This document shows positions 1 through 64,000 of a stretch of 64,000 bases of DNA, piece by piece; positions within the stretch are counted from its first letter, which is position 1, and each line of letters opens with the position of its first letter. The translations under genes were made by a program, and so were the position numbers. The stretch is from NCBI GenBank assembly GCA_001244265.2, contig LN717261.1, forward strand, positions 1,999,591-2,063,590, given 5' to 3'. This stretch comes from Microbotryum violaceum. Lineage: Eukaryota. A model generated the notes under the pieces. The model had not been told where the DNA came from. It searched no databases and saw only the letters and a list, made by a program, of their open reading frames with translations.

Positions 1-70
1 AGTACATCACATTGCAGGTCAACGGTTACGGTGTGAGGTGGCGGCGCGCTCCACGCGCCGCCGAACCTAG
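1..70 (+). mobile_element. Helitron family B 3' terminus (element starts left of the window)
   Basis: GC hairpin GGCGGCGCG-CTCCA-CGCGCCGCC is followed by GAAC-CTAG (67-70). The same terminus recurs at 6717, 14194, 15959, 49878, 53243 and 61588. Confidence 0.85.
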
Positions 71-131
71 TCTTTACCCTAACTAGTTACCCTAACTAGT
101 AAAAAAAAAGTGAGTTAAGGAATGTACCTAA
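71..131 (+). mobile_element. Helitron family A 5' terminus (truncated) with 2 copies of TACCCTAACTAGT
   Basis: Starts with TC directly after the CTAG. It matches the reverse complement of ~5385-5433 and ~6485-6530, which lie upstream of family A RepHel-derived sequence. Confidence 0.7.
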
Positions 132-820
132 TCAGAAAAGCTTTGACCACTAAGCTATCCGGCCCCTGATATCAGTGCAAGGTCTACTAACACCTTCAAC
201 ACTTCCCCTTAGACCTTTGCACTGCTGCCAGGCTATTGCAATGTGTTGACTCTAAGTCCCAATTGGACTCTGTGTCAAGCTTTTGCAGCAGCTCCGGTAA
301 CTTTGTGCAGCGTCATTGGAAAGATTTACATGAAAGGTTCTATAATAGATCCTCGTAGAGGCCAGGGATTCTTGGGCTCAGTATTCATTAGAAAGTGACC
401 AATTGGGTATTGCTTAGACGTTGTTAGGCTCCGCGTGCAGAAGCGGCTTAGTTTCTCCCCATCCGCTTCTCAATGTGCTTTTGCTGATCAAGGAGTTGAT
501 TTCCTCAACGTCTCTAAGAACTCTATATTATGCACATCAGAGGCACATACCTTACAGCAAATACAGACACTAACGCGCTCCAAACGCAAACAGCGCGACT
601 GTTCACCGCGCCGCGCAGCTGGGCCCGGCTATGCCCTGCGGCCTTGTGCTTCAAAGTTCGACCGGAGGGCGGAAAATGTCCAAAAATGAGGTGAGCCTCG
701 ACCGCTTTTGAGCCAAAAATGTCCAAATTTGCGGGCTGCCTAGCCGATTTTCCGGTCCCCAAAATGTCCAAATCTGCGGGCCGCCTCTGGCTGGGCTTTC
801 GGGGGTCCTGCTATAGCATC

Positions 821-1266
821 TGTCATCGTGTACACTACATTGCAGGGGCGCTCTCAACTCCAGCATACGGAGATTGGGGGATGGGAACTCGGGCGCGCTC
901 GGACCTCTTTAGATTCTGACTTAGATTACCCGAGGCAGCGACTAGCGCGGCTCTCCCTCTCTTTTCCCTTAACGTTCCCTATCCTCTTCTACTCGGCATC
1001 TTCGTTTGCTCACTGCGCTGCTCCTCATAGGTTAGTGTAATACATTTCGAACGTTCCCTATCCTCTTCTACTCGGCATCTTCGTTTGCTCACTGCGCTGC
1101 TCCTCATAGGTTAGTGTAATACATTTCGAACGTTCCCTATCCTCTTCTACTCGGCATCTTCGTTTGCTCACTGCGCTGCTCCTCATAGGTTAGTGTAATA
1201 CATTTCGAACGTTCCCTATCCTCTTCTACTCGGCATCTTCGTTTGCTCACTGCGCTGCTCCTCATA
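821..1266. mobile_element. Solo LTR (same family as 30804-31025) with internal tandem expansion
   Basis: Termini are TGTCA...CATA, with 5-bp TSD GCATC at 816-820 and 1267-1271. It is colinear with 30804-31025. Confidence 0.85.
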
Positions 1267-1268
1267 GC
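971..1268. repeat. 79-bp tandem repeat, ~3.8 copies
   Basis: AACGTTCCCTATCC... starts at 971, 1050, 1129 and 1208. Confidence 0.95.
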
Positions 1269-3044
1269 ATCCACGGGAGAGAGAGGGTTCGTGCGCGCAA
1301 GCCTGAATCGGCGCGTCAAATCCTTGCAGCAAAAGCCGAAAAGACCATTAGATATTGAAGGGGCGCAGGTTCCGTTCCGCTTCACTTCGGTCCGAGATTG
1401 GAGCATAGCACGACAACATCATCCCATGCAGGCCTTGAACGATGCTTTCGATTGATCATTGCCACTCACCAACATGAACATGACGATCGCCGAGCTCCTC
1501 GCCTTCGATGTCGCTCCCGCCGACGCGTCTCTTCACATCGAGTTGTCCAAAGACGAGCACACCCAGTACTCGACCTTATCATCTACTCGAGGCCGTTGAG
1601 AAGGCAACTGAAACAGCTTCTCACGACCAATCGTGCGTCTACCAAGCTCAACTATCGAAATTTCGGTCTAAGCTCACGCGTGTTCGGTTCTACACAGCCC
1701 ACACACTTGAAACTTCAACTGCGCCTCAAGTTATCGATGCTCGTGATACCAATTTCTCGCTGAACTGGCCAACCTGATTGCCCATCAAGCTGCTCAAAAG
1801 TGTGGCCACCTCAAGCTGTTCTACTCGAGGGAGGCCGATGGAATCGAGCGACCCAACTCGGGGAGAGGCAGGCGTAGTAGGGGTTAGCAATACAGAGGAA
1901 GGACGCAGTGCAGCACATTCATGCGTCTAGAAAGGGTTGGTACAGTCCATGGGACCACATCGCTGCGAAGACATGGCGGGCACGACAAGGAGCTTTCGCT
2001 GGACTGGAGGTGACCAGATGGACCGAGCGCTCACAACACACGAGGATCCAGAAGAATGTCTATACTGAGGATGGCCGCATTCAAGCGAGTTGTCGCTGAA
2101 TTTAGGAGCGAAGGCAACTGGATCTAATGTTTGGAGAAACAAGCAAACGGAGCACTTGCACAACGCTATCCTCATTTTGGAGCGCTTGACGGCGGAGCTG
2201 TAACCACTACCACAACATCGAAGATCGGATCTCTGATCTGCTTTGGCCTCAAGTGTGGCATGCATTCACTCAGCTGCGATCAAACTGTTTATGGAGAAGA
2301 AGCGCTGTCTATCGGAATTGGTACGTTGTTTTGAGTGGCAGTTGAGGAAGTTCTCGTTTGACACAAGTCTTGTGTCCTACAGTGCGACACATCTACAGCA
2401 AAGTGACAACAAACCACTGCAACCAAGACACGCTTGCCTCGTTGGTTCTACTCTCAAATGTCGTCGTACAGGAGCTTCGCCTCATCAAGAAAACATGCTA
2501 TTCCACACACCTCATTGATGGCACTATGCCGTTCCGCATGATTGATGGTCGACAGGTCATCGAGTCATTAGGCCCGTCAACGACTACATATCGTTCAACC
2601 ACGGACTTTACCTCATCTTACCCGGACGAGCGCCTAATCAGCACGAGCGCACATGCCGAGCAAAGGTTTGCCGCCCTTCGGAGCGTGCAGTGCACGGCCT
2701 GCGAGATGCCGCCGGCAGAACATCTACAAGCCGCACAAATGCCATCGCGGAAACAAGGAGCTTAGCTTCAGCAAAAAGGAAGTCTGAAAACGAAGCAGCG
2801 AGCCAGCCAGCAAAGCAAGGAAGGCTTGTTTGAAGCGTGGAGCCACGCGCAACACCAGCCGAAGCGACGCGCGCCGCAAGCCACTTCGGATAGGCCGCCG
2901 CGCGCCCGCAAACGCTCGGAACGCGTTTTCGAGGACTTTTGAGCGATTTTTGGAGCATGTAGAACACATTTTGATAATATATCCGAGGCGCATGCGAAAT
3001 TTTGACATTTTGGGGCCAAAATAGGGTAAAAAACTTTGACAAAA

Positions 3045-5433
3045 CCAGTGGGAACCCGTTAAATTAACGGGAGGATGTAATTCAAAAAATAGCAGGATAA
3101 TCGAACAGTCTACATGATATCAGCGCAGAGGTTAAGAAAACACAACACGAAGTACAGCAAAGAAACAAAATCCATTCATCTTACATTCATCGCCGAAACA
3201 GCCTGCATGTCGCTTGTTGCCGGATTGGCTTCAAACACTTGTGCAATGAGATCCGGACGGTTGCATGCTTTGTCATTCGGCCCCAGTGCAGCCTTGATTT
3301 CCGGTGCTTCGGGGACGTACGACATTGTGATGAGCAGCGGAGGCTTTCCATGTTTGACAACGCACGCCATCGCATCCTGGTATCGCTGCGTGATGTCGCG
3401 CGGTCTATTCTTGAACGTCGAGCCCAAGGTCATCGAACGTCCAATTGGGTTCGGGGCCAAGCCGTTGATGCCTTGGGTCGTGGTGAGGTGTAGGTTCTCT
3501 TGATGCAACCGGATGTGTAGAGTCGATCGGTCTCGACTTGGAGTATATCCATAAATCACAGACCCCAGGAAGGGACGTTGGGTGCAATGCGGGATTGAGA
3601 AGTACTCGTCGCCTTTGGCAAGTAGTGCGCAAAGAATTGTGAACGCGAGACTCGCCACCTCGACCCCTTTACTGGACCTTTGTCCTAGGTGTTCAAAAGT
3701 TCAATGTCAGTCTGTGCTTGCGCCTTAAACAGAATGGAACATCAGAGAAAGAGCCGAAGACGCGTACGTTCGCCATCACCATCCTCTTCGTCCCCTTCCT
3801 CGCGGTCTTCATCCTCATCATCGCGGTCTTTGTCCTCCTCGTTCGTCATCCAGACCGAGACCGGAAGCACCTCGCGCAATTGGACACCATTGTCGATCTG
3901 CTCTCGGTTTCTGGCGATGGGCGGCCCGGCTTGGTGGAACCCGCAAAGAGGAGTGTTGAGGTGGGAGCTATTTTCCTCTGCGGCGAAGAGTGTTGGGTAC
4001 CGGAGAGGCATCGCAGACGGATGGAGCGAGCTGACGACTTGGTACTTGGGTCGACCATCGGGACATCGATGACTGCGCACCTGGACAATAAGTTCTTGCG
4101 GTCCACGATCTCCCGTGTTGGTGTCGGAATCGCAGATAAGCATCGTCATTTCCGTGCTCGGCGGAGGAAGGTTGTGGGTGCGTCGGTCTCGGCCTGGTGG
4201 TAGACAGAGGCGCAGGACCCACTCTTTGGCCGTATCCCCAGCCTGCGCAAGCTTTGGCCGATGCAAACTCCTTCACAAAGCGGTTTCCGGTACGCGGACT
4301 CGAGCTTGGTCAAAGTAGGCCTTTGTATGCGACTGCCTGCGCCGTTGAGTCCAAGTCGAGTGTCGGTGGCGGCTGGGTCGATCAGCTACGTTTGAGCAAA
4401 GGCTGGAGCGTTGATTGACGACAGGGATCTGGACGCCGAGTCGAGGAGTAAAGCCGATCAAGCACGCGAAACACGCGGGGTCCTAGAATGCCCAGTCGAG
4501 TCTGGTCAAAGTGAGCAGCGAGCAGAGTCAACGACAACGCGTTGTTGTACGACCGGGCGTTCTCGCGCAATGCTATAGCTTCTGTGTGCGTGGGAAGATT
4601 CTTGCACAGTTCAGCATGTGGGTCTACTGCAGACGACGGTTGTTGGACGGAGCAACTGACCGCTATCCGAGCCTTCACGTAGCTGTCGACACTCGGGATT
4701 GTGCCGGAGAGGGGGAGGTAGCTGCACCTTGCCCTGCGAAAACGTGGGGCTTGAGGGGTTCGAGCGCGATTCGAGGCCTGCGCGCTCGCCTTTGCGCGCC
4801 TTTGCGCAGGAGGATGTGGTGGTGGGGTGAGCTCAACGTGCTGCCCATTCTACAAAGCTGTACGGGGGGCGCTCAACACCAAGATCGGTTGAGTTGTTGT
4901 TAATCACGCGCGGGGAGCTGATTCTGTTGATCGGAGCGGGACGAAGAGGAGAATCGAGCAGCGGGGCGCGAGTGTAGCTCGCGCCCGAGACTTACTGACA
5001 CAGACTCACACCGCCAGCGCGCCGCATCACGTGACAGACGACACAGACGTCAGACGTCAGATCGTCAGACGCCAGCCCTCGCGTCGCGCGTCAGGCGGAG
5101 CTCTGCTGTAGAAGCAATATCATGCAAAGCCACGCGCTTGCGGTTCATTAAATGCAATATGAGTGGAAGCATTGGTTTATGTCAGCGAAGAAAAGAAAGG
5201 AAATACTGGGAGCGCTGTAGCTTCGTTGGAACGGCGCGGAAAATACAAAAGTCACCATAGGGCTTGTACATAACTTCTGATCGGAACCCCAACACCACAG
5301 GCAGGTGCGGCAGACACAACAGTATGCTGGTACATCCACCGCAGGCGGCCCGGAGGGCCGCAACCTAGTTAAAAACAGCGATTTTAGGTACATTCCTTAA
5401 CTCACACTTTTTTTTTACTAGTTAGGGTAAAGG
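3045..5433 (-). mobile_element. Internally deleted Helitron family A copy
   Basis: Carries Rep N-terminal fragments homologous to 8200-10080 (HQENLHLTT, RYQDAMACVVKHGKP, RPDLIAQVFEA). The 3' hairpin CCCGTTA..TAACGGG plus CTGG ends at 3045, and the 5' end (C)CTTTACCCTAACTAG is at 5433. Confidence 0.85.
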
Positions 5434-5849
5434 CCAACAAAGGGCGTTTTTCCGCATGCGCCTCTGGCTGGGCTTTCGGGGGTCCTGCTTTCGGGGGTCC
5501 TTGCGGGCAGCGGTCCAACGTCCGGGCGGCCGCAGGCGGGTCGAGCTCTGCCCGCACCTGACAGTTCCGCCACGATGCCCGGAATGACCCACTACGAGTC
5601 GGTTCAAGCTTGCCGACTGGTCAAGATTGGCAAAGAGTCGGTTGAACACGTGTGTCACACTCTTCAGACTCACCCGTGACTTGGGCATGTCGCCGCCGTC
5701 GGCCTATCGCCCTTGGGCTGTGCACGTGATGCTGGCTTCGCAGCCGTCGCGCCGGATGCTGACCCTTGTCGCGCCCCGATCTCGTTCATGCAGGTGTCCG
5801 CCACCGAGTTCCCTGGCCACTACCCTCACGAAGAACATAACCCCCCCCC

Positions 5850-6716
5850 CATGGTACGGCGCTACCCTCGCGCCCAAGACTTGGCGAGGTTGCGATGGCC
5901 CTCCCTGAGTCCCTGGCGACCTTGGGACCGGGACATAGCAGCGAGGGTTTGTTCTTGAATGAGTGTCACTAAGATTGGATGAGAGTGAGAGGGAGAAAGG
6001 AAAGGTTCGAGGGAGTGGCGCAGGATTATTTACGTGGTTTGATTTGTTGTTCAGCCCCTAATGCCGCTGGTCGAATGCCATACGGGCAAATTGGTTGTTC
6101 AGCCCCTAATGCCGCTGGTCGACTGCCGGAATGACACTGACACCGCCGGCGCACCGCATCACGTGACAAACGCCAGCCCTCGCCTCGCGTGTCAGGCAGA
6201 GCGCTGCTGTAGAAGCAATATCATGCAAAGCCACGCGCTTGCGGTTCATTAAATACCATATGAGTGGAAGCATTGTTTTATGTCAGCGAAAAAAAGAAGG
6301 AAAATACTGGGAGCGCTGTAGCTTCGTTGGAACGGCGCGGAAAGTACAAAAGTCACCACAGCGCTTGTACATGACTTTTGATCGGAACATGAACACCACA
6401 GGCAGGTGCGGCAGACACAACAGTATGCTGGTACATCCACCACAGGCGGTCCGGAGGGCCGCAACCTAGTTAAAAACAGCGATTTTAGGTACATTCCTTA
6501 ACCCACACTTTTTTTTTACTAGTTAGGGTAACTAGTTAGGGTAACTAGTTAGGGTAACTAGTTAGGGTAACTAGTTAGGGTAACTAGTTAGGGTAACTAG
6601 TTAGGGTAACTAGTTAGGGTAACTAGTTAGGGTAACTAGTTAGGGTAACTAGTTAGGGTAACTAGTTAGGGTAACTAGTTAGGGTAACTAGTTAGGGTAA
6701 CTAGTTAGGGTAACTA
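5850..6716 (-). mobile_element. Helitron family A 5' fragment ending in the expanded 13-mer array
   Basis: 5850-6160 is the reverse complement of ~7917-8170, and 6170-6530 is nearly identical to 5070-5429. Confidence 0.8.
6518..6712. repeat. Perfect tandem array (ACTAGTTAGGGTA)x15, containing TTAGGG
   Basis: 195 bp equals 15 x 13 bp, read directly from the sequence. Confidence 0.97.
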
Positions 6717-6770
6717 CTAGGTTCGGCGGCGCGCTCCGCGCGCCACCTCACATTGAGAATCAGCAGTTCC
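6717..6770 (-). mobile_element. Helitron family B 3' terminus
   Basis: The minus strand reads AACTGCTGATTCTCAATGTGAGGTGGCGCGCGGAGCGCGCCGCCGAACCTAG. Confidence 0.85.
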
Positions 6771-6794
6771 TTGTGCAATGAATTGTCTTTGTTG

Positions 6795-7860
6795 TCACGG
6801 TCTTATACGCACTAGTCCGAGTCGTGTACCACACGGCAGGCAGTAGCGCTCAGATCCTGATGTAGTCATCGCAATTACAGTCATAATTTGCCGATGATTA
6901 AGGATAGCTGCCGCAAAGATGAAACAGAAGGTCAGTGAGAAAACGAAATCCAGAGTCCGAAGCAGCAGATGACATACTTGTATCACATGAATGAAAAGTT
7001 CCACCGCGAGTGATTCCCAGGCGAATTGCACCACATCGACCGCTATCCGAGGTGGTTGTTGGCGGGCTTGCTGACCCGCACCGGGGGGAAGCGTTGCCCA
7101 TTCTGCGTCGACACCGACCACTAGTTTCCCTTCTGGGGGGATGTTGTCCGCCATGACTTTCATCAGACGAGTCAAAGCGTACGGTGATTGCACCAAGGTC
7201 GGCGTTATCCCCGGTGGCATCTTGAGAATGCCGTATTCGGAGCCAGAGTGCGACTGGACCCGTGGCGCGAGCGACGGTATCTTGCTCCTCAAGGAAAGGC
7301 CATCGGTGTCGGGTTGATCTGTGTAACAGATCGTGGGTGCCTCGTTACCATACAACTCTAGATGCTTGGTCATCGCTTCGAGCGAAGTCTCGAATGCCGA
7401 GTGGCCCTTTGTTGAGGTAAGCACGTGGGCGCGCACTTCGCCATATTCGTTCCCGACCATGAGCAGTGCGATGAAGGGGGGACCCCTTCAACCTTGGCAA
7501 TCTGCTTCGGGACCTGCAACGATCGGGCGCGGGGCATTAGCTGCTTGCGCTACTGGCCAAGGGCAAGCACGGTTGGTGTTGTAAAGCTAACGTTACCTTG
7601 TAACTGTGATCGATGGTCTTAATTTTGCAGGGCTTTAGCGATTCAGCATGACTGAAAAGCGTTTCTTGTCTGAAAGACCAGCAGAACATAATCAGTAAAC
7701 ACGACATCTACGTAACGTTACATCCAACCAAGCACTCACTTTCTCATCACGGAATCATAGAACTCCTGAAGAACCTGAGAATTCGGTACGTGGCCGCAAT
7801 TACCCGTCGGATCTTCCCAGTCTCCGAGAGCAGGGTACAAGCTAGTTGATAGCAAGTCAG
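6795..7860 (-). pseudogene. Fragment of a Mutator-like DDE transposase fused to a DEDD 3'-5' exonuclease start
   Basis: The spliced reading gives ...GHVPNSQVLQEFYDSV / KTIDHSYK|VPKQIAKVEG...LLMVGNEYGEVRAHVLTSTKGHS...CYTDQPD...PSL...LVVGVDAEW...VDVVQFAW. DxE is an ExoI motif. The family assignment comes from motif memory. Confidence 0.55.
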
Positions 7861-7916
7861 CTTCACGCGCCAAGATTGCCGATCGATAGTTCACCTCGAG
7901 TCGGTCATGAGCGGCG

Positions 7917-10900
7917 CGATGCGGTGCGCCGGCGGTGGAGTGTCATTCCGGCAGTCGACCAGCGGCATTAGGGGCTGAACAACAGATCAAACCACGTAAA
8001 TAATCCTGCGCCACTCCCTCGAACCTTTCCTTTCTCCCTCCCACTCTCATCCAATTTTAGTGACACTCATTCAAGCACAAACCTTCGCTACTATGCCCTG
8101 GTCCCAAGGTCGCCAGGGAGGGCCATCGCAACCTCGCCAAGTCTTGGGCGCGAGGATAGCGCCGTACCATGGGCCAGCTCGAGCGCCCGCTGCTGGGCGC
8201 CCCGCGGCTCGACCCTCTTCGTCCCGCACCGATCAACAGAATCAGCCCCCCGCGCGTCATGACAACAATGCAACCGATCTTGGCATTGCGACACGTATAC
8301 GAGCCCGCCGTGCAGCTGTGCAGAACGGACAGCGTCGTCAGCGCGATGGCCAACTCGACGCTGGGCTCGCCCCACCACCACCACCTCCGCAAAGGCGAGT
8401 GCGCCGGGCTCGAATCGCGCTCAAACCCCTCAAGCCCCACGTTTCGATCCGCGACGACCTCCGCAGACGGCCGTGTGCACCCACTGCAAGGCTCGGCACT
8501 GGGAGTGCGAAAGGTCGAAGTCGACCAGACACTTCAGCGCGTGCTGCTCGCAGGGCAAGGTGCGGCTACCTCCCCCTCCCCAGCCCAATCTCGAGTATCG
8601 GCAGCTTCTTCAAGGCTCGGATAGCGGTCAGTTGCTCCGTCCAACAACGTTCGTCTGCAGTAGACTCACATGCTGAACTGTTCTACCCACCCACACAGAA
8701 GCGGTTGCATTCCGCGAGAATGCCCGGTCGTACAACAACGCGTTGTCGTTCACTTCGCTCGCTGCCCTCTGGGACCAAACTCAAGTGGGCACGCTAGGAC
8801 CCCCGTGTTTCGCGTGTTTGGTCGCCTCTACCATCGACTCGGCGCCCTGATCCCTGCCGTGACTCAACGCCCAACCTTTGCTCAAACATGGCTCATCGAC
8901 CCGGCCGAGGCCACCGACACTCGACTTGGACCCGACGGCGCAGACAGTCGCATTCAAAGATCAACGCTGACCAAGCTCGAGTCCATGTTGCGCACCGGCA
9001 ATCGCTTTGTGAGGGAGTTCGCATCGGCCAAAGCCCGCGCGGGTTGGGATACGGCCAAAGAGTGGGTCCTGCGCCTCTGCCTACCACCAGGCCGAGACCG
9101 ACGCACCCACAACCTTCCTACGTCAAGCACGGAAATGGCGATGCTTCTCTGCGATTCCGACACCAACACGGGAGATCGTGGACCGCAAGACCTTATTCTC
9201 CAGGTGCACGGTGATCGATGTCCCGATGGTCGGCCCAAGTACCAAATCGTTAGCTCGCTCCATCCGTCTGCGATGCCTCTCCGGTACCCACTACTCTTCC
9301 CGCGGGGGAAGATGGCTTCCACCCCAACATTCCTCTTTGCGGTTTCAACCAAGCTGGGCCGCCCATCGCCAGAAACCGAGAGCAGATCGACAATGGTGTC
9401 CAATTGCGCGAGCTACTTGACGGCCTTGGTCCAGATGAAGAAGACGAAGAGGAGGACGATGAGGATGAAAGCGACGAGGAGGACGAAGAGAATGGTGATG
9501 GTGAACGTAAGCTAAGCGTCTTCGTCTCATTCTCATATACCTCTCTGTTGAGACGCACCCTCAGACTGACATAAATTGTTCGAAAATCTAGGACGAAGAT
9601 CAAACAAGAGGGGTCGAGGTGGATCAACCCGAGTTTCGCGTTCCCAATACTTTGCATATCACTTGCACGAACGCGACGACTACTTCTCCATTCCGCATGT
9701 CACCCAGCGTCTCTTCCTCGAGTTCGTGATTGACGGATACTCCCAAGTCGAGACCGATCGACTCAACTACATCCGGTTGCATCAAGAAAGTCTGCGCCTT
9801 ACCACGGCCCAAGGCATCACCGACGCTGTTGCCAACGGCCTGACCCCGGATCAAATTGGACGTTCGGTGATTTTGGGCTCGACGTTCAAGAATAGCCCGC
9901 GCGAGATCACGCAGCGCTACCAAGATGCGATGGCTTGCGTCGTCAAATATGGAAAGCCTTGGCTGTTCATCACGGTGACGTGCAACCCCGAATGGCCGGA
10001 AATCAAGGCTGCACTGGGGCCGAACGACAAAGCATGCAACCGTTCGGATCTCATTGCACGAGTGTTTGAAGCCAAGCTGAACCGACTCTGCGACGACGTT
10101 TTTGGCAACAAGCAACGTGCAGGCTGTTTTGGCGTGGTTCTGACGCATACACATGTGATTGAGTATCAGAAGCGGGGCCTGCCACATGCCCATATCCTCA
10201 TCACCCTCGCGCCGGACGATCATCCTTTGTCGACGGAAGCGATCGACAAGATGATCTCGGCCGAGATACCCGATCCTTCGCGCTATCCTGATCTCCACGA
10301 GACCGTCACAAAGCACATGCTGCATGGCAAGTGTGGCGGAAACTCGACTCAGCCCTGCATGGAGAAGGATAAGTACGGTAATCCGAGGTGCAAGCGCCAT
10401 TTTCCTCGCGAACAGAACCCCCACACCCGCATGCACCCTGAAGGCTACCCGTTGTATCGCCGACGCTTTCGCCACGCCGTTGTCAAGGGGGTGTTATCTA
10501 CAACGATGGTGACTGCGTGTCGTACTCGCCTTATCTCTGCGCCAAGTACAATGCGCATATCAATGTGGAGGCTGTGACAACGGTCGGCGCGATCAAGTAC
10601 CTCTTCAAGTATGTGTACAAAGGTCCGGATCGAGCTGTGGCGCGTGTTGAGCGTGCAGCGAACGGTGAAGGGGCTCGCGAGGACGAACCGGTTCGAGATG
10701 AGATCAACGAGTTCGTCGAAGGTCGCTACATCAGTGCTCCAGAAGCGGTCCACCGCCTATTCGGATTCTCGGTCGGTAGAGTGTGGCCACCCGTCAACCG
10801 ACTACCGGTCCATCTGGAGAATCAACAATCTGTGCAGATCAATCCCAATGAACCGCTGCCCCTCGACACTCCGCCCACTCGCTCCAAACTGACCGGCTTC

Positions 10901-13356
10901 TTCGACCTGTGCGCTGCAGCTCCCGACGGCGAGCTCACTACCACGTTGCTCTACACGAATGTGCCGCGCTACTACTCCTGGAATAAGGAGAAGTTGCGCT
11001 GGAAACGCCGAGTCCATGATTGCAATGTCATTGGACGAATCTACACCGTCCCACTGCGTAGTGGGGAGCGCTTTTACCTCAGACTGCTCCTCGAGGTCGT
11101 CATGGGCCCGACATCGTTTGCGGACCTGCTCATGTTCGAAGACGTCGTGTATCCTTCCTATCGCGCCGCTTGCGCCGCTCGCGGACTTCTCGCCGACGAT
11201 GGCGAGCATCACATCTGTCTCAGGGAAGCTGCACAGATTGAAACCGGTGACCAACTACGCCGATTATTCGTGTTCATGCTCATCCATGCGACGGTTGCCA
11301 ACCCACCAGCTTTGCTGGATCGTCACTTTGCTTCTCTTAGCGACGATGCCCGTTATCACATCGAACGCTATGAAGACGTGCCCGTCAACGATCAAACCAT
11401 CCGCCTGTGGACCCTCAACAAGATTGGTCTCCTCCTTGCGGCAAACGATCAAACTTTGGCCTTCTTTGATCTTCCCGAGCTGACCGAGGACAAAGTGCGG
11501 CTGTTTGATCGTCTCGAGGAACGGCTTCCCCGTTTTGATCGCCAGCAATGCGCGCAAGATGCCGAAGCGGCGCATGCCCGTCTGAACCACGACCAATGAA
11601 TTGCATTTGACGAGTGCTTTGCGCGGTCGAGCTCGATGTCGTCGATCAGATGCGCGACAACAACCTTGGGCCGCAGCATGTGTTTTTCCTGCTAGCACCT
11701 GGGGGTACTGGCAAGACTTTTGTGGAAAATGCCCTTCTCGATACTGTGCGAGCTCGAGGCGACCAAGCGATTGCGGTGGCGTCGTCCGGAGTAGCGGCGT
11801 TGCTTCTCAAGGGAGGACACACGGCGCATTCAACTTTTCGAATCCCACTCGACACCTTGCCAACCTCGACGTGTCCAGTCGACAGGGAGAGTGATCTCGC
11901 GCTGATGCTGCGTACCACCAAGCTCATCATTTGGGATGAAGCCCCAATGGCGCATCGATTCGCGGTGGAAGCTGTCGACCGTTTACTGCGTGATCTCCGA
12001 GAGACCGAGGAGCACTTCGGCGGGGTGACAATGATCTTTGCGGGTCAGTTGGGCTCTTCCGCCTCCGCTCTGAACAGCGGCATGCTAACGAGGTTTCCAA
12101 TTTGTAGGGGACTTTCGCCAGTGCCTTCCTGTTGTTCCCAAAGGAACTCCCGGTCAAATCGTCGATGCATCCCTCATCAAGGCAGACTTCTGGCGCGACG
12201 TTTGTGTCTTGCGACTTACCGAGAACATGCGTCTCAGCTCGAACGCTGATGCGATAGACGAGGCTCATTTGGCTCGAACGCGCGACTTTGCGGAATGGCT
12301 ACTCACCGTGGGAGATGGAACTGCCAACATGCACCCATACAACAAGATTGCAGTACGTTTGGCTCCCCTCTTTTACCCAACCAACCGACACTAAGACCCC
12401 TTCTATCCGTTTCGCAGCTGCCTGATTACCTGCTGCTTCCGGACGGTCAAAGAACGGCCGAAGAGTTGATCAACTTTGTCTACCCCGGTTTAAGGACCGT
12501 GAACAAGGAGTCCCTCGAAAACCTGATTCAGCTGTTCTCACGTCAGGCAATCCTAGCTCCGCATAATGCAACGGTCGATCGCATCAATGCCAAGCTGCTG
12601 GAAGAGTTCAATGGCGACTACATCGAGTATCGCAGCGCAGACGAGGTCGTTGAGGCAGGCGAAACTGGGGTGGAATGGCGCCGGAACTGATTTCGCCAGA
12701 GTATCTACATTCAATCAACCCATCCAACTTCCCGCGCATCACTTGCGTCTCAAGGAAGGGATCCCCGTCGTTCTTCTTCGCAATTTGGACCCAGACGCGG
12801 GCCTCTGCAACGGTACCCGCCTGATCGTGTCGCACGCAAGATCGAGAGTCATTCAAGCCATCATCTTGACCGGAGATCGAGCGGGCACCACGGTCTTCAT
12901 CCCTCGCGTGCGACTTGAGACAAATGCGACTGGCAGTCGCCAACTTGGTTTCACTATGCGCCGGCTCCAATTCCCGCTTCGCGTTGCCTTGGCCATGACG
13001 ATCAACAAAGCCCAAGGTCAATCACTTGATTGTGTTGGCGTCCATCTCTCCCTACATCCCGTCTTCACTCATGGGCAGCTGTATGTGGCATTGTCTCAAG
13101 CCATGAGTGTTGATCGAATCAAGGTGCTACTGCCCTCTCGCGACCCCGCCGATGATGACGACGACCTACAAGCCGTTGATCGAGCGGCAGCCGCAGCCAC
13201 CGCGACCCCAAACCCAGTATTCCGCTCTGTTCTCAGAGCAATGAATGGGGAATAGTTTTGAAACTGTCCTTTGTATTGTGTGTTTTACCTTCAACTGAGA
13301 TCACGATTCTGCTATTTAATTTTCATCCTCCCGTTAGTCTAACGGGTTCCCACTGG
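7917..13356 (+). mobile_element. Helitron family A, near full length (5' tip missing)
   Basis: Contains RepHel. The 3' hairpin CCCGTTAGTCTAACGGG (13330-13346) is followed by CTGG (13353-13356). Confidence 0.9.
8060..13255 (+). pseudogene. Helitron RepHel (Zn-finger, HUH Rep, PIF1-like SF1 helicase), frameshifted
   Basis: Motifs are CTHCKARHW..CC, FITVTCNPEW, VIEYQKRGLPHAHIL, YLFKYVYKG, GGTGKTF, IIWDEAPM, LTENMR, GLCNGTRL, MTINKAQGQS and FTHGQLYVALS. It has several frameshifts, a stop at 11597, and introns at ~9507-9570, ~12044-12107 and ~12353-12417. Confidence 0.95.
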
Positions 13357-14194
13357 CGTGTGCCAATCTTTCAAAAGCAAAACGCAGGGCAGCATGACCA
13401 ACTGACCGGTTCGACTGTAACATCACTGGGGATCCGAAGCAATGCCTTCCCGTTATTCTCAAGTCATCGCCTGCATCAATCGTCGACGCTTGCTTCATGG
13501 AATGCTGACTTCTGGGGGAAGTTGGGGTGCTGCTTGACTTCGTACGGTTGAGAATCCGGGTCATTGGCACACTAAATGTGAGTCTTTACTGCCCTGGCTA
13601 GAGATGGACAACAGCAAGAATAATGATAGTTGCACAACGTCTCGGAGGTCTGAAGGCCAGCAACGACGAAGGCTCGAGCGAGAGCGTTCCGGTCCGGTCC
13701 CACACAGTTTTTCGCCAAACCCTGCCTCTACCGCATCAACATCGACGGATCATTTTATTTCCAGAAGATTTAGGGCACAACAATTGCGGAGACTCCGGGA
13801 AAGGCAGCAAATTTGATTCTATCAATCAATCGCCTCCACCTCAGCCAACGCCCAACGTCCACTCTGTCCCGGTGGATGTCGCCGCAGTCACCAATTGCAC
13901 TGCTTCCACTGCCGGAAAATCAACTTCATCCAATGGATCCACCACCTGTGAACGTTGCGATCTCTCGAAGGTCTCAAGATCAGCAGAGACGTCGTCAACA
14001 GGAAAGTCTTGAGCGAGAGCGTTCCGTTCCGGTCCCGCACAGTTCTCTGCCCGACCCTCCCCTTTGCCAAATCACGACGAATCAGTCCACCTCCAGGAGA
14101 TCAGAAGATAGATGAAAGCAGCGTAGAACCGTAGCCATCTGCAACTGCTGATTCTCAATGTGAGGTGGCGCGCTTCGCGCGCCGCCGAACCTAG
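13357..14194 (+). mobile_element. Helitron family B 3' portion (non-autonomous modules)
   Basis: It consists of inverted copies of the modules at 55130-55640 and 61660-62470, ending in hairpin plus CTAG at 14191-14194. Confidence 0.8.
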
Positions 14195-14319
14195 TGACTT
14201 GGGAATAGCGGGAAGGCGTTCCCTCGGATCCCCTATGATGTTACAGTCCAATCAGTTAGTTGTGCTGCCCTGCGCCTTGCATTTGAAAGATTGGCACATA
14301 CCTGCCAACACAACGGTCA

Positions 14320-14656
14320 CAACAGCAAAATGGCCACGCGCGCGAACCCGCTTAGGGATTCGCCCGAGATTACGCGCGCTTAACAGCGCTTAACGGTGCA
14401 TAAGATGCGCATAAGGACGCATGCGCGCATAAGAGCGCTTATGGACCGCTTTGCGTATGCAAACAAAGCGCGCGAGGAGTCTTAAGCGCGCCGTAAGTGC
14501 GCCGTAAGAGTCCCTTATCTAGGGTACACTTAAGCGACACTTAACGCGCGCGCGGCTTAACGAGTGGTTAAGGGCGCTTAAAAGCAGCTTTAGGCCGCTT
14601 AACGACTGCTTTACGAGGTTTCGCGCGCTTACGCGCGTTTGGCCATTTTGTTGATG
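14320..14656. mobile_element. 337-bp MITE, EnSpm/CACTA-like
   Basis: 17-bp TIRs CAACAGCAAAATGGCCA / CATCAACAAAATGGCCA have 2 mismatches, with a 2-bp TSD CA. The empty site ACGGTCACTCCACC is seen at 62531. Many internal TAAG/CTTA-CGCG subrepeats are present. Confidence 0.8.
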
Positions 14657-14980
14657 CACTCCACCGAACCGAGCCGTGGAATAACGGGAAGGCATTGCTT
14701 CGGATTTCCTGTGATGTTACAGTCCAGCCGGTCATTAGTCATGCTGCCCTGCGTTTTGCTTTTGAAAGTTCGGCACACACCTGCTTACGTGATGGTCACC
14801 CCACCGAACCGAGACGTTGAGGATCTCCCACGGGATGGTGAGCCGCAATTCACGCGGCCAGAGCCCGTTTTCTTGCGTGATTCGTTACAACTATCAGTAT
14901 TCTTGCTGTTGTCCATCTGTAGCTATGGCAGTGAAGACTCACATTTTGTGTCCCATGAACCCGGATTCTCAACCGTACAA

Positions 14981-15132
14981 TGTCAACTTGAATCCTTCCG
15001 CTGTTTCACTGATGTTCAATGTCTGTTCGTATCAGTTTTCCGTCATAACTAAGACTGCACAGCCATGCCAAGGGATAACTCACGCATGCAGTGTCACCAC
15101 CTGATGTTGAAGAAACAACTCGAAAGTTGACA
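14981..15132. mobile_element. Probable short solo LTR
   Basis: Inverted termini TGTCAACTT...AAGTTGACA with flanks TACAA/TTCAA (imperfect TSD). Confidence 0.5.
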
Positions 15133-15805
15133 TTCAAAGAGGTCATGTTGAAGGGAATCTCTGCTTGGTAGTTCCCCATCAGCTTCTAACCAATCCCACA
15201 CCAAGAGCACAGTTCATGAAGTTACTTACTCGAATTCGTAGCTATGTTGCATGCGGCAGGCATTTCTGTATCCTGTATTCGTTGCAGAGCTTCCACGACG
15301 ACCGCTTCGGATGTCGCAAGCTCGAGGTGGCGATGGGATGAGGTGCGGTAGGTAAGGTGTGAAGAGCAGGAGGGAGAAAGATGGAGAAGTCTGCGCCTCA
15401 GTTCAAACCGGAGTCATAGAATGTCGCGGAAGGCCGCGGAATGTCGTGGAGTGAAGCCCGAAGCAGAGGGTCATGTGCCAGGCTGCTTTGATGGGAAATG
15501 GAACCTCGGCGAACGTGGACGAAACGGTCTGTCGTCACGTGGTTTGTCTCCCGTTCTCTGACATTCTTTGACATCGACGTGGTAGACACACGAAACAGTC
15601 TGCTTCGGGAGACAGAGAGTCACGTCACGTGCTATTCAATGGAACCTCGGCGAACGTAAGCGAAACGGTCTGAAACAGCGCTATGTAGCTAGCTGGGACG
15701 CGCTGGACCGAGAGTTGGCTATGACGTCACGCCACGTGGTTTGTCCTTCGTTCTCTGACATTCTTTGACGTTCTTTGTCTCGACGGATCCATTTAGTAGT
15801 ATATA

Positions 15806-15958
15806 CTAGTGCGGTGGCGCGCTTCGCGCGCCATGACGTCACGCCACGTGGTTTCTCTCGTTCTAGAACGTTCTTTGTCTCGACGTATCCATTTAGTAGT
15901 ATATAATATATAATAATAATAATATATAGTATATAGTATATAGTATATTAGTAGTATA
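15806..15958 (-). mobile_element. 153-bp mini-Helitron (family B 5' end fused directly to a 3' hairpin)
   Basis: The minus strand has a TATAC/TAT microsatellite, then ...CTACTAAATGG...GTGACGTCAT, then GGCGCGCGAAGCGCGCC-ACCGCA-CTAG. Confidence 0.8.
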
Positions 15959-18906
15959 CTAGGTTCGGCGGCGCGCTCCGCGCGCCACCTCACACCGTAA
16001 CCGTTCACCTGCAATGTGATGTACTTCGCTGCGGTACTGCTGAGTAACGCAAGCGTAGTGGTTGAAGTCGGGAGAGGACCGCGCGACGACAATCAAATGC
16101 AAACAGCCATTCTGGGAGCCCGATGATGAGCTCAGACTGCCGTCGAGACCCGCATCGAGTGCGGACCTTTTCATGGATGCCTCCCGACATCGACATCCCT
16201 CACCTGCTATTGCCGGAGCTTCACTATGGAGCTTTGACATGACTCTTCATTTCACCGTACCAAACCGAGCCGTTGACGATCGCACATCTTGCAACATCCT
16301 GTCCACCATCACCGCCAGCGTGTCAAAGGATTGACTTCGTACGGTGATTGCGTTGGATAATCACCTCCACCCCAGCCAACGCCCGATGTCAAATCCCACA
16401 CGCCGCACAGTCACCAATTGCACTGCGCTTGACATCGGGCGTTGGCTGGGGTGGAGGCGATTGTCCAACGCAATCATTTTACCCTGTTCTCCTGGAGGTG
16501 GACTGATTTGTCGTGATTTGGCAAAGGCAGGGCTCGGCAAAGAACTGTGTGGGACCGGACCGGAACGCTCTCGCTCGAGCCTTTCCCGTTAACGATGTTG
16601 TTGCTGGTCTTCAGACCTCCGAGACGTCGTGCAACTACCAGCCTTTCCCGTTGACGATGTCGTTGCTGATCTTCAGACCTCCAAGACGTCGTGCAACTAT
16701 CAGTATTCTTTCTGTTGTCCATCTGTAGCAATGCAGCAGCAGGTCGAGCACCATGTCGTTGATGTGATCCACGCCCAATTTTGCTCGCTCTCGGAAGTAT
16801 TCGACTTCTTCGCCTATCGACATATTGTCCAGTTCGAGCGCGGGGACGGGCTAGCCGTGTCTGATCAACCCGGAGCTGTTCCTTGTGGTCGCCGGCAGGA
16901 GAAGCTCACATGGGAGCCCGATAGTCTTCTGTTTCGTTCGCCAAGCCGTCTCCAACTCCGAACTCCGAAGAGCCAATCTGCAAAGCCCTGTGCCTTTGCC
17001 TGTTCCGTTTCGGCCATGCGGTTTGCAGCGGCCAGAAGAGGCATGTTTGTCTGCGCTCGCACTGTGCCGTTGTTAGCCTAGTATAGGGTCTAAAGGTCAG
17101 GCAAGGACTACCACTTACAGAGAGATCCCCGCAGAAGTCAACATTCATGATGCAAGTGTAAGGCTCGGTTGCCTTACGCTATTTAACCACCCTTCTAATT
17201 TCAATATGCATCTATTGAAATCGTCAGTCTTTTGGACCATGTAACCTAGTCGTGAAGGGCCTGGGGTATTACAGCAAGCGTCGACGATTTGTGTAGGCAA
17301 TGACTTGAGAATAACGGGAAGGCATTGCTTCGGATCCTCTGTGATGTCACAGTCCAACCGGTCAGTTAAGCATGCTGCCCTGCGTTTTGCTTTTGAAAGA
17401 TTGGCACATACCTGCCAACGCGATGGTCACCCCACCTAACTGAGCCGTGGAATAACGGGAAGGCATTGCTTCGGATTTCCTGTGATGTTACAGTCCAACC
17501 GGTCATTAGTCATGCTGCCCCGCGTTTTGCTTTTGAAAGATTGGCACACACCTGCCAACACGACGGTCACTCCAACAAACGGAGCCGTTGAGGATCTGCC
17601 ACGAATGGTGAGCCGCAATTCACGGAACCTGTTTTTTTTTGCGTGATTCGTCCTTTAGAACTATCAGTATTCTTGCTGTTGTCCATTTATAGCAACGTGC
17701 CGCGTCTAAAAAATAATAAAAAAGAGCTCAGTTCATGAAGTTACTCACTCGAATTCGTAGCTATGTTGCATGCGGCAGCCATTTCTTGATCCCGTATTCG
17801 TTGCAGAGCTTCCACGACGACCGCTTCGGATGTCGCGAGCTTGAGGTGGCGATGGGATGAGGTGCGATGGGCAAGGTGTGAAGAGCAGGAGGGAGAAAGA
17901 TGGAGAAGCCTGCGCCTCGGTTTGAACCGGACTCATAGAATGTCGTGGAAGGCCGCGGAACGTCGTGGAGTGAAGGCCCGTGACACGCTGGCGGGGCCCC
18001 TAACGGTGGAATTGGCGCACTGGCCGACGCTACCCGAGGTCCGGAACTGGTTCAAGTGGACGAACGAATCTCAAGCTCGGAGATGAAGAACTGCGGGCCC
18101 GTTGCACTTGCCGTGCGACATTGAGACTGCCTGCTGCCGGTGCAGTTGACTTGACGAACCAGTTTGCGCGACGTCGTCTTGATCGGTTTCGCGCTGCTGC
18201 TTCTGGCGAAGGTATCGTTGCCGCTGAGCTTCGGCGATTGTTCGAGGTTGCTGGCGGCGGCGTCTGTGCGATTAGAGCGGAAGTCGGGTTGGGCGGAGGA
18301 GCGCGAAGGCGGCGGGCATCCATACATTCAAGTTTTTACTGTCCTCATGCGCGAGGTCTGGGCTGATGATTTCCTCCCCCTTTGCACACAGCGCGAAGCA
18401 GCCTCGTTGGCGGCCCTCTCAGCCTCGCGGACGGCGCGCTGACCTCGCTCACATTGGCGACGTCTCGGCTGCCCCTGTCCTCTCCATGAAGATTCGTAGT
18501 GGAGAGTCTTCTGTACGTGAAAGATTACAGATGACATTTCGGCAGTGGCAGGAAGTAGATGCTCGAAGTAACTATGCTACGATGTGGTAGACACGCAAGA
18601 CAGGTCGTCTGAGCCAGAGTCATTGATTTGATGGAAAATGGAACCTCGGCGAACGTAGAGGAAACGGGCTGTCACTGGCCGACCCCTGCTAAAACCGCGG
18701 TAGCTAGCTGGGCCGGGGGGACGCGCTGGACCGAGAAATAGAAAAGTTGAGTATTAATTAGTGTTAAACCTGCGAATCTATTGGAATGAAAGATATTTCT
18801 CTAGCTGCTGATGACGTCACGCCACGTGGTTTGTCTTTTGTTCTAGAAGATTCTTTGTCTCGACGTATCCATTTAGTAGTATATATATATATATATATAT
18901 AGAAGA
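15959..18906 (-). mobile_element. Non-autonomous Helitron family B with both ends
   Basis: 5' TCTTCT(AT)n is at 18906 and the 3' hairpin plus CTAG is at 15959. 16690-17150 is nearly identical to 55590-56070. Confidence 0.8.
17157..17273. mobile_element. 117-bp solo LTR-like insertion
   Basis: Termini are TGTAA...TTACA with TSD GCAAG (17152-17156, 17274-17278). The empty site is at 56061-56075. Confidence 0.8.
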
Positions 18907-18971
18907 ATAGAAGATATACATTTAGCAGTATAGAAGATAAGTTTTAAGGATAAGGATAAGGATTAAGGATT

Positions 18972-20144
18972 TCCTTTTTAACAGCATATCTATATCAATG
19001 CCTAAAAATCCTCGGAAAAGACGGAGGGAATGCAGTCAAGCACACTGGCTAGGTCAGTAGTGTAGGACTCGTTGAGAACAAAATCAACCATACCCACTAA
19101 AAACCCCCTTAGGTGATTACAGCGAAACCAATCGTCCCTTGGACTCCTGGATGGACGCGCGCAGCTCCTCGAATGCCGTTTCGGCGATCGGCTCCAGAGG
19201 GTCCGACGAAAATCGGCGGTGACGAGAGAGCTTCCAGATCGCGTGGAATAATAGTAGACACAGCTCGACGAGTCGGCGTTCCGAGCGAGAGACGACCGGG
19301 CACACGAACTGAACAGAGTTGGGGTGTGGGAAAGGAGTGAGCGCAGACCAGAGGCGGTGGGCAAACGGGCAACCGACCGCTAGGTGTGCCAGGGTCTCCG
19401 GAGCCTCCGACAGGCACATGACACATGCGGTAGATCAATTGTGGATAAAAGGGCTGTTTGGAGAAGCGAGTTGGCTACCTGGATGAAGTGGCCCCAGGGA
19501 GAGGAGGTGGGCCGTGTCTTCGGTGTCCGAATGAACCCTGCGAACCTTGCGTAGCGCCATCCACCAAGCATTCCAGTGTTGCTCGGGGAGACAGAAAACC
19601 CTCTGATGACCGACAGGGAAGATAGGAGGATAGAGGAAGGCTTGGTGGCGTTTGGATGCGTTCACAAACGAATACGGAGTCATCACCTCGCCATTGGGTC
19701 CTCGGAAAAGCGTCGGGTTCACCGAGAGTTGGATTCCGTGGCCTGCCGGGAAGTAGAGGACGTGTGTTGCCCATCGCTCGAGATTCGGGCTCTTGGAAAG
19801 TTCGGGGGGGTTGAGCGTTGTCACCAAATCCCAGGTTTCGAAGTAGCGGATCCATCGTGGAGGGAGCAGCGCCTTCGTCTTCCTCACCGCGCGTTCCCAT
19901 TGTGGAGGAGGGTGGCAAAAGTAGGCCCACCAGATCCAGACCCACGAGCGACGATGTGGGTTGGGGCCCGATTCGGGCAAGGTAAAGGGGGTGCGTTCGT
20001 TCGCCCCCTGAAGGCGAGTGCGGATGTCGAAGAGGTGCCGAATGAAGCAGCCGTCCAGGTCCCGAAGATGAAAGACCCGCTTGGCGTGATCGATCGCGAG
20101 ACGCTGAGGTAAGTCGATCAAACCGAAGCCACCGTGGTCGAGAC
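18972..20144 (-). mobile_element. 5'-truncated L1-like LINE (same family as 42365-45855)
   Basis: LDHGGFGLIDLP...zf-RVT (C..C.....HLAVGCPFA) and the 3' UTR are colinear with 44655-45835. Confidence 0.9.
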
Positions 20145-20459
20145 TCCAAAATCCGCTTGCATAGTGATTCTTAGCACCGCTAAAGCTGAACAGACATGCG
20201 CCCAAGGCGAAGGCGAGCCAGAGTTGAGCACAAGTCAGACAACTAGCACCTTGCTCTCTTTGCCTCCACCCGGCGCTATGCTCAAGTGTACACAATACTC
20301 TCGACTCAAAGTGAGTGGTACAGGATTTGGAATGGATGATGGACATAAATGTGGGATGGGGGATGGGGGGCGTGTCCAATCTGATGCTCAAATCTACTTT
20401 TGCAGAACTAGCACTCGAAAACCCTCACCATGGTGGATCCGTCGTTATCGAATATGTCC

Positions 20460-23400
20460 TCAAAACACGTACATGCGTGGGTCCTTGGTCGAGTAGTACG
20501 CACCGACTAGCTTGTTCACGGCCTCGATCGGAATCACGGCTGGTGTCGTGGGCTCCGTGCGAACAAACGGCATCGACTTGTACAACAGTCGTGCCGGCGG
20601 GTACAGTTCGGCGACAACGGCAAGACGTGAACGCCCGAGCTTGAGTTGCTTGAGTTCGACATGGGGCGGCACCCGTACGATCGCCATGGCTCGACCAACC
20701 GTGAACATCGCTTTACAAGTTTGAGCTCCCGTCGAATCAAACAATGTCGTCACAAAGCAAGACGCCTGCCGCAGGTCGTTGTCGTCTTCACCTTCGCGCC
20801 TTGTCGTCGACAAGTAGTTTCGCTTGGCATTACTGAGCGTGGCACGACCGTAGTGATCCCAGTAAACAACTTCGTCTTCGATGTTTCCGACCAACCCTCT
20901 TATTTTGCCGTCCCCGAACGCCTTTGTCCAAGCTTCGCACTCTCGGTGCCAGTCCTCGCTGGCTCGAGTCTCGACCGGCGAGAAGAGCGTCAAGACCCGT
21001 CCTGGCTCAGGCAGCGACGGTTCGGGCAAAAGCGCTAGCACGAGTGCGGCGAACTCGGGATCGTTGTCCGCCCAGCACTTCTGCTGTTCGCGTATGATGG
21101 TCTGTGAAGCGGTGTCGAAGGCAAACAACCAGTCACGGTCAGCCGCAGGCATCCCGAGCACTTCCCCGCTGCTCTGGGGACTTGCCTTCTTCATCAAGCT
21201 CATGCACGGGCTCACGTTCGAAGTCGCATCCTTCTTGCAGTAGCCAATGACTCACTCGAGCTGCAACTGCGACACAAGGCTGAGGTTACCGACCCGCTTG
21301 ATCCATTCCCCAAGGTGGTGAAGTTTGCAAATGGCCAAGGGCATCGCTTCGACCTGGTCCCCGCTGAATCCGAGATACAGACGCTCTTGCTCTTGTACGA
21401 ACCGGTCGGCGAGCTCGTCAATGGTTTGGATGCGTTCAATGCTGGCGGGGCTGCGGTCGAGCACAAGCCTGACAAAGTCAGCCCAGTGTGCGACGTACTT
21501 GTTGGGCATGCCGGCGTCTTGGAGGACAGCGACGGATCCATTCAACTCAAATTGCAACCACTCGTGAATCTTGTAGCATGTGTTGGCCTTATCTTGAGGG
21601 TTTCACAGGTAGGCTCCGAATGCGCTTGGCGTCGTGACCTGGGCACCTTCAAGCAAAGCCGCAGCGGTGGAGAGGATGTGAGTGCCATCTTTTACGGATC
21701 TCCAGCAGACAGGTGACTTCCACAGTAGAGCGGGAATGTTGTTCCCCAGCAGGTGTGCAATGTCGATTGGGAAGGACCCGGGCACGTCGAACAGTGTCGA
21801 TTTGGCGGCGAGTGGAATCGCTGAGATGCCGAGTTGTGTGCGCACCTTCTTGCTCGCTCGTTCCCTGAGCGTCGGGTTGAAAGCTTTCGAAATTTGTGCC
21901 TCGTATCGCGTCAGGGTTCTGGGCCTGGGACGGGGAGCACCGTTGTACGGGTAGTAGCCCCTGATCGCTCGATGGACATTGACTTGTTTGCGCACGGTCA
22001 ATGGGGGCACGGCCTTTCGCCTTGTTCGAGGTCGCTCGTGGCCGTCTCCATCCCCGTCGTTGTCGTCGCCGTCCCCGTCACTGTTGTCGCCGCCGTCATC
22101 TTCGCCGGTGTCCTTTTCTGCGGCTTTCTTCCTGCCCACGCAGCGATCTCCTCTGTATGTTGCTTGGCCGTCTTCGACCATGTAGTGGCCGGCGCCGTTG
22201 GGTTTGGTCGCTGACGGCATCTCGCAGTTATCGCATGGGAAGGTACCGCGGCTCATCGCAAAGCCCGACTGCTTAGCTTGTCCCATAAGATCAGCTAAGA
22301 AGAAAAGGATGTAGCCTCGCCATAGGAACCAGGTGTGATCGATGGAATCAAAAATCCAAATCCCCCTTGCCGCTTCCTCGAACCGCTTCAAGATGATGAA
22401 CGCGAAGCTGTCGAAGTCCGTCGTTGTTGTCGCACATGGGGCAATGACGAGGACGTAGGTATTGTCGCGGCGATATCGACCGGACTCGATTGGGACGTTG
22501 TACAGAGTGACCGTCCATATCCAGAACGAACCCTCTCTGTACTCCTTCACCAGCGCACCGTCGGTCGACAGACCAAAGAATCCGTTTTGTTCGTCATTGA
22601 AGACGCCTGCCTCAAATGCACGTGCCAGAGCTTGACCAGACGAGACGTCGCTGTAGCCGCCGGCATGCGGATCGCCTCGAGCCTTGCGAAGACTGATGAA
22701 CCGCGTCATCTCCTCGTGCAGCGAGCGAAGCATTTTGGCCTGCTGCTGGCAGCCATACATGGCCTTGATCCGCGGGACCGGGTCCAGGAAGACTGACTGC
22801 TTTCGAGGTCTTCGTTGGAGATTGCCGCAGCGAGTCCTGATCGTCTTGTATCTCGGTTCGGTGCATCGTTCCGTGATCGTCTTCTTCTTCTTTGTCTCGG
22901 GGTCGGTGTCCACGCGTTTGTGCAAAGTTCCACACACCTCTTGGTCAGCGTGGGGGCCGACGAATGCCACGTGTCCCTCGATACAGATGTCGAACCATTC
23001 GGCTTCGAGCTGTAATGCTGTCTGGATGAACTCCGCCATCCCCCGCATCGACATACATCGCCGAGGATCCACACCTTTTTGCACATTTGCTTCTTGAATT
23101 AGATGAAGGTACTGCTTATCGGACATGTCGCTGTCCAGTGCGCAGATGAAGCAGCGTAGCGACAGCATCTGTTCAGGACTAAAGTCCGATAGTCTGATTC
23201 GAGGAGTAGGTGGACCAGAGGGTGGCTGCGGAGGAGGTTTGTACGAGGTCGACAGTCACAGGCGTGGAGGAAGCAGCGACAGCGAAATTGTGTCGAGCCA
23301 CCGCCTGAGATCTGAGGGATACGACGAAACAGTGACCAGAATGTCAGAAACTTCGAATAGATGTCACAGCTCGTTATACTCACTGAGGAACTCGGCGGCA
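20460..23400 (-). pseudogene. CACTA/EnSpm (Transposase_21/Tnp2-like) transposase, interrupted reading frame
   Basis: Motifs are DICIEGH..F, FGLSTDG, SFWIWTVTLYNVP, DFDSF, GIWIFD, FLADLMG, FPCDNC, PIDIAHLL and KLHHLGEWIKRVGNL. The frame is split by frameshifts or introns. Confidence 0.85.
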
Positions 23401-23764
23401 TCTAGCTTGCGAGATGGTGGTGCGACCGAAGATGCGCCGGTGAAATCAAGTCACGGACTATTGCGCCTTCTCGCCCTTGCAGCGCCCGATCGATCAACTC
23501 GGCCGGTGAGGCCGGCTTGCTTTGCTCGCTCCTTTCCCAGCCACCCTAAAACTGTACTATAACCGGTGTAACCGGTGTTAAACCACCTCCTGAGCCGGTG
23601 GCGACGGTGACGGTTAAGCGCTAAGCGACCGGCAGTTGACACCGAGCCTCTCCTAGAACTCACTAAAACGGCCTACACCGCTTTAAAGCGCGCGGTTTGG
23701 CCCAGAGTGCCCAGGTGGCCCCGATCGCGCTCTCCATCATTACCCACTTGACACCATCAAGAAC

Positions 23765-26123
23765 ATGTACGACAACGAGGATAGTGGATATGAGACCCAA
23801 GACAACGGCAAGACCGATAGAATGAATATCATTCTTATCGGCGACGCACGAGGAGCTTCTCCTTCACCCACTTTACCACTCTAAAGTCGATGAGCTGTAC
23901 AACTTTTACCGACAACGCAGCGAGCAGCTCCCGATCAAAACCTCAGCAGGGGTTCGCGATTCTTCGAGCTGCGGACCAAATCCTCAAGGCCAATCAGAGG
24001 ACTTTTCTGCCACCATTTGGTTGTCGCCTGTTCAACGCCTGTCGAGGCAGACCCCTTGGTTCTCTGGACGCGCCAGGAGGCCGTCGCGGCTCTGAAGAGG
24101 GCCCAGCCGCTCGATCCGACTTCCAGTGGGAAGGAAAAAGCCCAAACCCCCAAGCTCCGTCTTCCTTTCGTCCTCCGAACCCAATCGGGAAAAATGGTGT
24201 TGGACCTCAAGTTCAAAGATAGAGTCTCGTACGCTCGCGACGTCGATCAAGGAAAAAAACTCGTGGCTCGACTCATCCGATCGTCGTGGTCACACGACAG
24301 CGTCAACTGTCGAACTCTGTTCCTCGACAAACTCCAAAAAGAATATCATAACTCACTCTTCGCGCCCGCCATCAAGATTCTAGAAGGGCTCAAAACGGTC
24401 GGTCCGCTACTTCGTCTCTGCTCAGCGTCGTACAAGGCGTATGTCTGGCTCGGCGACATCCTAGAGAACCTGCGAGCGCAGTACCGCCCGAAGCTGGTTG
24501 CATTCCTCGAGGTCAACGCCGGCTTCAAAGTCCAGGGCAAGCGAATCCCCTTCACCAGAAGGGTAAAGCCGAAGGAGAACAACAGCGGAGGGCGAAATGG
24601 AGGGGCCCGCTCAAGTCAAGGGGAGCAGGTAAGGTTGGTCTTTGTTTTCCGTGCTGCTGATACTGATGCTTGTACGCCGGTCCAACAGCTTCGCTTTGAT
24701 CCGGAAGAGGCTGAAATGTGCGAAGAAGAGCAGGAAGAAGAGCAGGGAAGCGAAGGAGAGAAGGAACGAGCTGGAACCGACTACGACAATGACGACGATG
24801 AATACAGCGAGACTGTGAGCCGAGCACTTTCGCGGTTCTCTGCACGCATGGCCGGCGGGCTGAGTTTCTTCTGATTTTGAAACCCCTCATAGATGCGCTT
24901 GGCGGAGCAAACGTACCCGACCCTGCCGAATGGTAAGCAAAACCCAGTGCCCGATAGCACAACATCAAATTGTCTCGAGAGCTGACTTTGCATGTTGCAC
25001 ACTGCTCGTAGCACCCGCTGTCCCCAGTACGTTCACTTCTCACTGTATCCGATTATACACGCTGACGGACACCACGCATGACACCAGCCCGACTTTGCTG
25101 GCTTGGTGATACGGGCGCCGACGACCTAAGTCGTGATCTTCAGCGTTTGCTCAATATTGCGACCGAGCTTTGCCGATACGACAAAACGTTCTCGTCAACT
25201 CAAAAACATGTTCATCCCCACATCGAGATATTCGCACAGGATCTTGCTAAGTTGCAACTGAGCGCTGAGACAAACGGGCTCAATCGAGACGACCTCGACA
25301 ATGGGGGTGCCCAGTTTGGGCACGGCAAGTTGGGACTCACTGAGCTCGCTGAAACCCGAGAATACCTCGCCAACTGGCCCAACTGGTCCATTCGGGACGT
25401 CGTCACCCGACTCTGAAACTGTATTGCGGCCATCGCGCGGGACGAGTTTGCACACGTACGTCGCAAGGGCAAGGCTACGGCAAGGAATGGCGATGACGGT
25501 CAAACGCTCGCCAAGGTCAAGGTTGGCTATATTTTCAGGGCAGCAATGGTGTCGACGGTGCAGGACTTGATGAAGACGGTTGAGCAGGTGCTGGACGAAC
25601 ACAAGAAGGAAACCCGTGGTGAGGTCGAGAGTGAATCGGCGACGACGAGCAGCAACGTGAGTGGCTTTGCGGCCGGGCAACTGATTCCTCGCTTTTCTCC
25701 TGATTCTGCTGCCACTTGATGTCCCGCGCATGGTATATGCCCACACGCAGCCGTCTCGCTCGAAGCGCCCAGCGGGAGCGACGGGAGCAGGCTTTTCCGT
25801 TGCGAAGAAGAAGGCGAAATGTAAATCTGCCCGCCGCCTCGAGCTCGAGATCCGAAACAGACACCGCGATCGTGTTGGGCTCACCACCGCTTCCAATTCC
25901 AATCGAACTAGTTACCGATGACGCAACGCTCCAACAGCTCCCTTCCGCCACACCGGACCAAATCAACAAGACAATCGCGACTCCGCTCGCGAAGAAGCAC
26001 GGGAGAGGCAACCTTCCGAAGCATGCCTCTCCCAAGACGGTGGCGACGCAGCCCGTAAGCAAAACACTTAGACGCTTGCGAGTACCAGCCTCTGACACCG
26101 AGTATTACGGCCAATCATATTAA
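23765..26123 (+). CDS. Multi-exon unknown protein, probably the divergent accessory gene of the CACTA element (may be degenerate)
   Basis: Long ORFs at 24017-24874 and 25078-25416, an acidic tract and GT-AG introns, divergent from the transposase. No domain was recognised. Confidence 0.35.
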
Positions 26124-27247
26124 TCACAGGCGATTGTGGGTTCTGAAAAGCTGGGTGCGGCGGCAAATGCTGGAGGAAGGGCGCACCGAAGATAGGTTCC
26201 GTTGCCGCAGCCTGATTGCCTGTGTACTTTTTTTTCTTCTACTCCTACTCCCCCTTCTTCTTCTGCGTGGCAATACATGTGACGTCATTGCCGTGCCAAG
26301 AACCCGTCAAGTCGTCCGAAATATATCGCAACTTGCTGATCGGAAAAGGACAGCTTTGATCGGATGTTCGGAAGATCACGTGTGAGGGTAGGCGGGCAGG
26401 TGAGGAAAAGCAAGCCAATGTTTCAGATAACGGTAATCGCTTGCATACATACTGCTACGGTCGACTCGAGCAATTCTACAACGGACCGATAGTCGACAAG
26501 ACAGGCCGGCCGGCCGGGTGAGTATTGCTCCCCGGACCGGCCAGCGCAAGCTGTACGAACGGACTCTGCCAGTCGAGAGTCTGTGCCGGCTGACAAGCGG
26601 AGGGTCAGGAGGCTACCGATCGCGTCCGGGGATCTGGACCCTGGACACGGCGGCTACATCTTCGAGAAAGCGTTGCGCCACAGCTACTGTGGGGTAAAGG
26701 CGCCATCCGAGGTAACGCTGGTGTCTTGCTCCCAGACAGATTGGCGAGGTCCAAGCTGGTGGGCGAGCGCGAAACACGAGACATGCTGGATATCGACAGA
26801 GTGTTGTTGTCCATCGAATTGCGGAGCCCAAGCGGGAAATCGAGGTCGTGGGCTATCAAGCCGCGAAGGTCTATCGAGTCCCGTCGACGCACATCGACGA
26901 GGCTGCCGACAAGACCGTGAATCGATGTGACGTGACGGTAGGTACTCCCAATGGCCTGGCTCCGCTCGAGATTCTCGCAGCTATGACGGTGCCGAAGCAA
27001 TGGCGAAGCTTTTCAGGGTCATCGGTCACGTTAGGGCCATGGAGAGGCATCAACAATGGATAAGCACAATTTGTTGTCGCGCGACAATTTGACACCACAA
27101 GCGCGCAGCCTATTGGATCGACTTGGCGCAAGCATTCGTCGTCTGTCTCGATCTAGACAATCCGAAATAACGATCTGACGAGACTGTTGCGAGTATTCTC
27201 CCCCAGACTTCTAAGTGAGTATCATCTCCAGGGACTTCTAATTCAGC

Positions 27248-27448
27248 AATGCTACGAGCTCACTCTAAGGATAATTCAGTAATGCTACGAGCTCACTCTA
27301 AGGAGCTCATAAATAAAAAGCCAATGAGAAAGACATCCGCCTCCAAGGAGAGCACGAACAGCCACCGTATATTTACTATAATAAGGAGCTCACGAATAAA
27401 TAGCCAATGAGAAAGACATCCGCCTCTAAGGAGAGCACGAACAGCCAC
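27248..27448. repeat. Short tandem duplications (~32-bp and ~83-bp periods)
   Basis: AATGCTACGAGCTCACTCTAAGGA occurs twice, and AGCCAATGAGAAAGACATCCGCCTC.AAGGAGAGCACGAACAGCCAC occurs twice. Confidence 0.85.
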
Positions 27449-27679
27449 TGAGAGTTTACCCCACGAAATCTAAGAGTATCCTAACGACCTGCCCAATATC
27501 CGTATGAGAGATTTAAAGGGAAGAGTTCTGATCAGCCCCGGACTGTGGCCGCCCGTGCCCTGAAAGGTCCCTGTGAAAGGGAAGCCTGGTACGGTCCCAG
27601 CGCCCTGGAAGGGGGCCGACCAGGGCCATGAACTTTTTTTTCTTTTTTCTTTGGCAGTCCAAAGGTTCAGATTACAATG

Positions 27680-28055
27680 CCCAGCGCAGAAATTCGACCT
27701 GCACCCCACTCTAACACGACTGCCTCGACTCGCAGCTGACTTGCATCCGACTCTGTCGACTCGAATCCGACTCGCCGTCACCCAGTTGAACAGACTCGGG
27801 CACGACTCGCGGTCGACTGGGGGTCGACTCGTGCCTGACTCCCTTCCGACTCGCAAGTCGGATTTTTTAACATTTTCGACTCGCGCCCGACTAAGCGCCG
27901 ACTCGCGCCCGACTAGACCACGTTTGCAGAAAATAGAACACTAGTAAATAGTGGATCTAAGCAACGTGCCGCGTCTAAAAAATAAAAAAATAAAAAAAAC
28001 TAAGCGCCGACTCGCACCCGACTCGCGCCCGACTACCTCGACTCGCGCCCGACTA
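27680..28055. mobile_element. EnSpm-like element end with dense CGACT(C) subterminal repeats
   Basis: Starts with CCCAGC and contains more than 15 CGACT motifs. The partner end was not found. Confidence 0.45.
27915..27999 (+). mobile_element. 85-bp poly(A)-tailed retrotransposon 3' stub
   Basis: A-rich tail with a 24-bp flanking duplication at 27891-27914 / 28000-28023 (1 mismatch). The same tail occurs at 17691-17723. Confidence 0.75.
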
Positions 28056-28169
28056 ACCGTTCCTTAGAGCCGGCCTGACAGGAGGACAGACGTGAATTGC
28101 CGACGCCATTCTGGCTCATTTAGAATTCTCGTGCTTTCTTACTGCTCGTGGGCCACCCAAGCCTCGGCG

Positions 28170-30507
28170 ATGGCGCTCGACAGGTACTGCACCTCCATCG
28201 ATGTTTCACTGCAGACCTTATCGGCATCGCTCTATCCGGACGAGACACTGCTACAAGCCCAGGACGGCGTCGGCCTCTACGATGGGTCAGTGCAGTTACC
28301 CCCCACTTTCTCTATGGAGCGAGCGATCATCGGGAAGCTGACCCCACCGCACGGCAACGCTCGCAGCAAGGAAAAATCGCCCAACCACTTTGCTGGTCGA
28401 CTGCATCTCACGAGCCATCGACTGCTGTTCGTCGCGTCGCACAAGCCGCACCGGTGCTCGCTCGCCCTCGACCTCGCGCACGTAAGACAGACCGAGTACT
28501 ACGCCGGTTTCCTCAAGTCCAGCCCCAAGATCACTCTTCTCTTCGGATCACCCGATGCAGCGGCCACATCGATCAATGGCACCACCGCCGCCACCACCGC
28601 TGCCGGGTTCCTCTCGTCGAGTTCTGCCTCGAGCCAATCCGCCGCTCTGACCACGTCAGCCTCGACCTCGGCGCCGTCCCCACTGCCCGCCGGTTCAATC
28701 GCCTCCCCTACACCAACGTCATCGAGTGCTAGTGGCCGACGCACGTGGATATGTCGCGTGTGTGGCATGTCCAATATATCCTCGATCAAATGCTCGCTCT
28801 GCGGCATCACCCGCGACAAACTCATCACCTCGAGCAGTCAATCCGCCTCCCTCACCGCAGCGGCCTCAGCTCCCTCCCCGTCTGCCTCATTTCCCGCCAG
28901 TCCTGCTCCATCTTCCCCCGCTCTTCGGTCCGTCGCATCTCGGACAGACTGTTCTCAATCGTCAACACCTCCTCCACTACCACCCTTACCTGCTTCGCTT
29001 CTTGGCCCCACCTCGCAGCAGAGGCCCGACGCCGAAAACTATGTCCCTGACCCAGCCGCCCTAAATTTGGTCGACGGCAAGCTCCCCTGCCCCGTCTGCA
29101 CCTTTCTGAACCATCACTCCATGTCAAGATGTGAGCTGTGTGACTCGCCTCTGCCTTCGCTTCGCCCGGCCCCAACCTTGAGCGCGCCGAGAAGAGGCTC
29201 CTTGTCGACCTCGAGGCCCTCGACCCCGGACTCTCTCGCATCGTCGAACGACCACTTTATGCGCCTGAGCTTTCGAACCGGCGGCGAACGCGAGTTCTAC
29301 AACGCACTCAAGGAAGCCCTGGCCAGGAAAGCTTGGGACTGGCAAAGTGCAAATGCACTGCTCCGACCGTCCAAGTCGAGCAACGGGTCGTCCGAGGCGC
29401 GAGCGCTCGGGGCGATCAATGAGCGAGCGGGTGGGATTGGTAGGCGCTTTTCCGACGAGGCTGATTCCAAATTCCAAACCAAGCGAGTTTCGAGGCTAAC
29501 TTGTTAGTGGCTTTCTTCATCCCTCTTCTACTCACAGTTGCCATCATGAAATCGTTCACATTGGAAGCAGCCGATCGGGACCGATCGCTCGAATCGGCCC
29601 TGAAGGATCTCCAGTCGCTCATGTCCAAAGCCAAAGACATGATCCAGCTCGCGCAATCGATCAACGAGCGACTTTCACAGGCGAACGCTGGCAGCACCTC
29701 TACCGCCGGAACCAGCACTCCTGCGGTGTCCACGTCGGAGAAGACAGCGGCATCTTCTTTCGCGACCTCGTCCCTCGCTTCCTTGGGTTTGATCGAGTTG
29801 GCCATCACTCCAGATCTCATCGACGAAAGTCAAAGGTACCATGAAGAGATTGCCAAAGAACTCGGAACGCTGTTGAATGGCTCCGACGCCGTCGTCAGGC
29901 GGAGAGGTGTCGTCGGGCTGGACGAAGCGTGGTGCGCTTGGAACAGGGCGCGAGGTGTGGGTGAGTGTCGAGTGATACGCCTCGGATGGTACCAGATATG
30001 TGATCCTAAACCTGAGCGCTGTCATGAGTCTCTCGCATCCGGCTTGTGTGCCTCTCCTCTCCAGCCCTCATCTCACCGAAAGATTTTCGACTCGCGACCC
30101 CATACCTACCGATGCACACATCGCCGATGCTTTCACTTCTCACGCTCCCAAGTGGTCTCACAATTCTGCACACCTCACGATACTCGCTCCCCGTTTTTAG
30201 TCAACGGATTTGGGACCTATTGGACCTCGAGCAAGCCATTTCCCTCTCGAGCCGCCAGTCCCCGGACGAACCTTTGCGGATGCAAGGTCTATCGACGATC
30301 GAGATCGCTCAATCCGACGACGAGTCGCATGGAGGGGGAGGCGAAGGTATTGGTATTGGTTTGGTCAAAGAGTTGTTGGAGATGGTCGAGACGTGGGGCG
30401 AGATTTGTCGAGACCAAGGTGGCGCCGGCGGGGGCGAGAGTGAGGTCAGATGGTTTAGGAACTACTTTGAGAGCGCAGGGCGAGATTGGGATGGAACCAA
30501 ATTTTGA
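28170..30507 (+). CDS. VPS36: ESCRT-II subunit Vps36 (GLUE domain with two NZF zinc fingers, EAP30 domain), intron-containing
   Basis: The GLUE domain shows QDGVGLYDG, GRLHLTSHRLLF and GFLKSSPKITL. The NZF fingers are WICRVC..N..C..C and CPVCTFLNHHSMSRCELCD. EAP30 motifs are MRLSFRTGG, ALKDLQSLMSKAKDMI, WCAWNRARGV and LISPKDF. Confidence 0.93.
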
Positions 30508-30803
30508 GCGGTCGGGAAAGGATAGACTTTGTTGTAAGTTGCACAAACAGAAGTCGTCGACTTGTCTGTGCATGTCTGCATAATTGCGCGCGATGTCTCA
30601 GCCCACTGACATCGTTGCAGTGACTGCTCTCGACACTCGAAGAGTTGGACTGAGGCGTCGCGGCGCATGACGTGTTGGTACTGGGCATCTACCCCTGCTG
30701 ACCTTTGTGAGTCGTTATCAATGCTTCATTTGGAGCCACCTCGGGGACCTTGAGTAAAACTCCGCAAGTCCCGTGACCTGCCCCCACGGACGAACTATGC
30801 CTT

Positions 30804-31025
30804 TGTCATCGTGTACACTACATTGCAGGGGCGCTCTCAACTCCAGCATGCGGAGATTGGGGGATGCGAACTCGGGCGCGCTCGCGCTTCGCGCTCGGAC
30901 CTCTTTAGATTCTGACTTAGACTACCCGAGGCCGCGACTAGCGCGGCTCTCTCTCTCTCTTCCCTTAACGTTCCCTATCCTCTTCTACTCGGTATCTTCG
31001 TTTGCTCACTGCGCTGCTCCTCACA
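30804..31025. mobile_element. Solo LTR upstream of the deacetylase gene
   Basis: TG...CA termini with perfect TSD GCCTT (30799-30803, 31026-31030). Confidence 0.9.
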
Positions 31026-31188
31026 GCCTTAGCTTCGTGAATCGCGGTGCTGTGCTGAGCGGTGTCCGTTGCCGGATCTCGGCGGTGCCTCCAAGTCGGC
31101 GGACCGAGCTCTTGAATCCTCGCTTCTTTATTCACTCTTTCGCTGCTGTCCATCGACGACAAGCCGGCCCTGGCGGACCGCCGTGACC

Positions 31189-34265
<3,077 letters not shown>

Positions 34266-34308
34266 CTATGAGATCAAGATTGCAGAAGGAAGACAAGAGC
34301 GATTTCTA

Positions 34309-39175
<4,867 letters not shown>

Positions 39176-39217
39176 TGAAGCGGCAGCAGTACTCACCGCC
39201 CGTTGGAGTCCGCGTTA

Positions 39218-39418
<201 letters not shown>

Positions 39419-39421
39419 CTA

Positions 39422-39583
<162 letters not shown>

Positions 39584-39720
39584 CTATGAGATCAAGATTG
39601 CAGAAGGAAGACAAGAGCGATTTCTACACAGAAGCCCTATTTGTAGTCGCAGGAAAGCCCAGGGAAAGCGACAGAAACTCATGGAAGCAAATTGAAGCCA
39701 AAGGAAGTGATCGAGGCGCA

Positions 39721-42132
39721 GTAGAAGTCAATGTGACCGTGCACCAGTCCGCCCGCCATGTTTTTTTTTTGTAGAACTTGTTCATCATATTGCCCCCAAT
39801 TCCTGTTCCCCATGATTGGCCTACGGAAAAACTAGAACTAGATGGAAGTCGACGATGATAACACAAACCGCCCGCAAGATGCGAGAAACGGGCCGGTGTC
39901 CACCAATCCGATACTTGGGATTCAAGTGCCCCAGCCAAGCGGTTGCTCCCCCCAGGAGACGAAGGAGAGAGAGAAGGAGAGAGAGAGAGAAAGAGAAAGA
40001 GTACAAAAATAATTGACTAACGACAAGAGACCCACCCCGCCGTCACTTCCCAACTCGGTCGAGACAAAGACAAGAGAGCGACTGCGCAGCTACCCTGACC
40101 CGCGAAGTCCCAAGTCTATGCTCGGTCACAACAAGACGCGGTGGAGGCCTCTCAAAACCTCCACCTCAGCAGTCCCTGGCCCCTCAAAGCCGACTTTCTG
40201 CCTGTGTCTGCTGATCCCTCCCTTGACTCAGAACCCCGAAGCCAAAGAGCGCGAGTCACCGTCGAGTCAATCTCAAATCGCGAGCCGGTCCATGAGCAAC
40301 GAAGGCAGACCTGTAATAGATGAAAGATGAAAGCAAGATATTTAGTATACAGTTTTTTGTTGGAAGATGAAGCGTGATGGTGTGTGTGTGTGGGGTGTGG
40401 TGGGGGGGGGGGGAAATGGAACCCAGCCTCTACTGCCCTCGCCCGCCCCCTGCTCCTCCCGCCCTCAACTTCATCCTCTCCTCCAGTACCACTCTCCTCC
40501 TCTCCACGCTTTCCATCCTCGTCCCGTGCTTCTGCATCCTCCATCTCCCACTGCTGATCATTTCCAAAACCATCCCCGTGGACATCTCGATCGTCCTGCC
40601 CGCCCCTTCCTGTTCGCTGAGCTTGGCCTTGAGCTTGGGGAGGCCAAAGAGCCGTTGCAGTGTCGTGTACTGGGCGTCCTCAATCGTGTCGCACCCGAGT
40701 GCGTCGCAGAGCACGCCCCTTGCCGCGATCCAGACATTCCGCGAGTCAACGCAGCCGAAAAAGTAGTGGTCGGTGTCGTCCACCGGCGCTTCGCAGACGA
40801 GGCACGCGGGAGAAGTGTCGTGATTCTGTTGGTGTTGCAGCTTGCACGTCGGGGTGAAGCGGAGAATCAGCTTGAACCAAACTTCCCTCTCCCTCGCCGT
40901 CAGTGCCTTCGAGTTGACCGCCTTCCAAAAGCTCCTGAGGTCGTCCGGCTGCGGTGGTCCCTTGAGCCCGAGCGTGTTGGTAAAGGCCTTCGCATTCAGG
41001 GCCCGGCGGATGCGACGGATGGTGTACGGTCGAGCCATGTTCAGCAGCTTGTACTGGCTCGCCTGCTGTGGAAGCACCGGGTCCGGAAGGCGCTGCTCCA
41101 TTGCGAAGCGGGCCACGGGCTTGGGGAGAATCGCCTCGAGCGGTGCTGGTGCCGATCCGGGGAGGCACGTTGAGCCGTCCTGCCGCTACCGCCACCGCCA
41201 AGGGCGTGTTCTTGTGTCGATCGACAGTGAACTGGTACCAGGCCGCGATTGCCAGTCGCTGCGGGAGCCCGCGTTTTGCTGTTTCGGAACCCCCAATGCT
41301 GCTCGCCGTCGGGGATGGAGGTCGCTGGGGATGGGAGTGGATGGATGTGGCCAGAGATCGGTGGCCAGGTCGAGGTCGGACTGAGCTCGCTGGAGTGCCG
41401 CGCGCGCAAGTCCTTGCCAGATCGCGCCCGAACCGCCGAGAAGAACGTCCCAGATCCGTGCCGCAACCGCGTCCACGACGTCCTGCATCCTGATCACCCC
41501 GAGTCCCCCCTTGAGCTTGGCTGTGAACACGATATCTCTGCTGTAGCTGGTCCTGCCCTTGCCCCACGGACGAAATCGACGAGCATGTCATCGAGCTTCT
41601 TGACGACTTCGGGCGGCGGGATGTCGGCTGCAAGGAAGTGCAGGATCTTGGGGATGGCGTACCGATTGACGTAAAAGGCACGGGTGTGGTGTGTGAGCCA
41701 GCGATGCTGAACCCCTTCCAGCGTCGCCTCGAGGCGTTCGATGAGATTCGCGTAGGCGAGTTCGGTGTCGCCGCTCGGGTCGAAGGGGAGGCCGATCCAC
41801 TCGAGCGACTCGCCTGCGGCCTTGACGACGAGCGGGCGTTGCCCCGGGTCCCAGCGGCGTCCGATCGGTAGGACGACCGTCTTGTCCGTGTTGAGCCGGC
41901 CATTCGTTGCATGCCTCCAGTCGAGCGCCAGATCGTCGAGCAAGGTGAGTGACTCCGAGCCCGCGACGGCGACGACAACGTCATCGGCAAAAGCAAGCGA
42001 TGTAATGGCGCGGCTCTGTGGGTACGGATGAAGTGCAGGTATGGAGAGATTCAGCGCGATGTTTCGACGGTGTAGAGCATCCAGAAACGGCTGAAACACG
42101 ATGTCCCAGACCGACGACGACGCCGGGTCCCC
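39721..42132 (-). mobile_element. 5'-truncated L1-like LINE (RT C-terminus plus zf-RVT)
   Basis: Motifs are SLAFADDVVV, LNTDKT, KLKGGLGV and CLVC...DDTDHYFFGC. An A-run lies at 39760-39770 on the minus strand. Confidence 0.88.
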
Positions 42133-42364
42133 AAAAGAAGTTAGGTGAGGCGGCTGCGAGCGGGATTATAAGCGTGTTTCTCAAGCTTAGGCATACCATC
42201 TTTGCGTGTACTTGGTGTTGGTGTAAAGACACCGAATTCGGGCAAGGTAACAAGAGAGTACTATATGTACATCATGTGTTCGACTTTCCTTCTTCCCTTC
42301 GTGTCTTTATTTCCTTCCTTTTTCTGTCTCTTTTCTTTTTTCTTTTTTCTTTTTTTCTTTGTCC

Positions 42365-45300
42365 GAGTCGCCTCCAAACACTCTTCGTGCCTCTTTCTCT
42401 TTCCCGGACCGAGTCACCGACGCCACCTTTTGTGTGGGTGATTCAAAAGTCCGGGTTGTATCAATATACGCGCCTTCCTCCGACAAGCCAGACAAAAAAC
42501 GCTTCCTCTCACACCTCAGCACCGCCCTCCGACAAGTTGTACGTGACGAACCCTCGCCGCCTGCGCTCCTAGTCGGGTGGGGACTGGAATTGTGTTGAGT
42601 CCCAGCCCCTCGATTCGGAGAACCAAAACGGAACGAATTATGGGGGTCAGGAGATGCGCGACCTTGCCACGGCCAACAATCTTTTCGACGCCTATCGGCT
42701 CCATCATCCCAAAGGACGAGCCACGACGAATCGCTCAGCGCCCGGCACGTGCCGTCGCCTTGACCGCATCTATGTCTCGCCTGATTGGGTCGACCTCTTC
42801 CATGATCACAAAATTTGGGCTCCTGTCCTCAAATCGACGCACTCAATGGTTGTGGCACGGTTCCAAGTGCCGGGCGCAATCGACATCGGTCCGGGCAAAT
42901 TCAAGCTGGGTTTGCACGTGATCGAGGGTGACGCGACCTGCGAGTACCTCACCTCCATTGTCCGCACCCTTTACAGCAAAGCCCTCCTCCAGACGCCCAA
43001 CGATCCACCAGCAGCTTGGACGTCCACCAAACACCGCCTGCTGCCCGAGCTGCAGGCTCTGGCCCGGACTTTCGCTCGGTTCCGTCGTGGCGGGTCGGAG
43101 CAAGAGAGGGCTGACCACTCGCGCTACGGTGCGGCCCTGCGGTCCCGCCTCGACCCATCTCTGGCGGGTCCCTCTTCCATCTTCATCCGCCTGCGCAAAG
43201 TGCGAGCATCCGACCTGATCCCTTCGCTCACGGTCAACGATGTTGTTCATTCCGACCCTGATTCCGACCCTGATTCGATGCTTGGAGCGGCCAGCGACTA
43301 CTTCGAGCGGGTCTATGAGGACCGCCCCATCGACGACGCGGCCCTGAAGGCGATCATCGACGGCCTCGCTTCAACTCGCCTCTCCCCCGCGGACTCACTC
43401 AAGCTCGAGGAAGCGTACCCGTTGGAGGAGATGACAAAGGCTCGAGCGGCGTGTAAGTCGAACTCTTCGCCAGGGCCTCACGGCATCCCGGTTGAGTTTT
43501 ATCGCGCTACGTGGCCGGCCACTGGCCCAATTCTTCGAGACGTCATCAACTCGATCCCCACCGAGGCCCGTCAGCCTGGACCTCTCCCCCACAACACCAC
43601 CCACATCCATCTCATCCACAAACGCGGCGAGAGGGATTAGCTTTCGAACAAACGCCCCATATCGCTCATCAATGCGGACGAGCGCATCATCTCGCAAGCC
43701 CACAACCAGCGCCTCGCTCCCTTGCTCGAGTCCCTGATCGGCCCAACCCAACGTGGCTTTGTTCCGAACCGTTGGATCGGCACGAACATCGCTGAGGTCC
43801 AATGTCTCATGGACCCTGGACTTCCGGGCTCAACACCCGTGTCTGGCATGCTAGCGGTGATGGACTTTGAAAAGGCTTACGATCGTCTTACCCACCCGTA
43901 CCTTGATGCAGTCCTCTGCGCCGTTGGCCTCGGCCCCAAAGCCCGCCAATGGTACCGAGCGACCTACACCAACCAATCTGCCTCGATCTTCCTCAACGGT
44001 TGGCTCTCTGCCATTTTCGACATCCTGTCGGGCGTTCGGCAAGGTGATCCTTTGGCTCCGTCTCTCTTCGTCCTGACGATCGAAGGTTTTGCCTGTCAGA
44101 TTCGATTGAGAGTCAAGGGCATCGATATTGCGGGCCTCCAAAACGTTCGCGAACTCCTTTTTGCCGACGACGCTTGCTGCGCACTCCACAACCTCTCGGA
44201 CCTCGACCACCTCAATCGGGCGATCGAGCTTTACGAACGGGCAAGTGCCAGCAAGCTCAGCAACCCCAAATCTTTTCTCTACCCCCTTGGAGCTTTTCGG
44301 GATCGGCCGGTCGCCCCAGATCTCGGGACCTCGGGTCTCAGCGATTCGCAGTTTCGCTACCTTGGTATTCAGGTCGGGGTGGAGATCGCCGAGGATGCGG
44401 GCTGGGAAGATGTCAAGGCCTTGACCATCGCTCGGATACGCTCAGTTCCGATGTACGATCTCCCATATGCAGCCAAGTGTTCGATCATCAACATCTACTG
44501 CTACACAAAGATCTTGTACTACAGCCGATTCCTTCCCGCCCCCAAGAGCGTGGTCAAGGAGATCGAGGAGGCTGCCATGCTCGCCTTTCACGGTCGAGCT
44601 TCGGATGGTACTCAGCGACGTCCGAAGGTCTCCCGGTCGCGCCTCTGCACCCCTCTCGATCACGGCGGCTTCGGTTTGATTGATCTGCCTCGGCGTCTAG
44701 CAATCGATCACGCGAAGTGGGTCTTCCAGCTACGGGCCCCGGACGGCTGCTTCACACGCCACCTCTTCGACATCCGCATCCGCCTCCAGGCACCAAACGA
44801 ACCAACCCCTTTCACCTTGTCCAGACCGGCCCCCAACCAGCATCGTTGCCCTTGGATTTGGATCTGGTGGGCATACTTTTGCCATCCTCCCCCAAAGTGG
44901 GACCATGCGGTGAGAAAAACGACAAAACTTCTTCCTGCTCGTTGGGTCCAATACTTCGAAGCCTGGGCGTTGGTGACCACGCTCAATCCCCCGGAACTCT
45001 CCAAGAGCCAGAACCTAGAGCAATGGGCGACGCACGTACTCTATTTCCCAGCGGGCCACGGAATACAACTCTCGGTAAACCCGACGCTTTTTCGAGGGCC
45101 CGATGGCGAGGTGATGACCCCGTCTTCGTTTGTGAACGCGTCCAAACGCCACCAAGTCTCCATCTTTCCCCCTATCTTCCCCAAGGGACACCAGAAGGTA
45201 TTCGATCTGCCTGAGCAACGCTGGAACGCTTGGTGGAAGGCTTTGCGCAAGGTTCGCCGGGTTCACTCGGACGCCGAGGATACCAGCCACCTTCTCTCCC

Positions 45301-45855
45301 TGGGGTCCCTCCATCCGGGAAGCCAAGTCGCCTCCCCAACCAGCCCACATCCCAACAATCGATCTACCTCCTGTGTGATGTGCCTCTCGGAAGCACCCGA
45401 GTGCCTGGTTCACCTCGCGGTCGGCTGCCCATTTGCCCGGCGCCTCTGGTCTGCTCTGTCCCCGACCCCCCACCCAGTCTTTGTGGACTTTGTATGCCCG
45501 GTCGTGTCTCGCTCGGAACGTCGACTTGTCGAACTACGAGTCCTCTTCTTTCACTCGATCTGGAAGCTCTGTCGCCGTCGTCGATTCTCGTCGGATCTTT
45601 TGGAACCGATCACCCGAACGGAGTTCGAGGGGCTTTGAGCCTCTATCCAGGAGTCCAAGGGTCGCCTAGTGTCTCTGTAAGACACCAAAGGGGGTTTTAG
45701 TGGGTATGGTTGATCCTGGTTCAGGGTCAATGAGTCCTACGCTACTGGCTTCTGCCAGTGTGCGTAACAGCATTCCCTCCGACTTTTCCGAAGATTTCTA
45801 GGTATTAATATAATTATGCTGTTAATGAAGTCTATCAAATAAGAAATAAAAAAAG
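42365..45855 (+). mobile_element. L1-like LINE ORF2 (APE endonuclease, RT, zf-RVT), lacking ORF1, with stops
   Basis: Motifs are VVSIYAPS, RLDRIYVS, SSPGPHGIPVEFY, RPISLINAD, QRGFVPNR, DFEKAYD, GVRQGDPLAP, LLFADD and FRYLG. Stops are at 43638 and 45636, with an A-rich tail at ~45841-45854. Confidence 0.95.
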
Positions 45856-46581
45856 GAACGGCGAAGTTCCCTGACAGTGTTCCTCTCACACTTCAAACCC
45901 TAGTAATGATGATTTCAACTTTAGCACGAAAGGTCGCCTGGTACTTTGGAGTTGAGAAGACCGGCTCGCCTTCCAGACTGAGTTGATTGGACAGATCAGA
46001 TGGAGCGAAACGTAGGGACCCCCGTGGCAATTACCTGATGCCCACACCGCGTGAAACACTTTCGGACGAGGCACGACATGCTGGCGGGTTCAACTCGGGG
46101 CAAGCACTTGAGCATGGACCGTCATACTCGGTCGCTAGTCGTCATAATGAGAGATCGGATAAGACTTTTTTGGCCGTGCGCCAGTGTCAAATGATCTCAA
46201 AACACCTCGAACACCTCGAATACTCAGTGCGGAAATCCGGAACTGCGTATGTCAGAGCGCACTTAGAGAATTGCGGATCCAGAGCGATCTATTTCGGAGG
46301 ACGCAGAGCACGCTACAATCCGAAATTTTCAAAAAACGGAGCATTTCAGTATTCTTGTTCTGCGGAAGCAGCAGAGGTATCATTACGGCGAACATCATGC
46401 AGGATACGCTCGCGGCTTTGGTGCACTACAGGCACGATCCTTAGCGCACTAAGTCCAGTGACTAAGTCATCTTGCTTCGCCCAGAGGCATCCGCTCGTTG
46501 TATCTTCCAACTCAGCCCTACACTTCACGTCCGTCCCAGCGCGCTGGCTCATTTCAGCGTCGAGACCTGCTGCCCTAAGCT

Positions 46582-48520
46582 CTAAGAGTGCTCGTCGGAA
46601 TCGGGGCGGCTCATCGCGCTGCCATCTTGGCCGTTGGCAGGGATAGCTGCACCATCTTCATCTTCTGCATCCGCTAGTACCTCTTCCGTTAGCCTGAATC
46701 TCAACTCTCCTGCACGCAGCAGGGTAATGATACGATCCAAGTCTGCCCCCGACATTTTTGGCTTGCCCATGGGGCTGGCGAAGTCCGTCTCCAAGTTGAG
46801 GCTCGGGCCGCATTCAACTACGATACTGGCCTGTTGCATGAGCGCGGTTGGGTCGCACACCAACTTGGGAAATTTGTCCTTGTTTTCGTGCCCTTGGTTC
46901 TTGGTACGTCGCTTCATGGCATCATCTGCACCGAGAAGAAGACTCATCGTTAGTAGTCAACAAGTAAGCAGCAACTGAAATCTCGATCAGAACATAGTCC
47001 ACACAGAAAAGTTTTTTCACGATCGTGCTGTACCACGAGGCTTTTGTTGCAAGATTCGCTTCTGTCAGTGGCGCCTCCCAAACTGCGTGACAGCGTAATG
47101 TACATCAATCAGCAAGTGACAATAGTCTGTCGGCGCGTGCACCTACTGACCAGCTGCTTCCAATTCGGCCTTTTTCTCCTCCAAGAACGCTCTACCGGTA
47201 ACGCAATCCGCGAAGTCGGAGAGCAGCTGTCTTGAACCCAAATTATCGCCTCAGTCTTGTCGATAGGCAAAGGCCAAACCACCGGGGCTCGCGACCATGA
47301 AACGCTCCTTATTAAGTTCAGGAAGATCAGAAGAGACCACAGCAAACAATTGGAGTACATATTTTTGCGCATATGAAGTGCTCTGGGTTGGTTTTGAGGG
47401 TGACATGATCCTTTCAGTTAGTTTACTGTGAGCAGTATCAAATTGAGCCTGGACTCACCATGGTTTCCAACGCGGCCTGCATGCATCGGCGCGCTTTCTT
47501 AATGGCTTCGTGACTCATCGGTTTGTTTCGGGCGATCTTGATGGAGGATGAACTTTCGGTCGCTTGCGTTAATTGCGTCGCTTCCTCACGCTCCAAGGCA
47601 AGCGCCGCGTCAAACCTCGTCATCAACTCTGCGTCATCCTTTATGTCGTTCCAATATGGCTTTGCGAGTATAACCCTTTTCACCAAATTGGTCGGCACTA
47701 AAGCGGATCAACCCAGCCCGTTAGTTCAACAATAGCGTAGTGCAATGCTATGCTAGAATTTAGCACCAGGTAGTCAAGAGCTGTGCCTACCTTCCAATCC
47801 ATCTTGAAATGCCAGCGAATCGAAGTACTTGCTCTGCACAAAGTCATTCCAACAAGTGGGAGAGCCAAGGCGAGTCACGGGCGCAACAATGCTCCTCAAA
47901 TAATCGAGTCGAATATTGTGTCGGATACAATACTCGAGCTCTTCGTCAAGTCTTCTCTGGGCCCATTGCTCGTGCATAAGTCGTTCGGATTTACGACAGT
48001 TGCGCTTAGGGATAGCCTTGCATTGTTCGTGGAGGCTAGGGCCCATCGGCCTCTTCGCTGGCGTCAAAGGCGAAACTGCGGTCGGCACGGTGGCAACAGG
48101 GACTTGGACGCGGGCGAACTGTTGATCCGCGGCGGGAAGTGGTGATGGATGCATTGTCGGGGTGCTTCCATCTACTGATGAGAAATTCGGCGAGGATTGC
48201 AGAACGCCCGACGATGTATTGGCTTCGTCCATTGGCAATTGAAGGGGGTCAGGCAGCAGGCGATGCAGGTGATGCAGGCGATTGGCGGCGGAATCGGCGG
48301 GACAGGAGGGTCGATTTGATGGGTACCCTGTGCTAGCTGTGCTGCCTAGGACAGGGAGGTGGTATGGGAAGGCGGACGCTTGGCTACCCGACTCGAGCGA
48401 ATAGGTTGGATAATCGATGTTTGCGAACGCGGGAGCGTCAAGCGGTCGGCTGGGCGGCGCAGGACTTGGATGGTACGCATCATATTGCTCGCTAGACGAG
48501 ATCGTATTGGAAGAGAACAT
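46582..48520 (-). CDS. Multi-exon hypothetical protein, possibly a DNA-transposon accessory gene or pseudogene
   Basis: Co-oriented ORFs at 47774-48520, 47438-47698 and 46582-46947 are separated by intron-like gaps. No domain was recognised. Confidence 0.35.
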
Positions 48521-49689
48521 CGTACAGGCAGAGCCTGGAAGGCGAACAGGGAAAGGTCAGAATGACACGGTGCTGCATTAAACCAATCAAACCGCGCGTC
48601 GACGACCGCGCAGCCGCACTTCCACCACGCACCCAGAGACTTGTTTGTGAATGGTTATCCAGGAGGGAAGGAGCCCGCAATGTTCCGAGGCCACGCGATG
48701 AATGCATAGTTAAGACGTGGATGTCAGCAGGCCCTCAGAAGCTCGTTCTCTGGTAAAGCCCGGACGACAATCGCCGGACATACACGTGGGGCTTGTCGAG
48801 CGCCGAAGCGTGAAAACTTGGTATGAGTTGGCGATGTGAAAGGATCACAAGATCAATGGAGATCAACGAGAGACGTGACGTGTATGCGGTTCGGCGATTG
48901 AGGACGAGGATATTCGCGGCGAGACCAATGGGTCTCGTGTTGAATGTACAGGCGAGATGGGGCCTAAAAACAACAGCTGTCAACGTATCAACAACGCACG
49001 ACACGCGTCGATTCCGTCAGGTTCGGACGGCGCGCAACCTCGCGCAACCCGCGTCAGATCACGTGTTGCACTGGGCCAGACATACCACGGCTTCAGCAGT
49101 GCTGAGGCGTTAATGGATATACCTGGACTTCAACAAGCTTTTCTAAAAGCACTACAAGCTTCCCCCGTCAATGACTTACGTCCTAGGGCCAAGCCGGAAA
49201 ATCATTTCCGGATCAATTGTAATGACTCTAAACCTTTGCGAGCTTGTTCCCACGTGCTTCTTGTCTAAACATTTAGAAAATTACGTGCGGTTACTGATTC
49301 AACGCGAAACCAATCTTTGCTTCTTGTTATCTGCTGGAACTACTCATGTCGTCATATGATCAAGGTAGTGGTCTAAACGGACTTGGAAGAGGTAGACGGG
49401 CCTGTCCCGGCGCCGAGTTGCTCCCGTCGGTAGCGGTGTGCCACCGGGCCCAGGTCGCCTATTTGCATAGGTTTTCCGGCCGCGCGGCGGCGCTACTAAG
49501 ACTGGTTACTTTTTAACCTGCCTGCGGTGGTGATTTGAGAACGTCAACAACTAGTCGAGCGTACTCAGACCGGCTCGAGGAAGGGGCGCGTGGCCGCTAG
49601 GAATCGTCGAGTCGCTTTTTTCCCGCGGCAGACCCGTGATGCTGTACGGGTTGTCGGTTCGAGGCCATCATCGGGCTCCCAGAGAACAA

Positions 49690-49878
49690 AAACACAGAGT
49701 TCAGTGATGAAATGAAGGCTCTGTACATTTGATCGTCGTCGCGCGCTTCTCTCCCGACTTCAACCACTACCCTTCCGTTGCTCAACAGTACCGCAGCTGT
49801 TGCAGCAAAGTACATCACATTGCAGCGGGTCAACTCTTACGGTGGGAGCTGGCGCGCGGAGCGCGCCGCCGCACCTAG
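49690..49878 (+). mobile_element. Helitron B-related 3' terminus
   Basis: Subterminal homology to 1-70 and 53243-53405, with hairpin GGCGCGCGGAGCGCGCC plus CTAG at 49875-49878. Confidence 0.8.
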
Positions 49879-50189
49879 TCAATACTTAAAAACCTGTTGC
49901 CTCGGTTTTGGCGCACCCTTCACCACATATACCCCAACCTCCTCTATCTTATTTTTGTCCCAACTCGGAGAAGACTGAATTTCTTTTTGTTCGAGGGGTT
50001 TTCATTGCATAAGGGGCTGTCTGTCAATGGATGCGCTCCCTAACACCACTTGCGCTCCAGTCCGAGCTTTGAGAAACCTCATGCCTTTCAGCTCTACAGT
50101 AGCGGTATAGTAGCGAGGTGCTATCTCATCGGCCGGGCCTAACGAAACAGCGAACATGCTTTGATATTTAGTACTCCCATTCCATTGCA

Positions 50190-52171
50190 TCAATCACCGC
50201 ACCCAGTGATTCCACAGCGTTGGGCCCAAAGATCAATCTGCACCGCCGCCCCTAAAACCCTTGTATACACCTCGTCGAAACCCACTCCCAAATCCGTCTT
50301 GACCTCCTTCAACATGATCACATCAGTTTCCTTCAGTGACCTCATACACCAAGGTTCAGATTCGGTTGCCCAATCGGCCGTACCGGAACTGTAATGGGTC
50401 GCGAGAAAATAGGTCGAGGAAGGGTTGCGCTTGTCTTCGAACAGGGAGCCGTTCCACCAAAAGGGACGACCCTCTGTCACGGATTGAACCAAACGGAGAG
50501 TCAGTGATCAGGTATCGCGTCTTACGTTCAAGAGACTTACTTCGATCGAGATGAAGATGATGCTCGCTACACATCTGAGGGGCTGAGACTCCGTCTGATC
50601 CGCTAAAGTAGGTAAGGTGCCCGATGGTCGAAGCAAAGGGTGGATCGAAATAATCTGTCGGGATGTAAACCAATGTTGTATGGTCAGAGCATAGTCAATT
50701 AGGCATAACTAGATAAGCGAGGAATCTCACAAGGTATTCCCGCGAGCTCGAAGGCGATCCTGTGCAATCCCGCACCGCTTCAATCAACTCCGACTCAAGG
50801 GCCTTTCCTGAACTTGATCGTGCCATACTTACCAGTAAGATTCCTTGTCCCCAAAAGTTCTCTTGTACGTTACTTCGTCCCTTATTTGCTTCGTATTGAG
50901 CCACCCGACAAAGACCATCCCCAACACGACATCCCGTCTCCCCTTATCGACGACGACGACACCGGATTCCATCTCCTCCCTCGACGCTCTATCCTTCCAC
51001 CATCTCGACTTGTTCAACATCGCACTCGGCACACGATTCTTCATCACGCCTTCGAACCAAATATGGACCGCATCATCGGTAGGGAACAGTTCACGATCCC
51101 TGAAGAACAAAGTACCCGTTTCTCGATAGCCTGGGTCTTGAAGGAGCACATTCGGGTCCTGCATGAAGACGACGTCGGCATCGACGAGGATCGTTTCTTT
51201 GAAGGGCGAGGCTAAGAGAGCGATAGGCTTGATCGCCCAACCGCCATTCAAGAGACCGACATGGTCTTCGGAGAAAAAGTGAAGGAGGTCAAGCACATCG
51301 ACGTCAGGCGAGAGGGATTTGAGGGTTTGTCGATTCTTCGGAGAGAGATCGTCCGGCCCGGCGTGGACGATGAGGATGGGCAACGTAGTCAAGTGAACTT
51401 TCTTGAGCGTTGTAATGAGGTGCAAGGCGTACTGTGGGTCGAGAGGATAACGTTCCAGCCTATTATAAAGTTGTCTGAGCTGGAGAAAATTCTCACTCAC
51501 TCGAAAGTACCAGTTTGAACAAGGGATGACGACCCCTTTTGGTCGAGTGAAGGTGTCGATAAGCTGATCGAATGATCTCCTACCTCCTCGACCTGAGGCG
51601 ATGTAGGGGAACAATTTGGTGAAGAGCGAATCACGAAGGTCGATTGCCGAGTTGGTGATCTTGTCTACCTCGTCTTGGGGTAGATGAGGACTGGTTGGTG
51701 TTCTGGTGAAGCGATCCAAGTCCTGGTGGGACGCATCAAAGCCAGGTGGGTGAGACCGAACAAGGCGCGAGGAGATGTCTCACATTCACTTACGTGCACG
51801 ACCTTGACCTGGTCGGCATACATCTCAATCTCAGGCCCGATAGAGTCTACGAGATTGATCGAACGGTGTTGCCGATCAAGAAGCGTTTGGTGCTGCCGCC
51901 CGAGCTCGTCCATGCTCGTCGCAACCGGGGTGCCTTTCGCGGATGACAATGTCTGCCAGCGTTGTGCTGTCCGAGGATCGTCATAGACCCGCTTCAGGTG
52001 GTGGGCGGCAAGGGGCAGCAGATGATAGATTGTGAATGCTATGAGAATGCTCGGCAACAGATGTCGAAATCGAAGATATCGGCTGGGTCGAGATGGGGCC
52101 GTGCCGAGGGCGGACAGGGCTAATGCGACTTGGGGCGTGTCATGAGTCGTGACAGGCAGTTTGTCAATCAT
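50190..52171 (-). CDS. GT71-type (Mnn1/Mnt-like) alpha-mannosyltransferase, type II membrane protein, intron-containing
   Basis: N-terminal TM segment LLPSILIAFTIYHLL. Motifs are KGVVIP, GGWAIKPIALLASPFKETILVDADVVF (DxD), GTLFFRDR, MESGVVVVDK, FGDKESYW and PFWWNGSL. Confidence 0.85.
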
Positions 52172-53860
52172 GGGACAGAAGATGAAAGGAAGAAGAGCCC
52201 TGTTGGAACCCGTTTAACGAAGCCATAAAACCGGGACGGACATCTGGACACCGGGCCTCGTTCGGCCGGCTCTTCACGTACGCCGGCTCGGTGCGGACAG
52301 GGGCCGCTGCGATCGGGCCCGCACTGAGCCCGTGCAGTGAAACCGGGTGATCGTGCTAATCGGACCAATCAAAATGATCGGGCAGGTCAGGAAACTTACT
52401 CGTAGAGACATTCCTATTCCTCTGCCAAAAAACTCAATCAGTAGCAGTGCTGCGGAACGACAGGGCTTCCATGTCGCACAAAGGCGCTGCAAAAGTTGGA
52501 GTGTCGGCAACACGTCGTCCGTCGGCGTGCCAGATCGAGTTCGGTGTGGAGGTGCTCGAATGCCGAACGTCCTACTGTGGCTCGCTTCTCGAAGCACGCT
52601 CGGAGTCAGCTCAGTCCGATCGCCGCCCGCTTTGGATCTTTGGCTTCTCGCCCAACCAGCTAGTTCACCTACGAGCCTCGTCACGACTACCGCGTCGCCC
52701 CTGAAAATCTCACCACACCCTCTTTTGCTTTTGCGCACAAAATCCGAAGCAATGACTGCGGCGAACCTGGAGCCCGTCAGGGCCGCTGACCCGCACGCGA
52801 CTCTCGCCGCTTCGGACTGTTTTCATGCAAAGGGACGGTTGGATCGACGACAAAATTTGGTACAAGCCTCGGGCACATCACGGAATCGACGTCGAGTCTT
52901 ACTTCACACACTTCATCGCACACGAACCTTCAATCAACCTCAAAGAACCTTGCGCCGGCTGCTCATCCGCTAACCAATCCCCGACGAGCAACAATTGGCA
53001 CGGTTCATACCGCGATTCGGACGCTCGGCGACAGTTCAGCCTGCCAGCACGCTCACCGCACCAACTAAATGCTTAACAACGGGCCGCGCACAGATTAACC
53101 CGCTGCCTCTTCTGTCCCGTTGCCTGCGGCATTAAGCCCAAGGATGACTCCCAACGCATGGTCAAGCATTCTCTCACCGGTGACATCGTCGGCGCCGCGG
53201 CCGAGGCCGTGGTCGACGCCGCATTAGATTACTACCTCTATACTAGGTTCGGCGGCGCGCGAAGCGCACCACCTCACACCGTAACCGGTGACCTGCAATG
53301 CGATGTACTTCGCTGCAACAGCTGCAGTACTGTTCAGTAACGGAAAGCTAGTGAAGCAGGTTGTGAGAGGGCCGCACGATGACAATCACATGTACAGAGC
53401 CTTCACGGACGCCAGTTTTGCTCGCTCTCGGAAGTATTCGACTTTTTCGCCTATCGACATATTGTCCAGTTCGAGCGCGGGGACGGGATAAACGTGTCTG
53501 ATCAACCCGGAGCTGTTCGTCGTGGTCGCCGGCAGGAGAAGCTCACGTGGGAGCGCGATAGAGTCTTCTGTTTTGTTCGCCGAGCCGTCTCCAACTCCTA
53601 AGAGCCAATCTGCAGAGCCCTGTGCCTTCGTCTGTTCCGTTGCGGTCATGCGGTCTGCAGGGGCCTGAAGAGGCATGTTTGTCTGCGTTCGCACCGTGCC
53701 GTTGTTAGTATAGGGTCTAAAGGTCAGGCAAAGACTACTACTTACAGAGAGATCCCCGCAGAAGTCAGCATGTATGATGCATCGACGATTTGTGCAGGCG
53801 ATGACTTGGAATAACGGGAAGGCATTGCTTCGGATCCTCTGTGATGTTACAGTCCAACCG

Positions 53861-55080
53861 TGTTCATGACTAGATCACCTCCTTTCGGGTCTAATATTAC
53901 ATACTTAAAATAAAATTCGAGATGTACTAATTACTCGTCAAATCTGGACCATTTCCTTTTCAACCATTTTTACAAAATGACTCATTTACCTTTCGATTTA
54001 GATTTACCTTTTCCATTTCATTTTTATTTTTATTTTTATTTTCATTTAAAAATGGGCGAGTCTAATTCTTTTTGTATTATGATGATAGAAAAGTATCTAT
54101 TCATCATGTATGAGGCGATGTAGAAAGCGTTATTAGAAAAAGTTATTATGGTGGTTTAACTACTGTAAATAAAAATACTGTTTTTGTCCTCGCCCATTTT
54201 TATTTTATTTTTTTGCATAAAAATAAAAAATAAAATAAGAAAGGGCGCTTGCGCCAAAAAAGTATTTAATACGCGTTGAATTAAAAAAGATGGACATTCT
54301 ATTAAAAATCTTATTTTGTCGCTTATTTTTATGCAAAAAAAAAAGCGACAAAATAAAAATAAAGAAGAAGGGTTAAATTTTCCTCGCGCTTATAACAGTA
54401 ATTTCACTAATTAATGAGAAACTTTATCTTGGTCCATAGAAAGTACTTCAGATCCGCACCAGTTTCGTTTTATACCTTTTCACCAATTCGCGTTATTTAT
54501 ATAAAGGATATCTAAACATTCTTTAATAATAGATTCACTAAATGACACTGTTTTTGTCCTCGCCCATTTTTATTTTTATTTTTTTGCAAAAAATAAAAAA
54601 TAAAATAAAAAAGGGCGCTTGCGCTTTTGTAGGCTTTTTTAGTGCCGAGACTAAAAATAAATAAAAAAACCTTGTTCCCTTTTTTGCAAAAAGCTCTTTT
54701 TTGATTCCAAAAAGGCCTTTATCATTACTATTTTTTAGACAAAGAAGAGAAAAACAAGGGAATAAACAAGTTCATTCTCAACTCGTTCATTGCGCCTTTT
54801 TTGGCCATTATTTCCTGTTTTTATTTTTATTTATTTTATTTTTGCTTGCCAAAAATAAAATAAATAAAAATAAAAATAAAATAAAGGAATAGGTAAAAAG
54901 CTCTTTTTTTTGATCCTCAAAAAAAAACAGCGCTCGATTAATCAAGCGCAATTTCTGCGCCTTCCCACGATATTTCCTCGAGTATAATCTTTTAGGATCC
55001 ACCGTTAGCATCTAAACATTTAACAATATTTGAGATACCGATCTACTTATTTTTCCAAAATAAAGGCCAAATAAAAATGG
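53861..55080. other. NUMT-like AT-rich insert (mitochondrial or mitochondrial-plasmid DNA)
   Basis: An abrupt AT-rich 1220-bp block sits inside a Helitron intron repeat (..CCAACCG|GTTAGTC..) with no TSD. It contains duplicated hairpin elements (~54177-54254 and ~54547-54624). Confidence 0.8.
54066..54180 (+). pseudogene. Fragment of protein-primed DNA polymerase B (mitochondrial linear-plasmid type)
   Basis: With TGA=Trp it reads FFLYYDDRKVSIHHVWGDVESVIRKSYYGGLTTVNKNT, containing the IRxSYYGG (YxGG) motif. A possible ExoIII remnant YL-IRDV lies near 53900-53945. Confidence 0.65.
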
Positions 55081-56089
55081 GTTAGTCAATCATGCTGCCC
55101 TGCGCCTTGCTTTTGAAAGACTAGGTTCCCACCTCACATTGAGAGACATTGTTGCAGATGGCTACGGTTCTACGCTGCTTCATCTATGATTTTGGGGATT
55201 TTTGCAGGACTGGACAGAAGATCCATTGCACCTAAGTTATGTCGAGGGTAGGCTCCCGGCAGTGGACGCAGTGCAATCGGTGACTGTGCGGCGGGGGGAT
55301 GTCGCCGTGCGCGAACTGAACGCGCTCCCGGAGGTTCCGGACGGTGATTCGTCGCTGCGGGATAGCGTTGGCATCGGGCGTTGGCTGGGGTGGAGGCGAT
55401 TGATTGATAGAATCATCTTGCTGCCTTTCCCTAAGTCTCCGCAATTGTTATGCCCTAGATCTTCTGGAAGTAGAATGATTCGTTGATGTTGACGTCGATG
55501 TTGATGCGGTAGAGGCAGGGTTCGGCGAAGAACTGTGGGACCGGACCGGAACGCACTCGCTCGAGCCCTTCGTCGTTGCTGGCCTTCAGACCTCCGAGAC
55601 GTCGTGCAACTATCAGTATTCTTGCTGTTGTCCATCTGTAGCAAGGCGGCAGCAGGTCGAGCACCATGTCGTTGATGTGATCCACGCCCAATTTTGCTCG
55701 CTCTCGGAAGTATTCGACTTCTTCGCCTATCGACATATTGTCCAGTTCGAGCGCGGGGACGGGCTAGCCGTGTCTGATCAACCCGGAGCTGTTCCTTGTG
55801 GTCGCCGGCAGGAGAAGCTCACGTGGGAGCGCGATAGCCTTCTGTTTCGTTCGCCGACCCGTCTCCAACTCCGAACTCCGAAGAGCCAATCTGCAAAGCC
55901 CTGTGCCTTTGCCTGTTCCGTTTCGGCCTGCGGTTTGCAGCGGCCAGAAGAGGCATGTTTGTCTGCGCTCGCACTGTGCCGTTGTTAGCCTAGTATAGGG
56001 TCTAAAGGTCAGGCAAGGACTACCACTTACAGAGAGATCCCCGCAGAAGTCAACATTCATGATGCAAGCGTCGACGATTTGTGTAGGCG

Positions 56090-56670
56090 ATGACTTGAGA
56101 ATAACGGGAAGGCATTGCTTCGGAGCCTCTGTGATGTCACAGTCCAACCGGTTAGTTAGTCATGCTGCCCTGCGCTTTGCTTTTGATTGGCACACACCTG
56201 CCAACACGACGGTCACTCCACACTCCACCGAACCGAGCCGTTGAGGATGACGGGATGGCATTGCTTCGGATTCCCTGTGATGTTACAGTCCAACCGGTCA
56301 GTTAAGCATGCTGCCCTGCGTTTTGCTTTTGAAAGATTAGCACATACCTGCCAACGCGATGGTCACCCCACCAAACCGAGCTGTGGAATAACGGGAAGGC
56401 ATTGCTTCGGATTTCCTGTGATGTTGCAGTCCAACCGGTTAGTTATTCATGCTGCCCTGCACTTTGCTTTTGAAAGATTGGCACATACCTGCCAACACGA
56501 CGGTCACTTCACCGAACCGAGCCGTTGAGGGTGACGGGAAGGCATTGCTTCGGATCGCCTGTGATGTCACAGTCCAATCGGTCAGTGAGTCATGCTGTGC
56601 TGTGCTGTGCTGTTGAAAGATTGGCACTCACCTGCCAACACGACGGTCAGTCCACCAAACCGAGCCGTTG
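56090..56670 (-). repeat. Four tandem ~145-bp units (exon stub, intron, exon stub) of the helicase motif III region
   Basis: ACGGGA(A/T)GGCATTGCTTCGGA recurs at ~56104, 56251, 56391 and 56534. Each unit has GT(G/A)(T/A)GTG...CACAG on the minus strand. Confidence 0.9.
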
Positions 56671-59600
56671 ACGATTGCACATCTTGCAACATCCTGTCCA
56701 CCAGCTGGAAACATTGACGGTGCTGCATCGGTGCCTCGTCCCAGACGATTAAGTCGCACATCCGAAAAAGCTCGGCGAGCTGTCCTTGTTTTGGAACATT
56801 GCACGTAGAGTCGTTAAAGATGTTGATCGGGATCTTGAACCGTGAATGTGCCGTTCTGCCTTTTGGCAGTAGTAGTGCAGCAATACCCGATGATGCAAGG
56901 GCAAGAGCGTATTTTCCCTCTGAGCGAATCCGAGCAAGGATCGTTTTTTCCAAGAACGTTTTGCCTGTCCCTCCCGGAGCATCAATGAAAAAGACTTTTC
57001 CGCGGCTGTTCAGAATCGAGTCAAGAACTGTCTCAACAACAACGCGTTGTTCGGCGTTGCACAACTCGAAGTTGTTCCTCCAGAGACCCTCCAATTCGTC
57101 GAGTTTTGCTGCTGTGGCTGATTCCTCCATGATGAGACGATTTGTTGAAGCTTTGTCATTGAACTGAATCGTTGGCAGCGGCAGGCCGTGGTTTGACAAT
57201 GAGTCGAGTCGTTGCAGAATATTGCTGAGCTGTAGCAGCCCCCAGCTGGCTACGTGCTCGGGTGTGATGATCGGCTGCCGTCTTTGGTTTCGTAGCTGGT
57301 ATTCAACGTGTTGGGTGAGGTTGTCATAGTGCTTTGTCCATAACTGCGCCGCGTTTGTGACTCCATCATCGACCGTTAACAGCATGGCAAACAGGTGTCG
57401 CAGCTCGTGGCCAGTACGGAAGACCGCTGCCTCGGTCAGACATCTGTCGGCTTCAGTGTCGTTGCGTAGGAGCCCCCGTTCAACACAGGCTTCCCGGAAT
57501 GTTCGAAACTCAACACCATGGAAAGTCTTCAGATCCGCAAATGATGTCGGAGAAGGCACTTTGAGAAGAAGTAGTTGTAAGTAGTATCGCTCTCCGCCTT
57601 CAGGACCACAAAAGTAGATTCTTCCGATTGTCCGGTTGTTAAATTTTCGTGGAACCCAAGCTCAATCTTTGTTGTTCCATCTAAATTGGGTTGGCACGTC
57701 GACGTAAAGCAATTCTTGTGCGTTGTGATTGGGTGGCGTCTTGGCGCACAATTTGATGAAGGCGGTTAACGTCGTTTTCGGTGGCGCTGATAAGTCCGGT
57801 GCTCCGTGATCTGGGTCGAACCGAACTTGTTGCTCATTCGGGAGGTGCAGCGCAAGTCTGGCCACTGCGGGATCCCAATCGTGCATCCCGAATCGAAATA
57901 TCCGGTGAATGGCTTCGGGGGCGCAAACATATCGAGCGTCAAGGAAGTTGTTGATTTCGTCTTGAGCTCTGGGTTCGTCGATCGTGAATGAAGTACGGTC
58001 GTGGCCCTTGTAAACGTACTTGTACAGGTACTTGATTGCAGCAACGCCGCTCGCAATTTCCACGTTGACATGACAGTTGTACTTGGACGCAAGGAACAGA
58101 TTTGTTGGAACAACGTTTGCATCCGTATAAACTTCTTCTTGCGCTGTGCCCGGGAATTTGACATACTGGTGTATGCCGCGACACCGGTAGTGTGGATAGC
58201 CGCCGTCTTTGCTGGTCGTGCGCGGTTGGAGTCGTTTGGGAGACCGTTTGGTACATTTTCCATGGTCGTCATGGCAGGTATGCTTGCCGGGACGATCACC
58301 TCGCCGGTGTAGCATGGAGTTTGTGATGGTCTTAAACAACGCAGGGAATTTGTTGCGGTCCGGTATTTCTGTGGTGACTATCTTGTCGTAGTCGTCATTT
58401 GTTTTTGGTTTGTCTTCTGGATCCATGATCAAAAGGATGTGGGCATGAGGCAGTCCGCGCTTTTGAAATTCAACAACATAGACATATGCGATGACCTGTG
58501 CAAAGAATTGAGACTCGTGAGCATCCTATCCATTTTATATTGACCACACCGATTGACATACCTTTCCAAAGACTCCCGGTGCACGACCAACGCCTAATAC
58601 ATTGCGAAGAAGAGCTTTCAATTTACCGTGAAAAACCCGTGCTACTATATCGGGACGGTCGGATGCGGTTTGGCCAGGAAGCAAAGCGTTGATGATTTCT
58701 GGCCAGGCAGGGTTGCATGCCATTGTGATGAATATGTACGGAGCACCAAAAACACGAACAATGGCCATAGCATCTTGGTAAAGTTGGACCATTTGGCGTG
58801 GCGAACCGGTGTATGACGACGGTAGAATGACTCTTTTGCCAATCTGTGCGGGATCGAGTTCTTCAGCCAGGCTTGCTTGAAGGGACAAATATTCTTCGGC
58901 TCTGAGCTTTTTCTGATTGGCTCTCATCCAATATAGCCGTTTTTGTTCAGTCGATGCCCAGGCGTTCGCGACAAATTTCTGGAACAACCGGCCCCCTAGG
59001 AACAACGTTGGGTGACTGATATTGTGAGGACGAATATGGAAGTAATACGCGTTGAATTGGCTCTGTGTCACATGTTTGGATCCGGCCGTTCTGGTTTGTG
59101 GGTTGGCGTTGGCGTTATCTGTTGTACGTTGCAATACACCGTTTTTGTCTCGCACGCGCCGAGCTGCCTCTGTTGCGATAGCGTTTTGGCTGAGCGGGAT
59201 TCTGTCGTGGTACCAGTCTTTGCCATACGGTAACAATAGCGGGTACGTGAGTGCCATGAGTGCAGGGTGACCATCGTGAATAATCTGAATTCCGCGGCCG
59301 TCATTGTTTGGCGGGTGACGTAACCGAACAATGATCTCTCTTCTTGAAGATCGGTACTCGGTCTCGTCTCCGGGTAGTATGACGGCCACCTCCTCTTGCG
59401 TCGGCAAGTTGTACGTTCTCGGGTCTCGATTGCGCGGTGCAAGTTAGCGGAGCTGGTACATGTGAGATGCTTCGCTGTTCATGAACTCTTGTGCCGTCAA
59501 GAACAGTTTGACGCGACTGTTGTGGAGTCGCAGCATGTTGTCGAGTACAGGAACAATTTGCTGATAAGCCGAGTCCAGACGTCGAACTTCTTCCGGCGGT

Positions 59601-60326
59601 CCGTTGAATCTTCGTTGGGCTTCAACGCGTTCGGTTGGAGCCAGGAATAGAATTTGAGCAAAGACGGGGTCGTCTGCTGGGCCTGGGGCTAGCGTGCCGA
59701 TACGGTGAAATACTGTTCCGCTAAGGTAGAAGGATGGTGGTCCGGAGCCGCTGATTATGCCATGGCCCTTGCTTGTGCCGAATGATGCCATAGCAAAGCT
59801 TTCGTTGAATGCAAGAGTGCGGTCCCGAAAGATCTTCTCAGCTGTTTTACGGATAGTCAGCGAGGCCATTAGTCCGCTGTACTCATTCTAGCAAGTTGAA
59901 CGAATCGACGTGTACTAACCTGGGCCATCGCCAGTCAGGAGCTCGAGCAGCTCGGGCGGGGGCCTTTCGATCCCGGGCAATCAAACTTTGCTGTCCGCGC
60001 AACAGAGTTTGAACGGTGTGCCGCCGCCTGGGGTTGATAACTTTTTGAACTCCCAGTGTAGAGCCAAACAGATCGGACACTGCAACGTCATTGATCCAAG
60101 ATCGTGCCGGGGAAAAGGCCCTTCTGGCAACGGTAGCAGCGCAGTTGGGACGGTCTGGCTCAACCGCTCTCTTGCGCGTTGTTGTCGTTGACGCTGCCCC
60201 GCGGATCGTTGATCGACGACAGTAGTGGCTGAAGTCGCAGTTGCTTCTGTACTTGAACTGGCGACGCGAGAAAGGCTTGGAATGGCTTCCAAGCGTGGAC
60301 GAACGAATCTCAAGCCCGGAGGTGAA

Positions 60327-60815
60327 TGTCACGAATGGAAGCTCGCCACTCCGAGTTCGGCCTCTCAGCACTCTCGTCATCCGCGTGACCTCGGCCTTCC
60401 CGCGCCTCGGACCTCCTCTCCCCGCTTCGGCACCTGCACTGCTTTCTTCTCCTCCAACTACACACTCACAACCCTCTCGCCCCCGACTCTTACGTGATCA
60501 TCAACCAAGCTCTATTACGTGATCCTCAGCTCAACATTATTACGTGATCCTCGTGCCTCGCCTCCTCAAGCTCGTCACCTCGTCCCCGACTCCTCTGGTC
60601 TAGTTCCCCCTTTCCGTAGCTTACTTCTCTCTTTCCCTTCTGCAACTCGAATCTCGTCAAAGGTCACATCCTTGCACTCGTCCCTCGTCCTCGTCTCTCG
60701 TCCTCGTCTCTCTTGAGAAGTCCCTAGAACCTCTCTCGACTTGTCCCTCGTCCCTCGCCCCTCGTCTCGAGCCCCTTCGTCCGGCTCGTTCCTCCTATCT
60801 TTGTCCTTCGTGATA
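60327..60815. mobile_element. Solo LTR in the RepHel B N-terminal exon
   Basis: Termini are TGTCACGAA...TTCGTGATA with TSD GTGAA. The empty site is at ~18075-18095. Confidence 0.88.
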
Positions 60816-61587
60816 GTGAAGGACTGCGGGCCCGTTGCACTTGCCGGGCGACATTGGGACTGCCGACTGCCTGTGCAGATCGACTCGACAATCCATTTTG
60901 TGCGACGTCGAGTTGATGGATTGGTGGCGGCGTCTGTGCGATTAGAGCGGGAGTCGGGTTGTGCGGAGGGGCGCCTGCAGCCTCGCGGGCCGCGCGCTCA
61001 GCTCGCTCACGTTGCCGACGTCTCTGCTGCCCCAGTGCTCTCCGTGAAGGTTGTTGTTGAAGAGACGGGACGTGAAAGTTAGCTGACATTTTGGCAGTTG
61101 TAGAGGTTGTTGGTGGGGGCGTCTGGGTCGGGTTGGGCGGAGGAGCGGGAAGGCAGGGGGTCCACACATTCAAGTTTTTTCCTGTCGTCGCGCGCGAGTT
61201 CTGGACTGATGCTTTGCGCGAGGCAGCCTCGTTGGCGGCGTGCTCAGCCTCGCGGACAGCGCGTCGGCGATTCCTCGGCTGCCCATCGGGGCTCTGCTGT
61301 CCGTGAAAATGTTATACAGCAGACGGGACGTAAAAGCTTGCAGATGAACTTTCGGCAGTCACAGGAACTGATGATTGAAGTGCTACGCTACGATGTGGTA
61401 CAGTTGTGATGGGAAATGGAACCTCGGCGAAGGTAGACGAAGCGGTCTCGCCGATGCTGAAACAGCGCTAGCTAACTGGAACGCGCTAGACCAAGAGCTG
61501 CTGATGACGTCACACCACGTGGTTTGTCATTCGTTCTGTGATGTTCTTTAGCCACACAGATTCATTTATAGATAGATAGATAGAAGA

Positions 61588-63835
61588 CTAGGTTCGGCGG
61601 CGTGCTCTGCGCGCCACCTCACACTGAAAATCAGCAGCTCTGTTGCACGAAACGCTATCGCTCAAGCCGTTCCCGTTGAAGACGTCTTTGCTGACCTTGA
61701 GACCTCCAAGAGATCGCAGCGTTCATAGGCGATGGATGCATTGGATGAAGTTGATCCTCCGGCAGTGGACGCAGTGCCAGTGCCATCGGTGACTGTGTGG
61801 CGGCTGGACGTCAGCGTGCCTTAGATCTTCTGAAAGTAGACTGGTTCGTCGATGTTGATGCGGTAGACGCAGGGTTCGGAAGAACGGTGGGACTGGACCG
61901 GAACGCTCTCGCTCGAGCCTTTCCCGTTGACGACGTCTTTGCTGACCTTGAGGCCTTCGAGAGATCGCAGCGTTCACAGGCGGTGGAACCATTGGATGAC
62001 GACATCCACCGGGACAGAGTGGACTTCGGGCGTTGGCTGGGGTGGAGGCGATTGATTGATAGAATCATTTGCTGCCTTTCCCTGAGTCTCCGCAATTGAT
62101 ATGCCCTAGATCCTCTGGAAGTAGAATGATTCGTCGATGTTGATGTGGTAGAGGCAGGGTTCGGCGAAGAACTGTGTGGGACCGGACCGGACCGGAACGC
62201 TCTCGCTCAGGCCTTCCCCATTGACAATGTTGTTGCTGGTCTTCAGACCTCCGAGACGTCGTGCAGCTATCAGTGTTCTTGATGTTGTCCATCTGTAGCA
62301 ATGGCAATGAAGACTCGCATTTAGTGTTCCCATGACCCGGATTCTGCACCGTACGAAGTCAAGCCGCACCTCAACTTCCCCACAGAAGTCAGCATTCCAT
62401 GAAGCAAGCGACTTGGGAATAACGGGAAGGCATTGCTTCGGATCCCCTGTGATGGTACAGTCCTACCGGTCAGTTAGTCATGCTGCCCTGCGCTTTGCTT
62501 ACAAAAAATTGCCACATACCTGCCAACACGACGGTCACTCCACCGAACCGAGCCGTTGAGGATCTGCCACTAGATGCAGCCCCTCAACTTCCCCCCAGAA
62601 GCCAGCATTCCATGATGCAAGCGTCGACGATTTGTGCAGGCGATGACTTGGAAATAACGGGAAGGCATCTTGAGAAAAGTTGTCCCCTGTGATGTTACAG
62701 TCCAACCGGTCAGTTAGTCATGCTGCCCTGCGCTGTGCTGTTGAAAGATCGGCACGAACCTGTCAACACGACGGTCAGTCCACCAAACCGAGCCGTTGAC
62801 GATCGCAAATCTTGCAACATCCTGTCCACCGGCTGGAAACATCGACGGTGCTGCATCGGTGCCTCGTCCCAAAGCTCGGCAAGCTGTCCTTGTCTCGGAA
62901 CATTGCACGTAGAGCCGTCGAAGATGTCGATCGGGATCTTGAACCGCGAATGTGCCGTGCTGCCTTTTGGCAGTAGCAGTGCAGCAATACCCGATGTTGC
63001 AACGGCAAGAACGTATGTTCCCTCTGACCGAATCCGAGCAAGGACCGTTTCTTCCGGGAACGTTTTGCCTGTCCCTCCCGGAGCATCAACGAAATCGAAG
63101 ATTTGTGTAGGCGATGACTTGGGAATAATGGGAAGGCATTGCTTCGGATCCCCTGTGATGTTACAGTCGAACCGGTGTGGTACTCGGGATCCCGTCGCGT
63201 GGCAGTCGAGTCGGAAATGAGACCCCCGTGGTCGGAAATGAGATGGGACTCCTGATCGTTGTGGAACTCGGGATCTCGTCGCGTGCAGCAAAGTCGGAAA
63301 TGAGATGGGACTCCTGATCTCGTCGGCTGAATCAAAGTACTCGGGTCACGCGGGCGACGGCTAATTCGGTGGTCTCGGGGATCGGGCTGGAGTCGCCTAG
63401 TCGGGAAGTGCAGATTCGGCTAACTCGGCCTAGCGCCACATAAGCGGATAAAAGTTCAGGACGAAGTATGGCGTGATCGGAGGGCCGAGTGTCGGAAAAG
63501 AGGAGGAAGCTGGCCCGGAGGGATTGGAGTGTCCTGGCGTCGGAGGGGAGTTCGCTTCTTGTTCTTAGGGAGACGACTTCGAGGATCCAATTCAGCGTCT
63601 TAGTTGGTTCTCACTTTCTGTGTGTTTCAAGTCTCGTCTCTCGTCTCCAGTCTCAGCGTTTCGTTCTCGTTCTCGGTCTCGTTTTCCCTTGTCAATTTTA
63701 TATCATCTTTGATTGACCGCCTTGCTATACCATACCGGTCGGTTAATCATGCTGCCCTGCGCTTTGCTCTTGAAGGATTGGCACACACCTGCCAACACGA
63801 CGGTCACTACACCGAACCGAGCCGTTGAGGATCTG
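61588..63835 (-). mobile_element. Helitron family B derivative joined head-to-tail to the next copy
   Basis: Hairpin plus CTAG at 61588, helicase fragment 62710-63095 (DAPGGTGKTF, WDEAPM), and intron-repeat units. Confidence 0.85.
63176..63734. mobile_element. Solo LTR with internal direct repeats
   Basis: Termini are TGTGGTA...TACCATA with flanking CCGG duplication, and GTCGGAAATGAGA occurs three times. Confidence 0.75.
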
Positions 63836-64000
63836 CCACGGGATCTGCCACGGGATCTATACTGCATACTGCATGCTGCACACATTTCTTGAGTGATTCC
63901 CAACAATGCCTTCCCGTTATTCCCAAGTCATCGCCTGCACAAACCGTCGACGCTTGCATCATAGAATGCAGACTTCAGGGGGGAAGTTGAGGTGCTGCAT

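Follow-up and report, generated by a model that had tools for sequence, protein, structure and literature searches.

Tandem reiteration of the first 13 nucleotides of a Helitron at its 5' end in Microbotryum

In a 64-kb stretch of Microbotryum DNA (hereafter, the window, meaning the whole stretch that was analysed), we found that an array of 15 perfect 13-nt units is correctly placed at the 5' end of a Helitron, family A, and is a real feature of the assembly. Its origin is plausibly linked to the transposase. The explanation that we prefer, to which we assign a probability of about 0.55, is that a stutter seeded by the transposase at the Helitron A start was followed by growth through slippage, and that the TTAGGG letters in the unit are incidental and have no telomere role. 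Helitrons are known carriers and spreaders of satellites, and the question addressed here is how the first repeat units originate.

Placement of the array at the Helitron A terminus

An exact search of the 64-kb window for the 13-mer gave 18 matches, and none were found in 100 shuffles. The matches fall in three copies of the same head, with two units at 75-100 (plus strand, copy 1), one at 5417-5429 (minus strand, copy 2) and 15 perfect units at 6518-6712 (minus strand, copy 3), exactly as the original prediction had counted them. Every unit contains the telomere hexamer (TTAGGG/CCCTAA) and CTAG^T (^ marks a joint), as it had also noted, and its proposal that the 13-mer is the 5' terminus of Helitron family A was supported. 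The family A features of the window are:

74..131, plus strand: copy 1 of the head, two units followed by 32 nt common to copies 2 and 3; the sequence after it is unrelated and ends in a 29-bp end of repeat F type at 782-810
3045..5430, minus strand: deleted Helitron A derivative with a one-unit head at 5430, the 5' block and Rep-derived sequence (PF14214 at 3176-3697)
5848..6517, minus strand: remainder of copy 3, made up of the A-run, the head, a 365-bp 5' block and the leader; it stops at 5848
6518..6716, minus strand: the array, in which the first 13 nt of Helitron A (TTACCCTAACTAG on the element strand) are reiterated as 15 perfect units, with a 3-nt partial unit (TAG)
7915..13356, plus strand: Helitron A with a broken RepHel, its first ~430 nt missing and its right end a hairpin and CTGG at 13356

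The unit corresponds to nt 1-13 of Helitron A: it opens with the mapped start (TT) and closes with the first CTAG, which is followed by T. The unit joints in the array are all CTAG^TT. TRF reported 15.3 copies at 100% over 6518-6716. In copy 3 the periodic run reaches 3 nt beyond the terminus, and the 3 nt that precede TTACCC vary among the three head copies (TCT, CCT and TAG). The duplication in copy 1 could have started only at 74 or 75, which is the mapped terminus, and its microhomology is 1 nt; beyond the 45-47 nt over which copy 1 can be aligned to the other heads, its sequence is unrelated to theirs. In copy 3, the 5' block is 94% identical to 5066-5430 and the leader 92-96% identical to 7915-8173. 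The statement that two of the copies run directly into RepHel-derived sequence thus needed modification: copy 2 does reach sequence shared with RepHel (4969 downward), but only after a 5' block of ~460 nt, and copy 3 enters the leader but stops there at 5848.

The array is enclosed by inverted arms (5848-6163 and 7915-8173, 92-96%), such that copy 3 is a head without a body and the copy at 7915 a body without a head. Inverting the 1.75-kb spacer would restore one complete Helitron A with a 15-unit head; either orientation of the spacer between these arms requires two breaks. Elsewhere in the window, a perfect 79-bp tandem repeat (3.8 copies) occupies 971-1267, and its unit recurs once, within a related repeat (30795-31027).

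The number of 15 units is that of the assembly sequence only, and an assembly artefact, with fewer units at the true locus, was therefore considered. The best public runs contain 0.77 of the sampled words from 5400-7900, word shares not being counted as evidence. An artefact seems improbable to us because another copy in the window has two units, because the contig consensus described below indicates extra units elsewhere, and because an array of 199 bp is short for a contig of >1.8 Mb.

The family A RepHel (~8985-13258) contains Helitron_like_N, PIF1 and Pif1_2B domains (PF14214, PF05970 and PF21530 in Pfam, at 9570-13255) and is 98% identical to a 1584-aa protein of M. silenes-dioicae. Its Rep motif 2 reads EYQKRGLPH (IEYQKRGLPHAHIL) at 10161, and the Y2 motif is at 10595. 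The residue between G and P in motif 2 is L, not S, which is the Helitron form; according to the available portion of PMC4067079, L versus S at this position separates Helitrons from Helentrons. The right end, a 7-bp-stem hairpin and CTGG, is present both at 13356 and in the derivative (hairpin at 3055-3071, CTGG at 3045 on the minus strand). Its predicted RepHel, the L in motif 2 and the 3' hairpin with CTRR would make family A a canonical Helitron (HLE1), with the qualification that HLE1 elements begin with TC and the commonest boundary here gives a 5' TT; a TC start would be allowed by copy 1 and by a minority boundary at 5432 (5 contigs, run X2). We rejected a reading of family A as HLE2, in which the 13-mer would be one of a pair of subterminal inverted repeats, on account of Rep motif 2 and the CTGG end, and an exact search of the window found no inverted copy of the 13-mer close to either right end (3045 and 13356). 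The derivative has T on both flanks (T^T) and no target duplication, and its two ends are unlike each other, which argues against a TIR transposon with target site duplications, the outcome that the original prediction had named as contrary to it. In four M. silenes-dioicae models (P0006, P0012, P0016 and P0029), out of 22 tested hits with Microbotryum names, the 5' block continues without a change of orientation into the leader of RepHel; thus, the block is the 5' part of Helitron A.

We mapped the left terminus by aligning contigs from four of 20 listed public runs (X1, X2, X8 and X10) to 4960-5840. Depth in the A block was tens to >100-fold above that of the adjoining single-copy stretch (in X1, column depths of 2,800-40,000 versus ~69 beside it), depth not being equal to copy number. 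Among the best 24 of 176 loose-end rows, the best supported ends lay behind 5430, with 15 (X1), 18 (X2) and 13 (X8) contigs, and X10, a 454-era run, had no row at 5430 among these 24. Agreement among the flanks behind 5430 was 0.39-0.43, compared with 0.40-0.44 for simulated unrelated flanks, and their consensus opens with T. These loose ends with unrelated flanks indicate that the element-strand start is TTACCC, probably after an A. The preceding A fits one consensus letter (T), which alone backs an A^T target, and the sole complete derivative lies in T^T. The 16-nt TC...CTAG start proposed in the original prediction is found in only one of the three copies, and the commonest boundary replaces it with TTACCC. 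This corrects the 5' end (TT) of an abundant Microbotryum Helitron, and annotation tools based on TC would miss such a start.

When the consensus of the 5430 loose ends was compared with the array unit that follows, 9 (X1), 6 (X2) and 10 (X8) of 14 letters agreed. In simulations, an absence of extra units was rejected for X1 and X8 (P of at most 0.002), the X2 consensus fits such an absence (P 0.06-0.13), and the best simulated fit was ~2-4 contigs carrying an extra (second) unit. The three runs have loci in common and are not independent, so they count as one line of evidence, which weakly indicates that extra units are present at a few other A heads and that most heads have one unit. In addition, X1, X2 and X8 each yielded one single-copy contig with a joint from 5425 back to 5390 and 22 letters that resemble degenerate units, possibly an older, decayed head repeat. 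Metagenome contigs that were scanned for the dimer or the terminus gave four loci, two of them identical; only one (L002) had a BLAST match to the window, over 24-26 nt of repeat, and this was taken as chance.

Within the A 5' block, 62 nt inside the left end, an inverted hairpin with AACCTAG at 5346..5368 (plus strand), and likewise at 6447-6469, looks like a captured, B-like Helitron right end. It could serve as a terminator for opposite-strand events. As a candidate for the true A end, the inverted hairpin and CTAG at 5368 was rejected, there being no loose-end row at that position among the best 24 of 176.

Neighbouring elements and other repeated starts

The elements beside the heads, and the heads of a second RepHel family used here as a control (family D), are:

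32..70, plus strand: family B right end of another subtype, 3 nt ahead of copy 1
5431..5487, plus strand: repeat F arm and 29-bp end; the identical 29 bp lies at 782-810, and together with 2983-3044 it brackets the A derivative
6717..6768, minus strand: family B right end, a GC hairpin and AACCTAG, 3 nt ahead of the array
15890..15958, minus strand: head of family D in which TATACT starts occur five times (15958, 15947, 15940, 15933 and 15903); a B end directly precedes it, and TTAGGG is absent
18870..18937, minus strand: head of family D in which TCTTC starts occur three times (18937, 18914 and 18906), with a TA run; TTAGGG is absent

Both multi-unit copies abut a family B CTAG, as had been reported, each lying 3 nt behind a hairpin and CTAG (ends at 70, plus strand, and 6717, minus strand). 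These two B ends are of different subtypes, and five of the nine B-type right ends in the window directly precede an A or D head. The frame at 6798-7487, beside the B end, had no Pfam match, and no left end was located for this B copy. Family D, whose RepHel occupies ~56600-61100 (minus strand), is represented in the window by four heads. Starts are repeated in two of the four and a third has a TCTA run; the family D heads lack TTAGGG, and their repeats lack a CTAG end. Repeated starts and head-to-tail stacking are thus common in the window, and the TTAGGG-free starts of family D together with the B-end stacking show that both are independent of the hexamer. The family D repeats are of low complexity, and plain slippage could suffice for them. 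A ~140-bp tandem and dispersed repeat (56095-56675, 17309-17588, 62400-62800, 14195-14840 and 13355-13530) is a fragment of the family D helicase gene (FGGLTVVLAG region) and thus a satellite from Helitron coding sequence.

Repeat F has arms at 655-781 and 2930-3044 with GACATTTT motifs, and in the public contigs it shows high depth and varied flanks at 5486/5488. It may be a TIR element; the F ends in the window are right-facing ones only. The end of repeat F is duplicated as well (a perfect 15-mer, twice, at 5472-5501).

We considered whether the head is native to an arm of F, a small inverted-repeat element, ~57 nt inside its end, so that A borrowed the head or rides inside F. Such an origin would account for the smaller groups of contig breaks at the F end (5486/5488, 4-6 contigs each per run), for the contigs that cover both head and F arm, for copy 1 as a head without an A body that ends in an F end, and for the F-like sequence on both flanks of the derivative (alpha arm versus 2925-3044: 0 of 2000 shuffles as good). 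We judge it unlikely, because contig breaks are commoner at 5430 than at the F end, the similarity of head and F arm is not significant, the derivative lacks a target duplication, and the block runs into RepHel in the four sister-species models. The narrower idea that the A head descended from the F arm was dropped: 76 of 2000 shuffles did as well, and 50 of 2100 stretches of the window came within 2 points of the score.

Origin of the array and of its telomere letters

The two-unit copy 1 contains a duplication that begins at the mapped boundary and ends in CTAG, which is the form of a Helitron end-to-end junction. In the available portions of the Helraiser reports (PMC4778049, PMC5876387), the 5' end is joined precisely to CTAG-3', the left end is required and the right end dispensable, and internal ends such as CTTG are used when the hairpin is missing. 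Because of the register of copy 1 and this joining behaviour, the first extra unit is best explained as an aborted start rejoined at CTAG, or as an A copy or stub inserted there. In the first case, RepHel would nick the start and remain on the 5' T, the freed 3'-OH would prime recopying of the start, and the CTAG-3' end 13 nt in, ahead of the A9 run, would be joined to the bound 5' T. In the second, an A copy or stub would have inserted at a CTAG site. The outcome would be one extra unit with a CTAG^TT joint. From two units onward, slippage or unequal exchange, aided by the quasi-palindrome, would extend the array; repeated transposase rounds are an alternative for this step. Growth from two to 15 units would thus not require the transposase.

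Several observations count against a stutter. The hairpin is absent before the internal CTAG, the periodicity in copy 3 continues for 3 nt beyond the terminus, and the duplicated end of repeat F means that terminal duplication is not Helitron-specific here. The proposal that nicking or termination at the first CTAG built the array fared accordingly: the bounds of the unit (the terminus and the first CTAG^T) fit a transposase-linked origin, whereas termination at CTAG is unnecessary, since family D has repeated starts that lack a CTAG end.

A possible alternative, to which we give a minor share of our confidence, involves the host only. Polymerase stalling at A9/T9 with fold-back or slippage in the palindromic TAACTAGTTA would have made every duplication, the match to the Helitron end being a by-product of phase. 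Quasi-palindromic repeats slip easily, and the array is a quasi-palindrome (TAACTAGTTA and GGG) whose MFE is -43 kcal/mol, versus -13.9 (sd 12.6) for arrays of shuffled units, 8 of 300 shuffles being as stable. Perfect tandem duplications also occur nearby (the 79-mer at 971-1267 and the 15-mer at the repeat F end), and the B end ahead of the head offers a second CTAG/TAG as microhomology. The first duplication in copy 1 fits this poorly, having only 1 nt of microhomology and starting exactly at the mapped terminus. If slippage alone was responsible, the array is an ordinary minisatellite at a transposon end.

A more far-reaching version of the preferred explanation holds that the transposase writes arrays de novo through cycles of nicking, 13-nt recopying and CTAG rejoining, one junction per cycle, and that repeated starts are a general mark of Helitron left ends in Microbotryum. 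We put it forward tentatively and consider it rather doubtful; if true, the stutter would be a transposase-driven route to minisatellite birth. The unit, which extends exactly from the nick site to the first CTAG, offers a small and inexpensive substrate with which to ask whether a transposase can seed repeats by abortive initiation.

The original prediction also suggested that such element-built arrays could be bound by telomere proteins or act as seeds for telomere addition. The telomere repeat of Microbotryum is TTAGGG (PMC4469406, PMC10502011, available portions), and the chance of the hexamer in a given 13-nt terminus is 0.2-0.4% (1.2% in shuffled units). A coincidence of 0.2-1% is low for a single test but is expected when many termini are scanned. 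According to the accessible text of PMC7744550, UmTay1 and UmTrf2 recognise GGGTTA and require two to three copies, a one-copy probe being unbound, and Tay1 of U. maydis tolerates gaps between GGGTTA units. The array is not a tandem telomere hexamer: it has 15 TTAGGG but no GGGTTA on either strand, no TAACCC and no TTAGGGTTA, each TTAGGG being followed by TAA. One contig end is >1.8 Mb away and the other no less than 57 kb away, so the array is interstitial and falls outside the 20 kb by which the subtelomere is defined in this genus (PMC10502011, in the part available). Moreover, most heads apparently have one unit. Thus, a telomere function of the array is unlikely on the letters and position of the array and on the similar repeated starts of the TTAGGG-free family D, and the TTAGGG letters look coincidental. 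We consider both the binding of telomere proteins and the seeding of telomere addition by such arrays very improbable, and the stronger form of the stutter, in which arrays would also act as telomere mimics, is likewise given almost no weight.

Known systems and the rest of the window

Repeats at Helitron ends have already been described, and the comparisons that follow refer to the available portions of the cited reports. Helraiser/Helibat1 and family A both have a RepHel with HUH Rep and PIF1, a 3' hairpin ~10 nt ahead of CTRR and, for family A in its one complete derivative, no target duplication (PMC4778049, PMC5876387). The unit joints of the array share the form of the Helraiser RTS-to-LTS circle junction, but family A has a 5' TT and Helraiser TC, and the Helraiser junctions join whole elements rather than a 13-nt left-end stub. 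Duplicated Helitron ends are also seen in Xenopus, where HelenXT233 carries its left terminus twice, as a direct repeat (PMC11417382), and Heli2Xen has 166-bp minisatellites at both ends, in 2-7 copies (PMC12001565). Both are HLE2 elements, unlike the HLE1-type family A, whose 13-nt unit is bounded by the terminus and the first CTAG. The DINE-1/HINE Helentrons carry 12-15-bp palindromic subterminal repeats and microsatellites (PMC4067079) and resemble family A in having a short palindromic terminal motif, internal tandem repeats and, as far as the T^T site of the A derivative indicates, a T-rich target; family A differs in its L, not S, in motif 2, its lack of an inverted 13-mer at the right end and its CTGG end. 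A proto-Helentron of Phytophthora has a 5' TT like family A and a 3' CTAG but is HLE2 by its protein, in contrast to the HLE1 motif of A (PMC11417382).

Paramecium Helitrons have ends beside telomere-type letters, as here, but these are true tandem host telomere repeats that flank both ends at chromosome ends (PMC13085455, available portion), whereas the unit described here belongs to the element, its hexamer is non-tandem and the array is interstitial. Tandem arrays with Helitrons are known in plants and bats (cited in PMC5876387, in the portion available), an active wheat Helitron family has ordinary TC/CTAG junctions (accessible text of PMC13286980), and non-canonical telomere arrays occur in Microstromatales, another order (PMC13234504, in part).

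Our literature search, which covered mainly openly accessible papers, found neither this exact 13-nt unit nor a report of a Helitron whose first few bases, between the nick site and the first CTAG, are repeated. A full-text search for the letters of the unit returned unrelated papers only, and the motifs were absent from the searchable supplements of PMC10502011 and PMC4469406; bioRxiv supplements or Repbase may hold a consensus. Helitrons make up ~10% of transposon sequence in Microbotryum, as given in the available portions of the same two papers.

The window also contains a Ty3-type retrotransposon at 34128-39720, with 275-bp direct repeats of 97.8% identity, RT, RNase H, integrase and a chromodomain, and a weak Transposase_21 (CACTA-like) match at 21606-23255 that falls under the Pfam cut-off. 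An AT-rich segment (54000-55100) with several local inverted repeats and T/A runs is unlike the remaining window. Host genes lie amid the transposons, namely Vps36 and a putative mannosyltransferase (28068-30583 and 50832-51779), and over its aligned part the Vps36 fragment matches a protein of Microbotryum lychnidis-dioicae with 100% identity.

Follow-up and report, generated by a model that had tools for sequence, protein, structure and literature searches.

Helitron 3′ ends are enriched in and beside the 5′ leaders of other Helitrons in a Microbotryum violaceum genome

The stretch of DNA analysed here, referred to as the window, comprises 64,000 nucleotides of Microbotryum violaceum (C1:1999591-2063590, contig LN717261.1) from the assembly of a single genome (33 Mb in 20 contigs). 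Transposons are dense in the window, which holds two RepHel coding regions, at 8000-13255 on the plus strand and at 56582-59443 on the minus strand. The elements belong to two Helitron families, A and B, and were delimited as follows.

1-70, plus strand: 3′ fragment of a family B element that begins ~190 bases upstream of the window; no 5′ core or 5′ end was found in the 10 kb upstream
74-131, plus strand: family A 5′ fragment with one 13-base stutter, three bases past the B end
3045-5430, minus strand: complete non-autonomous family A element of 2.4 kb, with 5′ TT and 3′ hairpin plus CTGG
6518-6716, minus strand: 15.3 perfect copies of the first 13 bases of family A, heading an A element that reaches ~5848
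6717-15805, minus strand: Helitron B no. 2, with 5 bases missing from the start of its leader, broken at ~7950-14194 by a plus-strand block of ~6 kb; its 3′ end makes junction 6717|6716
8000-13356, plus strand: coding region of the family A RepHel, spread over several frames (Helitron_like_N, PIF1); the A 3′ end lies at 13334-13356 and the 5′ end is missing
13357-14194, plus strand: B element represented by its 3′ part, with the terminal CTAG at 14194 running into B body DNA (no leader junction)
15806-15903, minus strand: mini-Helitron of family B, ~100 bp, with a leader lacking its first 5 bases, the shared 5′ core and its own hairpin plus CTAG
15904-15958, minus strand: stutter spacer of 55 bases made of repeated leader pieces (a 7-base unit and a 3-base run)
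15959-18906, minus strand: Helitron B no. 1, a non-autonomous element of 2.9 kb that makes junction 15959|15958 with its 3′ end
18907-18969, minus strand: ladder of six 5′ stubs from two B subfamilies (7, 6, 6, 13, 19 and 8 bases, with a 4-base filler)
44654-45825: LINE paralogue of the ladder flank
53229-53242, plus strand: family A (A2) 5′ stub of 14 bases, opposite-facing and flush against a B 3′ end
53243-61587, minus strand: autonomous-type Helitron B of 8.3 kb with RepHel at 56582-59443 and an exact junction at its 5′ end
61588-64000, minus strand: non-autonomous B of ~4 kb that extends beyond the window end, with stubs and a mini-Helitron on its 5′ side; its 3′ end makes junction 61588|61587

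The two families are distinct, since matched RepHel fragments were only 43% and 46% identical on sequence comparison. Family A, with 170 5′ motifs and 205 3′ motifs genome-wide, consists mostly of non-autonomous copies of 2.5 kb that start with TT and end in a hairpin and CTGG; the true start was set from 18 autosomal copies and an empty site. Family B, with 155 5′ cores and several leader subfamilies, starts with TC and ends in a hairpin and CTAG, and its mini-Helitron has a 3′ end type of its own (41 motifs genome-wide). Of the 67 exact B 3′ motifs in a genome-wide count, 53 lie on two large contigs, C1 (3.47 Mb) and C2 (4.06 Mb). These contigs have identical flanks in common near one end and are presumably the mating-type pair.

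Both families carry matches expected of autonomous Helitrons. The family A RepHel is marked by Helitron_like_N, PIF1 and Pif1_2B matches at 9570-13255, with the A 3′ end after them, and that of family B by Helitron_like_N and PIF1 matches at 56582-59443, split over frames, within the putatively autonomous 8.3-kb element. Solo copies of family B and of the mini-Helitron open with TC after an A. Hairpins were folded for three of the five junction ends described below; in these B-type ends the stem stops 8-9 bases before the CTAG terminus, with fold z values of -2.6, -2.0 and -1.2. Family B and mini-Helitron insertion occurs at A|T without target duplication, as seen when filled copies were compared with 45 empty sites for one mini-Helitron site in a LINE tail and with the aligned paralogues of another site, 10/10 of which were empty. 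For family A, 82 empty sites for one insertion likewise revealed an A|T target without duplication, and the base before the start is also T or G in some copies. The family A 3′ end, CTGG with a 7-bp stem, fits the hairpin plus CTRR pattern, and its start is TT where HLE1 elements have TC; a TT start is described as unusual for HLE1 in the accessible HELIANO text. Assignment to HLE2 (Helitron2/Helentron), with short TIRs and a T|T target, is not supported, as the elements pair an AT-rich leader at one end with a CTRR hairpin at the other and insertion at the verified empty sites was into A|T.

An earlier note on this DNA had listed five places at which a 3′ CTAG is joined without spacer to another Helitron 5′ end. 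The hairpin-CTAG end does abut leader DNA at all five, and at only one is the join to a 5′ end free of a spacer. In this exact case, 61588|61587, the 3′ end of a non-autonomous B meets the start of the 8.3-kb B that contains RepHel. At 70|71, the B end is separated by three bases from the true start of family A at position 74, and at 6717|6716 three bases are followed by ~15 copies of the first 13 bases of family A. We asked whether the 13-base unit was a telomere seed or a 'micro-Helitron' and rejected both, the unit being the family A start itself. At 15959|15958 and 15806|15805 both partners lack the first 5 leader bases, and the 55-base stutter precedes the leader of the mini-Helitron. These last two junctions occupy the middle of one minus-strand chain, which reads six stubs, B no. 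1, stutter, mini-Helitron, B no. 2 and then A. Each stub of the ladder at its head opens at leader base 1, and the ladder is flanked by a LINE 3′ tail; the remainder expected for the 13-base stub at 18938-18950 was not found in the window.

The five junctions are not five independent events, because the one at 6717 lies inside a segmental duplicate and the B-mini-B pair has a sister. The duplicate of the 6717 region, at C1 1908439-1913778, is 99.9% identical. The sister block, with junctions at C1 2186329 and 2186743, lies 170 kb away at 97-99% identity; it is the best match for six of the seven segments tested in the shared block (up to 99.4%) and has a different 5′ flank, and the two junctions of the chain were therefore copied together. 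No 3′ end was found for the sister chain in 4 kb of added sequence. The stutter arrays change fast: the 13-base array has 15 copies in the window and 3 in its 99.9% duplicate, and the stutter spacer is far longer at the sister (C1 2186460-2186743), whose 7-base array is much extended. On C2, a 10-kb unit is triplicated. Block copying lessens the weight of the five cases in the window and leaves the genome count unaffected.

These duplicates raise the question of whether all of the junctions could go back to a small number of ancestral composites. Read-through transposition, gene conversion and segmental duplication would then have multiplied them, and the short repeats would be products of slippage. 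In the sources available, both maize and bats provide examples of composite transposition. We accept such an origin for two clusters in the window and reject a single ancestral composite as the whole story. After near-identical cases were collapsed, 72 distinct adjacent junctions were left, with many partner subfamilies, varied offsets and both orientations, and the same partner follows different 3′-end subtypes. The earlier note had named descent from one composite as one of the outcomes that would undo its proposal, and the junctions do not trace to one. We consider spread from a few composites a highly improbable general explanation.

All 72 junctions were inspected by hand. Ten are exact, among them a mini-mini-B chain at C1 627295-627414; 15 have a spacer of 2-6 bases; 24 lie within the leader, mostly after base 5, 7, 12 or 13, with a clipped partner and often 1-4 extra TAG; 20 are reversed; and three are doubtful, one of these being a LINE tail. 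The units joined differ in structure or family, and one rolling circle cannot make such joins, as the earlier note had argued; together with the finding that only 10/72 are precise, this led us to reject a single-element rolling-circle concatemer. The same note had placed the target at the A|T directly 5′ of a resident Helitron. This position holds for the ten exact junctions and does not describe the 24 in the leader, the 20 reversed or the 15 offset ones. The in-leader and reversed junctions and the spacers indicate that the target is an AT-rich leader zone and not one dinucleotide. Three further features go beyond what had been noted: stubs at the far ends of chains, stutter at 5′ ends and the copying of ready-made chains.

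To quantify adjacency, every 3′ end in ~0.9 Mb of fetched DNA was scored for a leader 11-mer starting no more than 25 bases away, and ends with near-identical flanks were collapsed, reducing 178 ends to 158 distinct ones. Leaders were adjacent to 63 of the 116 distinct ends on C1/C2 (B 32/54, mini 16/27, A 15/35) and to 9 of the 42 elsewhere (B 3/14, mini 3/5, A 3/23). The B set is near complete and the mini set covers 36 ends against 41 motifs, while the A set is a sample partly biased by locus fetching; in unbiased sets, A ends were adjacent in 8-9/30 cases on C1 and in only 1/19 on autosomes, the latter at null level. The null was derived from background DNA away from Helitron ends and from estimated leader numbers (225 and 189). 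It predicts 0.6% (C1/C2) and 0.4% (elsewhere) if any T is a target, and 6.3% and 3.7% when weighted for AT content. An earlier null on all fetched DNA (2-40%) was dropped, as that DNA had been fetched around Helitron ends. Against the AT-weighted null the binomial p values are 3e-44 (C1/C2) and 2e-5 (elsewhere), both overstated since junctions were treated as independent. Self-targeting had been suggested from the junctions of the window; in the fetched DNA, the junction frequency is far above random. The junctions scored are survivors fixed in one assembly and not new insertions, and at least one (C1 1528206) is a false positive.

The main rival to recognition of Helitron ends is a generic motif combined with tolerance. 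Here any T followed by A-rich DNA would serve as target, leaders would stand out only because a genome of 54% GC offers few sites of this kind, and relaxed selection would leave the insertions harmless on non-recombining chromosomes; the two accounts differ on whether ends are recognised as such. The non-adjacent sites average 63-70% AT over the next 20 bases. Weighting for AT raises the expectation tenfold, and the 20/72 reverse-strand junctions also suit a generic motif. Hot spots outside Helitrons exist, namely the LINE tail and one repeat site carrying a mini-Helitron and, judged by its right flank, a B, both struck at fixed bases, and ~5 insertions into Helitron bodies were seen by eye. 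The null weighs AT content alone and not base order, and the leader library was built from the same data, so part of the excess may reflect a generic A-rich motif. However, adjacency is 54% on C1/C2 compared with 6% even under AT weighting. The lower autosomal rate, which relaxed selection would also produce, is, by simple arithmetic, what the fourfold lower leader density there predicts. A generic motif as the full explanation therefore appears unlikely to us.

At C1 635466 a clean nest is found: without the mini-Helitron and its stutter, the leader is whole again, joined at base 13|14. The loci C12 1001264 and C17 155771 behave similarly. At these single loci, the stubs are the missing starts of clipped partners. 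Other stubs are orphans. One at C1 2497243, 12 bases long and of another subfamily, lies inside the insert, as 10/10 empty paralogues show, and has no remainder; foreign stubs with non-leader right flanks occur at C4 339070, C13 956352 and C2 3647371. For two of the flanks no empty paralogue was found among 181 loci, so the orphan stubs there rest on unique flanks only. Orphans can arise when a stub travels with an element and becomes its new left end, when a chain is copied from an inner start, as has been proposed in maize, or when an insertion aborts.

Stutter within a family has another origin than nesting, because many stubs stop where the next template base is not T. Among the 18 autosomal A copies, six have stutter in the first 15 bases and none has any across the next ~300 bases, and on the 3′ side a single 3-base duplication was found in the last 300 bases of 14 copies; the comparison covered the first and last 300 bases of A. 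Read by hand, 23 of 56 A 5′ ends have a repeat of at least 6 bases, nearly all starting from base 1 or 7. This restriction to the first 15 bases argues against the generic motif as well, since AT-rich stretches further in show no stutter.

A different possibility, which would give the proposal of the earlier note a mechanism, is that the 3′-OH at a resident's nicked 5′ end accepts the incoming element, in which case all gains would be exact and head-to-tail. The ten exact junctions, including the mini-mini-B chain, and the stubs beginning at base 1 are compatible with such capture. Helraiser cleaves its left end and reuses donors (PMC5876387), and integration at an enzyme's own nick site is described for other HUH proteins (PMC6049929). 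Yet the in-leader, reversed and offset junctions do not follow from it, and the cross-family joins would need the nick of one family to be used by the enzyme of the other. Capture is thus already insufficient as the sole cause, being compatible with a minority of junctions, and we regard it as very unlikely to be the general route. The parallel with TrwC and AAV Rep, HUH nucleases that integrate at an origin-like site (PMC6049929), is one of analogy only; as described in the accessible text, they are sequence-specific at the nick site, whereas the zone found here spans ~25 bases, tolerates either strand and is shared across families. Nick-site-specific integration of this type does not fit the 24 in-leader and 20 reversed junctions.

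For the enrichment, junction geometry, nesting, orphan stubs, 5′-specific stutter and block copying observed here, the account we favour, and think probable, is that the leader is a preferred target. The Helitron transposase would prefer a T followed by ~20 AT-rich bases, which is what a 5′ leader is; the first base past the 3′ end is T in 174 of the 178 ends. No site in the genome would then suit it better than a resident leader of either family and strand, with a target zone that opens a few bases ahead of the start and closes at about base 20. In the established rolling-circle model the enzyme is joined to the T end of the target just as it is to the left end (PMC4778049); if the target is held in the same way, a leader should be the closest fit. 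With both of its strands AT-rich, a leader would melt easily, which would allow reversed and cross-family insertions. Insertion within a leader splits it, as seen at single loci, leaving a stub upstream while the new 3′ end abuts a partner without its first bases. Chains can also be copied as blocks, as the sister block shows, perhaps through read-through transposition or recombination, which would move junctions and part stubs from their remainders.

The stutter may stem from the left-end nick, which primes synthesis from the flank (PMC5876387). A nick at the resident's own 5′ end could sometimes be extended by a few bases and rejoined, duplicating the start; alternatively, the nick may take only the first bases of the incoming element, giving stub ladders that open at base 1. 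Slippage could then grow some stubs into arrays. Helraiser favours AT-rich DNA 3′ of its insertions and has an AT-rich left end itself, but its 701 new insertions did not cluster near three donors (PMC4778049), which counts against strong self-targeting. We propose more tentatively, as a possibility, that transposases bind target DNA as they bind their own left end, making leaders cross-family landing pads to which each insertion adds a leader. Such positive feedback could build mixed chains in regions that lack recombination, and aborted nick-rejoin cycles could write stub ladders and seed microsatellites and leader subfamilies.

Parts of this pattern are already in print: head-to-tail joins and the A|T idea, insertion near or in Helitrons, multiple termini, composite transposition and tandem arrays. 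An adjacent head-to-tail Helitron pair in maize was explained by A|T at the 5′ end (Du 2008, PMC2267711). That was one case in the accessible text, compared with dozens here, in two families, mostly in or beside the leader, in both orientations and with stub ladders. Maize Helitrons insert near or inside Helitrons (Yang and Bennetzen 2009, as cited in PMC12477314 and PMC3288121), and when a nested copy is later mobilised from its inner 5′ end, the remnants have two 5′ termini, as has been proposed (Dong 2011, PMC3288121). The preference for Helitron neighbourhoods is common to maize and to our data; the maize accounts, in the text available, have no base-level focus on the first ~20 bases, no 6-19-base stubs and no 5′ stutter. 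Rolling-circle arrays and circle junctions of Helraiser (PMC4778049, PMC5876387), wheat Xuan-Feng (PMC13286980) and Xenopus (PMC12001565) resemble our chains in their precise CTAG-to-start joins, A|T insertion, AT-rich 3′ flank and absence of duplication. However, such arrays unite the two ends of one element, whereas here different derivatives or families are joined and the partner is often clipped or reversed.

In Microbotryum, the non-recombining mating-type regions accumulate Helitrons, for which AT-rich targets and nesting have been invoked (bioRxiv 10.1101/2022.08.03.502670), and the concentration of Helitrons on C1/C2 is similar. No junction-level analysis was found in the accessible parts of that study. 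A search of the accessible literature returned no account of a leader-wide target zone, of cross-family or cross-strand use or of stub ladders, and the accessible text of PMC4683698, PMC13085455 and PMC11934779 contained nothing on leader-focused insertion or stub ladders. The base-level leader focus, the cross-family use and the stub ladders, which were not found in print, are thus apparently new. The pattern is real and non-random, and is a variation on known Helitron clustering.

Target choice by Helitrons is understood in the field only as far as 'A|T in AT-rich DNA', and clustering has been reported without a mechanism. A base-level rule, by which the first ~20 bases of resident copies on either strand and in either family are targeted, is directly testable in existing active systems. 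Annotation tools applied to chains such as these will put 5′ ends in the wrong place and give wrong copy numbers. If true, the rule would account for the greater variation of left ends compared with right ends, would leave a fossil record of aborted left-end reactions, and would provide a feedback that helps to explain the build-up of Helitrons in non-recombining regions.

At about nine places, including the complete copy at window 3045-5430 with its flanks and loci L037, L049, L060 and L131, the same base of another repeat was occupied by family A Helitrons (5' TT, 3' hairpin-CTGG) of two 5' subtypes. The left and right flanks were the same at these places, which represent either a hot spot for insertion or the conversion of a host element with a family A copy inside it. 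One base of an 82-copy repeat was likewise found with three family A insertions (L132, L138 and L143), of which that at L138 is reduced to ~130 bases, its flanks being the same as those at L132 and L143.

Non-Helitron sites were also used by B-type elements (5' TC, 3' hairpin-CTAG). B-type Helitrons inserted at least three times into the A-rich 3' end of a LINE, a tail that starts leader-like with TC and an A run (window 18970-19030 and 45760-45860; L063 and L111). In a multi-copy repeat at L008 and L069, probably an LTR, a B element, placed by its right flank, and a ~100-bp mini element end at the identical base. Two B ends (L018 and L100) have in common the AT-rich start of a repeat downstream of them; this start, which has a T run, may be a third family's leader, outside the leader library used.

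Helitron pairs were also found head-to-head with only stubs (short 5' leader fragments) between them, on both strands (L089/L090, L081-L083 and L130).

Head-to-head Helitron pairs, stubs on both strands between
C1 627098/627247
C2 2997633/2997824
C1 2189767/2189858

On C2, at about 2995000-3026000 (L103-L106), a near-identical 10-kb unit containing B-mini and B elements is present in three tandem copies. Within B elements, internal tandem repeats of 140-143 bases (window 17309-17588 and 56095-56675) differ in number among copies. The RepHel-bearing B element includes 1 kb of 28% GC (window 54001-55000), which may be AT-rich DNA that was captured or a tract altered by mutation.

Between the Helitron clusters of the window lie two host-type genes and three other features.

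Features between the Helitron clusters (window positions)
28068-30583, Vps36, host-type gene
50829-51779, mannosyltransferase, host-type gene
21603-23255, weak match to Transposase_21
34751-37483, LTR-type RT/integrase
42573-45638, LINE RT

The arms of the family A 3' hairpin (window 3045-3085) match the pattern described in Heli1Xen1, a vertebrate family (PMC12001565). At the 5' end of family A, the 13-base unit repeated at window 6518-6716 contains the common telomere hexamer when the opposite strand is read. Since family A starts with this unit, telomere-like signals at interstitial positions here may mark the ends of Helitrons.
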